Origin: a bacterium
GTDB taxonomy: Bacteria; Methylomirabilota; Methylomirabilia; CAVQYV01
Assembly (NCBI GenBank): GCA_043800755.1
Contig: JAZDMQ010000114.1
Span: forward strand, 1-54,531
Length of the DNA: 54,531 bases
Direction: 5' to 3'
How positions within the stretch are numbered: the first letter of the stretch is position 1; every line of letters starts with the position of its first letter. A program made the translations under genes and the position numbers. The notes beneath the pieces were generated by a model that was given only the letters and a program-made list of their open reading frames with translations, made no database searches and had not been told where the DNA came from. Below are positions 1 through 54,531 of this stretch, in pieces.

Positions 1-1
1 T

Positions 2-130
2 GAGGAAATCGGAAGGGTCTTTGGAGTGGGATATACCGCAATTACCGGAGCGGTGAAGCGAGGGCAGACCTACGTCAATTCGGATCGGCGAGTCCAGAAT
101 ACGGTCCGGAGGATATTAAATGACATATGA
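2..130 (+). mobile_element. 3' end (partial) of a probable REP-associated tyrosine (HUH/Y1, IS200-like) transposase with DnaA-C-like C-terminal HTH
   Basis: Frame 2 reads EEIGRVFGVGYTAITGAVKRGQTYVNSDRRVQNTVRRILNDI*, resembling the EIGxxFGxxxxxVxxxxxR helix pair of DnaA-C-like domains carried by some RAYT transposases. The stop is immediately followed by AGATGTGACCCC. The catalytic domain lies outside the window. Confidence 0.55.
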
Positions 131-141
131 AGATGTGACCC
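117..141. repeat. Left arm of a 25-bp imperfect inverted repeat (partner 2104-2128)
   Basis: TAAATGACATATGAAGATGTGACCC; its reverse complement GGGTCACATCTTCATATGTCATTTA matches 2104-2128 at 23/25 positions. Confidence 0.85.
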
Positions 142-230
142 CATCTCCCCTCCGGGGCGGGAATCGCACCGCCCGTGAAGACGAGGGGCCGAAACAGTCG
201 CAAGCCAACTTGATTTAGAGGAGGTTTTGC

Positions 231-1379
231 ATGCACAAGGTAAACCACATTGGAATTGGGGGCTTCCGACGGTTAAACGACGTCAATCTGGACATGCGGC
301 CTCTCATGGTGATGATCGGCGCGAACGCTGTGGGGAAGACGTCGTTGTTGGATGCTTTATCGCTTCTTTCAGCGTCGGCGGCAGGTACAATGAGCCGAAA
401 GTTGAGTGAGATGGGCGGTGTCGCCGACGTCCTGACCCGTGGACGTTCCGCGGACATTGTACTGAGAGCCGAAATGGAAGTTCCTGGGCACGAGCCGCTG
501 ACATATAATCTGCATATTGAGCCCAAGGGTCAGGAGTATAGCATTTCACATGAAGTCCTCTCGCAGGCCCATTTAGGCTATCCGGCACCTTTCAAACACA
601 TCGAATCGCGGCATACCGACATCCGCTATTTTGATATCGGAACGGGCAAACTGGTCAGGCCTGTTTGGGAACACACCCCGCTGGAATCGTCACTTTCCCA
701 GGTTCCAAAAATGTTTCGAGAGCCCGAGGAATTGCGACGAACACTCAGCTCCGTCACACAATACCACGTTTTGGATGTAGGCCCACGCGCGCCCGTAAAA
801 CTGCCCCAGCAAATGAAGCCGGCAGACCTCCCGGGCGAAAACGGCGAGGATCTGGTTTCTTTCCTCTATTCCCTTCGAGAGAGTAACCGGGACTGCTATG
901 AGGCGATTGAAGACACGTTGAAAACAGCCTTTCCCGGGTTCAGCTCCCTTAACTTTCCTCCGGTTGCCGCTGGCATGCTGTCGATGACCTGGAAAGAAAA
1001 GAGTTTTAAGAATCCACTGTACATGCATCAGCTCTCAGAAGGGACGCTCCGTTTTCTGTGGTTGATCTCGCTTCTGCAAAGCCCTGGGCTTTCGACCGTA
1101 ACCATGATCGATGAACCTGAGGTAAGCCTCCATCCCGAACTGCTAAGTATTCTCGCTGATCTCATGCGTGAGGCCTCACAAAAAACGCAAATCATCGTAG
1201 CCACCCATTCCGACAGGCTCATCCGATTCTTGGAACCCAAAGAGGTGGTCGTCATGGATATCGGCGAGGATGGCTTTACGACCGCTTATTGGGCAGATAC
1301 CCTGGATTTAGATGAATGGCTGGCGGAGTACAGCCTGGACGAAGTTTGGCGGCTGGGCCGGATGGGGGGTCGCGCATGA
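231..1379 (+). CDS. ABC/AAA_21-family ATPase
   Basis: Walker A-like GANAVGKT, signature LSEGT, Walker B TMIDEPE, H-loop ATHS; RBS GAGGAGG upstream. Confidence 0.88.
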   Translation: MHKVNHIGIGGFRRLNDVNLDMRPLMVMIGANAVGKTSLLDALSLLSASAAGTMSRKLSEMGGVADVLTRGRSADIVLRAEMEVPGHEPLTYNLHIEPKGQEYSISHEVLSQAHLGYPAPFKHIESRHTDIRYFDIGTGKLVRPVWEHTPLESSLSQVPKMFREPEELRRTLSSVTQYHVLDVGPRAPVKLPQQMKPADLPGENGEDLVSFLYSLRESNRDCYEAIEDTLKTAFPGFSSLNFPPVAAGMLSMTWKEKSFKNPLYMHQLSEGTLRFLWLISLLQSPGLSTVTMIDEPEVSLHPELLSILADLMREASQKTQIIVATHSDRLIRFLEPKEVVVMDIGEDGFTTAYWADTLDLDEWLAEYSLDEVWRLGRMGGRA

Positions 1380-1993
1380 AGATTTCCATAATTGTTGAAG
1401 GAAAAACCGAAAAGGCCTTCGTCCCGTATCTCCGGAAGTATTTGGAAAAGCACTTGTCTGGGAGAATGCCGAATCTCGACCCATTACCATACAATGGTCG
1501 TATACCCTCTGGAAACAAGCTTCAACGTGTCGTCGCCAATCTTCTGAGTCATACGCGCAATCCTGCCGATCACGTCATCGCCCTGACTGATGTCCACACG
1601 GGCACTCAACCTCCGGATTTTTCGGATGCTGCAGACGCTAAAAAGAAAATGCGCGAGTGGGTAGGGAATGAAAAGAGGTTTCATCCTCACGCAGCGCAAC
1701 ACGATTTCGAGGCTTGGCTTCTTCCCTACTGGCCGTACATTCAACGACTCGCTGGACATAATAAGGCCGCTCCCCAGGGCAACCCCGAGAGTGTTAATCA
1801 CAACAATCCGCCTTCCTACCGTATCAAGGAGGTTTTCCGTATCGGCCGGTGTCGGAATGATTACATAAAAGCCCGTGATGCTGGCCGCATTTTACGGGAC
1901 AACGATTTGTCTGTTGCTGTCTTTCTGTGTCCAGAACTGAAAGCGCTCATCAACACGATTCTTGCGGTTTGTGGAGGCGAGGGTATTCGATGA
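1376..1993 (+). CDS. DUF4276-like / TOPRIM-like protein, partner of the ATPase
   Basis: ATGA overlap with the ATPase stop. MKISIIVEGKTE (TOPRIM-type VEG), LTDVH, HDFEAWLL and NPESVN motifs. Confidence 0.75.
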   Translation: MKISIIVEGKTEKAFVPYLRKYLEKHLSGRMPNLDPLPYNGRIPSGNKLQRVVANLLSHTRNPADHVIALTDVHTGTQPPDFSDAADAKKKMREWVGNEKRFHPHAAQHDFEAWLLPYWPYIQRLAGHNKAAPQGNPESVNHNNPPSYRIKEVFRIGRCRNDYIKARDAGRILRDNDLSVAVFLCPELKALINTILAVCGGEGIR

Positions 1994-2075
1994 TTTCGGA
2001 ATCAAGGTCGCCCTTCGTTTCCTGTCCGCAGCCCGCTCAATCCGAGGTCGTCCGATGAAGTTCACTTCGTTTTTA

Positions 2076-2102
2076 AAGGCAGGAAGGCAGGAAGGCAGGA
2101 AG
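2076..2102. repeat. Short tandem repeat (AAGGCAGG)x3 abutting the right inverted-repeat arm
   Basis: AAGGCAGG AAGGCAGG AAGGCAGG AAG read directly. Confidence 0.85.
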
Positions 2103-2103
2103 A

Positions 2104-2128
2104 GGGTCACTTCTTCATTTGTCATTTA
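2104..2128. repeat. Right arm of the 25-bp imperfect inverted repeat (partner 117-141)
   Basis: GGGTCACTTCTTCATTTGTCATTTA. Confidence 0.85.
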
Positions 2129-2239
2129 GGATGGAAAACGGTGTCAGGGCATAGTTAACTAATTCCTCATGGACAGATGGCCACCCGCGAATCATGAAAA
2201 TTGGTTTGTGCGATCATTTACTACGCAAGTATTCGGCGC

Positions 2240-2272
2240 AAGAAAAGGGGTGCGATCTTCGCAACCCCTTTG
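2240..2272 (-). terminator. Intrinsic terminator-like hairpin downstream of the tRNA 3' fragment
   Basis: AAAGGGG-TGCGA / TCGCA-A-CCCCTTT stem, followed by a T-rich run on the minus strand. Confidence 0.6.
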
Positions 2273-2277
2273 ATTTT

Positions 2278-2308
2278 TGGTGGCCCCCGCGGGAATCGAA
2301 CCCGCGTT
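2278..2308 (-). pseudogene. tRNA 3' fragment (T-arm + acceptor 3' strand + CCA; tRNA-Glu-like), probable att-site or disruption scar
   Basis: Minus strand AACGCGGGTTCGATTCCCGCGGGGGCCACCA: GCGGG-TTCGATT-CCCGC T-arm, 7-nt acceptor strand, ACCA. No D-arm or anticodon arm upstream. Confidence 0.75.
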
Positions 2309-2736
2309 AATGGAAAGGGGGACACGTCCCATTTTTCTTGACAACCACCCGATGCGCCGCCAATCTCCTTCCATGTCGAGGATTGCCAGGAGAGCCATTG
2401 CAACGGATTTCCCATCAGAGAGGAAAACCGAGAGGGGGAAAAGGGGTCGAATCCTTATCCTTGAATTGGGTGGACCTCACCCCAGATTCCCGCCTCTAAT
2501 TCTCTCCTCAAACAAGTGAGCCGCATAAGCCAGCGTTCCCCATCTCAGTTTGCAGATAGACACCGTCACTACCTCTCGGAAGAACCCGGCGTTTCAGGTG
2601 ATCGGTCCTTGAGTGGGCTTTAGTACAAGCTTGGTTGATGCGAGTTCGGAAGAAGCAATTTGTGCCTTGAAATTATGGGAGCAATGTATTACTATTTGTC
2701 ATAATAGAATTCATACCCTACCGCAGGGAGGGAAAT

Positions 2737-2970
2737 ATGAGGAGTAAACAGAGGGTAACCATCGCCATTGATAAAAACATCGTGGAGGAGATCGATCGGT
2801 TATCGAAAGCACAGAGGAAGAGTAGAAGCCATATCATTGAGGGAGCCATTAAGCTCTGGAGGAAGAGACAGTTGGAAAAAGAGTTAATCGATGGCTATAT
2901 AGAAATGTGCAAAGAGAATGCAGAGACGGCGGAGGCTCAATTGGCTGCCTCCATGGAGTCCCTGCAATGA
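2737..2970 (+). CDS. Ribbon-helix-helix (CopG/NdoAI-like) antitoxin
   Basis: RVTIAIDKNIVEEIDRL..SRSHIIEGAI RHH pattern; LIDGYIEM C-terminus; overlaps the toxin gene by ATGA. Confidence 0.8.
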   Translation: MRSKQRVTIAIDKNIVEEIDRLSKAQRKSRSHIIEGAIKLWRKRQLEKELIDGYIEMCKENAETAEAQLAASMESLQ

Positions 2971-3308
2971 CCGTTTGCAGAAGGGGCGAGATCTGGATGA
3001 CGAATTTCAACCCTGGCAGGGGGAGCGAACAAAAGGGCATTCGACCATCGCTAATTCTCCAGAACGACATAGGCAATCAATACTCCTCCACCACCATTGT
3101 GGCAGTCATCACCTCGACCCTGGGAAAGTGTCCGGTGACAGTCCTGCTGGATCAAAAAACGACCGGGTTAAGGGAAAAGTCCATGGTGAATCTTGCACAG
3201 ATTCTCGCGATCGATAAAGGCAGGCTGATCAAGAAACTGGGGATCGTGGGAGCAGATAAGTTGCGAGAGGTGGATGAGGCGATCAAGATTAGCCTGGAAT
3301 TAGAATAG
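2967..3308 (+). CDS. mazF: PemK/MazF-family mRNA interferase toxin
   Basis: RRGEIW..NPGRGSEQKGIRPSLILQNDIGN, QILAIDKGRL. Confidence 0.9.
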   Translation: MTVCRRGEIWMTNFNPGRGSEQKGIRPSLILQNDIGNQYSSTTIVAVITSTLGKCPVTVLLDQKTTGLREKSMVNLAQILAIDKGRLIKKLGIVGADKLREVDEAIKISLELE

Positions 3309-3358
3309 ATCGAAAGCTTAGCCTTTGATCGCCCAATGTAATCATCAGGAGGTAATCC

Positions 3359-3868
3359 ATGGACTTCGACGAATTAATCAAAAAGAGATACAGTGTTCGT
3401 GCTTATAAGGCGGATCCGGTGGAGGAGGAGAAGCTGGAGCAGGTGCTGGAGGCGGCGCGGCTGGCGCCCACCGCGGCCAATCGGCAGCCCTTCCAATTCC
3501 TCGTGATTCACACCAAGGGCAGAGAGGCGGAGCTCCGGCGGATCTACAATCCGGACTGGTTTGTACAACCCCCCCTGGTGATCTGTGTCTGTGCAGTCTC
3601 CTCCCAGGCCTGGTCGCGGATCGACAAGAAGAACTACGCGGAGGTAGATGCCACCATCGCCATGGATCATCTCATCCTGTCCGCAGCCAACCTGGGCCTG
3701 GGGACCTGCTGGATCGCCGCCTTTGATCCGGCCGCTGCGCTTCAGGTCTTGGGGCTGCCTGATGATATTGAGCCCATTGCCTTCACGCCCTTAGGATATC
3801 CTGCCGATCAGCCGAGGGAGAAGAGACGAAAGCCATTGCTGCAGCTGGTGCGCTATGAGCGCTGGTGA
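3359..3868 (+). CDS. Nitroreductase family protein
   Basis: RYSVRAY, APTAANRQP, GLGTCWI, LGYP. Confidence 0.92.
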   Translation: MDFDELIKKRYSVRAYKADPVEEEKLEQVLEAARLAPTAANRQPFQFLVIHTKGREAELRRIYNPDWFVQPPLVICVCAVSSQAWSRIDKKNYAEVDATIAMDHLILSAANLGLGTCWIAAFDPAAALQVLGLPDDIEPIAFTPLGYPADQPREKRRKPLLQLVRYERW

Positions 3869-3964
3869 GGCCGGTATCGGCTGGTTTAGGATGCGAGTGC
3901 GGTCATGCCCGCCCTCGCATTGCTGGCCACAGATAAACCACAGCTGAAATCCAAGGAGCCCAAG

Positions 3965-4474
3965 ATGAACACCATCGAAGCCATCAAGACGCGTAGGAGC
4001 ATCCGCAAGTACACCGAGCAGTCGGTCGCCCCGGAGATTATCAAGGAACTGCTGGCCGCCGCCATGAGCGCGCCCTCTGCAGGCAATCAGCAGCCCTGGT
4101 GCTTTGTGGTCATGGATGACCGCAGCCTCCTCAATCAGGTTCCCAGCTTCAGTCCCTATGCGGGGATGTGCCGGGAGTCCCCGGTCTCTATCTTAGTGTG
4201 CGGGGATACCCGCTCCGAGAAGCATCCCGGATTCTGGATCCAGGATTGCGCCGCCGCCACCCAGAACCTCTTGCTGGCGGCCCATGAAAAGGGCCTGGGG
4301 GCCGTGTGGACGGGCGTCTATCCGAGGGAGGAGCGGGTGAAGGGCTTCCGCGAGCTGCTGCACCTGCCCGAGGGGGTCATCCCTCTGGCCTTCATCGTGA
4401 TCGGCCACCCTGCCCAGCAGCCTTCCTCCCAGGATCGATTTCAGGAGGATCGCATCCATCATAATGGATGGTAA
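3965..4474 (+). CDS. Nitroreductase family protein
   Basis: RRSIRKY, APSAGNQQPW, GLGAVWTG; ATG 3965 with AAGGAG RBS. Confidence 0.92.
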   Translation: MNTIEAIKTRRSIRKYTEQSVAPEIIKELLAAAMSAPSAGNQQPWCFVVMDDRSLLNQVPSFSPYAGMCRESPVSILVCGDTRSEKHPGFWIQDCAAATQNLLLAAHEKGLGAVWTGVYPREERVKGFRELLHLPEGVIPLAFIVIGHPAQQPSSQDRFQEDRIHHNGW

Positions 4475-4527
4475 AGCAGCGGATTTCTCGGTGAGAGGCG
4501 AGGGGGTGCGGTCACCGAGATTAAAGG

Positions 4528-4556
4528 TTGACTTTCCCCATTTTTTGGGATAGCAT
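4528..4556 (+). promoter_or_regulatory. Putative sigma70 promoter upstream of galU
   Basis: TTGACT-17 bp-TAGCAT; would give a leader of about 280 nt. Confidence 0.4.
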
Positions 4557-4844
4557 TTTTTCCTAGTTGGAGCCGAAGGACCTTTACATGGTCTGCGGTG
4601 GAAACCCCTTGCTTCCTTTTACCACTCATGGACTGAGTTAAGCCCCAATCAGGAGCCAATGGCTTCCAAATAGAGCACCTTTTTGGCGGATATGCCTACC
4701 CTCTTACTCCCCCTTGTTCCCCCTTCCCTTTTTTCTATGGCCAGGCCAGGTTGCGGGGGATAGCCCTCATCTGATAGAACTTCTGTGCTCAAGAGATCAG
4801 GACCAGCCATCATTTGGATTCCATCATTATAAAGGAGAGGCGTA

Positions 4845-5732
4845 ATGCGCGTTCGTAAGGCAGTTTTTCCTGCAGCCGGCCTGGGCACCCGATTCCTTCC
4901 GGCGACCAAGGCCCAACCGAAAGAGATGCTGCCCATCGTGGATAAGCCGATCATCCAATATGTGGTGGAGGAGGCGGTCCAATCCGGCATCCAGGATGTG
5001 ATCATCGTCACCGGGCGGGGCAAGAATGCGATCGAAGACCACTTCGATCGCTCGCTGGAGCTGGAGGGGGCCTTGATGGAAAAGGGCAGGACCGACCTGG
5101 TGGATCAAATCCAGGAGATCTCCTCCCTCATCTCCGTCTGCTACATTCGCCAAAAGGAGCCTTTGGGGCTTGGCCACGCCATCCTGGTCACCCGGAATCT
5201 GGTGGGAGATGAGCCCTTTGCCGTCTTTTTGGGGGATGATATCATCGATTCCCAGGTGCCGTGCATGGCCCAGATGATGCAGGTCTTTGAACAGTACGGG
5301 GATGCGGTTCTTGCGGTGCAGGAGGTCCCCCGGCCGGAGGTCAGGCACTATGGGGTGATCGACGGGGTCAAGGTGAGCGACCGGGTCTTCGAGATCAAGG
5401 ACATGGTGGAAAAGCCGAATCCAGAGGAGGCGCCCTCCAATCTGGCGATCATCGGCCGCTATATCCTCCCCCCCTCTATCTTTGCCCTCCTCGAAGAGAC
5501 GCCCCCTGACGCCGGGGGAGAGATCCAGCTCACCAATGCCCTGCGCGCCCTGCTGAAGCACCGCCCAGTCTATGGCTATCAGTTCGAGGGCAAGAGGTAC
5601 GATGCCGGCAACAAATTGGGATTTCTCAAGGCCACGGTGGAATTCGCCCTCAAGAGGCCGGATCTGGCGAAGGAATTTTCAGAGTACCTTAGATCTTTGA
5701 AGATCTTTGAGGCGGGGTCCGATCCCCATTGA
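4845..5732 (+). CDS. galU: UTP--glucose-1-phosphate uridylyltransferase
   Basis: KAVFPAAGLGTRFLPATKAQPKEMLPIVDKP, VEKP. Confidence 0.96.
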   Translation: MRVRKAVFPAAGLGTRFLPATKAQPKEMLPIVDKPIIQYVVEEAVQSGIQDVIIVTGRGKNAIEDHFDRSLELEGALMEKGRTDLVDQIQEISSLISVCYIRQKEPLGLGHAILVTRNLVGDEPFAVFLGDDIIDSQVPCMAQMMQVFEQYGDAVLAVQEVPRPEVRHYGVIDGVKVSDRVFEIKDMVEKPNPEEAPSNLAIIGRYILPPSIFALLEETPPDAGGEIQLTNALRALLKHRPVYGYQFEGKRYDAGNKLGFLKATVEFALKRPDLAKEFSEYLRSLKIFEAGSDPH

Positions 5733-5765
5733 GGAGTGGGGACCCGCACGAAAGGAGGTTGGAAG

Positions 5766-5969
5766 TTGGTCGGCAAGGATAAAATGGGCGAGCCGTTCGA
5801 TGGGATGTTGGATCCGCTCGTCCCGGACGATCCGGAAGTTGAAGCTGAGGGATGGGAATGGGAGGAAGAGGAGAAACACCAGAAGATCAGGAAGAAGAAA
5901 CTTCCCGAACGGGAGGAAGGAGCTTCATTCAGGAGGGGACGCGGCGGACCTTTCCGCAAGAAGAAGTAG
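5766..5969 (+). CDS. Small charged hypothetical protein
   Basis: TTG start 7 nt after AGGAGG; fills the galU-lon gap; acidic then basic low-complexity sequence. Confidence 0.45.
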   Translation: MVGKDKMGEPFDGMLDPLVPDDPEVEAEGWEWEEEEKHQKIRKKKLPEREEGASFRRGRGGPFRKKK

Positions 5970-5984
5970 GCGCCTCGAGAATGA

Positions 5985-8456
5985 GTGACTATGAGAAAGA
6001 CAAGGAACAGTAAGGCCGAAGCTGCAGACAGCCTGCGGAGCAAGGTGGACGATCTGCAGCAGAAGAAGGTCCCCAATATTATCCCCCTCTTGCCAGTGCG
6101 GGATGTGGTCATCTTTCCCTACATGATCTTGCCCTTGTTTGTGGGGAGAGAAAAGTCCATCCGTGCGGTGGAGGAGGCCCTGGCTCGAGATCGGATGATC
6201 CTGCTGGTGGCGCAGAAGGATGCGGAGGCAGAGGAGCCAAATTCCGAGGGGATCTTTTCCTTAGGGACCGTGGCCGTCATCATGCGGATCTTAAAGATGC
6301 CCGATGGGCGGAGCAAGGTGCTGGTGCAGGGGATTGGTCGGGCCCAGGTGTTGGAATTCCTGAAGACCGAGCCCTATTTCGAGGTGAGGATCTCGGAGAT
6401 CCCGGAGCCGGAGATCGAGCATCCTTCCCTGGAGGTGGAGGCCCTGCTGCGCTCGGTGAAGGAGCAGGTGGCCAAGACCAGCACCATAGGCAAGGCCCTC
6501 TCCCCCGATGTCCTGGCGATCATGAATAGCCTGGACGATCCGGGCCGGCTGGCGGATCTGGTCGCGTCCAACCTGGACCTGAAGGTGGAACAGGCCCAGG
6601 AGATCCTGGGGATTGCCGATCCATCGCTACGGCTGCGCCGGCTCTTCGATTTCCTCGGCAAGGAGCTGGAGGTCTTGAAGGTCCAGCAGCAGATCCAGAG
6701 CCAGGCGAAGGAGGAGATGGACAAGACTCATAGGGAGTACTACCTCCGCGAGCAGCTCAAGGCCATTCAGAAGGAATTAGGGGGCATGGATGAGCGGGGC
6801 CAGGAGGTTCAGGAATTCGCCGAGAAGATCGCCCAGGCGAAGATGACCCCGGATGTGGAATTGGAGGCCAAGAAGCAACTGGATCGTCTGGGCAAGATGC
6901 ACCCGGAGAGCGCCGAGGCCTCGGTGGTGCGCAACTATTTAGAGTGGCTCACCGAGCTGCCCTGGTCCCAGCAAACAAAGGATCGCCTCCATATCGGGCG
7001 GGCCTCTCGCATCTTGAACCAGGATCACTACGACCTGGAGAAGGTGAAAGAGCGGATCCTGGAATTCCTCGCGGTGCGGAAGCTGAAGAAGCGGATGAAG
7101 GGCCCCATCCTCTGCTTCGTTGGCCCCCCCGGGGTGGGAAAGACCTCCCTGGGAAGATCGATCGCACGGGCCCTGGGCAGGAAGTTCGTGCGCATCTCCC
7201 TGGGAGGGGTTCGCGACGAGGCGGAGATCCGCGGCCATCGGCGGACCTATATCGGGGCCTTCCCGGGAAAGATCATCCTGGGGATCAAGCAGGCCAAATC
7301 CAACAATCCGGTCTTCATGATCGATGAGGTGGACAAGATCGGCATGGATTTCCGCGGGGACCCGGCCGCGGCCCTGCTGGAGGTCCTGGATCCCGAGCAG
7401 AACGGGTCCTTCACCGATCATTACCTGGGCGTGCCCTTCGACCTCTCCCATGTGATGTTCATCACCACCGGCAATATCACCGATCCCATCCCCTCGGCCC
7501 TCAAGGACCGGATGGAGATCATCCATATCCCAGGGTACACCGAGGAGGAGAAGCTGGCCATCGTCCGGCGGTTCATCATTCCAAGACAGTTGAGAGAGCA
7601 CGGGATCAAGGCCCGTCATCTGACCTTTTCCGATGAGGCCCTACTGAAGATCATCACCGAACACACCCGGGAGGCGGGCCTGCGCAACCTGGAGCGGGAG
7701 ATCGCCGCGATCTGCCGCAAGGTGGCGAAGAAGGTGGCGGAGGGGGCGGGAGGACCGACCCGGCTGATCGCCTCCAATATCCATCGCTATCTCGGCGCCC
7801 CCAGGTTCCTCTCCGAGTTGGAGCAGAAGGAGGACGAGGTGGGGGTCGCCACCGGCCTCGCCTGGACCGAGGCCGGGGGGGATGTGATCTATGTGGAGAC
7901 GATCCTGATGAAGGGAAAGGGGAATTTGAGCCTCACCGGCCACCTGGGAGAGGTGATGAAGGAATCGGCCCAGGCCGCCCTCAGCTATGCGCGCGCCATG
8001 GCGGCGGAATGGGGAATCAAGGAGGAGGCCTTCGCCAAGACCGACATCCATATCCATGTCCCGGCCGGGGCAGTCCCCAAGGATGGGCCATCGGCGGGGG
8101 TCACCATGGCTACCTCCCTCATCTCCGCCCTCACCCGCCATCGGGTGAGAAGGGATGTGGCGATGACCGGCGAGGTGACCCTGCGCGGAAAGGTCTTGCC
8201 GGTGGGGGGGATCAAGGAGAAGGTGCTGGCGGCTCGCCGGGCGGGCATCCGCCGGGTAATCCTCCCCCTCAAGAACGACAAGGATATCAAGGAGATGCCG
8301 ACCCAGGTGAAGCGGGGCATGGATTTCATCCTGGTAGAGGGGATGGACCAGGTCTTGAAGGCCGCCCTGGTAGCCCATTTTCCGCTGCGCGGGGGGGGAG
8401 AGAAGGAGGATCGGGCGCTGCGATTGCCAGGGAGGTTGGAGGAGGCTCGGGCTTGA
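5985..8456 (+). CDS. lon: ATP-dependent Lon protease
   Basis: LON N-domain (PLLPVRDVVIFP), GPPGVGKT, catalytic PKDGPSAG. Confidence 0.97.
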   Translation: MTMRKTRNSKAEAADSLRSKVDDLQQKKVPNIIPLLPVRDVVIFPYMILPLFVGREKSIRAVEEALARDRMILLVAQKDAEAEEPNSEGIFSLGTVAVIMRILKMPDGRSKVLVQGIGRAQVLEFLKTEPYFEVRISEIPEPEIEHPSLEVEALLRSVKEQVAKTSTIGKALSPDVLAIMNSLDDPGRLADLVASNLDLKVEQAQEILGIADPSLRLRRLFDFLGKELEVLKVQQQIQSQAKEEMDKTHREYYLREQLKAIQKELGGMDERGQEVQEFAEKIAQAKMTPDVELEAKKQLDRLGKMHPESAEASVVRNYLEWLTELPWSQQTKDRLHIGRASRILNQDHYDLEKVKERILEFLAVRKLKKRMKGPILCFVGPPGVGKTSLGRSIARALGRKFVRISLGGVRDEAEIRGHRRTYIGAFPGKIILGIKQAKSNNPVFMIDEVDKIGMDFRGDPAAALLEVLDPEQNGSFTDHYLGVPFDLSHVMFITTGNITDPIPSALKDRMEIIHIPGYTEEEKLAIVRRFIIPRQLREHGIKARHLTFSDEALLKIITEHTREAGLRNLEREIAAICRKVAKKVAEGAGGPTRLIASNIHRYLGAPRFLSELEQKEDEVGVATGLAWTEAGGDVIYVETILMKGKGNLSLTGHLGEVMKESAQAALSYARAMAAEWGIKEEAFAKTDIHIHVPAGAVPKDGPSAGVTMATSLISALTRHRVRRDVAMTGEVTLRGKVLPVGGIKEKVLAARRAGIRRVILPLKNDKDIKEMPTQVKRGMDFILVEGMDQVLKAALVAHFPLRGGGEKEDRALRLPGRLEEARA

Positions 8457-10132
8457 GCGATCTTGCTGCCGATAAATCAGATTCCATCTCCATCATCCCC
8501 TTGGGAGGGGTGGGGGAGATCGGGTTGAACATGACGGTCCTGAGGTCGGGCCAGGACCTCCTGCTCATCGATGCCGGCCTCATGTTCCCGGAAGAGCAGA
8601 TGCTGGGGATCGATCTGGTGATCCCTGATATCAGCTATCTGCTGGAGAACCGGGAGCAGATTCGGGGCATCATCCTCACCCACGGACATGAGGACCACAC
8701 CGGGGCTGTGCCCTTCATCGTGAGGGAGATCCAGGCCCCCATCTATGGGACGGCCCTCACCCTGGGCCTGCTGGGGGAGAAGCTACAGGAGGCAGGCCAA
8801 TTGGAGAGGGTCGATCTGCGCCGCATCAGGCCCCGGGACCACATCACCCTGGGCAGCATGGTGGTGGAGTTCATTCGGGTCTCTCACAGCATCGCGGATG
8901 GGGTGGGACTGGCGATCCAGACCCCGGCCGGCCTGGTGGTGCACACCGGGGATTTCAAGCTCGATCAGACCCCGGTGGATGGGGAAGTGACCGATCTGCC
9001 TCGCTTCGCGGATCTGGGGGAGCAGGGCGTCCTGGTGCTGCTTTCCGATTCCACCAATGCCGATCAGGAGGGCGCTACCCCCTCCGAGAGAGTGGTGGGA
9101 GAGGCCTTCGAGAATATCTTTCGCCACGCGAAGCGGAGGATCATCCTCGCCTGCTTCGCTTCTAACATCCACCGCATCCAGCAGGTCTTCAATGTAGCCG
9201 CCCGGCTGGGAAAGAAGGTGGCAGTCAATGGAAAGAGCATGGTGGCCAATGTGCGGATCGCCTCGGAATTGGGGTATCTGCACATTCCTGATGGATCGCT
9301 GGTGAGGTTGGAGGAGATCAGGGATCTCCCCCCGGAAAGGGTGCTGATCCTGACCACCGGCAGCCAAGGGGAGCCCTTGTCCGCCATCTCCCGCATGGCC
9401 ATGGGGGAGCACAAGCAGATCCAGGTCCAAGAGGGGGATACGGTCATCATCTCGGCCAAGGTCATCCCGGGAAACGAGAAATCCATTGCCCGCACTATCA
9501 ACCACCTCTTCAAGCGCGGGGCGGAGGTCATCTACCAGGAGATAGCCTCCATTCATGTCTCCGGCCATCCGGCGAGGGAGGAGCTGAAGCTGATGCTCAA
9601 TCTGGTGCGCCCCCGCTTCTTCGTTCCGATCCACGGTGAATATCGCCACCTTCACTTCCATGCGGACCTGGCGGAGGAGGTGGGGATTCCACGGGATCAC
9701 ATCTTCCTCCCGGAGAATGGGGATGTCCTGGAGTTCGGACCCGAATTCGGTCGCTTCGCTGGCAAGGTGACGGCAGGCAGGGTGTTGGTGGACGGGAAAG
9801 GGATCGGCGATGTGGGGGAAACGGTGCTGCGAGACCGCCAGCATCTCTCCCAGGATGGGATCGTGATCGTGATCTTGGGCTTTGACAAGCAAACCGGGGC
9901 GGTGGTCTGCGGGCCGGAGATCGTCTCCCGTGGCTTCGTTTATCACAAGGAGTCGGATGAATTGCTGGAAGCGGCCAAGCAGCTGGTCCTCACGGTGCTG
10001 GAGGGCTGCAGCCAGGAAGAGAAGAGTGAGATGGAGTTCATCAAACCCCGGATCCGGAATGTATTGCGAAAATTTTTGTATCGTGAGATAAAAAGACGGC
10101 CCATGATCCTGCCAGTCATCATGGAGGTGTAA
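8453..10132 (+). CDS. rnj: Ribonuclease J
   Basis: IIPLGGVGEIGLN, THGHEDH, HVSGH, PIHGE; probable TTG start overlapping the lon stop. Confidence 0.95.
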   Translation: MSDLAADKSDSISIIPLGGVGEIGLNMTVLRSGQDLLLIDAGLMFPEEQMLGIDLVIPDISYLLENREQIRGIILTHGHEDHTGAVPFIVREIQAPIYGTALTLGLLGEKLQEAGQLERVDLRRIRPRDHITLGSMVVEFIRVSHSIADGVGLAIQTPAGLVVHTGDFKLDQTPVDGEVTDLPRFADLGEQGVLVLLSDSTNADQEGATPSERVVGEAFENIFRHAKRRIILACFASNIHRIQQVFNVAARLGKKVAVNGKSMVANVRIASELGYLHIPDGSLVRLEEIRDLPPERVLILTTGSQGEPLSAISRMAMGEHKQIQVQEGDTVIISAKVIPGNEKSIARTINHLFKRGAEVIYQEIASIHVSGHPAREELKLMLNLVRPRFFVPIHGEYRHLHFHADLAEEVGIPRDHIFLPENGDVLEFGPEFGRFAGKVTAGRVLVDGKGIGDVGETVLRDRQHLSQDGIVIVILGFDKQTGAVVCGPEIVSRGFVYHKESDELLEAAKQLVLTVLEGCSQEEKSEMEFIKPRIRNVLRKFLYREIKRRPMILPVIMEV

Positions 10133-10139
10133 TCTATCC

Positions 10140-12368
10140 GTGGATTTTAGGGAAGCCTTGCTGAAATTCCTGGGGCACCCCAAGTCCAAAGAGGTCTTTG
10201 GCATCCTGCTCATGGCCTTAGCCATCCTCCTGATGGCCAGCCTGGTCTCCTTCGATGCCTCAGACCCCTCCTTCTTTCATTTCCGAGGAGATTCCCTGAC
10301 CCCGGTGAAGAACCTGGGCGGGAGGTTGGGCTCTCATCTGGCCGGGGATCTCTTGGAGCTGATCGGGCTCTGCTCCATACTCCTCCCCCTTGCCCTCTTT
10401 TCTTTAGGCTGGATTGTCTTCCGGCGCGAGCGCGTTGCCCTCTGGGGGCTGAAGCTGGCCGGCCTGGCCCTCTTGCTGGTTTGCCTCAGCCTATTGAGCA
10501 ACCTGCTCTGGGCCTCGGTCCACCTTGATGGATTCCGCCTGGAACGGGCAGGAGGGCTGTTGGGCCAGGGGTTCGCAGGTCTCCTGTTACCCTCTCTGGG
10601 GAAGTTTGGACTCTACCTCTGCACCCTGACGGGAATGCTCATTGCCCTCATCCTCCTTTCGCAGCAATCCCTCCCGCAGTTGACCACCTCCATCCTGGGG
10701 ACGACCGGCAGGCTGAGGGGAAGACTGGCCGAGATCTGGAAGAGGGTTGGAGGAAGGAAAGAAGAGGCGTCTGAGCAATTCAGAGAGTGGAAAACTTTTA
10801 GAAAATCTGCTAGGATAGAAGCACCGCAGCCTTCGGCGCAGGTAGAGCCAGACGGCCCATCGCCCCCGGATCCGGAATTGGAGGAGGCAGGGGTGGAGGG
10901 ACCAATCCATGCCCCGGCCTTCGGTTATCGGCCCCCTCCCTTGCCCCTGTTTCAGGATCCTCCCTTGGGAGAGCCCACCACCACCCCGGAAGAGCTTTCT
11001 TCCAATTCCGCCATCCTGGAACAGAAGCTATTGGACTTCGGGGTGGAGGGCAAGGTCACCGAGGTGCACCCGGGCCCGGTCATCACCCGCTATGAGCTGG
11101 AGCCGGCCCCGGGGATCAAGGTGAACCGGATCGTCAATCTGGCAGACGATCTGGCATTGGCCCTCAAGGCCCTCAGCGTCAGGGTGATCGCCCCCATCCC
11201 GGGCAAGGCGGTGGTGGGGGTGGAGATCCCCAACCAGAATCGGGCCATCGTCTATATCAAAGAGGTCCTCGTCTCCTCCCAATTTCAAAACTCCCCTTCT
11301 TTCCTTACCCTGGCCCTGGGCAAGGATATTGCGGGATTCCCCTACGTGGTGGATCTGGCGCAGATGCCCCATCTGCTCATCGCCGGGGCGACCGGCGCAG
11401 GGAAGAGCGTCTGCATCAATTCCCTGATTGTCAGCATGGTGTGCAAGGCCTCGCCCGATCAGGTCAAGTTGTTGCTGATTGATCCCAAGATGGTAGAGCT
11501 CTCGGCCTATAACGGCCTTCCTCATCTGGCCGATCGTGTCATCAGCGATTCCAAAGAGGCCTCCAAGAAGCTGGTGCAGCTAGTGTCGCACATGGAGGAG
11601 AGATATCGCCTCCTGGCGGCCAAGGGGGTGAGGAATATTACCGCCTACAACCGCCTGGCGGAGGAGGAGGCTGAGGCCCAGGGGATCGAGGGCGCCGCGC
11701 CTTGTCCTTTGCCTTTTCTGGTGGTGATCATCGATGAGCTGGCCGATCTGATGATGACCGCGTCCGCCGAGGTGGAGACCGCGGTCACCCGCCTGGCCCA
11801 AATGGCCCGGGGGGTGGGAATCCATTTGATTCTCGCGACCCAGAGGCCCTCGGTAGATGTCATTACCGGCCTCATCAAGGCCAACTTCCCTGCTCGCATC
11901 TCCTTCCAGGTCTCCTCCAAGACCGACTCTCGTACCATCCTCGATATGAACGGGGCCGAGCAGCTCCTGGGGAACGGGGATATGCTCTATCTGCCGGCGG
12001 GGAGCTCCAAGCCGGTTCGCATCCATGGATGCTACATCTCCGAGGGGGAGATCGAGGGGGTGGTCAGCCACTTGACCCACGATATTGGGCCTTGGAGGAG
12101 GTTGGCCCTCTTTGAAAGGGAGGCGGAGGCCCGGGAGCTCTCCGGGGAGGAAGTGGATGAACTCTACCGCCAGGCCGTGGACCTGGTGGTCACAACCCGG
12201 CAGGCATCCATTTCGATGATTCAGAGGAGGCTGAGGGTGGGATATAATCGAGCGGCCCGGATGATTGAGCAGATGGAGGAGGAGGGCATCGTCTCTCCCA
12301 TGGAATCGGGCAAGCCGAGAGAGGTATTGAGAGAGAGAGGAGAGAGGCAATGGCCAGAACGGGGCTGA
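10140..12368 (+). CDS. ftsK: DNA translocase FtsK
   Basis: N-terminal TM region, AGATGAGKS, IIDELADLM, gamma domain QRRLRVGYNRAAR. Confidence 0.96.
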   Translation: MDFREALLKFLGHPKSKEVFGILLMALAILLMASLVSFDASDPSFFHFRGDSLTPVKNLGGRLGSHLAGDLLELIGLCSILLPLALFSLGWIVFRRERVALWGLKLAGLALLLVCLSLLSNLLWASVHLDGFRLERAGGLLGQGFAGLLLPSLGKFGLYLCTLTGMLIALILLSQQSLPQLTTSILGTTGRLRGRLAEIWKRVGGRKEEASEQFREWKTFRKSARIEAPQPSAQVEPDGPSPPDPELEEAGVEGPIHAPAFGYRPPPLPLFQDPPLGEPTTTPEELSSNSAILEQKLLDFGVEGKVTEVHPGPVITRYELEPAPGIKVNRIVNLADDLALALKALSVRVIAPIPGKAVVGVEIPNQNRAIVYIKEVLVSSQFQNSPSFLTLALGKDIAGFPYVVDLAQMPHLLIAGATGAGKSVCINSLIVSMVCKASPDQVKLLLIDPKMVELSAYNGLPHLADRVISDSKEASKKLVQLVSHMEERYRLLAAKGVRNITAYNRLAEEEAEAQGIEGAAPCPLPFLVVIIDELADLMMTASAEVETAVTRLAQMARGVGIHLILATQRPSVDVITGLIKANFPARISFQVSSKTDSRTILDMNGAEQLLGNGDMLYLPAGSSKPVRIHGCYISEGEIEGVVSHLTHDIGPWRRLALFEREAEARELSGEEVDELYRQAVDLVVTTRQASISMIQRRLRVGYNRAARMIEQMEEEGIVSPMESGKPREVLRERGERQWPERG

Positions 12369-13102
12369 AGATGGATCCCGAACGCAATTCCCGCCGCTGG
12401 CAGCGTGGCCTCGGGAGTGGCAAGGCCAGGTGGAGCCTGATCTGTCTCTGGGCCTTGCTCCCCCTCCTTTTGGTGCCGGATGTCCAGGCAGGCCCTCCCG
12501 ACCTGGAGGAAGTGATCTCTCGCATCCAGGCCACCTATGATGGGATTCAGGACTTATCGGCCCGGTTTCATCAGATCTCCTCACTCAAGTCCTCTGGAGG
12601 CAAGGAGGAGAGCAGCGGATTGGTCCTGATGAAAAGGCCGGGAAGGATGCGCTGGGAATACAAGAGCCCGGAATCGAGGTTGATCGTCTCTGACGGCAAG
12701 GTCCTCACCCTCTATACCCCGGCCGATCGTCAGGTCATCCTCCAGGAGGTATCGCAGGCCCTCAGCTCTTCCGCGATCAATCTCCTCACCGGGATGGGCA
12801 GACTCCGGGAGGATTTCCAGATTCAATGGGGAAAGACGGAGGGGAAAGTCCGCAAAGGCAACCTGTTGTTGGAGTTGAAACCGATCAAATCCCAGGGCCA
12901 GTTCGAGCAGATCTTGCTGGAGGTTCATCCTGAAACCTTCATGGTGGAGCGGATGGTGCTGAAGGACACCTATGCCAATATCACCACCCTGGGCTTCAAA
13001 AAGGTGAAGACCAACACCGGCCTCGATGATAGCCTCTTTACCTTTGTGCCTCCCCCCGGGACGGAGGTCATCAAAGGCTTCCCGGGGAGGAAGAGGCCCT
13101 GA
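12350..13102 (+). CDS. lolA: Outer-membrane lipoprotein carrier LolA
   Basis: Signal peptide, RPGRMRWEY, FTFVPPPG; canonical position after ftsK. Start uncertain. Confidence 0.88.
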   Translation: MARTGLKMDPERNSRRWQRGLGSGKARWSLICLWALLPLLLVPDVQAGPPDLEEVISRIQATYDGIQDLSARFHQISSLKSSGGKEESSGLVLMKRPGRMRWEYKSPESRLIVSDGKVLTLYTPADRQVILQEVSQALSSSAINLLTGMGRLREDFQIQWGKTEGKVRKGNLLLELKPIKSQGQFEQILLEVHPETFMVERMVLKDTYANITTLGFKKVKTNTGLDDSLFTFVPPPGTEVIKGFPGRKRP

Positions 13103-13126
13103 AGTAGCCGAGGGAAAGGAGCAGCC

Positions 13127-14677
13127 TTGAGCCCAAATCAGAGACATAATGATGAGATCACGCTGGCAGAGAGTTTGGAGAGGACGGCGAAGCGGCTTCC
13201 CCATCGCCCCGCCTTGATCTGGAAGAAGGAGAAGATCTCCTTTTCCACCCTCTGGGAGCGCGTCAAGCAGGTGGGAAGGGGGCTTGCTGACCTGGGGATT
13301 AAGCCGGGAGATCGGGTGGGCATCTTGTTGCCCAATTGTCCTGAATATATCTATTCCTATTATGCCATCAATCGCATCGGTGGCGTGGTGGTGCCGATCA
13401 ACAACTTCTTGAAGGGGGCGGAGGTCAGCTATATCCTCGCCGATTGTCAAGTCCACACTGTGATCACTACCTCCCCCGCTGCGCACTCCGTCCTGCCCCA
13501 TCGGGGGGATCTGAAAGACCTGAAGCATATCGTCCTGGTAGGGGAGGTGGATGAGGATCTAAGGGAGGCCTCGGTCCCCTTCTCCTCCCTGGAGGAAGTC
13601 CCCCCCTCGCCCGAGAAAGAACGGAGGTCTTCGCCCTCCGACCTGGCGGTGATCATCTATACCTCGGGGACGACCGGATGGCCCAAGGGGGCCATGCTGA
13701 GCAACAAGAATCTCATCTGCAATGTCGTCTCCTGCATGAAGGTGTTGGAGATCTTCCCCAAGGACCGATTCATCCTCTTCCTGCCCCTCTTCCACTCCTT
13801 CACCGCCACCGTCTGCATGCTCTTGCCCATCTACATGGGGTGTCTCGTCGTGCTCCTGGAGGCGGTGAACCGCAAGGATATCCGGCATGCCCTCACCCGC
13901 TACCGCGTGAGCCTCTTTGTCGCCGTCCCTGCCCTCTACAATGTGATGGCCCAGGCGAAGCTCTCATTTCTGGCCCGCTGGCTGAACCCGGTGCGGATCT
14001 ATGTCTCGGGAGGCGCCCCCCTGAGTATGGAGACCCTGGGCAAGATGGAGAAGGTCTATCGCCGTCCCCTGCTGGAGGGCTATGGCCTCTCCGAGGCATC
14101 ACCCGTGGTCTCGGTGAATCCCCTCGACCGGCCCAGGAAGGCAGGCTCGGTGGGCCTGCCGGTGCCGGGGGTGGAGGTGAAGGTGATCAATGGAGAGGAA
14201 CGAGAGCTTGGCCCGGGGGAGGTGGGAGAGCTCATCGTGCGCGGAGACAATGTAATGTCCGGTTATTATAACCAGCCGGAGGCGACGGCCCAGGCGATTC
14301 GGGGGAAATGGCTCTTCACCGGGGATATGGCCAGGATCGATGAGGCAGGATACATCTACATCGTGGACCGCAAGAAAGACATGCTCATCGTGCGCGGATG
14401 CAACGTCTACCCCCGGGAGGTAGAGGAGGTGCTCTATTCTCATCCCAAGGTGGCCGAGGCGGCGGTGATCGGGATGATGGATCGCCATCGCGGAGAGGTT
14501 CCCAAGGCCTACATCGTGCTCAAGGAAGGCATGACCGCGGACGAGAAGGAGATCAAGCGGTACTGCATGGAGCGACTGGCTCGATACAAGATTCCCCGGG
14601 TAGTGGAGTTTCGCAACTCCCTCCCCATGACGCCGACGGGAAAGGTGCTCAAACGGGAACTGAAGAGCGAGGGGTAG
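13127..14677 (+). CDS. Long-chain-fatty-acid--CoA ligase
   Basis: YTSGTTGWPKG, EGYGLSE, TGD, GKVLKR. Confidence 0.92.
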   Translation: MSPNQRHNDEITLAESLERTAKRLPHRPALIWKKEKISFSTLWERVKQVGRGLADLGIKPGDRVGILLPNCPEYIYSYYAINRIGGVVVPINNFLKGAEVSYILADCQVHTVITTSPAAHSVLPHRGDLKDLKHIVLVGEVDEDLREASVPFSSLEEVPPSPEKERRSSPSDLAVIIYTSGTTGWPKGAMLSNKNLICNVVSCMKVLEIFPKDRFILFLPLFHSFTATVCMLLPIYMGCLVVLLEAVNRKDIRHALTRYRVSLFVAVPALYNVMAQAKLSFLARWLNPVRIYVSGGAPLSMETLGKMEKVYRRPLLEGYGLSEASPVVSVNPLDRPRKAGSVGLPVPGVEVKVINGEERELGPGEVGELIVRGDNVMSGYYNQPEATAQAIRGKWLFTGDMARIDEAGYIYIVDRKKDMLIVRGCNVYPREVEEVLYSHPKVAEAAVIGMMDRHRGEVPKAYIVLKEGMTADEKEIKRYCMERLARYKIPRVVEFRNSLPMTPTGKVLKRELKSEG

Positions 14678-14705
14678 ATTCGGCCCAGGGAGAGGGGGGG
14701 TTGCC

Positions 14706-15061
14706 ATGAAGAGGGGGGTGACAAAGACTGGGCCGGGCCTGGTCATTTTACTGGTCCTCCTTTTCGTGATCCCGCAAGCGGGCAGGGCGGCCGAGGTGAT
14801 CCTCAAGGATTATGAGGATTACTTCATCGTCACCGACGCCTACAGCCCTTGGGAGCCCACCCGTTGGGGAAAGATCAAGAACATCAGCAGCTGGCATCGG
14901 GGCAATGTGACGATTATCGTCGAGCCCTATGGTGCAGAAGATCGGAAGATGGCCCCCCAAGTCATCGAGATTGGATTAATGGGCGTGAACGCGAGGAGGA
15001 TTTCCGCTGGCATCCCCCCCTGGGCATGAAGCATTACCGGTATCTCATCAAGGGAAATTGA
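14706..15061 (+). pseudogene. Small secreted protein (FxLYD-like), probably frameshifted near 14991
   Basis: Signal peptide, then GKIKNIS..NVTIIVEPY..IEIGLM. The natural-looking continuation EEDFRWHPPLGMKHYRYLIKGN* is in another frame ending at 15061; the in-frame ORF stops at 15029. Confidence 0.5.
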
Positions 15062-15087
15062 GAGGAGGGAGGCCAAGAGGTGCGGCC

Positions 15088-16422
15088 ATGAAGGTGGGGG
15101 TGGTCAGCCTGGGTTGCCCCAAGAATCTGGTGGACACGGAGAGGTTGCTGGGCCTGTTGGGGAGGGCTGGGCATACCATTACTCCCCATGCCGAAGAGGC
15201 CGACCTGCTGCTGGTCAATACCTGCGCCTTTATCCAATCTGCCCAGGAGGAATCCATCGAGACCATCTTGGAGATGGCGCGCTACAAGGAAGATGGCCGC
15301 TGCAAGGCCCTGGTCGTTTTTGGCTGCCTACCTCAGCGCTTCGGTCCGGAACTGGCGGCCCAGCTGCCGGAGGTGGATGCTTGGGCAGGAGCCAACCAGG
15401 TGGCGAAGGCCTTTGAGGCCTGCAAGGCGGCACTGGCTAAAGATGGTGGATCCGACAGGCAACCCTTCACCTCCTGGGGCGCGGATCCGGCCGAGCCCTT
15501 TCCCCGCCTGCTCTGCACGCCTTCCCACTATGCCTATCTGAAGATCGCCGAGGGATGCAGGAACCACTGTGCCTATTGTGTCATCCCCTCCCTTCGGGGA
15601 GACTTGCGAAGCCAGCCCCTGTCTGTCCTCCTGGCCGAGGCGGAGGAATTGGCCGAAAAAGGCGTCCAGGAGCTCATTCTGGTGGCCCAGGACCTGGGAA
15701 ACTACGGGAGGGACCTGAACCCGCAGGTGCCGCTGGTTAGGCTGTTGGAGGGGCTTTGCCGAATAGAAGGCCTGGAATGGATCCGGTTGCTCTACATGCA
15801 CCCGGCCCATGTCCCGGAGGAGCTGTCTCTCGCCATGGCGTCAGAGCCCAAGATCTGTCCCTACCTGGATCTTCCCCTTCAGCACATCGACGACCAGATC
15901 CTCAAGGGGATGCATCGCGGCGTAACCTCGGACCAGATCCGCCGTCTGATCGAGGGGTTGAGATCCTCTATCCCTCAGCTGAGCCTGCGAACGACGGTGC
16001 TGGTGGGATTTCCGGGGGAGGGAGAGGCCGAATTCTCTGCCCTGCTCGACTTCATTGAAGAGGCCAAGTTCGATCATCTGGGGGTCTTTGCCTATTCGAG
16101 AGAGGAGGGAACGCCCGCGGCTCGCATGAAGGCCCAGGTTCCCCAGGGGGTGAAAGCGGGGCGAGTGCAACAGGTCATGGAGGCCCAGGCGGCCATCTCC
16201 CGGGAGAAAAACCGGGCACTGGTGGGGAGTTGCCAAAGAGTGCTGATCGACGAGGAGAGCTCCGCCGCGACCCCCCTGGGGAAAGGGAGGACGAGCCGAC
16301 AGGCGCCAGAGATCGATGGGGTAGTCTATGTGAAGAATAGCAAGGAGGCTCGGGGCGAATGGGCGGAGGTGAAGATCATCGAGGCGGATACCTATGACCT
16401 GGTGGGAGAGTGCCTGGTCTGA
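15088..16422 (+). CDS. rimO: Ribosomal protein S12 methylthiotransferase
   Basis: SLGCPKNLVD, EGCRNHCAYC, APEIDG, TRAM C-terminus. Confidence 0.95.
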   Translation: MKVGVVSLGCPKNLVDTERLLGLLGRAGHTITPHAEEADLLLVNTCAFIQSAQEESIETILEMARYKEDGRCKALVVFGCLPQRFGPELAAQLPEVDAWAGANQVAKAFEACKAALAKDGGSDRQPFTSWGADPAEPFPRLLCTPSHYAYLKIAEGCRNHCAYCVIPSLRGDLRSQPLSVLLAEAEELAEKGVQELILVAQDLGNYGRDLNPQVPLVRLLEGLCRIEGLEWIRLLYMHPAHVPEELSLAMASEPKICPYLDLPLQHIDDQILKGMHRGVTSDQIRRLIEGLRSSIPQLSLRTTVLVGFPGEGEAEFSALLDFIEEAKFDHLGVFAYSREEGTPAARMKAQVPQGVKAGRVQQVMEAQAAISREKNRALVGSCQRVLIDEESSAATPLGKGRTSRQAPEIDGVVYVKNSKEARGEWAEVKIIEADTYDLVGECLV

Positions 16423-16438
16423 GTGGCAGGAGAAGCAG

Positions 16439-16933
16439 GTGGGAGAGCGAGAGCGCAGGGCCATCCCTAAGGGGATCCTTCCCCAATTCATCCTCTTCCT
16501 GGCCTCTGGCTTCCTTTCCGGGTTTGTTCCCTATCTTCCGGGGACGGCAGGGACCTTGGCTGCCCTGGCATGCTACGCGCTGCTCCTGCATCGCCTCTCC
16601 CCCGTGCCCTATGTGCTCCTTCTCCTGCTGCTCATTCCCCTGGGGTCAATGCTGTGTGGCAAGGCCGAGGGTTATCTGGACAAGCCGGATGCCGCCCCGA
16701 TTGTCCTGGATGAATTCGCGGGCTATCTGACCTCAGTGGCGCTGCTGCCCTATGGACCCTGGACCCTTTGGGGTGGCTTCTTCCTCTTCCGCCTCTTCGA
16801 TATCACCAAGCCCCCTCCCATACGGGACATCCAGTCCCTCAGGGGGGGATGGGGGGTGATGGCTGACGACCTCGTCGCCGGGGCCTATGCGAATTGCATC
16901 CTGAGGCTCCTCTTTTATGCGGCGGGAGGGTAA
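16439..16933 (+). CDS. pgpA: Phosphatidylglycerophosphatase A
   Basis: PGTAGT, IVLDEFAG, FRLFDITKP, GVMADDLVAG; GTG 16439 after AGGAG (alternative ATG 16394). Confidence 0.92.
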   Translation: MGERERRAIPKGILPQFILFLASGFLSGFVPYLPGTAGTLAALACYALLLHRLSPVPYVLLLLLLIPLGSMLCGKAEGYLDKPDAAPIVLDEFAGYLTSVALLPYGPWTLWGGFFLFRLFDITKPPPIRDIQSLRGGWGVMADDLVAGAYANCILRLLFYAAGG

Positions 16934-16957
16934 ACACTCGAGGTCAGGGGATTTGCT

Positions 16958-18235
16958 ATGTCTGCCGAGATTCTGATCATTGGCACTGAGATCTTGTTGG
17001 GGCAAATCGTAGACACCAACGCCGCCTTCATTGCGGAGCAACTGGCCGCTGCCGGGGTCGATGTCTATTTCAAGACGGTGGTGGGGGACAATGAGGGCCG
17101 GATCGAGACCGCATTACGCCAGGCCCTGGAGCGGTCGGACTTCGTCATTGCCGCCGGAGGACTGGGCCCCACCGAGGATGACCTCACCCGCAGCGTGTTT
17201 GCCCGGGTCCTGGGACGCCCCCTGATTTTGAACGAGGAGCTGTTGGAGAAAATCAGAAAACGCTTCGCCTCGCGCGGGCTGGCCATGACCCCCAACAATG
17301 AAAAGCAGGCCCTGGTTCCCCAGCGCGCCATCATCTTAGATAATCCCCGGGGAACGGCCCCGGGCCTCTTTATGAAGGGAGGAGCCAAGGGGGAGAAGGT
17401 GGTGGTGGCCATGCCCGGGGTGCCCTCCGAGATGAAGCCGATGCTGACCGACCAGGTGATCCCCCTGCTGCAAGAGCGGATGGGGAAGGTCTCCATCATC
17501 AAATCGCGGGTCATCAAGACCTGTGGCATTGGAGAATCCCGGGTAGACGACCTGATCGGGGACCTCTTCCGGGAATCCCGCAATCCCTCCCTCGCCCTTT
17601 TGGCTTACCCCTCAGAGGTGCATATCCGCATTACAGCCAAGGCCGAATCCAAGGAGGCTGCCGAGCGCATGATATCCGAGCTGGAGGGGCAGATCCGTGA
17701 GCGAGTGGGGGAGTGGATCTACGGCAGGGACCAGCAAAGCATGGAGGAGATCGTCGGCTTCTTGCTGGGTGTCCATGGCAAAACCCTCGTAGTTGCCGAA
17801 TCCTGCACTGGCGGCCTGGTCTGCAACCTCCTGACGAATATCCCGGGCAGCTCCCGCTACTTTGAGCGCGGGGTCATCTCCTATAGCAATCGGGCCAAGG
17901 AGGAGTTGTTGGAAGTCTCTCTCTTCGTCCTGGAGCGCTTCGGTGCCGTGAGCCCCCAGGTGGTGGAGGCCATGGCCTTAGGGGTCAGGCGGATGAGCGG
18001 CGCGGATCTCGGCCTGGCGGTGACTGGCATCGCAGGCCCGGAGGGAGGGAGCCCAGAGAAGCCGGTGGGCTTGGTCTATGTGGCCCTGGCCTGGGACGGT
18101 GGGGTGAAGAGCAGGGAGTATCGTTTCTTCGAGGGTCGACTGGCCAATAAGCGCCGCTCCTCCCTGATGGCCCTGGAGATGGTGAGGCGCCACCTGGTGG
18201 GGCTGCCCTTGGACGAGTCAGCCAGTCGCCGCTGA
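16958..18235 (+). CDS. cinA: Competence/damage-inducible protein CinA (NMN deamidase fusion)
   Basis: IGTEILLGQIVDTN, GGLGPTEDD, AESCTGG, TGIAGPEGG. Confidence 0.95.
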   Translation: MSAEILIIGTEILLGQIVDTNAAFIAEQLAAAGVDVYFKTVVGDNEGRIETALRQALERSDFVIAAGGLGPTEDDLTRSVFARVLGRPLILNEELLEKIRKRFASRGLAMTPNNEKQALVPQRAIILDNPRGTAPGLFMKGGAKGEKVVVAMPGVPSEMKPMLTDQVIPLLQERMGKVSIIKSRVIKTCGIGESRVDDLIGDLFRESRNPSLALLAYPSEVHIRITAKAESKEAAERMISELEGQIRERVGEWIYGRDQQSMEEIVGFLLGVHGKTLVVAESCTGGLVCNLLTNIPGSSRYFERGVISYSNRAKEELLEVSLFVLERFGAVSPQVVEAMALGVRRMSGADLGLAVTGIAGPEGGSPEKPVGLVYVALAWDGGVKSREYRFFEGRLANKRRSSLMALEMVRRHLVGLPLDESASRR

Positions 18236-18361
18236 GTCTTCGGACCGCAATCCCGGGGCGGGCGGGAGGTTTCCTCTGGGGGCCCCCAACCGACCCTTTC
18301 TGCAAGGAGGCCTCTTGAGTATCATCTTTTCGCGCATCGAGCTTCAGAAAGGAGAGAGATC

Positions 18362-19216
18362 ATGAAGGCAGTATTTACACTTACCTCGGCGGAGTCCAAG
18401 CGGTTGATCGCCAAGGCGGTCGTGGAGATGGAAGAGGTGAAGATCGCCAGGGAAAAGGCCTACATCATCCTGGCCGGGGGCACCACCAATGGCTACATTG
18501 CCCAGGAGCTTTTGCAGCAGAAGGTAGAGCCCCAGCGCTTCACGGCAGGGATCAATGTCTGCGGTCTCCTCTGCGTGACCAATCCCGATGACCGACACCC
18601 CTTCCCCATTATCCTGGAGCGGGGGCAGGTCTCCAAAAAGGACTTCAAGGCTGCCCTGGAGGATTTTTCGATCCACACCGTCTTCATCAAGGGGGGCAAT
18701 GCCATCGACCCGGAGGGGAATGTGGGTGTCATCACCTCGGGCTGGGATGGGGGAACGGTGGGCAACTCCCTGGGGATCCTCTCCTCCACCGGCCTGCGTT
18801 ACATCACGCCAGTGGGCCTAGAGAAGTTGATTCCCTCGGTTCCGGATGCGGTGGCCGCCGTGGGGGCCAAGACCTTTGATTACTCTCTGGGCGCCAATTT
18901 CGGCATGTTCATCCTCACCAATGCCATTGTGGTCACCGAGATTCAAGCCCTGGAGATCTTGGCCAATGTCGATACGCAGATGGTGGCGGCGGGGGGCATT
19001 GGAGGGTCGGAAGGCTCTGTGGTCTTGGTGATCGAGGGGGCGGAGCCGGATGTAAAGAAGGCGATCTCTATCGTCGAATCGATCAAGGGCGAAAAGCCGG
19101 TTCCTCCGTTGAAGGGCCTGTGCAAGAAGTGCCTCTATACCTGTAAGTTCAAAGGAATGGAGGAGGAGGATCTCCCCGCCTGGCTGACTTCGCATCTCAC
19201 GGATAAGGCCATATAG
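18362..19216 (+). CDS. Conserved hypothetical protein with C-terminal CxxCxxxC
   Basis: Strong RBS AAAGGAGAG; GGTTNGY, IKGGNAID, PVGLEK, AAGGIGGSEG; CKKCLYTC near the C-terminus. Confidence 0.85.
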   Translation: MKAVFTLTSAESKRLIAKAVVEMEEVKIAREKAYIILAGGTTNGYIAQELLQQKVEPQRFTAGINVCGLLCVTNPDDRHPFPIILERGQVSKKDFKAALEDFSIHTVFIKGGNAIDPEGNVGVITSGWDGGTVGNSLGILSSTGLRYITPVGLEKLIPSVPDAVAAVGAKTFDYSLGANFGMFILTNAIVVTEIQALEILANVDTQMVAAGGIGGSEGSVVLVIEGAEPDVKKAISIVESIKGEKPVPPLKGLCKKCLYTCKFKGMEEEDLPAWLTSHLTDKAI

Positions 19217-19274
19217 CGGAACCGGGAGATGTTTGGGGCTCCAGGAGGCGGGGCCTTTCTCAGGAGGGGATCCT

Positions 19275-19862
19275 ATGGAGATTCGCTGTTTTGTGGCGCT
19301 CAATCTCCCTTCTGAATTGAAGGGCCACCTGGCCGAGTTAGAGAGGCAGTTGAAGGAGGCCCGGGCGGATGTAAGCTGGGTAAAGCCGGAGAATGTCCAC
19401 CTCACCCTGAAATTCCTGGGTGGGGTGGAGGAGGCCAGGCTCCCCTTGGTCAAGAAGGCCATCCAGGAAGGATTGGCCGGCCAGGGGCCGTTGGATCTGT
19501 TCCTGTCTGGCCTGGGGGTCTTCCCCAACCCTCGTTCCCCCCGGGTGATCTGGGTGGGGATTGAGGGAGAAAGGGAGAGGCTGGCCCAGTTGCAGGCGAG
19601 GTTGGATCAGGCCCTGGGGAGGTTGGGCTTTTCTCGTGAGGCCCGCCCCTTCAGCCCCCATTTTACCTTAGGAAGGATGAGATCTCGCCAGGGCGCACCC
19701 TCCCTGATGGACCTCTTGGGCCGGCTCGGAGGACGCGAATTGGGGAACCTAAAGACTCAAAGCATAGAGCTCATGCGAAGCCAGTTGCACCCTGCAGGCG
19801 CTATCTACACGACCTTGGAGAGTTTTTCGCTCTCCGCCTCCCTTGAACCGCATAGGCTCTGA
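19275..19862 (+). CDS. thpR: RNA 2',3'-cyclic phosphodiesterase
   Basis: Two HxT motifs (HLTLKFLG, PHFTLGR). Confidence 0.93.
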   Translation: MEIRCFVALNLPSELKGHLAELERQLKEARADVSWVKPENVHLTLKFLGGVEEARLPLVKKAIQEGLAGQGPLDLFLSGLGVFPNPRSPRVIWVGIEGERERLAQLQARLDQALGRLGFSREARPFSPHFTLGRMRSRQGAPSLMDLLGRLGGRELGNLKTQSIELMRSQLHPAGAIYTTLESFSLSASLEPHRL

Positions 19863-19923
19863 TAGACCACCGATCTCCCGGCGCCCTTCTCTTCTGCTCC
19901 CGAGGGGAAGTTAAGAAGGTACT

Positions 19924-20388
19924 ATGATCCAGGCGAAGGATACACGAAGGCGAAAGATGGATCTCCGGAAGCTCTTGCACCTGGACGATGAACCCCACAA
20001 GATCGCAGGTGGCTTTGCGGTGGGGGTGTTCATCGGCTTCTCGCCTTTCTACGGGGTCCATATGCTCTTGGCGCTGGCCTTGGCCTTCCTATTTCGCCTC
20101 AACAAGGGGGCGGCGGTTGCTGGGACCTGGGTCGTCCTCCCCTGGTTTGCCCCCTTGGTACTCAGCCTGGGCTATCTCTTGGGTCGATTCCTGATGGGAG
20201 AGGGGTTCGGTCTCCCCGAGATCCGTTCCTTAGAGCGAGAATGGATCCTCAAGAACTCCTTGCCCTTGTTGCTCGGATGCAGCCTAATCGGGGCAGGGGC
20301 TGCAGGTGGCTCATATATCGCGGTCCGGCGGGCGGTGGAGAGGTGGAGGGAGGCACGGTCCCAGGAAGGCCATCCCGGGGGCCAGTAG
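19924..20388 (+). CDS. DUF2062-like membrane protein
   Basis: PHKIAGGFAVGVFIGFSPFYG..RLNK pattern; hydrophobic. Confidence 0.8.
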   Translation: MIQAKDTRRRKMDLRKLLHLDDEPHKIAGGFAVGVFIGFSPFYGVHMLLALALAFLFRLNKGAAVAGTWVVLPWFAPLVLSLGYLLGRFLMGEGFGLPEIRSLEREWILKNSLPLLLGCSLIGAGAAGGSYIAVRRAVERWREARSQEGHPGGQ

Positions 20389-20442
20389 GCGTCGGACCGG
20401 CTCATGCCTCAAGAGAGGCGAGAGAAGACCGATTACGGTTGA

Positions 20443-21603
20443 TTGAGGACCAGGGCACCCTTGAACCCGGAGAAGGTCGGCAGGAGTCTTCGTCTCTATT
20501 ACTTCTTCTACTTTTGTGCCATAGGGGTACTGGAGCCTTACCTCAACCTTTACTTCCGCCACCTGGGCTTCACCGGACGCCAGATCGGGCTGCTCTCGGG
20601 GATGCCCGGGCTAATCTATGCCACCTTTCCCTTTCTGTGGACTGCCTTCGCAGACGCCCGGCGCCTCCGCAACGGGGTCTTCCTGTTCAACACCTGGGCT
20701 AATTTCCTGGCCTTTTCACTGCTTCTCGCCACGGATCAATTCCGGGTCCTCTTCTTCTTAGTCCCGCTCTTGGCCGTCTTTCGCAGTCCCCTCATTCCCC
20801 TGCTCAATTCCTTTGCCCTGCAATACGGGAAGGAGAGGCAGCTCGATTTTGGGAGCTTCCGGGTCTGGGGATCCATCGGGTATATCGTAGCTGCGATCCT
20901 TTTAGGGAGACTGATCGACCTTCATGGCTCCCGCATTGCACTCTATGGGGCCCTGGTCGCCTTCCTCCTTTGTGGCCTGACCTGGGGGAGGGGGCTTCCC
21001 TGGAAGGCAGGGCAGTTTGGAGGCTTTAGGAGGGAATTTGGTGAGCTATTGAGGGATCGGAGGCTGCTCAAGTTCCTGCTGGTGGGCCACCTCACTTGGA
21101 TGAGCTGGGCAGCCTACAGCAACTTTTTCACCATCCACCTGGAGTCCCTGGGAATCAGCAAAGGCTTCGCAGGATGGGCCTGGGGATTGGGGGTGGTGAG
21201 CGAGGTGATCCTCATGTTCGGTTGGAGACGCATTTCCTCCCGGTTTCGCTCGCAAGACCTCTTGACCATGGCCCTGGCCCTCATCGCCGGGCGATGGTTC
21301 CTCTATTCCCTGGCGCATAGCCCGCTGGCGATTGTCCCCATCCAGCTCCTGCACGGGGTCACCTTCGCTACTTTTTACCTCTCCTCCATGGCCCTCTTGG
21401 ATGAGATGGTCCCTCCCGGCTTGAGGGCCACCAGCCAGGGGATGTACTCTGCCCTCACCTTTGGTCTGGGGAGTTTCCTGGGGGGACTGGGAAGCGGCTT
21501 TCTCTTCGATCAATTGGGGATGGCAGCCCTCTTTCGGATCAGCAGCCTGCTGGCGCTGCTCGCCCTCTGGTTATATGTAACCTCGCAGAGGGTCAGGGCT
21601 TGA
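20443..21603 (+). CDS. MFS transporter (MFS_1-like, nucleoside/sugar permease type)
   Basis: About 12 TM segments, FGSFRVWGSIGY, QLLHGVTF, RATSQG. Confidence 0.88.
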   Translation: MRTRAPLNPEKVGRSLRLYYFFYFCAIGVLEPYLNLYFRHLGFTGRQIGLLSGMPGLIYATFPFLWTAFADARRLRNGVFLFNTWANFLAFSLLLATDQFRVLFFLVPLLAVFRSPLIPLLNSFALQYGKERQLDFGSFRVWGSIGYIVAAILLGRLIDLHGSRIALYGALVAFLLCGLTWGRGLPWKAGQFGGFRREFGELLRDRRLLKFLLVGHLTWMSWAAYSNFFTIHLESLGISKGFAGWAWGLGVVSEVILMFGWRRISSRFRSQDLLTMALALIAGRWFLYSLAHSPLAIVPIQLLHGVTFATFYLSSMALLDEMVPPGLRATSQGMYSALTFGLGSFLGGLGSGFLFDQLGMAALFRISSLLALLALWLYVTSQRVRA

Positions 21604-22131
21604 GAGCCTTGAGGGCCGTGATGAGCCAAGAGAAGGAGATTCGAGCTGCGTTCGACTGGATCCGGAAGGCCTTCTTCACCTCCGGGGGGGCCTGCTCGAA
21701 TCGCTGCAGAAGGAGGGAGATCGTCTCCGGGCTGCAGCCCGAGGTCTTTACCCAGTCGCCGAACTCCAGATGGCTGAGATAGTTCGTCGAGAACTCCATG
21801 ATCTGGAAGCCTGCCCCCAAAACCATATCTCGCCACTGGGGCGGGGTGAAATTCTGTACATGAGAGGGATCACGGAGGCATTCGGTCTCATCGTGCCAGC
21901 GAGCTATGCCCAGATCATCGGGGGAAGAGGTATCGGCCAATAATAGGCATCCTCCCGGAACCAGAACCCACATCCGGTGGCCACGTCTAAGACATATTCG
22001 GTACCCTTGCATTCTGCCCATTGGACCATAAGCTGGAGCGTATCGCCCCGGGCGTGGGACCGGCTTCTTGCGTAAAGATGAGCCTGTCGGGAATACTGCT
22101 GACGGACAAGATCCTTAGAGTGGTCGCTCAT
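21593..22131 (-). pseudogene. Class I SAM-dependent methyltransferase, internally deleted and frameshifted
   Basis: N-part ..VLDVATGCGF in one frame; C-part VLVPGG..LRDPSHV.. in another. The central region normally between motif I and RVLxPGG is missing. Confidence 0.8.
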
Positions 22132-23603
22132 AGGGAGCCCCCAATGGCAGGAAGGAGAATGGAAAAGGTGCTTCCCTTCCCCTCCTCGCTCTTCACCTCA
22201 ATCTGACCAAAGTAAGAATTGACGATCTTTTTCACTATGGCGAGGCCCAGGCCAGTGCCCGCAATGAGCCGCGTACAATCGTTCTTCACCCGATAGAACT
22301 CATCGAAGATGTGGGGAAGTGCCTCAGGAGATATGCCGATACCCGTGTCCCTCACTTCGATTCGGATGAAGCCATCCTGCCTGCGAGCATCCAAATAGAC
22401 CTTTCCTCCCCTTACATTGTATTTGATGGCATTGTTCAAGAGATTGGTCAGGAGGCGTTCCATCTCCCGGCGGTCCGCGGAAATCAAAGGGAGGTCCTCG
22501 GCAATCGAGAGCTGCACTTGAATCTCGTTTTCTGCGGCCATTCCCTTAAGGAAATCAGCAATGTCCTGGATGACCGGCCTCAACTGGAGTGGCTCTCGCT
22601 TGGAGGTTGCAGAAGAGGATTCCAGACTGGAGATGTCCAGCAGATCCTTGATCAAGGCCAGCAGGGAGTATGCTCGCTCCTGGCATCTCTCTAACATCTT
22701 CCTCTCCTGCTCGATATCCTCTCCCAGGCTTCCGAGAATGACATCCACATAGCCGGAAATGGCTGCCAAAGGTGCCTTCAACTCGTGAGCCACCATGGTG
22801 ACGAAATCCGACTTGATGCGTTCCAATTCCTTGAGCTTGGTAATATCGCGCAGCACTGCAATAGCCCCGATCGGCTCTTCCTCGCCGGCCATGGCCGCAG
22901 CCACATTCACCATCAAGGTAGCCGGAAATTCCCCGGGGAGGCTGATCTCTTCCGTGAGAAAGGACTGAGGGGCATGCCGCTCTTTCAGCATACTGAGGAG
23001 GAGACGGCTGATGCGCTCATTTTGGATCCCCTCCTCCAGGGAGGCTCCGATCTGAGGGGTGGCCTGAAGTCGGAGCATGGAAAGGGCAGCCGGATTGAAG
23101 AGCACCAACTGCCCCTGTCGATTGGCTACCAGCACTCCGTCAGCCATGCATTGGATAATGGTTCGAGTTTGGCTTCTCTCTTGAGCGACCTCCAGCAGGC
23201 TTCTTTCCCTTTCTTGCCGGAGCTGGGCGGCCTCCAAGGCCAACCTTCGCCTTTCCAGTCCGCGATCCACGACCCGACGGAGCGCATCGGGGGTGAAGGG
23301 CTTGGGGATGTAGTCATAGGCGCCCTTCTTGATGGCCTCTACTGCGGTTTCGATAGTAGCGTAGCCGGTGATGATGATGGTTACCGTCTCGGGATCGATC
23401 CGGCGGATCTCCTCGAGTAACTCCAATCCACTGGGGCCGGGCATCTTGAGGTCAAGCAGGACCATATCATAATGGTCACCTCGGATGAAGGATTGGCCCT
23501 GGAATCCATCCTCCGCCATATCGGTCTGATGTCCTGCCTTGGTCAGGATTTCTTGGCAACCCACCCGGATGGAGCGTTCATCATCAACCACCAGGATTCT
23601 CAT
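22128..23603 (-). CDS. Hybrid sensor: receiver-PAS-HisKA-HATPase
   Basis: RILVVDD..LLDLKMPG..KPF receiver; PAS-like segment; AHELKAPL; NAIKYN; DTGIGI; GTGLGL. ATGA-coupled to the hydrogenase large subunit. Confidence 0.93.
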   Translation of the reverse strand: MRILVVDDERSIRVGCQEILTKAGHQTDMAEDGFQGQSFIRGDHYDMVLLDLKMPGPSGLELLEEIRRIDPETVTIIITGYATIETAVEAIKKGAYDYIPKPFTPDALRRVVDRGLERRRLALEAAQLRQERERSLLEVAQERSQTRTIIQCMADGVLVANRQGQLVLFNPAALSMLRLQATPQIGASLEEGIQNERISRLLLSMLKERHAPQSFLTEEISLPGEFPATLMVNVAAAMAGEEEPIGAIAVLRDITKLKELERIKSDFVTMVAHELKAPLAAISGYVDVILGSLGEDIEQERKMLERCQERAYSLLALIKDLLDISSLESSSATSKREPLQLRPVIQDIADFLKGMAAENEIQVQLSIAEDLPLISADRREMERLLTNLLNNAIKYNVRGGKVYLDARRQDGFIRIEVRDTGIGISPEALPHIFDEFYRVKNDCTRLIAGTGLGLAIVKKIVNSYFGQIEVKSEEGKGSTFSILLPAIGGSL

Positions 23604-24883
23604 AATGCTATCAGATGGACGGAGCAGGAGATGCAAGGATCGTAGGCCCGGGCGACCATCTCCAGTTTGAAGGCCATAGACTCTTGAGGCTCATTGGGCA
23701 GCCGTTCCACCGCAGCCCTGAAGTCCTTCTCCGCATTGGCCAGGTTCTGGGCGGTGGGGGTGATGATATCGGCCTCCAGGATGCGCCCTTGCTCATCGTA
23801 GCTGTAGCTGTGATAGAGGGTGCCTCGAGGCACCTCCACCGCACCCACTCCCCGGCCCGCCCTTGGCTTGATCTCGGGCAGCTTTTCCTCGCGGGGTCCC
23901 TCTCGGAGGAACTCCCCGATAATCCCCAGGGATCGCTCTAGGGAGAAGACGAGCTCAACCGCCTGGGCCAGGTTGTTATCGAAAATGTTATCGGAGGGGA
24001 GTTTCAGCCTCAATTTCTTCTGGGCCTCCTTTGCCCTCCCCTGGAGTTTCTTCTCATTGAGGATCAGGCGGGCCAACGCCCCGGTCATGTAAGGATTTCC
24101 GGAGAAGAGGCTGTGTTTGGCATGGGAATGGGAGACGGTCTTCTCGTTGGTCAGCTTCCGATAGTCGTGGATATCCAGGCGTTCCCCGGTGGAGACCAGG
24201 ATGTCTTTCCCAAAGTAGCCGTAGATCCCCCCGGGGGAATCGAGGGCGGCATAGATGGTCGGGGATTCAGCGTAGTTGGGATTCTCCAGGGAAGCGAACA
24301 GATCCACCGCCTTCATGCTATCGTCCAGTGCCTTCTTCAGCGGATCTTGCAGGGCAGCGAGGGCATCTGGTGCCGGCAACTTTCCAAATCCACCGACTAT
24401 GGCATTGCAGGGATGGATGGCCCTGCCCCCGAGAATCTCCCTCATGGTGTTTCCGAGCTTCTTAAGACCCAAGCCCATGACCACCTTGTCCTTATGGTCG
24501 GCGGCCATGTGGATGGCGCTGGGATATCCCAACAGGTCCGGGAGGACCAGGCAGAAGAGATGCAGGGAATGGCTTTCGATCATCTCCGCCTGTATCATCA
24601 GATCCCGCAATTTCTCGGTCTGAGGAGATACCTTCACCCCGAAGGCATCCTCCGTGGCCTGGACGGAGGCCAGGGTATGGCCAAAGCTGCAGATGGCGCA
24701 GATGCGGGAAGTAATGGATGCTATCTCGTCGTAGGGTCTTCCCTTGAGCAGGGGCTCGAAGAAACGAGAACCCTCAAAGATATCGAATTTGACCTCAGAG
24801 ACCTTGCCGTTCTGGATGCTCACGGTGATCCCACCGTGGCCTTCCACTCGACAAACTTCATCGACGACAATGGATTTTTTCAT
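23600..24883 (-). CDS. hydA: Group 3b [NiFe]-hydrogenase large (alpha) subunit
   Basis: RVEGHG, RICAIC (L1), DPCISCSVH (L2). Confidence 0.95.
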   Translation of the reverse strand: MKKSIVVDEVCRVEGHGGITVSIQNGKVSEVKFDIFEGSRFFEPLLKGRPYDEIASITSRICAICSFGHTLASVQATEDAFGVKVSPQTEKLRDLMIQAEMIESHSLHLFCLVLPDLLGYPSAIHMAADHKDKVVMGLGLKKLGNTMREILGGRAIHPCNAIVGGFGKLPAPDALAALQDPLKKALDDSMKAVDLFASLENPNYAESPTIYAALDSPGGIYGYFGKDILVSTGERLDIHDYRKLTNEKTVSHSHAKHSLFSGNPYMTGALARLILNEKKLQGRAKEAQKKLRLKLPSDNIFDNNLAQAVELVFSLERSLGIIGEFLREGPREEKLPEIKPRAGRGVGAVEVPRGTLYHSYSYDEQGRILEADIITPTAQNLANAEKDFRAAVERLPNEPQESMAFKLEMVARAYDPCISCSVHLIAL

Positions 24884-24886
24884 GGG

Positions 24887-25654
24887 CTACTCCTTGCCGA
24901 TAATGGATTGAATAACTTCTGCGGGAGCAGCGAATGCTCGGATTCGCTTTCGGATGTCCTCGATGGTGTATCCCTTCTCCCGAAAGAGACTGACCTCGGA
25001 GGCCACATTGGCCTCCTCCAGTGGTCCCCTACAGCCCTGACAGGGGACGCTGTGGCTGGGACAGAGGGCCTCACATCCGGCCACGGTGATGGGACCGAGG
25101 CAGAGCTGGTTCCTCTCCTGCAGAAGGCAGATGTTCTCCTTCATTTTGCATTCCGTGCATACCGCATAAGTGGGCAAAAGAGGGAGGTCCCCATGCAGCA
25201 GGGAGGCAACTGCCTTCAGGAAATGCCCCTTCTCCATGGGGCAGCCGGGGATATTGTAGTCTACCTTGACGAAGCTGCATAAGGGTTGGGCCGGGATGCT
25301 ATCGAAGTCTTTCCCTTCCGCCCCATATACCTGTTGCTTCAATTTCTCCCGGGGGATCTCATTGGCGGCTGCTGGCACTCCTCCCCACACCGCGCAGGTT
25401 CCAATGGCCACCAGAAGGGAGGCGCGATCTCGGATCCTCTTCAGATACTCCACATCGTGAGAATTGACCACGGAGCCCTCTACGAAGGCGATGTCCAAGG
25501 GGGTTTTCTGGTCATTACCGCTCACGGCCATGGGGAAGTCGATGATGTCGACCGCCCCGGCCAGTTCCAACAATTCATCCTCCAGATTCAGAATGGCGAG
25601 TTGATCCCCGGCGCAGGAGGTCAATCCATATACGCCGACCTTAGGTTTGCTCAT
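24887..25654 (-). CDS. hydD: Group 3b [NiFe]-hydrogenase small (delta) subunit
   Basis: LTSCAGD, GTCAVWGG, IPGCP, C-terminal Fe-S cysteines CTEC..CLGP..GC..C..CQGCRG. Confidence 0.93.
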   Translation of the reverse strand: MSKPKVGVYGLTSCAGDQLAILNLEDELLELAGAVDIIDFPMAVSGNDQKTPLDIAFVEGSVVNSHDVEYLKRIRDRASLLVAIGTCAVWGGVPAAANEIPREKLKQQVYGAEGKDFDSIPAQPLCSFVKVDYNIPGCPMEKGHFLKAVASLLHGDLPLLPTYAVCTECKMKENICLLQERNQLCLGPITVAGCEALCPSHSVPCQGCRGPLEEANVASEVSLFREKGYTIEDIRKRIRAFAAPAEVIQSIIGKE

Positions 25655-25675
25655 CTTGGCACACTCCGTTTCGCG

Positions 25676-26554
25676 CTAAATGATCTCGGGCATGTTGATC
25701 ACATCCCAATAGGTATAGATGGGACCATGGATGCAAGTGTATTTGTAGCCCACGCTGCAGTGTCCGCACTTGCCCACTCCACATTTCATCCTACGCTCTA
25801 AAGACATGAGGATCCGGTCCTTGGAGAAGTTTCGCTCCAAGAGCTTTTGCAGCACATATTTGAAGACCACCGGGGGACCGCAGATGGCGGCATAGGTGGT
25901 GCTGGCATCGATCTTGGCATGATCGAAGAGGGACGGGAGAAGGCCGACCTGCTGCTTCCAAGTCCCCGTATCATCCCTATCCACGGTCAAGAGACAATTC
26001 AGGTCCTGGCGGTTGGTGAGAGAGACCAGCTCATCTCGGTAGAGCATCTCGCCCGGGGATTTTGCCCCATACATCAGGGTGAGATCCTGGAAGAGAGAAC
26101 GATTATCCAGGGCATACCAGACAAGAGATCTCAAAGGAGCCATCCCCAGGCCCCCTGCGACGATCAAGAGGCTGTTGCCTTCCATCTCCTCGAGGGGAAA
26201 ACCGTTGCCGTAGGGTCCCCGGATTCCCACCAGGTCGTTGTGTTGAAGGCGATAGAGGGCATCAGTGAGCCTGCCCGTCCTGCGGACGCACAGCTCGATG
26301 ATCCCGGGACGGGTGGGGGAAGAGGAGATGGAAATGGGGGCCTCCCCGGTCCCCAGAACCGAAAGCATCACGAATTGTCCAGGTCGGTGAGTGAAACTCT
26401 TCGCCATCTCCTCGTCCAGGAAGCGAAACTGAAACAGATAGTTATCCTTCACCATGGGATGGATGCGAACGATCCGAGCCAGATGGGGTTGATAGGGATT
26501 CTTCTCTTTAGCGTAGTGCGCCATGCTCAACTGGGTGGTGTCCACTTTCTTCAC
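25676..26554 (-). CDS. Group 3b hydrogenase FAD/NAD(P)-binding (gamma) subunit
   Basis: PGQFVM, RGPYGNGF, GGLGMAP, CGPP, MKCGVGKCGHC..C [2Fe-2S]. Start could be GTG 26554 or 26545. Confidence 0.93.
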   Translation of the reverse strand: MKKVDTTQLSMAHYAKEKNPYQPHLARIVRIHPMVKDNYLFQFRFLDEEMAKSFTHRPGQFVMLSVLGTGEAPISISSSPTRPGIIELCVRRTGRLTDALYRLQHNDLVGIRGPYGNGFPLEEMEGNSLLIVAGGLGMAPLRSLVWYALDNRSLFQDLTLMYGAKSPGEMLYRDELVSLTNRQDLNCLLTVDRDDTGTWKQQVGLLPSLFDHAKIDASTTYAAICGPPVVFKYVLQKLLERNFSKDRILMSLERRMKCGVGKCGHCSVGYKYTCIHGPIYTYWDVINMPEII

Positions 26555-27566
26555 CTCTTATCTTTTTGATGACTTCCACAATGTCGATCTTAGCGGGACA
26601 AGCCACGATGCAACGGCCACATCCGACGCAGCTTGGCCGCCCATATTCGGCAACAAATCCGCGCTGTTTATGGTAATAGCGGAACTTCACCCGATCCGAC
26701 CGGTGTTCCCGGAAGTTCTCACCCCCCGCCACCAGGGCGTGTTCTTTGCGCAGACAGGAATCCCACATCTTCTTCCGCTGGCCGGACACCTGATCCAGAT
26801 TGAGCTCGTCGTACACATCATAGCAGTAGCAGGTGGGGCAGACCATGGAGCAGGACCCACAGCTCAAACACTTGTCGCCCAGGTCTTTCCAGGTAGAGCT
26901 TCCGTATTCCATTTCCATGATCCCTGCAAAGTCCCGCAACTCCACATCCAGCTTGAAGGCCTTGTCCCGCTCATTGGATCGTCGCTTATACTCCTCGATA
27001 TCGCCGCGAGTGACCTCCTGGAATAGGCCACCACTGGCCAAGACGATATCATCGCCCAGGCTCGTTCCTACCAGGGTGAGATAGGCGTCGCCGATATCGG
27101 AGAGGAAGAGGTCGAAACCGTCGTGTACGGTATCGGCTCGCATGGAATGACAGAAGCAATGTTCATCTGGGACGCAGTCGATGCCGATGATCCCGATCTG
27201 GCTGCGGCGGGTAAAGTAATAGTTGTCCACATACTTGCCGGCGAATACCAGATCCAGGATCTTCAGTGAATAGATGTCACAGGAATGGACTCCGAAGAGG
27301 ATTAGCTTCTGGTCCGCATCCTCGACGGTGGCTTCATATCCCTTGTCCATGGAGAACCGAAATAGGGTATCCACGGGCTTCAGGAAGTATTTCTTGGTCG
27401 GGAGGATGGTCCGGTTGTAATCCAAGGCCACCTCCGACCAGTTGGGGACTTTCCCGAAGGCGAATTGCTTATCCCCCTTCTTCAGTGGGGCATGGATCTC
27501 CCCGAACTTGTGCAGTACGAAGGTAAAGAAATCCATCTTTTCCTTGGGAAGCTTCAGATATTTCAT
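26508..27566 (-). CDS. Group 3b hydrogenase Fe-S (beta) subunit
   Basis: CLSCGSCSMVCPTCYC, WDSC, CVGCGRCIVACP. Confidence 0.93.
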   Translation of the reverse strand: MKYLKLPKEKMDFFTFVLHKFGEIHAPLKKGDKQFAFGKVPNWSEVALDYNRTILPTKKYFLKPVDTLFRFSMDKGYEATVEDADQKLILFGVHSCDIYSLKILDLVFAGKYVDNYYFTRRSQIGIIGIDCVPDEHCFCHSMRADTVHDGFDLFLSDIGDAYLTLVGTSLGDDIVLASGGLFQEVTRGDIEEYKRRSNERDKAFKLDVELRDFAGIMEMEYGSSTWKDLGDKCLSCGSCSMVCPTCYCYDVYDELNLDQVSGQRKKMWDSCLRKEHALVAGGENFREHRSDRVKFRYYHKQRGFVAEYGRPSCVGCGRCIVACPAKIDIVEVIKKIRGEESGHHPVEHGALR

Positions 27567-27660
27567 AGTATAGATTCACCTCCCACATAATTTTCACAGC
27601 ATCTGCCCCGCCCGGGGGCCTCGTTTGTCCGGAGAGAATCCCTAAGTGTTCGGCGAAGCC

Positions 27661-28044
27661 TTATTGCTTCTTCAATTGTCTTCGGATCTCTTCCAGAAGA
27701 CGCTCAGGCTTCACGGGTTTATCCAGGAAGACATCCACCGGAAGCCAGGTTTCATCGGGGGCAAAGTGAAAGGCCTTTTCCTCTTGGTGGATGGCGGTCA
27801 AAAGGACCAAGGGGATGGATTTGGTCCCCTCTTCGCTTCGCAGCTGCCTGGCGGTGTAAAAACCCTCTGTACGATCCGTCATCATCACATCCAGGACGAT
27901 GAGATCGGGCCTCTCCAGCTTGGCCTTCTCCAGGCCTTGCTTTCCATCATAGGCAGAGATCACCTCAAAGCCATTTTTCTTTAGAAGCGCAGTGTTGATT
28001 TCAATGAAGTCTGGGTCGTCATCAATGAGAAGGATCTTGGCCAT
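27661..28044 (-). CDS. Single-domain response regulator (receiver only)
   Basis: ILLIDDD, VLDVMM, LLTA, KP; no output domain. Confidence 0.92.
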   Translation of the reverse strand: MAKILLIDDDPDFIEINTALLKKNGFEVISAYDGKQGLEKAKLERPDLIVLDVMMTDRTEGFYTARQLRSEEGTKSIPLVLLTAIHQEEKAFHFAPDETWLPVDVFLDKPVKPERLLEEIRRQLKKQ

Positions 28045-28098
28045 TTTTTCTCTTTCTCCTTTCCGGTTCTGACGTTAGCAGTTTTCTCACTCCCCCCT

Positions 28099-30108
28099 TC
28101 AAGAGGGAACTCCATTCATCTCCGATTGAGGATTGCCCAAAAGGATTCGCAGCGTGAAGACGGTTCCCCTCCCTAATTCGCTCTTTACCTCAATATTTCC
28201 CTTGTGGGTCTTGATGATGCCGTACGCGATGGCAAGACCCAATCCAGTCCCCTTTCCCATCTCCTTGGTGGTGAAAAACGGAGTGAAGAGTTTGGGGAGG
28301 TTTTCTTCTGGTATCCCGCAACCGGTATCGGCGATGGAAACCTCAACCATGCGCTCCTCGGGAACATTTCTTGTCTTTACGGTCAGCTCACCTCCTCCGG
28401 GCATGGCCTCAATTGCATTGTTGATAATATTCTCGAAGGCCTGCATGAGTTGGTGGGGATCCACATAGACATAGGGGAGGGAGGGATCCAGTTCACCCTT
28501 TACACCAATACCTGAGAGCTTTCCCTCTTTGGAGGCGTATTCCAGGACATCCTCTATGATCTTGTTTATGGGATAATCGAGATAGTTGGGCCTGCTCTGT
28601 CGCGCGAAGTTCAGGAGTCCTCCTACGATCTCCTTACAGCGGTCCGCCTCGTTAACAATGGTTTCCACGCGAGGCAGTTGTGGATCATCTTTCTTGAGAT
28701 CCTCCAGGAGGAGATGGGCGTGAAGCAGGATGCCCCCCAAAGGATTATTGACCTGGTGAGCCACGCCGGCGGCCAGCTGTCCGATAGAGGCTAACCTCTC
28801 GGATTGCACCAACTGCTCTTGGCTCTTCTCCAGCTCCTGATAAGAATTTGCCAGCTTCTGATAGGTTTGTTGGAGCTGGTCAATGAGATAGGGCAGGCAC
28901 ATTTCCGCCTCGGCCAGACCCTGGAAGACAGCGACAGCCTTCTCTCGGCATGAACCGTATCCGCAGGCTCCGCAGTTCAGTTCATCCTCCTTGGAGAATT
29001 TGTTGATCTGCCTGAAGATGGTTTGGATTTCCTCTTCCGTGGGGATGGGAAGGTGAATGCTCTTGTTGGAGAAGCTCCGCCTGACATTGATATTACTGTA
29101 GCGCCTGATTTCGTTCCAACGGTCATCTTCGGCCTGACAGGCACAAGCCTCCTGTACATAGCTGGCAACCCTCTCTTTGCGGGCGAAGAAGCTCAAATCG
29201 TTCTCCATGCGAGGCCCATTGACGCAGCCCTCACAGAAGAGGATATCGATGAATTTCGCCCGCAGCATTCCTTCAGCCAGCTGTTGGAGTACCTCCAGCA
29301 CCCTATCCTTTCCCTCCACTACCAGGATATCATTGTCGGTGACATCGGCCTGGAGGGCGGCAGTCTTGAGCAAACCTCCCGATACGGGGAAGATACGGCC
29401 GACGCCAGGCTTCGGGCCATCAAAGCAGCCCTCCTCTTGGTCTTCGATGTGGATTCCTTGCATATCGAGCATCTCCTTTAGACCCCTGAAGGTCAAGGCG
29501 GCATCGACGATTCCCGCCACTTCCGGTTCGTTAATCTCTACCTTCTTGGCGATGCAAGGACCGATGAAAACGACTCGGGCATCAGGGTGGTAATGGTGTT
29601 TGATGGCCCTTCCCAAGGCAATCATGGGGGAAACGACGGGCGCCAGGTAAGGAATCAGTTGTGGGAGGTGCCTCTGGATGTAGCTGACCAAGGCCGGGCA
29701 GGGCGTGGTGAGGAAGATGGGCATTTCATTGTTCTTGAAGATCTTACTATATTCTTGGCTGACCAGTTCCGCCCCGAAGGCCACCTCCATGACCTGAGAA
29801 AAACCAAGTTTGCGCACGGCCGCGACGATCTGAAGGGGCTTTACCTGGTAGAAGGCGGCAGGAAAAGAAGGGGCCAGGCAGGCAATGACTGGCTGCTTCC
29901 CAGCCAGCAACTCCTCCACCATCCCGATGGAGGACTCCACCTGTTTAGCATTCTGGGAACAGACCTTTACGCAATTGCCGCAGGCGATGCATCTCTCCTC
30001 AATGACTGTGGCCTGCCCCTCCACCACTTTGATCGCCTTGGCGGGGCAATTCCGGACACAAGTATAGCACCGCCTGCACTTCGCGCCTATTGTGCTGACG
30101 ACGGCCAT
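28099..30108 (-). CDS. Sensory-type (group C-like) [FeFe]-hydrogenase domain fused to a histidine kinase
   Basis: 2x[4Fe-4S] N-terminus; H-cluster motif variants TTPCP, GPCIAKKVE, DILFCEGCVNG; FeS domain NCGACGYGSC..C; HisKA AHQVNNPL; HATPase NAIEAM, DTGCGI, GTGLGL. Confidence 0.9.
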   Translation of the reverse strand: MAVVSTIGAKCRRCYTCVRNCPAKAIKVVEGQATVIEERCIACGNCVKVCSQNAKQVESSIGMVEELLAGKQPVIACLAPSFPAAFYQVKPLQIVAAVRKLGFSQVMEVAFGAELVSQEYSKIFKNNEMPIFLTTPCPALVSYIQRHLPQLIPYLAPVVSPMIALGRAIKHHYHPDARVVFIGPCIAKKVEINEPEVAGIVDAALTFRGLKEMLDMQGIHIEDQEEGCFDGPKPGVGRIFPVSGGLLKTAALQADVTDNDILVVEGKDRVLEVLQQLAEGMLRAKFIDILFCEGCVNGPRMENDLSFFARKERVASYVQEACACQAEDDRWNEIRRYSNINVRRSFSNKSIHLPIPTEEEIQTIFRQINKFSKEDELNCGACGYGSCREKAVAVFQGLAEAEMCLPYLIDQLQQTYQKLANSYQELEKSQEQLVQSERLASIGQLAAGVAHQVNNPLGGILLHAHLLLEDLKKDDPQLPRVETIVNEADRCKEIVGGLLNFARQSRPNYLDYPINKIIEDVLEYASKEGKLSGIGVKGELDPSLPYVYVDPHQLMQAFENIINNAIEAMPGGGELTVKTRNVPEERMVEVSIADTGCGIPEENLPKLFTPFFTTKEMGKGTGLGLAIAYGIIKTHKGNIEVKSELGRGTVFTLRILLGNPQSEMNGVPS

Positions 30109-30150
30109 GGATTCCTCTGATTTGCTATTTGATTGGCCCTACTCCGAGGG

Positions 30151-30168
30151 TTGTTAAAAACTTCACAA
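30151..30168. promoter_or_regulatory. Putative Rex operator
   Basis: TTGTTAA-AAAC-TTCACAA versus consensus TTGTGAA-N4-TTCACAA (1 mismatch), about 40 bp upstream of the sensor start. Confidence 0.7.
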
Positions 30169-30675
30169 GATAGGGCTCCCAAAAAAATCGATCCCGTCGG
30201 TAAATCTGTCCGATCGTGACCGAAATCAGACCTCTGCACTTTAGCTCTATTGCAAGAAGAAGACCTCTCAGAAGACCGGCAGAGGAATCTTGAGAAGGCT
30301 CAGCTTGAGATCAGAGAGAGATGCGCGGGAATCTAAGAAATGGGACTGTTCTATCCCTCCCCCGCAAGCCATGCGGGCCTTCAAATGCAACTACCCCCTC
30401 ATATTCTTTCGTTAACCCAAAAGGCTTGCTGGCGGGAACGCGCTCGCTTTGCGCGAACAATAGCCTTTTACCTCTAAACGATCTGATTGTCAAGGACTTT
30501 TGCCCCGGTAAGGAAGTAGCGCAGGCCCTCATTAGATCGGTTTTCCCTTGACAAAAGAAGGATGATGGGATACTGGACAATCGAACGTAGGTCCCCCAGT
30601 AGCTTCTGCGGGGGTTGCACTCGTCGTGCTTTTGCCATAAGGCGAAGTTTTGGTAGGTCCAAAGGAGATGTGGAA

Positions 30676-31356
30676 ATGAGGAAAGTGATTAACCGTGCGC
30701 CGTCCCCCGACAAAAAGATCTTGGAGCAATACCGCAGTTTCTTGAAGTTGTTCAGCCCCACCTGTGTCATCGCCGACTCTATGGAGCGATCAGGGATTAT
30801 GCGGAGTGAAATCAAGCCCATAGATTCAACTGATTGCAGGATCTGCGGGCCTGCCCTCACCGTTCGGCTGTTCCCGGGGGATCTGGTAGATTGTCTGGAT
30901 GCTTTGGGGGTAGCACGGGAGGGTGATCTCATTGTAGTGGATGCCCGCGGGGAGACCGAGACATCCATCTGGGGAGGACTAATGGCAGGGCTTTGCAAAC
31001 AGAAAGGAGTAGTCGGAGCGGTGATCGACGGGGCCTGCAGGGACATCGACGAGGTCAAGTATCATAAGTTCCCGCTCTTCTCCCGGGCGATCGTTCCACG
31101 ATCCACTCACACACCTTATTCCAAGCGGATGGAGCCCATTGAAATCAATGTTCCCATCGAATGCGGAGGCATTATTGTTCACCCGGGGGATATCGTGGTG
31201 GCGGACGAGGTGGGGGTGGTAGTCGTTCCCTGGTCGGAGGCCGCGCAGGTGGCTGAAAAGGCCAAGGATCTCTTTGAGAAAGAAGAGTTAACCCGGCGCC
31301 GGATAGCGGAGGGGAAAACCTTGGAGCAAATACTGGAGGAGTTCGGAAGGCTATAG
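30676..31356 (+). CDS. RraA-like / HMG aldolase family protein
   Basis: ICGPALTV, IWGGLM, VIDGACRD, VHPGDIVVADEVGVVVVP; AAAGGAG RBS. Confidence 0.88.
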   Translation: MRKVINRAPSPDKKILEQYRSFLKLFSPTCVIADSMERSGIMRSEIKPIDSTDCRICGPALTVRLFPGDLVDCLDALGVAREGDLIVVDARGETETSIWGGLMAGLCKQKGVVGAVIDGACRDIDEVKYHKFPLFSRAIVPRSTHTPYSKRMEPIEINVPIECGGIIVHPGDIVVADEVGVVVVPWSEAAQVAEKAKDLFEKEELTRRRIAEGKTLEQILEEFGRL

Positions 31357-31439
31357 AGGTGAGCCGGGCTCCTCACTCTGAGCCCCGGCCTCAAGCATTT
31401 AGAAGATGCCACCCTCCCCCTTCACTCTGGAAAGTTTCC

Positions 31440-31469
31440 TTGACCGCAAAAGGGAAATTCATCTATACT
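31440..31469 (+). promoter_or_regulatory. Putative sigma70 promoter for hydE-hydG-hydF
   Basis: TTGACC-18 bp-TATACT, downstream of a GC hairpin (about 31361-31392) after the RraA-like gene. Confidence 0.4.
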
Positions 31470-31552
31470 TGACTCGGAATTACTTGTATTTTCTGCGCTT
31501 CGAAGTTTCGCCCAGTATGCTGGGGAAATTCCGCATTGTAGGGGACTGGGTT

Positions 31553-32683
31553 GTGGGTACAAAGATCAGCAAAGCTGAAATACTGGACTGGCTTCGGCAA
31601 GAAGATGATCGCTACCTGCAGGATCTCTGGCAAAAGGCGGATGCGATCCGCCGGGAGAACGTGGGCGATGCGGTGCACCTGCGCGGACTGATCGAAATCT
31701 CCAATCATTGCGTGCGCCAATGCCAATACTGCGGCTTGAGGGTCGACCACCGGGGCCTGGCACGCTACCGGATGACCGAAGCGGAGATCATGGAGTGTGT
31801 TCGTCAGGCGGTGGACTATGGCTACGGCACCGTGGTCCTGCAATCGGGCGAGGATTATGGCATCCGAACAGAATGGATGGCCAGCGTCGTTCGGCGGATC
31901 AAGGCCGAAACGCCTCTCGCAGTGACCCTCAGCCTCGGCGAACGTCCGGATACCGATCTGATTGCGTGGCGCGAGGCCGGGGCGGATCGATACCTGCTGA
32001 GGTTTGAAACCTCCGACTTGCAGCTATATGAGAAGATACACCCTTCACTGCCGGGCAGGTGGTCGGACCGGATCGCCATTCTGCGCCGGCTGGCAGAGCT
32101 CGGCTACGAGGTGGGAAGCGGGGTGATGATCGGGATCCCGGAACAGACCTACGAAAGTCTGGCCCACGATATCTGGCTATTTGAGGTCCTCTATCTGGAT
32201 ATGATAGGGGTAGGACCCTACATCCCTCACCCGCGGACGCCGCTGGGACAGGCCGCGATTAAGCTCGGCGCGCCGCAGGATAAACAGGTTCCCAATTCCG
32301 AGCTCATGACCTATAAGGTCGTAGCCCTGGCGAGGCTGGCCTGCCCGGGGGCCAACATTCCCAGTACTACCGCCCTTGCTACCCTGAATCGGGAAGAAGG
32401 TCGGGAGCTGGGTCTCGTGCGGGGAGCGAACGTGGTTATGCCCAATTTGACCCCACCTCAGTACCGGGTGAGTTATGAGATTTACCCCGCCAAGGCATGT
32501 ATCTTTGAGACGGCCGCCGACTGCGATGCCTGTGTCAAGCGCCGGATCATCTCCCTCGGGAGAACGGTCGGTAGCGGGCGGGGAGATTCTCCCAATCGGA
32601 GCCGACGCATTAAGCGTGCTGAGAGGAAGTTGGAAGACGTAGTGGAGGACACGCCGTGTCTGCCTTGCCAGCCCCAGCTTTGA
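31553..32683 (+). CDS. hydE: [FeFe]-hydrogenase maturase HydE (radical SAM)
   Basis: RGLIEISNHCVRQCQYC, LQSGED, RYLLRFET, GANVVMPN, YEIYP; probable GTG start. Confidence 0.93.
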   Translation: MGTKISKAEILDWLRQEDDRYLQDLWQKADAIRRENVGDAVHLRGLIEISNHCVRQCQYCGLRVDHRGLARYRMTEAEIMECVRQAVDYGYGTVVLQSGEDYGIRTEWMASVVRRIKAETPLAVTLSLGERPDTDLIAWREAGADRYLLRFETSDLQLYEKIHPSLPGRWSDRIAILRRLAELGYEVGSGVMIGIPEQTYESLAHDIWLFEVLYLDMIGVGPYIPHPRTPLGQAAIKLGAPQDKQVPNSELMTYKVVALARLACPGANIPSTTALATLNREEGRELGLVRGANVVMPNLTPPQYRVSYEIYPAKACIFETAADCDACVKRRIISLGRTVGSGRGDSPNRSRRIKRAERKLEDVVEDTPCLPCQPQL

Positions 32684-34080
32684 GCCAAGGGGCAACTGAT
32701 TTCATAGACGATGGTTACCTGGCGAAGCTGCTGGCGAACTCTCGGCCAGACGCCGCGCACCTTCGCAACATCGTCGCCAAGAGTTTAGCCAAGGAGGCGC
32801 TCAGCGTGGAGGAGACGGCCGTGCTCGTCACCATCGAAGACCCAGATATGGTGGAAGAGACCTTTGAGGCCGCCCGGAAACTCAAGCGGGATGTCTATGG
32901 AAACCGCATCGTGCTTTTCGCTCCTCTTTACATCGGTAACCATTGCCTCAATGACTGTGCCTATTGCGGGTTCCGGCGATCCAATCCGCAGGCACTCCGC
33001 CGCACACTTTCGGAGGCGGAGATTCGTATACAGGTCGAGGCCCTCGAGAGCAAGGGCCACAAGCGGCTCATTCTCGTCTTCGGCGAACATCCGGATTATG
33101 ACGCCGACTTCATTGCCCGCTGCGCCCAAATTGCATATGAGACGAAGGTTGGTCGCGGGGAGATTCGCCGGGTGAATATTAATGCTGCTCCGCTGGACCA
33201 CGAAGGCTATCGCAAGGTGAAGAAAGCGGGCATTGGTACCTATCAGATTTTCCAGGAAACCTACCACCACGAGACCTATAGGCGGATGCACCCGAAGAAC
33301 ACGCGCAAGGGCGACTACCTCTACCGGCTGGATGGCCTGGGTAGGGCTATTGAGGCCGGCTGCGATGATGTGGGCATTGGTGCCCTCTTCGGCTTGTACG
33401 ACTGGCGGTTCGAGGTCCTCGGCCTGGTTTCCCACGCCCTGAACTTGCAGCAGCGCTTCGGCATTGGTCCCCACACCATCAGCTTTCCACGGCTTCAACC
33501 GGCTTGCGGCGTGAAGTTCGACTGGCAGTTCTTGGCGAACGATTATGACTTTATGCGGATCATCGCCGCGTTGCGCCTTGCTGTTCCCTATACCGGATTG
33601 ATCCTTACGGCGAGAGAAAGCCCGGCGCTTCGCAGGGAGGTAATGGCCTTCGGGGTCTCCCAGATCGACGCGGGCAGCCGGATCGAGATTGGGGGATACA
33701 CCGAAGTCGGCGACGCACAGATTATGGAAAGAGAACAGTTCGCCCTCGGTGACCTCCGCTCTCTGGACCAAGTCATTCGAGAGCTGTCGGGGGACGGTTA
33801 TATTCCGAGCTTCTGCACCTCTTGCTATCGCCTGGGACGCACCGGTGAGCACTTCATGGAATTCTCTATCCCTGGATTCATCAAGAACTTCTGCACTCCT
33901 AATGCCCTGACCACGCTGATGGAGTATTTAGTGGATTATGCCTCGCCGGAGACCCGCGCGACCGGAGAGAAGGTGATCGGGAATGAGATCGCCAAGTTGA
34001 AAGATGGGCCGATGAAGGTGAGTCTGCTCCAGCAGCTAAGTCGGATCAGGGAGACCGAGGAAAGGGATTTTTGCTATTAG
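32656..34080 (+). CDS. hydG: [FeFe]-hydrogenase maturase HydG (radical SAM)
   Basis: FAPLYIGNHCLNDCAYC, GPHTISFPR, C-terminal Cx2Cx22C (CTSC...NFC). Confidence 0.95.
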   Translation: MSALPAPALSQGATDFIDDGYLAKLLANSRPDAAHLRNIVAKSLAKEALSVEETAVLVTIEDPDMVEETFEAARKLKRDVYGNRIVLFAPLYIGNHCLNDCAYCGFRRSNPQALRRTLSEAEIRIQVEALESKGHKRLILVFGEHPDYDADFIARCAQIAYETKVGRGEIRRVNINAAPLDHEGYRKVKKAGIGTYQIFQETYHHETYRRMHPKNTRKGDYLYRLDGLGRAIEAGCDDVGIGALFGLYDWRFEVLGLVSHALNLQQRFGIGPHTISFPRLQPACGVKFDWQFLANDYDFMRIIAALRLAVPYTGLILTARESPALRREVMAFGVSQIDAGSRIEIGGYTEVGDAQIMEREQFALGDLRSLDQVIRELSGDGYIPSFCTSCYRLGRTGEHFMEFSIPGFIKNFCTPNALTTLMEYLVDYASPETRATGEKVIGNEIAKLKDGPMKVSLLQQLSRIRETEERDFCY

Positions 34081-34144
34081 TAGAAAGGCATTCATCTCGC
34101 TCGCCCTCTGCCCAGGTGACCGTTTAGCTTAACTGGTGCTGCAC

Positions 34145-34373
34145 ATGAGCCAATATCGAACCGAGAGGGATTTGCTGGGCGAGTTCCAGGTCCCGGCCGA
34201 TGCTTGGGTACCAGGCCGCACAGGAAATCGTCGTGGTCGCATCCGCCAAGGGCAAGAGCATTCGCCAGATGGTCATTGAACGTGGAATGCTCACCGGTGA
34301 GCAGTTCGATGCCCTCGTCTCCCCGGAAAGCGTCACCCGACTGGGACATCCACGGAAGCGGGGTTATTCTTGA
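34145..34373 (+). pseudogene. aspA: Aspartate ammonia-lyase remnant with a large internal deletion
   Basis: MSQYRTERDLLGEFQVPADA (aspartase N-terminus) joined out of frame at about 34203 to LGYQAAQEIVVVASAKGKSIRQMVIERGMLTGEQFDALVSPE.. (aspartase C-terminus). The stop overlaps the hydF TTG. Confidence 0.85.
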
Positions 34374-35614
34374 GAGATACACCCAAAGGGTTCAGGTTGC
34401 ACATCGCCCTGTTCGGCAGGCGAAACGTCGGCAAATCATCGCTGCTAAATGCGCTCACTCGTCAGGTCGTCTCCATCGTGTCCGAGGTGGCCGGAACTAC
34501 CACCGACCCGGTGGAAAAACCGATGGAGTTGCTTCCGATTGGACCAGTACTGTTCATTGATACCGCGGGTATTGACGATGTCGGTGCCTTGGGCGAGATG
34601 CGCGTTCAGCGGACGCGGCAGATTTTCGACCGCGCCGACGTGGGCATCGTAGTGGCCGAATCCGGACTATGGGGCGAGTTCGAGGAAAGCATTCTCAACG
34701 AACTTCTGGACCGGAAGATCCCTCCGATCGTGGTATTCAACAAGGTGGACCTGGCCAGGCCTGATCCCCAACGGATCGAGCAGCTTCAATCCCGCAGTAT
34801 TCGATATGTTCAGACGGTGGCCTGCCACGGCGAGGGCCTCTTCGACCTCCGCGAGGCGCTCATCCGCACCGCCCCCGAGGAATTCATTAATACTCCCTCG
34901 ATCCTCGGTGACCTGGTTCCTGCCGGTGAACTGGTCGTGCTGGTTGTGCCCATCGATCTTGAGGCCCCCAAGGGGCGGCTGATCCTGCCGCAAGTGCAGT
35001 GTATTCGGGATATTCTCGACACCGACGCCTACTGCATGGTGGTCAAGGAACGCGAGCTGCGCGATGCCCTCGATCGACTCAATCGCCCTCCAGCACTGGT
35101 CGTTACCGATTCGCAGGGATTCTTGAAGGTGGCCGGGGATATACCCCGAGAAATCCCTCTCACCTCGTTCTCCATTCTGTTCGCGCGCTACAAGGGGGAC
35201 CTGAACGAACTTGTCCGGGGGGCGGTGGCGATTGAGAAACTTGGTCCCGGCGACCGAATCCTGATTGCAGAGGCCTGCACCCATCATCCCATCGGGGATG
35301 ACATTGGGACGGTGAAGATTCCCCGCTGGCTCAGTCAGTACATCGGGGGAAAGCTGGAGTTCGACAAGGTGGGCGGCCACGACTTCCCGCAAGACCTGAG
35401 CTCTTACCAACTGGTAGTGCACTGTGGGGCTTGCATGTGGAACCGGCGTGAGACGATCTCTAGGATCATACGCTGCCGGAAGGCCGGGGTGCCGATCACC
35501 AATTATGGCCTGACGATTGCCTACAGTCTGGGGATATTCGAGCGCGCCCTTTCTCCGTTTCCAGCGGCCATGGAAGTCTATCGCCAGTTTCAGCAGTCTG
35601 GCAGACCCGGTTGA
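34370..35614 (+). CDS. hydF: [FeFe]-hydrogenase maturase GTPase HydF
   Basis: GRRNVGKS, GTTTDPV, DTAG, NKVD, APKGRLILPQ, CTHH..HCGAC. Confidence 0.96.
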   Translation: MRDTPKGFRLHIALFGRRNVGKSSLLNALTRQVVSIVSEVAGTTTDPVEKPMELLPIGPVLFIDTAGIDDVGALGEMRVQRTRQIFDRADVGIVVAESGLWGEFEESILNELLDRKIPPIVVFNKVDLARPDPQRIEQLQSRSIRYVQTVACHGEGLFDLREALIRTAPEEFINTPSILGDLVPAGELVVLVVPIDLEAPKGRLILPQVQCIRDILDTDAYCMVVKERELRDALDRLNRPPALVVTDSQGFLKVAGDIPREIPLTSFSILFARYKGDLNELVRGAVAIEKLGPGDRILIAEACTHHPIGDDIGTVKIPRWLSQYIGGKLEFDKVGGHDFPQDLSSYQLVVHCGACMWNRRETISRIIRCRKAGVPITNYGLTIAYSLGIFERALSPFPAAMEVYRQFQQSGRPG

Positions 35615-35766
35615 TCCTTATCACCTGGTACCCCCGGCGAGACCACTTGGTGCTGATCGCTTCGGTCAGAATATGAATCTGAATGATGAACGCAGCCCGC
35701 AGCCTTCCGGGAGCTACTTCAATTTCTTTCCAGTCGAGAATCACCCCTTGCAGAGGTCATGAAACG

Positions 35767-36075
35767 TTGAGGAAGCAAGATAGAGAGAAGGGGCCAAACC
35801 AGAGGGAAGAAGGGAACGACCTGAGACTGATAGAGGTTCATCGGGCGGCCAATGATGAGGAGGCCCTGGTAATCAAGGGTCTGCTGGAGAGCCAGGGGGT
35901 TCATTGCATCTTGCGCTCCCGGGTGGTTCACGCCGTGCACCCCTTCAGCATGGACGGACTGGGAGAGGTGAAGATCATGGTGGCAGAGGCCGATGCGCCG
36001 GAGGCCAGGGCCCTCCTTTCGACCTCATGGAAACGAGTTCCTCGTCGTCTCTCGAAGGGTAAGAGGTTTCGATAG
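35767..36075 (+). CDS. DUF2007-like putative signal-transducing protein
   Basis: EALVIKGLLESQGV..GEVKIMVAEADAPEARALL; start uncertain. Confidence 0.7.
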   Translation: MRKQDREKGPNQREEGNDLRLIEVHRAANDEEALVIKGLLESQGVHCILRSRVVHAVHPFSMDGLGEVKIMVAEADAPEARALLSTSWKRVPRRLSKGKRFR

Positions 36076-36088
36076 AAGGAGGATTGGA

Positions 36089-37369
36089 ATGCTGTCGGTC
36101 GAGGAGGCCCGAAGGATCATCCTGGAACATATTGAGGTCTTGGGCTTGGAGAAGGTTTCCCTCCTCTGTGCTCTGGGTCGAGTTTTGGGAGAGGAGGTCA
36201 TCTCCGGATTGGATATCCCCCCTTGGGATAACTCCGCCATGGATGGCTATGCTGTGCAGGCATCGGAGGTCAAGGGGGCCTGCCCCGATCACCCGGTTCT
36301 CCTTCGGGTGATTGAAGATCTGCCCGCAGGGAGGGTTTCCGCCAGATCCCTGAAGGCAGGAGAAGCCATCCGCATCATGACCGGCGCTCCCATTCCGGCA
36401 GGAGCGGAGGTAGTAGTCATGGTGGAGGATACGGAAAGAGATGGGGAAGCCGTGCGCATCTTTCGAGAGATCAAGTCGGGTGCAAATATTCGGCACAGGG
36501 GGGAAGATTTGAAGGCAGGGGTGAAGGTCTTCTCGCCTGGGACGGCCTTGGGACCAGCAGAAATAGGGGTCCTCGCCTCCCTGAATCGGGGAACGGTATT
36601 TGTGTATCGCAGACCGCGGGTGGCGGTCCTGGCCACCGGGGATGAATTGGTGGAGGTGGGGGAGCCCATCCGGCCCGGGCAGATCATCAGCAGTAACACC
36701 TATACCCTAACCTCCCAGGTGAGGCAATGCGGGGCGATTCCCATTGACCTAGGGATCGGCAGAGATGATCTGGGGATGTTGCGCCAGAAGCTGGAAGAGG
36801 GATGTAGCGCCGACCTCTTGATTACCTCGGGCGGGGTCTCCATGGGCGATTACGATCTGGTGAAGGAGGCCCTGAAGGAGATGGAGGGGGAGGTGAAGTT
36901 CTGGCGGGTGGCGATTCGACCGGGGATGCCCACCGCTTTTGGGATCGTGCTGGGAAAGCCCTTTTTTGGACTCCCCGGCAATCCGGTCTCCTCCATGGTC
37001 TGTTTTGAGCTCTTCGCGCGGCCGGCTTTGCTGAAGATGGGCGGCCATTCCCATCTCTTTCGCCCCTCAATTCAGGCTATCCTCGGTCAGGATGTGGCCA
37101 AGAAACCGGGACGGACCCATTTCGTCCGGGTCATTCTGGAGCGAAAGGAGGGGGAGGTGTATGCGAGACTCACCGGGGATCAGGGTTCAGGAATTCTTAC
37201 CTCCGTGAGTAGCGCCCATGGTCTGGCGGTAGTTCCCGAAGAGGTCTCCCTGCTCAAAGCAGGACAAAAGGTGAAGGTCCTGCTCCTGGACAGAGGCTGG
37301 GAGGCCTTGGCAGAAGAGGACCTTAAGCCCGAGACCGGTGATTCGCCTCGATCCAATGAAGCCCAATAA
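36089..37369 (+). CDS. moeA: Molybdopterin molybdotransferase
   Basis: SAMDGYAV, RIMTGAP, TGDEL, SGGVSMG, GLPGNP. Confidence 0.95.
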   Translation: MLSVEEARRIILEHIEVLGLEKVSLLCALGRVLGEEVISGLDIPPWDNSAMDGYAVQASEVKGACPDHPVLLRVIEDLPAGRVSARSLKAGEAIRIMTGAPIPAGAEVVVMVEDTERDGEAVRIFREIKSGANIRHRGEDLKAGVKVFSPGTALGPAEIGVLASLNRGTVFVYRRPRVAVLATGDELVEVGEPIRPGQIISSNTYTLTSQVRQCGAIPIDLGIGRDDLGMLRQKLEEGCSADLLITSGGVSMGDYDLVKEALKEMEGEVKFWRVAIRPGMPTAFGIVLGKPFFGLPGNPVSSMVCFELFARPALLKMGGHSHLFRPSIQAILGQDVAKKPGRTHFVRVILERKEGEVYARLTGDQGSGILTSVSSAHGLAVVPEEVSLLKAGQKVKVLLLDRGWEALAEEDLKPETGDSPRSNEAQ

Positions 37370-37575
37370 GTAGTTGACTTTGCTCTATTTTTTTCTTCCC
37401 AAACGGGTTGGATGATGTTAGGCTGAATTAGAGTTTTTTAGGTGCCACGGGCACAATTTGGGCACCGCAATAAAAACACAATAGCGGAAAGATTTGCAAG
37501 AGGGAAGTGAGCGAATGGCATGGCCGCTCCGAGACGTGGATTTGAACCCCTCTTTCGGCAGGAGAGCAGGTGATG

Positions 37576-37615
37576 GGCACCGGATGGATCTTATTTCGAG
37601 ATCACGGTGCCTTTT
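37576..37615 (+). terminator. Terminator-like hairpin
   Basis: GGCACCG...CGGTGCC stem with a nested GATCT/AGATC pair, followed by TTTT. Confidence 0.5.
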
Positions 37616-37821
37616 GTATTTGTGGGAAGCTGTTGCATGTTTCAAAACCCATGTTACCTTCATCAAACTCGCCAGTGGGAGTCAATGTTTGGATCGGTTA
37701 TTGTAAACAGACAGGGGTGGACCTCCTTTCTCTCATCGTTCAGCTGTCCAGGGGTTCTACCACGGGACGGAGAAAGTGCCACCCATTTCCGTTTACAATA
37801 TAAATCTCGTACCACCTCATA

Positions 37822-37850
37822 TTGACAAGAGGACGATCTTTGGGTATTTT
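37822..37850 (+). promoter_or_regulatory. Putative sigma70 promoter
   Basis: TTGACA-17 bp-TATTTT upstream of the oxidoreductase. Confidence 0.45.
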
Positions 37851-38022
37851 GAGGCTTAAACCGTCTTGGCCCCATGAGGTCTCGATTCATTGATGGCCTT
37901 AGATCAGCTGCTTCGTGAAGCCTTCCCCTTTGAGAACGAGTCGAGGAAAAAGAAGGGGCCATAGCGCAAGATAGACAATGAGAGAGTATTCAGAACCATA
38001 ACCCATCTGTAAGGAGCAAGAG

Positions 38023-39402
38023 ATGACAAATTATGTGGTCGTGGGAAATGGTGTGGCGGGTCTTCGGGCAGCAGAGGTGATTCGGAATAGCGATAGGAAT
38101 GCCAAGGTAACCATCCTCTCGGATGAGCCCTATCCTTTCTATTACCGACCTCAGTTGGCCGACTATATCGGAGGCTTAGCGAAGGAGGCCTCACTTTGGG
38201 CTCGAGGCAAGGACTTCTATGAGAAACAGAAGATCACCGCTATCCTGGGAAAGAGAGCCAAAGCGGTCGTTCCCAAGAAACAGCAGGTCATCTTAGAGGA
38301 TGGAAAGAAGGTCGATTACGATCGATTACTCCTGGCTCCCGGATGCCGCTTTCAGCTGCCACTATGGGCGGGAAGCCAATCGAGCGGCATCTTTACCCTC
38401 AGGACCCTGGACGATGCTAAGGAGATTAGCAGAACCGCTGCCAAATCGCAGAAGGCCCTCGTCGTGGGGGAGGGACTCTTCGGCCTGGAGATGGCGCGCG
38501 GCCTCCGGGAGAGGGGACTGAAGGTTTCCTATCTGTTGAGAGGGGAACACTTCTGGCCAGAGATGCTGGATGAGGTGGCCTCGGGCTTAGTGATCTCCCA
38601 TCTGAAGTCCAAAGGAATCGAGATCTTACCCGGAGAGGAAGTCAAAGAGGTCTGGGCTTCCAATGGCAGGGTCCAGGGAGTGATGACTTCGAAGGATCGA
38701 TTGATCCTGGGTCAGATGGTGGGAGTAGGGATAGATTTCCGCCCCGATGTCGAATTCTTGGCGGATAGCAAAATCAAATTGGGCAAGGGAATCCTGACGG
38801 ATGATCATCTACGCACCAATTTTCCCAATATCTTTGCTGCGGGAGATGCGGCACAGGTCTTCGATGCGTACAGGGGGGAGTCCGTGCTCCATTTCGGATG
38901 GCAAAGTGCCTGGGAACAAGGAGCGATTGCCGGAGCCAATATGGCCGGCAACGACTTGACCTATAGCGGGCGAATTCGCGCTCTCTCTATTCAAATCTAC
39001 GGCCTGGACTTCTTATCGCTGGGGGAGGGAAATCCTCAGGCTCCCGGATTTAAGGGGATGACCGGGGATTATCCCGAGATGGGGATCTATAAGAAACTGG
39101 TGCTGAAGGAAAATCGGGTGGTGGGTGCCCTCCTTCTGGGCAGCATCAGCGAGGCCAGCCCCATCGAAGACTTGATTCTGAATCGGGCGGAGATCTCCCA
39201 GGTGGATAAGAAGCTCCTGATGCGCGTCTTCGATTTCTACTACTGGATGAGCAGCGGGTTGGAGGTATTGTGCCCTGTCTGTAAACTGAATGTCCAGCTA
39301 AAAGAAAAGGCGAAGGAGGGAGACCTGATCACCTGCCCGATCTGCGGAGTAGAATTCACGCTGGCCAAGATGAATGGAAGATTCAAGGCGGTCAGGGCCT
39401 GA
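38023..39402 (+). CDS. FAD/NAD(P)H-dependent oxidoreductase (NirB/rubredoxin-reductase-like) with C-terminal CxxC..CxxC domain
   Basis: VVVGNGVAG, YYRPQL, IFAAGD, YKKLVL; C-terminal CPVC..CPICG. Confidence 0.88.
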   Translation: MTNYVVVGNGVAGLRAAEVIRNSDRNAKVTILSDEPYPFYYRPQLADYIGGLAKEASLWARGKDFYEKQKITAILGKRAKAVVPKKQQVILEDGKKVDYDRLLLAPGCRFQLPLWAGSQSSGIFTLRTLDDAKEISRTAAKSQKALVVGEGLFGLEMARGLRERGLKVSYLLRGEHFWPEMLDEVASGLVISHLKSKGIEILPGEEVKEVWASNGRVQGVMTSKDRLILGQMVGVGIDFRPDVEFLADSKIKLGKGILTDDHLRTNFPNIFAAGDAAQVFDAYRGESVLHFGWQSAWEQGAIAGANMAGNDLTYSGRIRALSIQIYGLDFLSLGEGNPQAPGFKGMTGDYPEMGIYKKLVLKENRVVGALLLGSISEASPIEDLILNRAEISQVDKKLLMRVFDFYYWMSSGLEVLCPVCKLNVQLKEKAKEGDLITCPICGVEFTLAKMNGRFKAVRA

Positions 39403-39423
39403 GCTGGAGACGAGGGATGGGCA

Positions 39424-40437
39424 TCAGGCCAGAGCTTCCCGAAGCTTGCTGGCCGCTTCTTCAGGGGGGTTGGGATTGGAATAGCCCGAGCCCCATTCAA
39501 ACCCCGCAACCCGGATCGGGCAGGGCATAATCTCCAGGTGCCAATGGAAGGCCTCCTCTATCCATCCGGGCTCCTCCCCGTTCATCGGAGCATTCGGGGC
39601 GATGTGGAGGAGGAAGTTGTAGGCCGGGTCCCCCAGGGTCTGCGAGAGGGCCGTCAGGATTGCCTTGAGGGCCCGCGCCAGGTCCACCGTCTCCTCCTTG
39701 CTGATGTGGGTAAAGCAGCAGTCGTGCCTTTTGGGCACCAGCCAGGTTTCGAAGGGAAAACGGGAGGCAAAGGGGGCGTAGCTCAGGAAATGCTCGGTCT
39801 GCATCACCACCCGGCGGTCCTGCTCCCCCTCCTGCCGGCTGATATCGCAGAAGACGCACCTCTCTTTCATCCGGAAGTATCTCTTGGCCCCCTCCAATTC
39901 CTCGACCACCGCCTTGGGGACGATGGGGAGGGCGATGAGCTGGGAGTGAGGGTGGGCCAAGAGGGCCCCCGCCTCCATCCCATGATTCTTGAAGACCTGG
40001 ATATAGCGGAGGCGGCGATCCTTTTGCAGGTCCAGGATCCGATCGCGATAGGCGCAGAAGATCTTTTCTATTTGTCCCTCGCTCATCTGCGAGAGGCCTA
40101 TCTCGTGCTCCGGACTCTCCACCAAGACCTCGTGGGCCCCCACCCCGTTCATCAGGTCGAAGACCCCGATCCCTCGGCGTTCGAGGTCCCCTTCGACATA
40201 CAATACCGGTGCCCGGTTGGGAAACACCCGTACCCACCAGCCTGGACCGTTGACCGGGCTTCCCTTCTCCCGGTCAGCGATGATCTCGGGAGGGGTTTTC
40301 CCCTCGTTCCCCGGACAGAAAGGACAGGTTCCCCGCTCCGGCGGCCGGGTGCCTCCGTGAAAGACCACCTCCCCCACCGGGCTGGTGCCCATGACCACCC
40401 ATCTCTCGGTAATGGGATCCTTCCTCAGTTCCGACAA
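39424..40437 (-). CDS. galT: Galactose-1-phosphate uridylyltransferase (GalT/HIT-like)
   Basis: ELRKDP, CPFCPGNE, HEVLVESP, HPHSQ, HWHLEI; TTG start. Confidence 0.9.
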   Translation of the reverse strand: MSELRKDPITERWVVMGTSPVGEVVFHGGTRPPERGTCPFCPGNEGKTPPEIIADREKGSPVNGPGWWVRVFPNRAPVLYVEGDLERRGIGVFDLMNGVGAHEVLVESPEHEIGLSQMSEGQIEKIFCAYRDRILDLQKDRRLRYIQVFKNHGMEAGALLAHPHSQLIALPIVPKAVVEELEGAKRYFRMKERCVFCDISRQEGEQDRRVVMQTEHFLSYAPFASRFPFETWLVPKRHDCCFTHISKEETVDLARALKAILTALSQTLGDPAYNFLLHIAPNAPMNGEEPGWIEEAFHWHLEIMPCPIRVAGFEWGSGYSNPNPPEEAASKLREALA

Positions 40438-40453
40438 GGCCCTTCTCCCCGTT

Positions 40454-41842
40454 TTAACCCACCAGATTATAGGCCCGGAGCCGAAAGGAAACCCCCAGCT
40501 CCTCTTCGATGATCCGGCGGCATTTCGCCACATCTACCTCGGGGTGATCAACCACGGTGGCAATCACCCGGGGGATATATCGTTTCGCCTCTCGGATAAA
40601 GGATTTGATGGCCTCATAGGATTCCTTCCCCCAGCGGGGGCGGCAAAGGGCCTGGTACTTCTCCGCATCCTCGGCATTGAGGCTCACCGACAGGACATCG
40701 ACCAGCCCAGCCAGCTCGGGGAGGATATCCCGGCCGTGGATCAGGTTCCCCAAACCATTGGTATTGAGGCGAACCTTCAGGCCCCTTCGCTTCAGCTCCC
40801 TGGCCACCTCTCTTACCAGCTCCAGGCGCAGCAAGGGTTCCCCATAGCCGCAAAAGACCACTTCCTCATAGTGGTCGGCCTCCCTCGTCGCCAGCAAGAC
40901 CTCCCGGAGGCTGGGCTCATGATCCAGCTTCAGATTGTGACCCATTACATAGGGATCTGTCTGGCGCTGACAGAAGACGCAGGCATTGGTACACCGATTG
41001 GTCAGGTTGAGGTAAAGGGAGTGCCGGATGGCGTAGGTAATCCCTCCTGGCGCCGGAGGGGCCAGATCGAAGAGGGATCTGGCATTGGCGGTGGTGAATC
41101 GGGCCACATCAGGGAGGCTGACCCCCTTGAGGCGCGCCACCTCCTGGGCGATCAGGCAAAGGTAGGCGGGCTCATTTCTCTTCCCCCGATAGCCCTGGGG
41201 GGAGAGATAGGGACAATCCGTCTCTAAGAGCAGGCGTTGGGGAGGGAGTTGCGCGACGACCTCTTTAAGCCCCTCGGATTTGGGAAAGGTGATCGGCCCG
41301 GCGACCGAAATGGAGAAACGCATCTGCCCGGCCTCCTCGGCCATTTTCAGCCCTCCGGAGAAGCAGTGCATCACGCCTCCCACTTCCTCCGCCCTCTCCT
41401 GCTTCAGGATGGCCAGGGTGTCCGCCTCCGCCTCACGGGAGTGGATGATGAGGGGAAGATGGGCCTCCTTGGCCCAGTTTACATGCTGGCGGAAGACCTC
41501 TTGTTGCGCCTCGGGGGGAGAATGCCGGTAATGATAATCCAGACCCGTCTCCCCAATGGCCACCACAGCCTCCTCGTTTGCCAGGGAACGGAGCTGGTCC
41601 CAGATCGCCGATCTGGCATTGCGGGCCTCATGGGGATGGAGGCCGATGGAGGCGTAGAGGAAGGGAAACTGCTGCGCCAGCTCGATGGCCTTTTGGCTCT
41701 CCTTCAGATCAGAGCCAATCACCACGATCGCTTCCACGCCGGCGTCATGAGCCCGTTGCAGGACCTCTTCCCGGTCGGAGGCAAATTCCTCCATCCCCAG
41801 GTGGGCGTGGGTGTCGATGAGGACCTCTTTCTCCTCCTTCAT
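40454..41842 (-). CDS. tatD: TatD DNase fused to a TatD-associated radical SAM domain
   Basis: IDTHAH, IGETGLDY, HSRE, HCFSG, ETDCPY; then TNRCTNACVFC, FCGYGEP. Confidence 0.9.
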   Translation of the reverse strand: MKEEKEVLIDTHAHLGMEEFASDREEVLQRAHDAGVEAIVVIGSDLKESQKAIELAQQFPFLYASIGLHPHEARNARSAIWDQLRSLANEEAVVAIGETGLDYHYRHSPPEAQQEVFRQHVNWAKEAHLPLIIHSREAEADTLAILKQERAEEVGGVMHCFSGGLKMAEEAGQMRFSISVAGPITFPKSEGLKEVVAQLPPQRLLLETDCPYLSPQGYRGKRNEPAYLCLIAQEVARLKGVSLPDVARFTTANARSLFDLAPPAPGGITYAIRHSLYLNLTNRCTNACVFCQRQTDPYVMGHNLKLDHEPSLREVLLATREADHYEEVVFCGYGEPLLRLELVREVARELKRRGLKVRLNTNGLGNLIHGRDILPELAGLVDVLSVSLNAEDAEKYQALCRPRWGKESYEAIKSFIREAKRYIPRVIATVVDHPEVDVAKCRRIIEEELGVSFRLRAYNLVG

Positions 41843-43779
41843 CGCACCCTCATACCGAGTGGGACATCTCGTTCGGGCACCACCAGTACGACTTCGCCCT
41901 CCTCCCCAGAGGCGGCCAGGATCATCCCCTGAGACTCGATCCCCATCAGCTTGGCCGGCTTCAGGTTCGCCACGATGACCACCTTCTTGCCTACCAGATC
42001 CTGGGGCTGATGGGTCTGGGCGATCCCGGCGAGAACGGTGCGGGTCTCGGTCCCCAGGTTGACCTTCAGTTGAATCAGCTTCTTCGAACCCTTGATCGAA
42101 TCGGCGGCGAGGACCTCTGCCACCCGAAGGTCGAGGCGGGCAAACTCCTCGATGCTGATCTCCTGTCTGGCCCTTTCCTCAACCGGGGCGGCTTCCGGGG
42201 CAGGGGGCTTCTCGGCCCGACCCTCGCCCTCTTCACCCCCGGAGAGGGTCAATCCCTTTTCCAGCCGCGGAAAGAGCGCCTCTCCTTTCCTGATCTGGAA
42301 CGATCCCCTTCCGCCGCCCCAGCGCCAGGTCTCCTCCCCTACACACTCCTCCGGCCTCCCCGGAAGGCCCAATTGACTCCACATCTTGGAGGCGGTCCCG
42401 GGCATGAAGGGGAAGAGGTGCAGGGTGACGAGGCGAAGCCCCTCCGCCAATTCATAGAGCACTCCCTCCAGCTCCCCCTTTTTCTCCTCCTCCTTGGCCA
42501 GATTCCAGGGGGCCCTTTCATCCACGAAGCGATTCATCTCCCTGATAAAATCCCAGATCCGTCCCAGGGCGCGGTGAAACGCCAATCCCTCCATCAGGCC
42601 CGGGATCTCCTCCATCATCTCCTTGGCCTGAAGAGGCAGCGGCCCCTTCGATCCCCTCGGTCCGGCCAGGATCCCCTCCTGGTAGCGCTCAATCATGGTG
42701 AGTACCCTAGAGAAGAGGTTGCCCAGATCGTTGGCCAGGTCTCCATTGATGCGGCCAATCAGGGCCGACCGGGAGAAATCCCCATCCAGGCCGAAGGGGA
42801 CCTCTCGCAAGACGAAGTAGCGAAAGGCATCCGCTCCGAACTCGTCGATCAGCCGATTGGGCTCCACCACATTGCGGACCGACTTGGACATCTTCCTCCC
42901 CTCCACGGTCCACCAACCATGGGCAAAGACCTTTCCCGGGACCGGAAGATCCGCAGCCATCAGGAGGGCCGGCCAATAAACGGCGTGGAAGCGGAGGATG
43001 TCCTTCCCGATGAGATGGAGGTTCGCAGGCCAAAAACGAGCGAAGCGCTCCGGGTTTTCCTCGTAGCCAGCCGCAGTAATATAGTTGGCCAGGGCATCCA
43101 CCCAGACATACATGACATGCCTCGGATCTCCCGGGACCGGGATCCCCCAGGAGAAGGAGGTACGGCTGATGCTGAGGTCCTTCAGCCCTCCCTCCACGAA
43201 ACTGACGATCTCGTTGCGGCGGCTTACAGGCTGGATGAAATCGGGGTAACTCCGGATGTGATTCAGGAGGGGTTCTTGGTATTTGGACATGCGGAAGAAA
43301 TAGCTCTCCTCCTTCAGCCTCTCGGTGGGGCGTCCGCAATCCGGACAGATATTTCCCTCCTCCATCTGGGCCTCGGGGATGAAGGTCTCACAGGGGGTAC
43401 AATACCAACCCTCATATTCCCCCTTGTAGATGTCCCCCCTCTCGACAATCTTCTGGAAGAGGCGTTGCACCGCTCGCTTGTGCCGCTCCTGGGTGGTGCG
43501 GATGAAATCATCATTAGAGATCTCCAGGCGCCTCCAAAGGGCCTTGAACCGATCCACCATCCGGTCCGCCAGCTCGATGGGCCTCTCCCCTCTCTCTTTC
43601 GCGGCCCTCTCCACCTTCTGGCCGTGCTCGTCCGTGCCGGTGAGAAAGAAGACATCTCCCCCCCGCAGCCGCATATAGCGGGCCAGCACATCGGCCGCCA
43701 CCGTGGTATAGGCATGCCCCAAGTGCGGCTGATCATTCACATAGTAGATGGGGGTTGTCAGGTAGTATTTGAAGCCCAT
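41839..43779 (-). CDS. metG: Methionine--tRNA ligase with C-terminal tRNA-binding domain
   Basis: TTPIYYVN..HLGH, GTDEHG, KMSKS, C-terminal OB (ESQGMIL). ATG 43779 has a GGAGG RBS. Confidence 0.97.
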   Translation of the reverse strand: MGFKYYLTTPIYYVNDQPHLGHAYTTVAADVLARYMRLRGGDVFFLTGTDEHGQKVERAAKERGERPIELADRMVDRFKALWRRLEISNDDFIRTTQERHKRAVQRLFQKIVERGDIYKGEYEGWYCTPCETFIPEAQMEEGNICPDCGRPTERLKEESYFFRMSKYQEPLLNHIRSYPDFIQPVSRRNEIVSFVEGGLKDLSISRTSFSWGIPVPGDPRHVMYVWVDALANYITAAGYEENPERFARFWPANLHLIGKDILRFHAVYWPALLMAADLPVPGKVFAHGWWTVEGRKMSKSVRNVVEPNRLIDEFGADAFRYFVLREVPFGLDGDFSRSALIGRINGDLANDLGNLFSRVLTMIERYQEGILAGPRGSKGPLPLQAKEMMEEIPGLMEGLAFHRALGRIWDFIREMNRFVDERAPWNLAKEEEKKGELEGVLYELAEGLRLVTLHLFPFMPGTASKMWSQLGLPGRPEECVGEETWRWGGGRGSFQIRKGEALFPRLEKGLTLSGGEEGEGRAEKPPAPEAAPVEERARQEISIEEFARLDLRVAEVLAADSIKGSKKLIQLKVNLGTETRTVLAGIAQTHQPQDLVGKKVVIVANLKPAKLMGIESQGMILAASGEEGEVVLVVPERDVPLGMRVR

Positions 43780-43799
43780 CGCTTCCCTCCCCATGAAGT

Positions 43800-44594
43800 T
43801 CAATGCAAAAGTTGATCGGCCGGAAACTCTGCTTCCTGGCCTGAATCAAGCTCGATAATGGCCTTCTGTCCCAAGATGTTCAACTGCTTCACCACCCCCG
43901 GCCCCTTGGGGGTCTTCACCTTGCTCCCCACCCGGGGAAGGGTTTTTTTTAGCTCCTCATAGGTTTGGTACTCGTAGGATAGACAGCACATGAGCCGGCC
44001 GCAGACACCCGAGATCTTGCTTGGATTTAAAGAGAGATTTTGTTCCTTGGCCATCCGAATCGAGACCGGCTCGAACTCGTGCAGGAAGGTGCGGCAGCAG
44101 AGGAGGCGCCCACAGCAGCCCAGCCCACCCATGCGTTTGGCTTGATCCCTCACCCCAATCTGCCTCACCTCAATTCGGGTCCGGTACTCCTTCACCAATT
44201 CCCTCACCAGCTCCCGGAAGTCCACCCGGGTTTCGGAGGTGAAATTGAAGACCACCCTGGCCCCATCGAAGCCGAAGCGAACATCCACCAATTTCATGGG
44301 AAGCTCTCGGCTCCTGATCTTGTTGAAGCAGAACTTGAAGGCCTCTTCCTCCTGCAACCGAAGGTGTTGGAATCGACCCAATTCCTCCTCCGTCGCCTTG
44401 CGGAGGATGGGCTTCAGGGGCTTCTTCAACTTCTCCTCGGAGACCGGCTTCGGACTGGCCACCACCCACCCCATCTCCGTCCCTTGCTCGGTCTCTACGA
44501 TCACCGCCTCCCCTTTGTTCAGCTCCATGCTGTCGGCATCGAAATCGAAGCACTTGCCGAATTCTTCGAATCTAATCTTCACCACGATGGGCAT
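43800..44594 (-). CDS. ricT: PSP1-domain protein RicT/YaaT
   Basis: RVDFRELV, RQIGVRD, GCCGRLLCC, ISGVCGRLMCCL. Confidence 0.92.
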   Translation of the reverse strand: MPIVVKIRFEEFGKCFDFDADSMELNKGEAVIVETEQGTEMGWVVASPKPVSEEKLKKPLKPILRKATEEELGRFQHLRLQEEEAFKFCFNKIRSRELPMKLVDVRFGFDGARVVFNFTSETRVDFRELVRELVKEYRTRIEVRQIGVRDQAKRMGGLGCCGRLLCCRTFLHEFEPVSIRMAKEQNLSLNPSKISGVCGRLMCCLSYEYQTYEELKKTLPRVGSKVKTPKGPGVVKQLNILGQKAIIELDSGQEAEFPADQLLH

Positions 44595-45615
44595 AGGTTA
44601 TCTCTTCCCTTGGTTGTAACGCAGATCTCATGCGGATGAACATGCACTCTAAGGACAGACGCGGGTTGGCATAGCGGGAGATCGCCTGAATGGTCTCCTG
44701 GATGATGGCAAAGAACCGGGTGATAACCTTGCAGGAAAAGGATTCGGCCTCTTCGCGAATCCGATCGCCTCGATCGCAGTTCACCAGCAGGGCCCCCTGC
44801 TTGGTACTCCGATAGATCCCCAGGTCCCGGACCCAGATGAGCAAGTAGTGCAGCCTCTCCGATAGGCGATCCTTGTCCTTGACCCAGGACTCTGCCAGAT
44901 TTAGGGTCTGACAGGTCCCTCCCTGAAGCACAGAGGCCAGATCAGCGATGACCTCATCGCGGAGCGAAAACAGGTCCTCAGCCTCGGCCCTCAGGGACCG
45001 GCCGAGGCTGCCCCCGGTAAGGGAGGCAACGAAATGCGCCCTCTCCTTATCCCAGGATCGAGCCTTCATCAGATAGGAGGACAACTCCCCCGGGGGCAAG
45101 GCATTGAATCGGATCCGCTGCGTCCGGGAGAGGACGGTGGGAAGGAGGGAATAGGGGCTGGAGGTGAGCAGGATGAGCAGGGCTTCTCCGGTGGGTTCCT
45201 CCAGGGTCTTCAAGAGCGCATTCTCGCACGGCTCGGTCATCTTCTCTGCCTGATCGAAGATATAAACCTTCTTCCGCCCCTCCCAGGGCTTCAGGGAGAT
45301 ATCCCGTTGGGCCTCTCGCGCCTGCTCGATCTTGAGGGAAGGTTCCGTCTTCGGGGAACTCGCCTGGGGCTCGATAACGCTTACATCCGGATGGATCCCC
45401 TTGTCGATCTTTTGGCAGGGGAGGCAGGAATCGCAGCCATCGGGCCCGACCTTTCCCTCACAATTGACCGCCTTCGCCAGGTTGAGGGCCACCAGCCTCT
45501 TTCCAATCCCATCCGGCCCCTCGAAGAGGTAGACGGAAGGGAGGCGCCCTCCCGCAATCGCCCGTTGCAGAATGGCGATGGGTCGCTTATGCCCTACGAT
45601 CTCCTTAAAAGACAT
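44572..45615 (-). CDS. holB: DNA polymerase III subunit delta'
   Basis: GPDGIGK, CDSCLPC, HPD, NALLKTLEEP, TVLSR. Confidence 0.95.
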   Translation of the reverse strand: MSFKEIVGHKRPIAILQRAIAGGRLPSVYLFEGPDGIGKRLVALNLAKAVNCEGKVGPDGCDSCLPCQKIDKGIHPDVSVIEPQASSPKTEPSLKIEQAREAQRDISLKPWEGRKKVYIFDQAEKMTEPCENALLKTLEEPTGEALLILLTSSPYSLLPTVLSRTQRIRFNALPPGELSSYLMKARSWDKERAHFVASLTGGSLGRSLRAEAEDLFSLRDEVIADLASVLQGGTCQTLNLAESWVKDKDRLSERLHYLLIWVRDLGIYRSTKQGALLVNCDRGDRIREEAESFSCKVITRFFAIIQETIQAISRYANPRLSLECMFIRMRSALQPREEITYAHRGED

Positions 45616-45621
45616 AGCTCC

Positions 45622-46260
45622 TCATCCCTGCCCGAGGCGCGGAAGAAAGGAAGCGGGGAGATGGGCCCTGATCTCGGCGGCCACCTCGAGGGTTCCCCTC
45701 TCTGCCCGGATCACCTTGATCCGTCCGGGATTCTGCAGGGCCAGCTCCAGGTATCCCTCCCTCACCCTTTGGTGAAAGGCGAGGCCTTCTCCCTCCAGGC
45801 GATCGCGGCCCCGACGCGAGATTCGATCGAGGCCTGCTTTCGCCTCCATATCCAGCAGGAAAGTCAGATCGGGGATGGCATCCTTCACCACCTCATGGTT
45901 GATCTGCTCAATCATGTTCAGATCCAGCCCCCGTCCATATCCTTGATAGGCGACCGTGGCATCCCAATAGCGGTCGCAGAGAACGATCCCCCCAGCCTCC
46001 AGGGCGGGCCTAAACACCTCTTCCACCAATTGGGCACGGCAGCTGAGGTAGAGGAGGAGCTCCGTTAGGGGCGAGATCTTTACCCCGTCGGCCCTCAGGA
46101 GCAAGGTCCTCACCTGCTCTCCCAGCCCTGTCCCCCCGGGCTCGCGGGTCCTCAACACCTTCTTGCCCTGCTCCTCCAGATGGGCGGCCAAGAGCTCCAC
46201 TTGAGTGGTCTTGCCGGACCCCTCCCCTCCTTCCAGGGTGATCAAAAATCCTTTACGCAA
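45622..46260 (-). CDS. tmk: Thymidylate kinase
   Basis: EGGEGSGKTT, TREPGG, CDRY, AYQG. Confidence 0.96.
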   Translation of the reverse strand: MRKGFLITLEGGEGSGKTTQVELLAAHLEEQGKKVLRTREPGGTGLGEQVRTLLLRADGVKISPLTELLLYLSCRAQLVEEVFRPALEAGGIVLCDRYWDATVAYQGYGRGLDLNMIEQINHEVVKDAIPDLTFLLDMEAKAGLDRISRRGRDRLEGEGLAFHQRVREGYLELALQNPGRIKVIRAERGTLEVAAEIRAHLPASFLPRLGQG

Positions 46261-46261
46261 C

Positions 46262-47086
46262 CTAATGGCCTCGGCCGGGGGCGCTGGCCTGCTTCTTCCT
46301 CTTCTCCAGCACCATCGTAGCGGCCCGGGAAACGGCCCCGGGGATATTTCTGTCCTTCGCCAGCCCGGACAGCTCCCGGTCAGACAACCCGGAGATGCCC
46401 AGGTTCAAGGAGACCGAAACCGGGGTCTTGGGGTTATGGAGGAGGTTTAACACCACCAGCTTGTTGGAGCGATAGCGGCGACTGTTGGCAATGGACCGGA
46501 GGACCTTTTCCGAGACATCCTTCAGTTGGCTGATGTGAATGATCTCGGAATCGGTGATACGGGGAGAGGAGACCACTTCCAGGGCCACCATCTCGTTGGG
46601 ATCCCGGATCAGGATCATGCGGACTTCCTTATTGCCCTTCTTGGCCAATGCCAACCGCTGCCCTGAAGATAACTCCTTGATCATCCGGTAGAGGTCCTGT
46701 TTCTTCTTCCCCTTATTTTCCTTCCCCTCGGGCTGGCCTTCCGCCTGCTTCTCGGCCTCCCTCTGCAGTTGGCCCGTGACCTCCGGACCGAGATGGGGAT
46801 TGGCCAACAGGGCCTTGCGCACCTTCGGGAATTTGCCCAGGAGCGCCTTGTCCTGGGCGATCGACTCCGCCAGGCTCTGAGCTGCATTCTCCGCGATGTA
46901 GTACAGAGTGGCTGCTGAGGCCCCTGGGTGGTGGAGGATCGCCCAGCACACCTCCTGGTCGTGGAGCCAGATCCGGACCATATCCTCCAGGATCTGGCCG
47001 CTCGCCTCCTCGTCTTGCAGCATCGCCAGGATCCGATCCCGCGGCAGCTCCTTCAGCATCCCCTCCGAGGTCTGCTCATCTGCCAT
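46262..47086 (-). CDS. Conserved hypothetical helical-repeat protein
   Basis: LAKKGNKEVRMILIRD, SPRITDSE, NPKTP; sits within the operon. Confidence 0.8.
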   Translation of the reverse strand: MADEQTSEGMLKELPRDRILAMLQDEEASGQILEDMVRIWLHDQEVCWAILHHPGASAATLYYIAENAAQSLAESIAQDKALLGKFPKVRKALLANPHLGPEVTGQLQREAEKQAEGQPEGKENKGKKKQDLYRMIKELSSGQRLALAKKGNKEVRMILIRDPNEMVALEVVSSPRITDSEIIHISQLKDVSEKVLRSIANSRRYRSNKLVVLNLLHNPKTPVSVSLNLGISGLSDRELSGLAKDRNIPGAVSRAATMVLEKRKKQASAPGRGH

Positions 47087-47101
47087 GGATCCCTCCTCCC
47101 C

Positions 47102-48517
47102 TCAGGCCAAATTTGCCAGATAGGCCAATTGGTTACCGATTGGCCCCAATTCCTCCTCGGTCACGGTAAGCATATCCAAGATCAGGGCGCCCTTCTTGAT
47201 CCTCGTTAGGATGGGGGGATTTCCGTTCCTCAACCCCTCCTCCAGCCACTGCACCGAGAGGGAGGAGGGTCTCAGGGTCACCCATCGGGTGGGGATCAAG
47301 ACCCCGGGCAGGGAGCCTCCTCCCGCTTCGGCCTCTCCTGCTTCAATCTGCGGAGCAAAGGCCCTCCGGGCTACCGGCCCCATCCATTCCACCAACCTCT
47401 GGGCCCGCTGCTCCATCCACTCCAGGGGGGCGCTGAGGGCGGAAAGGACCGGGATCTCCTTCATGGCCTCCCCCTGTAGATAGATCCTCAGGGTGGCCTC
47501 CAGGCAGGCCAGGCTCAGCTTGTCCAGGCGCATGGCTCGGGCCAGGGGATTTTTTCCCAGCCTCTGGACCAGATCATCCCTTCCTAAGATCAGACCCGCC
47601 TGTGGGCCTCCCAAGAGCTTATCCCCGGAGAAGCAGACCAGATCCGCCCCGGCCTCCACGCTCTCCTTGACCAGTGGTTCCTTGGGCAGCCCCAGTAGAG
47701 AGAGATCCACCATCGCCCCGCTTCCCAAATCCTCCGCCACCGGCACCTGGTACCGCCTTCCCAATCCAACCAGCTCCCCGAGTGAACAGGCGGCGGTGAA
47801 TCCCGAGAGGCGAAAATTGCTAGTGTGAACCTTGAGCAGGAGGCCGGTCTGGGGACTCATTGCCTCCTCATAGTCGGAGAGGTAGGTCTTGTTGGTGGTC
47901 CCCACCTCACGCAGCAAGGCCCCTCCCTTTTTCATGATCTCAGGAAGGCGGAAGGATCCCCCGATCTCCACCAGCTCCCCGCGAGAGACGATGACCTCCT
48001 TTCCCTCGGCCACGGTATTAATGATGAGGAACAGGGCTGCCGCATTGTTATTCACCACCAAGGAGGCCTCGGCCCCCGTTAGCTCATGCAGCAAGGGCTG
48101 CACATGCATCTGCCGGTTGCCCCGCAGATCCCCTCTCAGGTCGTATTCCAGGTTGGAATAATACAGGGCAATCTCCTGCGCTCGTTCCATAGCCCTGGGC
48201 GCCAGGAGGGCCCGTCCCAGGTTGGTATGAAGGATGACCCCGGTGGCATTGATCACCCGGCAGAGGGTGGCAGCAAAACGGGTCCTTGCTGCCTCCACCA
48301 ACTCCTGGGAGACCAACTGCTCCTCCATCGGCGCGGGTTTCTTGCCCTGCAGGATCTCCTGCCTTTTCTCCTCCAGGAACCCCCGCACACACTCCACCAG
48401 AGCCCATCGCGGATAGGCACCCGCCAAAGCCTTGACCGCCTCCCACCCCAGCACCTCATCTACGGAGGGAAGGGAGCGCAGCCAGCCTTCGCGCTCTGAC
48501 CTGGTCACCTCGGTCAA
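47102..48517 (-). CDS. selA: L-seryl-tRNA(Sec) selenium transferase
   Basis: VINATGVILHTNLGRA, VNNNAAA, SRGELVEIGG, FSGDKLLGGPQ; TTG start overlapping the MOSC stop. Confidence 0.95.
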   Translation of the reverse strand: MTEVTRSEREGWLRSLPSVDEVLGWEAVKALAGAYPRWALVECVRGFLEEKRQEILQGKKPAPMEEQLVSQELVEAARTRFAATLCRVINATGVILHTNLGRALLAPRAMERAQEIALYYSNLEYDLRGDLRGNRQMHVQPLLHELTGAEASLVVNNNAAALFLIINTVAEGKEVIVSRGELVEIGGSFRLPEIMKKGGALLREVGTTNKTYLSDYEEAMSPQTGLLLKVHTSNFRLSGFTAACSLGELVGLGRRYQVPVAEDLGSGAMVDLSLLGLPKEPLVKESVEAGADLVCFSGDKLLGGPQAGLILGRDDLVQRLGKNPLARAMRLDKLSLACLEATLRIYLQGEAMKEIPVLSALSAPLEWMEQRAQRLVEWMGPVARRAFAPQIEAGEAEAGGGSLPGVLIPTRWVTLRPSSLSVQWLEEGLRNGNPPILTRIKKGALILDMLTVTEEELGPIGNQLAYLANLA

Positions 48518-48966
48518 TCCACCTCTCCTATCACCTCGATGGGGTCCCCGGGGAGGATCTTGCCCCCCTTCAGCACCTTGACGAAGATACCCTCCTTGGG
48601 CATCACGCAATCTCCAGCCAAATAATAGATCGCGCAGCGGCTGTGACACTCCTTCCCAATCTGGGTCACCTCCACCAGGACCTCCTTCTCCTTTCCCAGG
48701 GCCAGGCGGGTGCCTACCGGCAAGCGCAGCAGGTCAATCCCCCGGGTGGTCAGGTTCTCTGCGAAATCCCCCGGGCCAACCTCCAGCCCCTGGGATACCA
48801 TCTTCTCGATGCTCTCCATGGCCAACAGACTGACTTGTCGGTGTCCTCCCCCCGCGTGGGCATCGCCCTCGATGCCGTGATCAGTCAGAAGATGTGCCTC
48901 TTTCACATTGTGCTTCCGGGTCCCCTTCTGCTCACTCACCGAAATGGCGACCATTTGACCTTTCAT
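48514..48966 (-). CDS. MOSC domain protein
   Basis: GDAHAG..RQVSLL, GDFAENL, QIGKECH..C..CVMPKEG. Confidence 0.92.
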   Translation of the reverse strand: MKGQMVAISVSEQKGTRKHNVKEAHLLTDHGIEGDAHAGGGHRQVSLLAMESIEKMVSQGLEVGPGDFAENLTTRGIDLLRLPVGTRLALGKEKEVLVEVTQIGKECHSRCAIYYLAGDCVMPKEGIFVKVLKGGKILPGDPIEVIGEVD

Positions 48967-49207
48967 ACCTGCCTCCTTCAAAGGCGAAACTGATCAGGCC
49001 AACAGATTTTCATTAGCACAAACTCCCCAAAAATTCAAGCCAATTGCGACCCAGCCCTTCCTGTCCATCCTTTCTTTCCCCAACCTTCATCTCACCCGAC
49101 CAGGTTTCCCCTCACCATTTCCCTTGACGGGGGGCGTGGCTTTTGCTACAGGAACATGGAAGCCCGGAACGGCCCACATCAGAGAGAAAAGAAAGCAGGG
49201 AGCTGTC

Positions 49208-50146
49208 ATGGCCACCTATGCCGTGATCGATTTGGGAAGCAACACGGTGCGACTCCTTATCGCCCAGGTCTTTGAGGATCATCCTCCCTCCCGGCCCCAC
49301 CTCCTCTTTCAGGCCCAGGAGATCACCCGCCTGGGCGAGGGGGTTTCGCAGACGAAAAGGATCAAAGAGGAGGCGGCGGAGAGGACGATCTCTCTTCTCG
49401 CGCGATATCAGGAGACGATCGGCGATTATCGTCCCCAACGCCTGGAGATCGTGGGCACCGAGGCTTTGAGGGAGGCCGAGAATGCGAAAGAATTCATCGG
49501 GCAGGTCGAAGGCGCCTTGGGGTGGAGGATTCGAGTCCTGACCCCCGGGGAGGAGGCCCGTCTGACCCTCCTGGGCATTCGATATGCCCCCCTCGATCTG
49601 CCCGCCAGGCTGATCGTCCTGGATATCGGGGGCTCCTCGACCGAGCTCGCTCAGGCCGACGGGCTGCAATTGAGCCACCTGGTCAGCCTTCCCTTGGGGG
49701 CGGTAGGCACCCAGGAGGAATTCCTCAGCGCCGATCCCCCCACCACGGAAGAGATCGAAAGGATGTTCTCCTCTCTTCGGAGACGACTGTCGCTCCCCTT
49801 TTCTCCTTTCGTCTCCCTGCGGGATCATCTCCTGGTGGGCACTGCGGGTACTATCACTACCCTGGCTTCCGTCCATCTGGGGCTGAGAGAATATGACCCG
49901 GAAAAGGTCAATGGCCTGATCCTGACCCACCGCCAGATCGGAGAGATCTTCGAGCGACTGCGCCAGCTGCCGCTGGCCCTGCGGACCAAGGTCCCTGGCC
50001 TGGAGGCGAAACGGGCCGACATCATCCTCTCCGGCGCGGCCATATTGCTCGTCACCCTAAAGGTCCTCCAACAAGAGCGCATTGAGATCTCGGATGGGGG
50101 TCTCCGCGAAGGACTCCTCCTGAGCCTCCTGAGCAAGGGGGATTGA
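49208..50146 (+). CDS. Ppx/GppA-family phosphatase
   Basis: IDLGSNT, EEARL, DIGGSSTE, GLREG. Confidence 0.92.
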   Translation: MATYAVIDLGSNTVRLLIAQVFEDHPPSRPHLLFQAQEITRLGEGVSQTKRIKEEAAERTISLLARYQETIGDYRPQRLEIVGTEALREAENAKEFIGQVEGALGWRIRVLTPGEEARLTLLGIRYAPLDLPARLIVLDIGGSSTELAQADGLQLSHLVSLPLGAVGTQEEFLSADPPTTEEIERMFSSLRRRLSLPFSPFVSLRDHLLVGTAGTITTLASVHLGLREYDPEKVNGLILTHRQIGEIFERLRQLPLALRTKVPGLEAKRADIILSGAAILLVTLKVLQQERIEISDGGLREGLLLSLLSKGD

Positions 50147-50171
50147 CAAGCAATCTCCCCTCTGGTATAAA
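50143..50171 (+). promoter_or_regulatory. Putative sigma70 promoter for the HNH gene
   Basis: TTGACA-17 bp-TATAAA with TGn extended -10. Confidence 0.55.
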
Positions 50172-50213
50172 GAGGCGGGATTTAACGGCCCCCTTTTACC
50201 TCCTGAATTTACC

Positions 50214-50792
50214 ATGATCAACAAGATAAAGGCCCTGGTACTCAATCAATCCTTTGAGCCCTTACAGATCTGCACTGCCAAAAGGGCCATCGTTCTTCTC
50301 TTCAGTGGAAAGGCACAACGGGTGGAGGATTCGGACCGCTCCATCGCCTCCCCCACCCTGGTCATCGTCCTGCCCTCCGTCATTCGCCTCAATCGCTACA
50401 TCCCCCGCCCCTTGAAATACACCCTGGCCTTCAACAAGAAGAATATCCTGAAGCGGGATAACTTCACCTGTCAGTACTGCGGGAGGGACAGCGGGGAGAG
50501 GCTGACCATCGACCATGTGCTCCCCAAATCCCTGGGAGGGCGTACCGTCTGGGAGAATGTGGTCTCTGCCTGTCGGGCCTGCAACCTGAGAAAGGGAAAT
50601 AAGACCGTGGTCGAGGCCAACATGGAACTGCTTTGCCCCCCTGCCCGCCCCCTCTCCCTGTTTCACCTTACCCTGGCCGCCTTTTCCCTGAACGCGGCCC
50701 AGGGATGGCAAAAGTATCTCCCTTGCACCCCTTCTCCGGTGAGCCGCCCCCCGGCAAGCCTTGAGGAACCTTCGAATGCGAGGATTTCCTGA
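50214..50792 (+). CDS. HNH endonuclease (McrA-like)
   Basis: LVLNQSFEPL, RDNFTCQYCG, TIDHVLP..GG..WENVVSACRACN. Confidence 0.92.
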   Translation: MINKIKALVLNQSFEPLQICTAKRAIVLLFSGKAQRVEDSDRSIASPTLVIVLPSVIRLNRYIPRPLKYTLAFNKKNILKRDNFTCQYCGRDSGERLTIDHVLPKSLGGRTVWENVVSACRACNLRKGNKTVVEANMELLCPPARPLSLFHLTLAAFSLNAAQGWQKYLPCTPSPVSRPPASLEEPSNARIS

Positions 50793-50846
50793 TCTCCCTG
50801 TTCACTCGCTATCCGTCTCCTCAACCCCTCGAGAGAGGTAAAGGCC

Positions 50847-51293
50847 ATGAAAAACAACGCTACCAGACAGATCAGATCACTGCTCCTTTGCTGCTGTTTC
50901 TTCGCTCTGGGTCTCGGCTTCCTCTTGGCGGGAGTCGAAATGGCGGGAGGACCGTCCCCGGTCGCGGCCACCTCGCCTTCCACGATGGAAGTCCGGCATC
51001 TGGTAGGACCTGGGGAAGACCTTCACCTATTAGCCGCCTACTACTACGGGGACGCCCGCCAGTGGGAGAAGATCTTTCAGGCCAATCGCCATCAGATCAA
51101 GAACCCCAATCGGATCTCTCCCCAGCAGGTCCTGCGCATCGAGGTCCCGACCGGCTGGCAGCCTCGAATGCCCTTCTCTGCCTGGATGGAACAATTTAGG
51201 GCGGCCCCTTCCTCGAAAGAGGCCCCACCTACGGAGGCGGAGAAACTCCCATCCGGGGAACCGGGGAAAAATGAGAGCAAGGGGGGCCTTTAG
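50847..51293 (+). CDS. Secreted LysM-domain protein
   Basis: Signal/TM segment, HLVGPGEDL..YYG..WEKIFQAN..NPNRISP..LRI. Confidence 0.85.
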   Translation: MKNNATRQIRSLLLCCCFFALGLGFLLAGVEMAGGPSPVAATSPSTMEVRHLVGPGEDLHLLAAYYYGDARQWEKIFQANRHQIKNPNRISPQQVLRIEVPTGWQPRMPFSAWMEQFRAAPSSKEAPPTEAEKLPSGEPGKNESKGGL

Positions 51294-51364
51294 TGAGCGT
51301 TAGCCTTCGGTGAAGCGGAGCCTGTCCGTCCCGCGCTGCGCATACTCTCTCCTGCCGTCCATCT

Positions 51365-53383
51365 ATGCCATCCTTCGAGTTGATTTGTCCCTTTGAGCCC
51401 AAGGGCGACCAGATCCAGGCCATCACCCAGTTGACCGAGGGCGTGCTCCGCGGGGAGCGCCACCAGGTGCTACTGGGGGTCACCGGCTCCGGGAAAACCT
51501 TCACCATGGCCAACCTCATCGCCCATATCCAGGTTCCCACCCTGATCATTGCCCACAACAAGACCCTGGCGGCTCAACTCTACTCGGAGTTTCGGAATTT
51601 TTTCCCCAAGAATGCGGTGGAGTATTTTGTCAGCTATTACGACTATTACCAGCCTGAGGCTTACATCCCCCATACCGACACCTACATTGAAAAGGACGCG
51701 CTCATCAATGATCACATCAATAAGCTGCGGCACTCCGCCACCCACTCGTTGCTGGAGCGCCGCGATGTAATCATCGTCGCCTCGGTCTCCTGCATCTATG
51801 GGTTGGGATCGCCCGAGATCTATCAGGGGATGATGGCCTATCTGCAAGAGGCCCGACCCTATCCCCGGCAGAGCCTCCTCTCCCGGCTGGTGGAGATCCA
51901 ATACCAGCGCAATGACCTCGATTTCCATCGGGGGACCTTTCGGGTGCGGGGGGATGTGGTCGAGGTCTTCCCCGCCTACGAAGACCTCGCCTACCGCATC
52001 GAGCTCTGGGGAGATGAAGTGGAGGCCATCTATCAGATCGATCCCCTGAAGGGAGACCGCCTGGCGCGCCTCCCCCATCTCTCCATCTATCCGGCCAATC
52101 ACTATGTGACCCCCCGGGACCGCCGGGAAGAGGCCCTCCAGGCTATTGAGGAGGAGATGGAGGGTAGGATCAAGAAATTCGAAAGCGAGGGAAAACTCTT
52201 GGAGGCCCAACGCATCCGGCAGCGGACCCTATTTGATTTGGAAATGATCCGGGAGATCGGGACCTGTAAGGGGATCGAGAACTACTCGCGACATCTGGAC
52301 GGCCGGGCCCCAGGGAGTCCTCCGGCCAACCTCATCGATTACCTGCCGGAGGATGCTCTGATCATCGTCGACGAGTCGCATCAAACCATCCCCCAGCTGC
52401 GCGGGATGTCGGCCGGTGATCGCTCGCGCAAGGCCAATCTCATCGATTATGGATTCCGTCTGCCCTCGGCCTTCGACAATCGACCCTTGACTTTCAAGGA
52501 GTTCGAGCGGGCGGCTCGCCAGCTGATTTATGTCTCGGCGACTCCCGGGCCCTATGAACTGGAGAAGGCTAAGGGGAAAGTCGCCGAACAGATCATCCGG
52601 CCCACCGGCCTGATCGATCCGAAGATCCTCCTCAAGCCGGCAAAGGGGCAGGTGGATGACCTCATGCAGCAGATCCAGGAGCGGGCGGCCAAGGATCAAA
52701 GGGTCCTGGTCACTACCCTGACCAAGCGTATGGCCGAGCACCTGGCCGATTATTACGCAGACCTGGGCCTGCGGGTGCGCTATCTCCATTCGGAGATCGA
52801 TACCTTAGAGCGCAACGAGATTATCCGCAACCTCCGCCTGGGAAAGTTTGACTGCCTGATCGGGATCAACCTGCTACGAGAGGGGTTAGATATCCCGGAG
52901 GTCTCCCTGGTGGCCATCCTGGATGCGGACAAGGAGGGCTTCCTGCGGTCCGCCGGCTCCCTGATCCAGACCGCGGGGAGGGCGGCACGCAATGTGGAGG
53001 GGACGGTCATCTTCTATGCAGAGAACATCACCGGCTCCATGCAGCAGGCGATCAACGAGACCAACCGGAGGCGCCAGCTGCAGATGGCCTATAACCAGGA
53101 ACATGGTATCACCCCGGAATCCATCGTAAAGTCCATCGGGGATGTCCTCTCCAGCATCTACGAGAAGGATTACTACACGGTGCCCGTGCCCCCGGAGGCC
53201 GAGCGGGCCGAGTATGTGCCCAGAGATCAGATCCCGGCCATGATCGTCCAACTGGAGAAGGAGATGCGGGCGGCTGCCAAAAGCTTGGAATTCGAACGGG
53301 CCGCGGAGCTCCGCGATAAGATCCAGGCCCTGGAGCAACGCCGCTTGGGGATCGTGGAGGGTCATCTCTCACGGAGAGAATAG
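51365..53383 (+). CDS. uvrB: Excinuclease ABC subunit B
   Basis: [23 protein letters not shown]-terminal FERAAELRD. Confidence 0.98.
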
Positions 53384-53388
53384 CAGCG

Positions 53389-53646
53389 CTATGCTTTTTC
53401 TAATATTTCGTGCTTGCCGATGCGGAGAAGGATATAGCCTTCCGAAGTGATCTGAAACAAGAAGCGGTAGTCCATGCTGATGCTGCCTTCAAAGATGTCT
53501 GCGTGTCTTTGGACCTTTTTTACTCTTAAGGAGGGGTGGGACAGGTTCTGAACCAAAAGCCTCAGTTTCTTATCGGTGAGTTCCTGAACGGCGGGGGACA
53601 ATTTCTTATAGTCGCGCTTAAAGTGGTTGGTTCTGACTAATTTCAT
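53389..53646 (-). CDS. RelE/ParE-superfamily toxin
   Basis: TNHFKRDYKKL..HPSLRVKK..YRFLF..LRIGKH. Confidence 0.8.
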   Translation of the reverse strand: MKLVRTNHFKRDYKKLSPAVQELTDKKLRLLVQNLSHPSLRVKKVQRHADIFEGSISMDYRFLFQITSEGYILLRIGKHEILEKA

Positions 53647-53919
53647 CTAACCATGGAGGTCTTCTATTAGCTCCTCTATCTCCTGAAATTCTTTAGTCTT
53701 GCCTTCCTTCACTTCCCCTAAGGCTTCCTTAAGTACCTGTTCCCCTTTTTTTGACAAGGTCACAGGTGGGGCCTTCTCGATTAGGATCTGAGGCACAAGA
53801 ACGATCTTGTTACCTTCCACAGTCACTTCCAGATAATCGCCTTCCTTAACGTCCAAGGCCTTGCGGACTTGGCTTGGAAGCGTGATCTGAGCCTTCTGTC
53901 TGATTTGAACGAGTGGCAT
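53647..53919 (-). CDS. AbrB/MazE-like antitoxin
   Basis: QITLPSQVRKALDVKEGDYLEV..IVLVP; C-terminal ALGEVKEGK..EELIEDL. Confidence 0.85.
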   Translation of the reverse strand: MPLVQIRQKAQITLPSQVRKALDVKEGDYLEVTVEGNKIVLVPQILIEKAPPVTLSKKGEQVLKEALGEVKEGKTKEFQEIEELIEDLHG

Positions 53920-53982
53920 CACTTCCCCCCTATGGTTGTGAATCCCGGATAACTTGGGAAATTCGGAAGTTCTTACTTTCTC

Positions 53983-54010
53983 ATGATAGCTGAACAGCAC
54001 GGAATGTCAA
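53983..54010 (-). promoter_or_regulatory. Putative sigma70 promoter of the leftward TA pair
   Basis: Minus strand TTGACA-16 bp-TATCAT. Confidence 0.55.
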
Positions 54011-54156
54011 GGGAATTTGTCTTTGATGCTTCGAAGCTTGCTCTTTCTCAGGAAATCCGGAGTGTGCAGCTCTACCTTTCGGCCCAGCAGATGGGAAAGC
54101 TCCAATTCCATAATGACTGCATGGCCTTTGGGGCAATCTCCAGCGAAAGAAGTTCA

Positions 54157-54184
54157 TTGACTTCTGTATTACTGTTGTTATAAT
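54157..54184 (+). promoter_or_regulatory. Putative sigma70 promoter of the rightward TA pair
   Basis: TTGACT-16 bp-TATAAT; GTATTAC palindrome in the spacer (possible operator). Confidence 0.6.
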
Positions 54185-54205
54185 TTCTCCGAAAGGAGAT
54201 TCACT

Positions 54206-54430
54206 ATGTTGAAGACCGCTGTCCGCCGAGTAGGCAATAGTCTCGGAATCACCCTTCCCAAGACCATCGTCGAAAACTACCAACTGAGCGAAGGGGATGA
54301 GCTGCACCTCATCGAAACCGCTGAGGGGGTGATGCTTACCCCATTCAACCCGCGCTTCGCTGAGTGGGCCAAGGCGTACGAAAAGACCAACAAGCGTTAT
54401 CGGAATACTCTTCGTGCCCTGGCCCGATAA
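54206..54430 (+). CDS. AbrB/MazE-family antitoxin (Doc-associated)
   Basis: VRRVGNSLGITLPK..GDEL..LTPF..YRNTLRALA. Confidence 0.88.
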   Translation: MLKTAVRRVGNSLGITLPKTIVENYQLSEGDELHLIETAEGVMLTPFNPRFAEWAKAYEKTNKRYRNTLRALAR

Positions 54431-54531
54431 TGGCTATCCGTTTCATTCCCGACGATATCGTACCATTGATCCATGCAGACCTGCTCCGCAGGTATGGTGG
54501 ACGGCCTGGGCTGCGGGATCGTAACCTTTTG
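54430..54531 (+). CDS. doc: Doc/Fic-family toxin, 5' part (truncated by the window end)
   Basis: TAATG coupling; MAIRFIPDDIVPLIHADLLRRYGGRPGLRDRNLL matches the Doc N-terminus (IH..YGG..G.RD..LL). Confidence 0.82.
   Translation, partial: MAIRFIPDDIVPLIHADLLRRYGGRPGLRDRNLL

Follow-up and report, generated by a model that had tools for sequence, protein, structure and literature searches.

The 25-base inverted repeat that encloses two defence-like genes near the start of the window (the whole stretch of DNA analysed, 54,531 nucleotides) most probably consists of the end repeat of a TIRYT transposase unit and a solo copy of the same repeat, with the defence-like genes lying outside the unit in an ordinary mobile-element neighbourhood and not in a gene-capturing device, a reading to which we assign a probability of about 0.8. 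The left arm would be the 3′ terminal inverted repeat (TIR) of a TIRtron, in which one TIRYT gene sits between two 25-nt repeats, and the right arm would be one of some ten dispersed solo copies of that repeat family. A TIRYT that binds or cuts its own repeats may have spread REP-like solo or miniature copies, and the bracket would then reflect independent insertions into permissive accessory DNA, leaving the HEC-01 pair between the two repeat copies, in low-GC accessory DNA that it shares with a fragment of tRNA-Glu and a mazEF pair. The features on which this reading rests are listed below.

1..3358, no strand: low-GC accessory stretch with all of the features below; GC 0.46-0.54 against 0.58-0.65 from about 3400
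1..130, + strand: 3′ end of a TIRYT-type Y1/HUH transposase gene, last 42 codons and TGA (ORF 2..130)
117..141, + strand: left arm, motif M, the right TIR of the transposase unit, with its inverted partner at C134:26728-26752 and C10:299-323; the tip, ...GTGACCC(C), points right and fits the published GGGGWSAS consensus
231..1379, + strand: HEC-01A-type ABC/AAA_21 ATPase, 382 aa (Pfam AAA_21 7.2e-35; PADLOC HEC-01A 5.2e-68)
1376..1993, + strand: HEC-01B-type DUF4276 protein, TOPRIM-like partner, 205 aa (Pfam DUF4276 3.2e-28; PADLOC HEC-01B 2.2e-12)
2076..2102, no strand: tandem repeat (AAGGCAGG)x3.4, abutting the right-arm tip (TRF)
2104..2128, - strand: right arm, M′, a solo repeat copy with its tip leftward, of the diverged ACAAATG subtype, 2 mismatches to M
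2274..2308, - strand: partial tRNA-Glu(CTC), 35 nt matching its 3′ end (BLAST to C49:4814-4845, C85 and C45)
2737..3308, + strand: mazEF-type toxin-antitoxin pair, RHH/CopG antitoxin 2737-2970 and PemK/MazF toxin to 3308

The two arms of the inverted repeat

The arms at 117-141 (TAAATGACATATGAAGATGTGACCC) and 2104-2128 are reverse complements at 23 of 25 positions, their GACCC/GGGTC ends point inward across a spacing of 1962 nt, and only two family-matching ORFs lie between them, 231-1379 (AAA_21) and 1376-1993 (DUF4276), all as the earlier note had reported. An arm match of this quality had a mean of 0.00 occurrences in 100 dinucleotide-preserving shuffles, and membership of both arms in a repeat family with 14 copies in the genome explains an agreement so far above chance (nhmmer E 6.6e-05 for M′ against the family). 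The left arm had been said to start at the stop codon of the transposase gene; it does overlap the last four codons and the stop, the frame 2..130 ending at TGA 128-130 within the arm, but the TAA at 117-119 belongs to another frame and the arm does not start at the stop codon. M′ has only three G's at its tip, no transposase remnant was found beside it, and its ACAAATG variant is common to the copies on contigs C51, C140 and C150, with the C51 copy also sharing its context. The bracketing by two arms is only mildly unusual: when 12 loci were placed at random (20,000 simulations), a pair fell within 2 kb in 9.9% of the simulations and a pair including a transposase unit did so in 3.4%. Read along one strand, M′ repeats the left TIR of the unit in direct orientation, and an HUH enzyme acting on single strands could in principle exploit this arrangement.

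The transposase unit ends at the tips of its repeats

The genome carries the transposase unit at least twice, which explains why the contig starts inside it; the remainder of the gene lies on C134 (or C10), where the assembly breaks inside the two-copy unit. Window positions 1-67 are identical to C134:27607-27673, an overlap of 67 nt that supports the contig join, and the open frame of C134 (294 aa) continued through window 68-130 gives a protein of 314 aa. As had been suspected from its 3′ end, the gene encodes a RAYT-like HUH transposase: Pfam Y1_Tnp matches the C134 frame at 7.4e-11 (42.7 bits against a cut-off of 23), the HUH residues H60 and H62 and the catalytic Y119 do not vary among 12 aligned homologues, and a profile of these homologues matches the E. 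coli TnpArep structure 4er8 at 2.5e-04. The same profile matches DnaA structures at 1.8e-08 and the isolated domain IV (1j1v) at 3.2e-06, and the C-terminal domain is accordingly described here as a predicted DnaA-domain-IV-like HTH. With the single transposase sequence, Pfam returned no C-terminal DnaA domain, phmmer against PDB gave no match, and the NCBIfam model REP_Tyr_transpos scored 64.7, under its cut-off of 80.

The unit measures about 1.02 kb, with the gene between inverted 25-nt TIRs at C134:26728-26752 (also C10:299-323) and window 117-141, whose tips point outward as GGGGTCAC on C134 and GTGACCCC in the window; the left TIR is the matching motif that had been predicted 5′ of the transposase gene. 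A second copy of the unit is seen at C136:1-134, which equals window 8-141 and diverges at the very next base, and the similarity between C10 and C134 ends at the left tip. Units on different metagenome contigs (about ten contigs, 66-91% identity) give alignments that begin and end at the tips, and the unit of L112 is 98% identical while its flanks match nothing in the studied genome. At 26 of 29 homologous loci of the same class, units of about 0.9-1.1 kb are flanked by inverted repeats that are 14-39 nt long and have GGGGTCA-type tips, a count that takes in L028 from the unpublished genome G089 and becomes 25 of 28 without it. Miniature tips-outward derivatives of 100-350 bp were found at L103, L117, L124, L127/128 and L144, and several species of genus g9 have one copy of the unit each, with shared flanks. 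No target-site duplication was visible when unit flanks were compared.

The copied unit thus ends at the tips, and since the unit and its homologues lose similarity exactly there, the HEC-01 pair lies outside it. The proposal that the inverted pair delimits captured cargo is not supported by these observations, namely the outward tips, the divergence of C136 at the tip and the metagenome units that end at tips; nor was similarity found running across the cargo to the outer sides of both arms, as in a cargo transposon bounded by them.

A dispersed repeat family in the genome, a relative and metagenomes

A genome scan for the 25-mer, which the earlier note had suggested, revealed a dispersed repeat with 14 copies, all intergenic, about 10 of which are solo copies scattered through the genome, mostly just past gene ends. 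The nearest relative, G001, a genome of the same family, has a different 15-nt repeat in 9 exact copies, two flanking its TIRYT and seven solo, and at least 132 metagenome contigs contain the exact 21-mer of the present family; the metagenome neighbourhood counts given below rest on 80 loci among these contigs. No GTAG occurs in the arms, and arm fold z-scores of -0.55 to -2.05 indicate no significant hairpin. A tip-spanning hairpin, in which the flank pairs with the inner repeat by analogy to the IS608 guide and target, gives a small stem at both window arms and was rejected on the full set, where, across 14 copies, folding is poorer with the real flanks than with shuffled or random ones (mean of repeat plus flank -1.0 against -1.4 kcal/mol with shuffled and -2.3 kcal/mol with random flanks). 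The first 15 nt outside the tip are rich in pyrimidines at the genome's 14 copies (fraction 0.83 against 0.47 on the inner side), and this too fails as a family rule, the mean being 0.51 in 49 flanks of homologous units from other genomes.

The HEC-01 pair occurs without the transposase or the repeat

The two genes between the arms match the HEC-01A and HEC-01B models in the same order, and the start of HEC-01B overlaps the stop of the ATPase gene; weak Pfam matches of the second protein to RloB and OLD-like TOPRIM domains stayed under the cut-off. Related ABC ATPase and TOPRIM pairs of the HEC-01 and PARIS/OLD type are treated in the relevant passages of 10.1101/2024.01.29.577857 and PMC11464382. 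The AriA match is weaker (3.3e-33) than that to HEC-01A, the partner is a DUF4276 protein and no AriB or DUF4435 match was found, so the pair is not PARIS. The pair appears to be a candidate defence module that is self-contained and horizontally acquired. In the part of the preprint dealing with this system, HEC-01 gave no protection in E. coli against the phages tested (Payne et al. 2024, 10.1101/2024.01.29.577857), and a defence role is therefore unproven.

Twenty-nine relatives of HEC-01A from many phyla share 52-76% amino-acid identity with it, and the A-B pair is kept in all 28 of the related loci that reach past A. Similarity to these relatives at the DNA level spans only positions 228-1988, that is, the coding part. 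Within the class itself, a close HEC-01A homologue is present in only 1 of 150 other genomes. A TIRYT gene was found within 5 kb of none of the 29 relatives, and none of the 25 with enough flank exceeded the shuffled range for inverted repeats that bracket the pair (score 19 for the window, at most 12 for the other HEC-01 loci and at most 11 for shuffles). Conversely, HEC-01 was absent from all 80 repeat-bearing metagenome loci examined among the at least 132 contigs. HEC-01 thus occurs elsewhere without TIRYT or repeat, and these counts, together with an accessory stretch that continues past the right arm, speak against the capture of this cargo that the earlier note had put forward.

Toxin-antitoxin neighbours, direct arrays and rival readings

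Solo copies of the repeat are found close to small toxin genes far more often than random placement would give. Three of the 10 solo copies lie within 200 nt of a PIN or PemK gene and 4 of 10 within 1 kb; of 200,000 simulations with the 8 such genes of the genome, 1 reached or exceeded the first count and 0 the second. Canonical toxin-antitoxin families lie within 1.5 kb of the repeat at 14 of 69 distinct metagenome loci, a count that stands without a matched background. On five metagenome contigs, adjacent copies that are not paired all face the same way (9 of 9) and have toxin-antitoxin or nuclease genes between them, as in L090-092, where a direct array runs repeat, MazF cassette, repeat, BrnT cassette, repeat, and in L106-108, with five direct copies alongside PIN/RelB and small ORFs. 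A comparison of L089 with L109 is compatible with a 1071-nt PIN cassette being present at one locus and missing at the other, bordered by two direct repeats of 152 nt in which the motif is included. The repeat is thus genuinely associated with small accessory cassettes, in a way that is so far unexplained.

These associations favour a reading in which TIRYT would cut single-stranded DNA at the repeats, move the DNA between two copies and so shuffle HEC-01 and mazEF in the manner of an integron, and the position of M′, 111 nt past the HEC-01B stop and 609 nt ahead of mazE, leans the same way. Against this, the reported pair is inverted with its tips inward, unlike the direct arrays, the units that have demonstrably been copied are all tips-outward, and HEC-01A is single in the genome whereas the transposase unit is double. 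The arrays can be accounted for by ordinary segmental duplication or homologous recombination, their repeated unit being 75-155 nt long and different from lineage to lineage; L109 begins at its first repeat, which places its left flank outside the contig; and the same cassette was seen in two contexts at none of the 80 metagenome loci (of at least 132 contigs). Around the other repeat families of G001 the toxin-antitoxin association was not reproduced, with a PIN gene in 1 of 16 regions (plus a Fic/DOC-domain gene in that same region), and the orientation of the repeat relative to adjoining genes is mixed. We consider such capture unlikely. The integron-like shuffling proposed earlier is not supported for the inverted pair; the toxin-antitoxin association and the direct arrays lean towards it, but they involve direct repeats and not the pair reported. 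It likewise seems improbable that TIRYT and the 25-nt repeat form a single-strand HUH cassette system whose direct repeats border modules such as HEC-01 and mazEF that are excised and reinserted, with the tandem stutter at the tips as a cut-rejoin scar; if true, genes would here be shuffled much as in an integron but by another enzyme.

The repeat might instead serve mainly as a protein-binding or transcription signal kept next to small operons for regulation and not for mobility, acting as a terminator-like element or as an operator to which a domesticated TIRYT would bind through its DnaA-like HTH. The homology of the C-terminal domain to the DNA-binding domain IV of DnaA suits such a signal, as do the single-copy unit of g9, the conservation of repeat and PIN neighbour between C156 and L098 where the flanking DNA is 76% identical, and the retention of the exact 21-mer where the proteins are 55-97% identical, in a set that was itself chosen by exact-match search. 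A terminator-like hairpin at 2099-2116, formed by M′ and flank with a T-rich tail, lies 106 nt past the HEC-01B stop; terminator-like sites are, however, not enriched in 1-3400 (3 against a mean of 4.3 in shuffles), and the repeat with its flank folds worse than the controls given above. The repeat has no constant place beside genes, since it precedes promoters at L100 and L137 and follows stop codons at C66, C140 and L116, and a multi-copy unit with differing flanks and miniature derivatives points to mobility. A mainly regulatory repeat is considered unlikely. A chance inverted repeat without biological meaning, for which only the short arm length speaks, has next to no probability given the shuffles, the 14 genome copies and the metagenome contigs with the 21-mer. 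The reading as a TIRYT end repeat with a solo copy adds one TIRtron and its repeat family from an uncultured sediment and groundwater lineage, beside an unvalidated candidate defence pair; its value for annotation is that it accounts for the contig break, the inverted repeat and the microsatellite, and it is unsurprising. If the toxin-antitoxin link does reflect cassette movement, it would represent a new route of accessory-gene shuffling. To our knowledge, nobody has demonstrated what TIRYTs do, and the tip stutter together with the toxin-antitoxin neighbours could make their function testable.

Comparison with known systems

Elements of the TIRYT/TIRtron kind are already described in the passages on them in PMC3733652 (2013) and PMC6006769, with a GGGGWSAS tip, 3′-overlapping repeats and families that are single, paired or grouped. 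The present unit resembles these in its RAYT-like Y1/HUH domain with a DnaA_C-like HTH, its long inverted repeats in place of REP hairpins, its GGGGWSAS tip, a 3′ repeat that overlaps the gene end and a moderately abundant dispersed family, and it differs in that the repeat sequence is new here and the lineage uncultured. Tip tandem duplications, miniature two-ended derivatives and a toxin-antitoxin association go unmentioned in the TIRYT passages of the two papers. The relevant section of Quentin et al. 2018 (PMC6006769) defines a TnpA_REP subclass 2.1, with which the transposase shares a Bac_DnaA_C/HTH-like C-terminus, a placement made by domain and not by a tree. REPtrons, as outlined in the parts consulted of Nunvar 2010 and Bertels & Rainey 2011, combine a RAYT with REP/REPIN sequences. 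A homologous transposase, flanking inverted short repeats and intergenic dispersal mostly downstream of genes are common to both; the present system differs in having no GTAG-tagged palindrome, no significant hairpin, 14 copies instead of hundreds and a multi-copy unit, and it falls outside the classical RAYT/REP systems.

Instead of terminal inverted repeats, IS200/IS605 elements have subterminal hairpins on one strand as their ends. The unit shares with them a Y1 HUH transposase (Pfam Y1_Tnp), small size and no visible target-site duplication, and departs from them in its 25-nt terminal inverted repeats and extra HTH domain. A likeness to integrons, by analogy only, lies in the conserved direct repeat between small toxin-antitoxin cassettes on some metagenome contigs. 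The orientation of these cassettes is mixed and the reported pair is inverted, no tyrosine-recombinase gene was found among the ORFs of window 1-6000, and Rfam, which may not hold an attC model, gave no match at gathering score in window 1-6000 or near the array repeats except SRP RNA in L090/L091. By these features the system does not match an integron.

The surrounding accessory stretch

The low-GC stretch, in a genome of GC 0.582, continues past the right arm, and tblastx against G001 gave matches from 3359 only, where synteny starts; the two candidate left flanks, on C134 and C10, do not match the G001 region either. The mazEF pair at its right end is identified by Pfam RHH_1 (3.3e-09) and PemK_toxin (1.4e-29), with a PF02452 match at 2979-3296. 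A tRNA or tmRNA integration site was considered and rejected: neither ARAGORN nor Rfam detected an RNA gene in 1-6000, and ARAGORN gave no tRNA in the window. Only the 35-nt tRNA-Glu fragment matched by BLAST is present, possibly an old integration scar. Parts of 142-3400 are contained in 23 sequencing runs (best word share 0.32), and contigs built from the reads of X1-X4 were short, of low depth and without a join across the cassette.

Tandem duplications at the repeat tips

The threefold duplication reported beside the right arm is borne out as the 3.4-unit TRF array at 2076-2102. Arrays within 45 nt outside the tip are present at 14 of 38 repeat tips in the genome against an expectation of 3.2% (TRF), and this stutter points to an activity acting exactly at the repeat tip. 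The (AAGGCAGG)n array would be a by-product of whatever process makes short duplications there. The tandem duplications at the tips take in part of the repeat itself.

The inverted repeat and the genes it encloses

The two arms of the inverted repeat, the left one TAAATGACATATGAAGATGTGACCC, agree at 23 of 25 positions once one of them is reverse-complemented, lie 1962 nt apart and point their GACCC/GGGTC ends toward each other, enclosing two overlapping genes, as the earlier note had described. A shuffle control (n = 100) gave no comparable inverted match; the repeat is genuine and has biological meaning. The duplication reported beside the right arm was likewise recovered, as a tandem array. 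The left arm does overlap the 3′ end of the transposase gene, but it does not begin at the stop codon as had been proposed, since the frame ends at TGA 128-130, within the arm, and the TAA at 117 is out of frame.

Features at the start of the window
117-141: left arm
231-1379: ATPase gene, AAA_21/ABC (PADLOC HEC-01A, 5.2e-68)
1376-1993: DUF4276 gene (PADLOC HEC-01B, 2.2e-12)
2076-2102: tandem array (AAGGCAGG)x3.4 (TRF), adjoining the right arm
2104-2128: right arm
2274-2308, minus strand: tRNA-Glu(CTC) 3′ fragment, 35 nt, within a low-GC stretch
2737-3308: mazEF-type pair, RHH antitoxin and PemK toxin, at the edge of the low-GC stretch

Because the HEC-01 preprint (10.1101/2024.01.29.577857) reports no protection in E. 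coli, "defence" is used only as a candidate label for this gene pair.

The repeat belongs to a TIRtron

The source genome is assembled in 166 contigs (2.43 Mb), of which C135 opens with the window. Window positions 1-67 recur without mismatch at the end of C134, and 8-141 likewise at the start of C136; C10 begins with sequence that shares 97.9% identity with the opposite end of the unit on C134. The window thus starts within a repeated unit of which the genome carries at least two copies. The frame on C134 is open for 294 codons and, with the remaining codons in the window, encodes a protein of 314 aa, equal in length to the complete homologues from metagenome contigs. The protein matches Pfam Y1_Tnp (7.4e-11) and scores 64.7 bits, below the cut-off of 80, with the NCBIfam model for REP-associated tyrosine transposases. 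HUH histidines H60 and H62 and tyrosine Y119 are invariant in an alignment of 12 homologues. The profile of the homologue alignment (A1, which takes in locus L028 from the unpublished genome G089) matches E. coli TnpArep (4er8) in its N-terminal part (2.5e-04) and DnaA structures in its C-terminal part (1.8e-08; isolated domain IV, 3.2e-06). The upstream reading frame is thus a RAYT-like HUH transposase, as had been suspected. The matching motif sought 5′ of the gene is also present, with the 25-mer inverted at C134:26728-26752 and C10:299-323 and its GGGGTCAC tip directed away from the gene, giving a unit of ~1.02 kb with terminal inverted repeats at both ends, tips outward.

This arrangement is a family trait. 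Homologues at E <= 1e-10 occur in 63 of 151 genomes of the class, and 26 of the 29 homologous loci listed (25 of 28 without L028) are flanked by inverted repeats, 14-39 nt long and with GGGGTCA-type tips, that delimit units of ~0.9-1.1 kb. In PMC3733652, TIRYTs and TIRtrons are defined by RAYT-like genes between terminal inverted repeats sharing GGGGWSAS; these repeats often overlap the 3′ end of the gene and sometimes form moderately abundant families as singles, dimers and groups. PMC6006769 assigns most TIRYTs to TnpA_REP subclass 2.1, whose C-terminus is Bac_DnaA_C/HTH-like. The inverted repeat is the signature of this known element type together with one of its solo repeats.

Further TIRYT paralogues in the source genome, 34-39% identical, are:
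C53:114-1019
C128:9526-10143
C110:3414-4115
C9:3146-3631

Each of the three checked (C53, C128, C110) has inverted repeats of its own, of the GGGGTCA type, and solo copies matching them lie at other sites in the genome. In one genus, g9 (L039, L044, L046, L049, L052), the TIRYT unit is single-copy with the same flanking sequences in several species, a pattern expected for a vertically inherited and possibly domesticated copy.

Dispersal of the repeat

A genome scan for the 25-mer, which the earlier note had suggested, revealed a dispersed family of 14 copies by motif profile search. Four flank the two units, two adjoin C-terminal gene remnants (C161, C76) and the others are solo; all are intergenic, beside ordinary genes such as those for AcrB, MobA, an aldo-keto reductase, ArsR and a HAD hydrolase. 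The right arm is a solo copy, sharing an ACAAATG variant with the copies on C51, C140 and C150 and further context with that on C51. The nearest relative, G001, has its own 15-nt repeat in nine exact copies, two flanking the gene and seven solo; the control, which covers matches with up to two mismatches, gave 10 copies against 15. The exact 21-nt core of the repeat occurs on at least 132 metagenome contigs, from which 80 loci were examined. Mutator-family and DDE_Tnp_1 transposase genes lie less than 2 kb from repeats at L001:878-2245 (C134) and L004:4249-5049 (C161), so these spots collect mobile DNA.

The HEC-01 pair and the mobile unit

Integron-like capture of cargo by the inverted pair, as envisaged in the earlier note, is not supported. 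C136 follows the window through the left-arm tip and differs from the next base onward, C10 and C134 differ beyond the left tip of the unit, and metagenome units with proteins 55-97% identical to that of the window align with one another up to the tips at both ends but not beyond. The unit of L112, 98% identical, has flanks without a match in the source genome. Both repeats, tips outward, persist in miniature derivatives of ~100-350 bp (L103, L117:1220-1356, L124, L127/L128, L144), and the sole tips-inward pair among the 80 metagenome loci is the DNA between two miniature units (L127/128). Some miniature derivatives retain short transposase-gene remnants. The exact 21-nt core is also present in units with proteins 55-97% identical (L085, L095, L097, L110, L112, L118, L134, L135, L140, L163), a set picked by exact-match search, which biases conservation upward.

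The gene pair has its own distribution. Among 29 HEC-01 relatives from many phyla (52-76% amino-acid identity), all 28 whose sequence continues beyond A retain the A-B pair; a TIRYT lies within 5 kb of none of the 29, and the 25 with sufficient flank show no bracketing inverted repeat that exceeds the shuffled range. HEC-01 was absent from all 80 repeat-bearing metagenome loci; the source genome has one copy, and among 150 further genomes of the class just 1 has a close homologue. Low GC (0.46-0.54, versus at least 0.58) and lack of synteny with G001 both persist to ~3358, well past the right arm, and synteny begins at 3359. With random placement, such a repeat pair falls within 2 kb in 3.4-9.9% of simulations. 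Public sequencing runs contained only fragments of the locus, and contigs built from them showed no joint across the cassette. The unit alignments and the distribution of HEC-01 indicate that the copied unit ends at the tips and that the HEC-01 pair lies outside it, travelling independently of the TIRYT; the most likely reading of the bracket is thus that two repeat copies came to lie independently of each other in permissive accessory DNA.

Within this accessory DNA, the tRNA-Glu(CTC) fragment has counterparts of the same 35-nt type at C85:16277-16311, C45:653-682 and C49:4814-4845, and related genomes, too, contain several such 3′-end copies outside the tRNA gene. All of these copies may be scars left by integrative elements.

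Toxin-antitoxin neighbours and direct arrays

A looser association of the repeat family with small accessory cassettes was also considered. The source genome has five PIN and three PemK toxin genes, and of the 10 solo copies, 3 have such a gene at a distance of at most 200 nt and 4 at a distance of at most 1 kb, counts equalled or exceeded in 1 and 0, respectively, of 200,000 simulations, for families picked after toxin-antitoxin genes had been noticed in the metagenome arrays. Canonical toxin-antitoxin families occur within 1.5 kb of the repeat at 14 of 69 distinct metagenome loci (80 minus 11 overlapping duplicates; ORFs of at least 60 aa), a count without a matched background. On five metagenome contigs, neighbouring unpaired copies run in direct orientation in 9 of 9 cases, and between them lie genes for MazF, BrnT, PIN/RelB, a YhcG nuclease or a DUF4143 ATPase.

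Solo repeats beside PIN or MazF genes, and direct arrays
Solo: C66:7323-7668; C140:5422-5697; C156:17231-17752; window 2104-3308
Direct: L090-L092 (Ga0315285_10010851); L106-L108 (Ga0315280_10007895); L109; L137; L157

In L109:1-1223, two 152-nt direct repeats (95% identical, with the motif inside) enclose a PIN-antitoxin pair, and L089 has a single copy, consistent with cassette gain or loss, the left flank of L109 being missing at the contig end. A looser link of the repeat family to small accessory cassettes is improbable overall. Several observations speak against any general rule: the repeated unit of these arrays is 75-155 nt and lineage-specific, repeat orientation relative to the genes is mixed, the same cassette was not found in two contexts among the 80 metagenome loci, and in G001 only 1 of 16 repeat regions has a PIN gene. 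Between the first repeat and the MazF gene, L090:2372-2465 (= L091:602-695) matches the bacterial small SRP RNA at 40.7 bits (gathering score 40).

Duplications at the repeat tips

In the source genome, TRF places an array in the 45 nt beyond the tip for 14 of 38 repeat tips, where 3.2% would be expected. A part of these 38 pattern matches is probably due to chance (a looser pattern gave 51 matches versus 12 for its control). Tip-abutting duplications have periods of 7-18 and 2-4 copies, and several duplicated units take in the first repeat bases.

Tip duplications
Source genome: window 2076-2102; C9:4539-4562; C42:17006-17029; C113:18822-18857; C147:13494-13557
Metagenome: L091:169-255

In L091, a 31-nt unit present in three copies joins 13 nt of flank to the repeat's outer 18 nt. 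Of 49 flanks from other genomes, 9 contain a further GACCC no more than 32 nt beyond the tip, compared to 2 for a control word. Such duplications account for the (AAGGCAGG)n array, which would be a general by-product of a process at the tips.

Follow-up and report, generated by a model that had tools for sequence, protein, structure and literature searches.

Two putative sensory [FeFe]-hydrogenases have been characterised, TmHydS from Thermotoga maritima (group C) and TamHydS from Thermoanaerobacter mathranii (group D); TmHydS has a PAS domain and TamHydS has no signalling domain, and unlike the sensor described here, neither is fused to a histidine kinase. We know of no kinase-fused [FeFe] sensor that has been biochemically characterised. 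Kinase-fused putative sensory forms appear in HydDB as group C 'histidine kinase-linked' proteins, where they are assigned to C1 (PMC5037454), and they have been reported from Elusimicrobia, Ignavibacterium and Caldithrix (10.1101/765248), from Ca. Lernaella (PMC9324843) and, as 'BfuT' or C3 proteins with a His-kinase domain, from Hydrogenedentota (in the relevant part of PMC11406978). The assignment to C3 is made in the last two of these sources, and the same part of PMC11406978 questions whether the H-cluster motifs are retained in some group C1 proteins. In the published kinase-fused forms, a cassette that includes the sensor follows rex-hydC-hydB-hydA, which encode a trimeric group A3 hydrogenase; we see the same arrangement in G001, from a sister genus of the organism studied here, and in loci L057 and L009.

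Two other kinds of system invite comparison. The group 2b systems HoxBC-HoxJ-HoxA and HupUV-HupT-HupR share the logic that we propose below, in which an H2-binding, hydrogenase-like sensor acts through a histidine kinase on [NiFe]-hydrogenase genes. The sensor of the present locus differs from theirs in belonging to the unrelated [FeFe] class, in being fused to its kinase and in depending on HydEFG rather than the Hyp machinery, and the locus, unlike the 2b systems, has no DNA-binding regulator. The archaeal hybrid [FeFe]-[NiFe] complexes of groups F and G also combine both classes in one locus; in the pertinent part of PMC11216029 they are described as catalytic fusions or complexes, whereas the link proposed here is regulatory and its [FeFe] part is of the kinase-fused sensor type.

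The locus lies in a stretch of 54,531 nt (the window) from a sediment bacterium whose draft genome of 2.43 Mb comprises 166 contigs, with a marker completeness of 100% and a contamination of 0.06. Every gene named in a sequence-only reading of the window is present where that reading had placed it. The minus strand carries the sensor kinase, a lone receiver, four group 3b-type [NiFe]-hydrogenase subunits and a REC-PAS-kinase, with no terminator-like site predicted on the coding strand between sensor, receiver and beta genes, while an RraA-like gene, hydE, hydG and hydF run divergently on the plus strand. The same layout is repeated in a separate 16.5 kb contig, obtained from a DNA run, that spans positions 22915-37500. 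When compared to kinase-fused sensors next to A3 hydABC, the locus has the same order of sensor domains and the same three-gene cassette; hydEGF is often adjacent there too, and Rex is involved there and probably here. The difference is that hydABC is absent from both the locus and the genome, and four 3b genes are found inside the cassette.

The sensor kinase (28099-30108, minus strand, 669 aa) combines Fer4, Fe_hyd_lg_C, FeS, HisKA and HATPase_c domains. Profile searches place PF02906 (Fe_hyd_lg_C) at 182.8 bits, and in the same protein HisKA at 53 bits and HATPase_c at 97.8 bits; the FeS domain is PF04060. Two ferredoxin-type CxxCxxCxxxC motifs at residues 11 and 40 correspond to two N-terminal [4Fe-4S] clusters and are followed by the [FeFe] H-domain with its L1 (TTPCP), L2 (GPCIAKK) and L3 (LFCEGCVNGP) motifs, and then by a Cx2Cx4Cx16C motif (as defined in a section of PMC8163306) at residues 379-404, HisKA with His451, and the HATPase. 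Cys137, Cys185, Lys188, Cys292 and Cys295, which correspond in alignment to the group A motifs, are unchanged in all 22 relatives aligned, and so are Cys379, Cys382, Cys387, Cys404 and His451. The H-cluster site that the sequence-only reading had supposed in the sensor thus retains its complete ligand set, four cysteines and the conserved lysine, invariant across phyla in this alignment and matched in the comparison with group A.

The surroundings of the active site are altered. In alignment with group A HydA sequences, L1 has one cysteine rather than two and the proton-relay cysteine is absent, L2 reads GPC rather than MPC, and L3 has leucine for methionine two residues before its first cysteine, such that both framing methionines of the catalytic enzymes are replaced. 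Met353 is changed to glycine as in TmHydS, and Met497 to leucine as in TamHydS; the two N-terminal [4Fe-4S] motifs, the C-terminal Cx2Cx4Cx16C motif and the loss of the proton-relay cysteine are likewise shared with these proteins. The comparison draws on our alignment and on the portion of PMC8163306 that treats these residues, where the altered positions are described as variable for groups C and D. Taken together, the H-cluster ligands, the altered active-site shell, the Fe-S motifs and the fused signalling domain identify the protein, at the level of sequence, as a group C/D-type putative sensory [FeFe]-hydrogenase fused to a histidine kinase. The structure model is weak exactly at the helix between the C-terminal cluster and the histidine (pLDDT below 50 at residues 397-459). 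The domain architecture itself is very common, with 7467 proteins at E<=0.001 among 8000 candidates scored.

The sensor gene is the first of a three-gene cassette. The second encodes the receiver-only response regulator (27661-28044, minus strand, 127 aa; PF00072, 71.1 bits) and the third the REC-PAS-HisKA-HATPase hybrid kinase (22128-23603, minus strand), and in the window the 3b genes lie between them. The kinase gene likely starts at ATG 23603 and not at TTG 23636; since this ATG and the stop codon of alpha overlap in the sequence ATGA, the translational coupling claimed in the sequence-only reading holds with a corrected start. Elsewhere, a receiver gene follows the sensor in 44 of 71 loci, with homologues beginning 39-92 nt after it in L091, L072, L011, L097, L098, L022 and L057. 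The REC-PAS kinase has full-length homologues in 34 of 127 other sequences; among the 25 matches listed, identities range from 37.9 to 51.8%, and 24 of them begin 409-804 nt downstream of the sensor gene. Judged by this recurring gene order, the three-gene cassette is a conserved unit.

What surrounds this unit varies. As had been assumed, such sensors usually adjoin [FeFe] enzymes: in 42 of 66 loci, the 1.5 kb upstream of the sensor contains the end of an H-domain gene, and a HydA-like gene is found nearby in 95 of 120, with hydG within the flanks of 44 of the 120. A [NiFe] large subunit is found in the covered flank of only three of the 120 full-length sensor loci (the window, L008 and L043), and L091 is a fourth [NiFe]-linked locus by its beta, gamma and delta genes; [NiFe] linkage of these sensors is rare. 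In Syntrophorhabdaceae loci, the cassette lies beside formate-dehydrogenase- and Hdr-like genes, so the signal that it reports may be the general redox state and not H2.

The divergent run is headed by the RraA-like gene (30562-31356, plus strand; aldolase family, PF03737, 148.4 bits), which lies between the divergent promoter region and hydE. It was missing from the sequence-only reading, which had correctly placed hydE, hydG and hydF as divergent, and it has no counterpart in the other sensor loci (1 of 120, the window itself). All three maturases, encoded on the plus strand, score above their model cut-offs: HydE (31406-32683; TIGR03956, 309.5 bits versus 254.6), HydG (32656-34080; TIGR03955, 467.4 versus 312.15) and HydF (34370-35614; TIGR03918, 557 versus 325.55). 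The listed start of HydE may be about 50 codons too early. HydE has CX3CX2C at residue 102, HydG has CX3CX2C at residue 97 and CX2CX22C at 387, and HydF has a P-loop at residue 16 and CxH...HCxxC at 303; we take CX3CX2C to be the radical-SAM signature of HydE and HydG, CX2CX22C that of HydG, and the P-loop with CxH...HCxxC those of HydF.

These maturases appear to have a single client. PF02906 has one match in the whole draft genome, the sensor, and a tblastn search of the draft genome with the group A HydA of the sister genus gave no second H-domain, matching only the sensor H-domain and the NuoG-like N-terminal domains of formate-dehydrogenase-type loci. The absence of a catalytic [FeFe]-hydrogenase from the window, noted in the sequence-only reading, is borne out and extends to the draft genome. 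It is highly unlikely that the organism has such an enzyme in a part of the genome missing from the draft, with the maturases serving it and the sensor as its ordinary companion. An assembly in 166 contigs could leave the gene in a gap, most sensor loci have a HydA-like gene nearby, and the hydABC of the sister genus adjoins its sensor; against this, the marker genes are complete with little contamination, and the usual place of hydA, directly upstream of the sensor, is sequenced and holds the promoter region and the divergent genes, a layout repeated in the 16.5 kb contig. Moreover, three Clostridia MAG species (G041, G042 and G051) are likewise sensor-only, each with two PF02906 matches, all of the sensor type (163-185 bits). 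Of the proposal that the maturases are kept only for an H2 sensor controlling a [NiFe] enzyme, the sole H-domain and the intact maturases stand as observations; H2 binding by the sensor, phosphotransfer and control of the [NiFe] genes are what we infer.

The same evidence bears on whether H2 is the signal at all. The H-domain protein might instead read redox state, or CO or O2, through four or five Fe-S clusters and act as a controller of redox poise, as its two N-terminal clusters and C-terminal [4Fe-4S] motif besides the H-cluster site would allow, and as the non-hydrogenase redox enzymes adjoining some relatives could suggest. We consider this unlikely given that all H-cluster ligands are invariant across phyla and that hydEGF is kept though the genome has no other client; the recurrence of hydG in the flanks of sensor loci would also make little sense with an idle 2Fe site.

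The resident enzyme, of the NAD(P)-linked group 3b type, is encoded in the order beta-gamma-delta-alpha on the minus strand, and all four subunits are present: beta (26508-27566; Fer4_22, AsrA-like), gamma (25676-26554; FAD/NAD(P)-binding and Fe-S domains), delta, the small subunit (24887-25654; HydD, 212.4 bits), and alpha, the large subunit (23600-24883), which carries both Ni-Fe binding CxxC motifs (RICAICSFGH and DPCISCSVH). Since the listed GTG start of gamma falls within the end of beta, translation may in fact begin further downstream. The best NCBIfam matches of all four are Pyrococcus-type sulfhydrogenase subunits, with scores below the Pyrococcus-specific equivalog cut-offs (384.6 versus 880, for example): alpha matches sulfhydrogenase HydA at 384.6 and ShyA at 375 bits, compared with 166.7 for VhuA and 137.6 for FrhA, which puts the large subunit closest to 3b enzymes, and beta matches ShyB at 335.7 and HydB at 330.9 bits, both under their equivalog cut-offs. 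Within the genome, PF00374 occurs in three places only, on contigs C142 (group 1 NiFeSe type), C135 (3b) and C1 (group 4-like). We thus find no 2b-type [NiFe] sensor gene in the draft genome and reject membership of the system in the HoxBC/HupUV group, although it may work like one.

Relatives place the arrangement within a narrow lineage. L091, an independent 8.3 kb metagenome contig from a relative of about 87% identity (84-93% at the protein level), has the same order of sensor, receiver, beta, gamma, delta and the start of alpha, and ends before the kinase junction; this recurrence shows that the arrangement in the window is not due to chance. In L091, the 2.9 kb of sequence that precede the sensor contain no hydEGF. 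In the sister genus, G001 has an orthologous 3b operon (79-89% identity; beta 79%, gamma 87%, delta 89%) at the same chromosomal site with the same left-flank genes, and no sensor, receiver or kinase is found at it; the sensor of G001, which adjoins hydABC, is unrelated to that of the window. The linkage of sensor and 3b genes is kept in L091 and confined to this lineage, and is thus weaker than the sequence-only reading had it. Next to alpha, G001 has an intact methyltransferase gene (296 aa), which in the window is broken (21596-22140, minus strand): it matches in two pieces in different frames (residues 34-92 and 171-293), lacking residues 93-170 and the first 33, and remains as a scar bordering the inserted kinase gene on its 3' side. 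Because the 3b operon of G001 lacks the cassette and its methyltransferase gene is intact where that of the window is broken, the cassette-around-3b state is, by this comparison, the derived one. That orthologous 3b enzyme standing alone also speaks against a physical hybrid as in archaea, in which the H-domain kinase would be a slow hydrogenase exchanging electrons with 3b beta and gamma. Such hybrid [FeFe]/[NiFe] complexes do exist in archaea (the relevant part of PMC11216029), and here the sensor and 3b genes are co-operonic, but the protein ends in a complete HisKA-HATPase with a conserved histidine, and the proton-relay cysteine and the two methionines found in catalytic enzymes are missing from it; we give this explanation a very slim chance.

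A comparable linkage is seen in the Clostridia MAGs described above. In G041, a single run contains HdrA-like and MvhD-like genes, 3c-type small and large subunits, a protease, hydG, hydE and hydF, followed by a sensor kinase and a sigma-54 regulator, while in G042, the sensor, hydG and a [NiFe] large subunit share one contig in the same order as in G041. A 3c-type [NiFe] enzyme, hydG and the sensor kinase are thus on one contig in both of the two Clostridia MAGs examined, which we regard as an independent parallel to the window locus.

Upstream of the sensor, a candidate Rex operator (30151-30168, 43-60 nt before the sensor ATG) has one mismatch to the published consensus TTGTGAANNNNTTCACAA, is the one site in the 2.43 Mb that matches TTGTKAANNNNTTMACAA perfectly and is conserved at the same place in L091. 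A Rex homologue is encoded on contig C16, such that the candidate operator in front of the sensor gene is accompanied by a Rex gene in the same genome. Both the consensus and the regulation of [NiFe] and [FeFe] hydrogenase genes by Rex are described in the corresponding parts of PMC5317091 and PMC6391272. The site would add a second input that the sequence-only reading did not include.

Our preferred explanation, to which we assign a somewhat better than even chance, is that a portable three-gene phosphorelay cassette was built around the resident group 3b operon, forming one transcription unit behind the Rex operator, with HydEFG serving the sensor alone and H2 driving the relay. HydE, HydG and HydF would build the 2Fe subcluster of the sensor, whose H-cluster would be reduced by H2 and pass electrons to the C-terminal [4Fe-4S] cluster. 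Cys404, the last cysteine of that cluster, would stand at the start of the helix leading to the phospho-accepting His451, and we propose that the redox state of the cluster thereby sets kinase activity. Phosphate would be passed to the lone receiver, to the receiver domain of the REC-PAS kinase or to both, and the REC-PAS kinase would relay to a regulator encoded elsewhere. The expression or activity of the 3b enzyme would thereby be matched to H2, with an NADH/NAD+ signal added at the promoter by Rex.

The locus encodes no DNA-binding or other output domain, and the module is consequently not self-contained, as the sequence-only reading had described it; a search for sigma-54 promoters gave 42 matches versus 42.67 expected. 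With no output at the locus, the cassette could also be a general H2/redox system that is co-transcribed with 3b through an accident of insertion and has its real targets elsewhere; the NiFeSe-type hydrogenase of the periplasm, the Hyf-like complex and the formate dehydrogenases would be examples. Besides 3b, the genome contains at least two hydrogenase loci (on C142 and C1), NuoEF-linked formate-dehydrogenase-type loci and nine sigma-54 activators outside the locus, and related cassettes adjoin different redox modules. An accident would nevertheless have to account for two separate junctions that bracket 3b, with sensor and receiver upstream and the kinase downstream with its ATGA overlap, and for an order kept in L091 from the sensor to the start of alpha. 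In the Clostridia MAGs, too, a sensor shares a run with a cytoplasmic [NiFe] enzyme, and the usual cassette is in one run with the hydrogenase that it is thought to control. We therefore consider targets elsewhere a minority prospect, if the least improbable of the alternatives.

Under the preferred explanation, the locus suggests that H2 sensing by one [FeFe]-based protein controls a [NiFe] system. More broadly, and more tentatively, at somewhat short of even chances, kinase-fused [FeFe] H-domain proteins could be portable H2 sensors, recruited on more than one occasion to govern cytoplasmic [NiFe] enzymes, 3b here and 3c/Hdr-linked in Clostridia, with HydEFG present solely for the sensor cofactor. 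If this is true, group 2b [NiFe] sensors would not be alone in sensing H2 on behalf of [NiFe] enzymes, and the presence of hydEFG in a genome would not imply [FeFe]-based H2 turnover.

On the minus strand of the window, seven genes separated by short gaps or overlapping one another occupy positions 22128-30108. The first (28099-30108) encodes a sensor kinase of 669 aa with two ferredoxin-type cluster motifs, an H-domain match (PF02906, 182.8 bits), PF04060, HisKA and HATPase_c, and it is followed by a lone, receiver-only protein (REC) of 127 aa and by the beta, gamma, delta and alpha genes of a group 3b-type [NiFe]-hydrogenase, for which the best NCBIfam matches are the Pyrococcus sulfhydrogenase subunits. 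The alpha subunit carries both CxxC motifs and scores 384.6 and 375 bits against the Pyrococcus sulfhydrogenase models versus 166.7 for VhuA and 137.6 for FrhA. The last gene encodes a REC-PAS-HisKA-HATPase kinase, whose start is most likely the ATG at 23603, overlapping the alpha stop codon as ATGA. Divergent from this run, on the plus strand, an RraA-like gene (30562-31356) heads the maturase genes hydE, hydG and hydF; the three maturases retain their signature motifs and all exceed the curated equivalog cut-offs. In the window, the hydG-hydF gap is 290 nt (34081-34369), a place taken by aspA (aspartate ammonia-lyase) in 10 of 120 related loci.

The locus is flanked by housekeeping genes. 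Farther out, the left end of the window, with a GC content of 0.53 versus about 0.60, holds an AAA_21 (AbiEii/OLD-like ATPase) and DUF4276 gene pair (231-1993) and a PemK/MazF-like toxin gene (2907-3308). A 480-aa ORF between lon and ftsK (8783-10225, minus strand) is possibly not a real gene; it overlaps the listed ftsK start and drew no Pfam match at E<=1e-6.

Alignment of 22 relatives, which are 53-94% identical, shows no variation at the four H-cluster cysteines, the lysine, the phospho-accepting histidine or the four cysteines of a Cx2Cx4Cx16C motif. The sensor departs from three group A HydA sequences in having a single cysteine in L1 (TTPCP), GPC rather than MPC in L2, and Leu in place of Met in L3. 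These are the positions that mark off groups C and D from other groups in PMC8163306, which also describes N- and C-terminal cluster motifs like those of the sensor. The H-domain is of the sensor type and looks capable of binding the cofactor. The type of protein is known and very common, since HydDB has a "histidine kinase-linked (putative)" subtype within group C (PMC5037454) and 7467 of 8000 candidates scored resemble the sensor at E<=0.001; its architecture is common to all 120 matches listed. In a structure model (mean pLDDT of 68.6), residues 398-470 form one long helix with pLDDT under 50. Cys404, the last cysteine of the C-terminal cluster motif, precedes the phospho-accepting His451 by 47 residues, and the model weakly hints that a single helix carries both.

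We gathered 80 genome and 80 metagenome loci, excluding the last 34 metagenome loci, which hold only the kinase half or short pieces. In the available flanks of 120 full-length sensor sequences, the window and its sister genus included, HydA-like genes occur in 95, NuoF-like in 89, NuoE-like in 84, Rex in 52 and HydG in 44. Among the 66 of 80 genome loci with enough upstream sequence, 42 have an H-domain gene on the same strand that ends at most 1.5 kb upstream of the sensor. The expectation from the sequence-only reading that group C sensors usually neighbour [FeFe] enzymes is therefore borne out. In 44 of 71 loci the gene after the sensor encodes a receiver, and full-length homologues of the REC-PAS kinase (at least 400 aa aligned) are found in 34 of 127 other sequences; the best 25 of these 34 are 37.9-51.8% identical, and all but one of the 25 begin 409-804 nt past the sensor gene. 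The receiver and the REC-PAS kinase recurrently trail the sensor, and the three thus form one conserved cassette. The usual order is rex-hydC-hydB-hydA, then the cassette, then hydE-hydG-aspA-hydF (e.g., in the sister genus G001 and in loci L057 and L009), an arrangement reported for Elusimicrobia (10.1101/765248), Hydrogenedentota (PMC11406978) and Ca. Lernaella (PMC9324843).

Two Syntrophorhabdaceae MAGs, L022 and L056, encode the proteins most similar to the REC-PAS kinase of the window (52% and 48%, respectively); there the cassette adjoins HdrA/GltD-like genes and no hydrogenase; L056 also has NuoF- and formate-dehydrogenase-like genes. HydA beside the usual cassettes (L089:17498-19228, from G001; L057:7738-9450; L009:8084-9844) is group A by score (NF040763, 819 bits in G001), and in its L1, TSCSPGW, Ser occupies the second of two adjacent cysteine positions. 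Catalytic [FeFe] enzymes have an L1 with two adjacent cysteines, TSCCP.

In the window's own genome (2.43 Mb, 100% marker completeness), the sensor is the single PF02906 match, and tblastn with HydA of G001 recovered nothing beyond the sensor itself and, at formate-dehydrogenase-type loci, NuoG-like N-termini. The genome-wide search for a group A or B [FeFe]-hydrogenase that the sequence-only reading had called for thus found none by either route in this draft of 166 contigs. Here, the cassette encloses all four 3b genes, which separate REC from the REC-PAS kinase. An 8.3-kb metagenome contig (L091) shares the order sensor, REC, beta, gamma, delta and start of alpha with 84-93% protein identity. 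Only 3 of 120 sensor loci have a [NiFe] large subunit in the available flank, namely the window, the Clostridia locus L008 and the doubtful L043; the beta, gamma and delta genes of L091 make it a fourth [NiFe]-linked case. L043 is too weak to count, as it holds a 3c-like large-subunit fragment, convergent and at a contig end.

Several observations bear on the organism's other hydrogenases. On contig C1 of the same genome, a group 4-like (Hyf/NuoD-type) large-subunit frame (8852-9022) contains an in-frame TGA; SelA is encoded in the window (47102-48649), and a NiFeSe-type periplasmic hydrogenase is found on contig C142. Selenocysteine is probably used in the hydrogenases of this organism.

Among 40 relatives of the same class, G001 alone, from the same family, has a PF02906 match or a close alpha homologue. 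Its 3b operon is 79-89% identical to that of the window and shares the left flank of methyltransferase, MFS transporter, DUF2062, LigT, an unnamed gene and CinA, and no sensor, REC or kinase is found there. The proposed synteny of sensor and 3b genes therefore recurs in L091 and is absent from the G001 3b operon, with [NiFe] linkage being rare overall. The methyltransferase adjoining alpha is intact in G001, whereas the window retains just two pieces of it, in different frames and abutting the kinase gene, so the kinase gene must have been inserted. G001 has its own sensor, 45% identical, on a separate contig and within the usual rex-hydCBA cassette. In quick maximum-likelihood trees (midpoint root, SH-aLRT support only), the G001 sensor and HydF both group with an Acidobacteriota MAG (100 and 99, respectively), while the window sensor groups with L091 (100). 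The latter pair belongs to a group of nine to ten sequences with weak support (84 and 81), the majority of them without an upstream H-domain gene. Inheritance of hydEGF by both genera from a common ancestor, as their 72-78% identity might suggest, is wrong: HydF is equally similar to those of Planctomycetota and other loci, and the pairing of both G001 proteins with the Acidobacteriota MAG also counters it. We conclude that the two genera acquired their [FeFe] modules separately. In the lineage of the window, linkage to the 3b genes is a derived trait.

The G001 hydG gene (L090:7098-8523) matches as two segments, one of residues 1-124 and one of residues 126-474, on overlapping ORFs, and the family search spans only 122-469; a frameshift or sequencing error may account for the split.

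A parallel, independent of the window's lineage, is seen in Clostridia MAGs. The nearest relative of the window sensor in the genome collection (54% identical) is that of G041, whose locus L008 runs HdrA/GltD-like, MvhD-like, 3c-type small and large [NiFe] subunits, maturation protease, HydG, HydE, HydF, sensor kinase and sigma-54 response regulator. In G042, the sensor, HydG and the [NiFe] large subunit lie on one contig in the same order. G041, G042 and G051, MAGs of unstated completeness, have two PF02906 matches each, all in the sensor range (163-185 bits); catalytic-type domains of neighbouring genomes score about 300-345 bits. We set aside G046 and G047 as sensor-only examples, as their PF02906 matches are of the sensor type only but HydG was not found and completeness is unstated. 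The region downstream of the G041 sensor (L008:14455-18045) encodes NuoE-like and NuoF-like proteins and a third of 427 aa, which lacks an H-domain and whose similarity to HydA is confined to the N-terminal Fe-S part; this region looks like a HydABC-like module without a catalytic domain.

A scan of 21500-36200 gave 8 sigma-70 promoter-like sites versus 7.0 expected and 10 terminator-like sites versus 14.0 expected, and is uninformative apart from the lack of terminator-like sites on the coding strand between sensor, REC and beta. The sigma-54 promoter TGGCAC-N5-TTGC, with at most two mismatches, matched 42 times versus 42.67 expected and in none of the relevant intergenic regions; with counts near expectation, sigma-54 promoter control of the locus is unsupported. 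The same holds for the lone REC as a cut-down sigma-54 regulator, given only 22% identity to the receiver of the L008 regulator. Metatranscriptome contigs from two libraries of one study cover 30 of 30 bins (X8) and 28 of 30 bins (X20) of the region, and one X8 contig bridges beta and REC. We do not take this coverage as evidence for transcription or co-transcription, as it consists of contigs only, DNA carry-over is possible and X8 depth is flat.

A candidate Rex operator at 30151-30168 precedes the sensor ATG by 43-60 nt and differs at one position from the consensus TTGTGAANNNNTTCACAA (PMC5317091, PMC6391272). In Caldicellulosiruptor, Rex controls [NiFe] and [FeFe] hydrogenase genes alike (PMC5317091, PMC6391272). 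The candidate site is conserved at the same position in L091, no site within two mismatches is present in the G001 3b region, and a Rex homologue is encoded on contig C16 of the window's genome. A T/A half-site variant of the consensus was reportedly described by Ravcheev and co-workers in 2012. With this variant allowed, the site is the sole perfect match genome-wide, and just one other site has one mismatch. That other Rex-like site (C118:4347-4364, one mismatch to the degenerate consensus) is 146 nt upstream of a 431-aa ORF (4510-5805).

In the scheme that we partly infer, signalling from the sensor to the [NiFe] enzyme would probably run as follows. HydEFG would make the 2Fe subcluster for no protein but the sensor; reduction of the H-cluster by H2 would be followed by that of the C-terminal cluster. 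From the kinase, the signal would go to the lone receiver, to the receiver domain of the REC-PAS kinase, or to both, and onward to a regulator encoded away from the locus, while Rex would gate the promoter according to NADH/NAD+. The genome encodes nine sigma-54 activators, none assignable to the cassette, and the missing output domain is the weakest link of the scheme.

In the full-text literature on sensory [FeFe] hydrogenases, we found no kinase-fused [FeFe] sensor inside a [NiFe] operon, no description of a regulatory [FeFe]-to-[NiFe] link and no argument that maturases are kept for a sensor only. The search covered main texts; supplementary tables, including the neighbours of 32 unexplained group C1 genes in PMC11406978 and those of the HydDB papers, may list [NiFe]-linked cases. 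A Cloacimonadota genus with group 4g [NiFe] and group C1 [FeFe] and no other hydrogenase has been tabulated without comment, and catalytic [FeFe]/[NiFe] hybrids are known from archaea (PMC11216029). The parts and the cassette are known already; what seems to be undescribed is the target, the genome with a sensor only, and the evolutionary re-wiring.

In genome and metagenome surveys, hydEFG or any PF02906 match may be taken as capacity for [FeFe]-based H2 production, and if the sensor is the sole client of the maturases, genomes like this one would be misread. Set against G001, the window offers an example of a regulatory cassette that moved by gene transfer and was re-wired onto a resident operon. 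Whether group C [FeFe] "hydrogenases" signal H2 is a long-open question, and the locus is a clean natural setting in which to ask it, as a single sensor with its fused kinase stands beside one target operon, with two candidate receivers and free of any catalytic [FeFe] background. If the wiring is functional, it would constitute a second, evolutionarily unrelated H2-sensing route to [NiFe] control, alongside HoxBC/HupUV.
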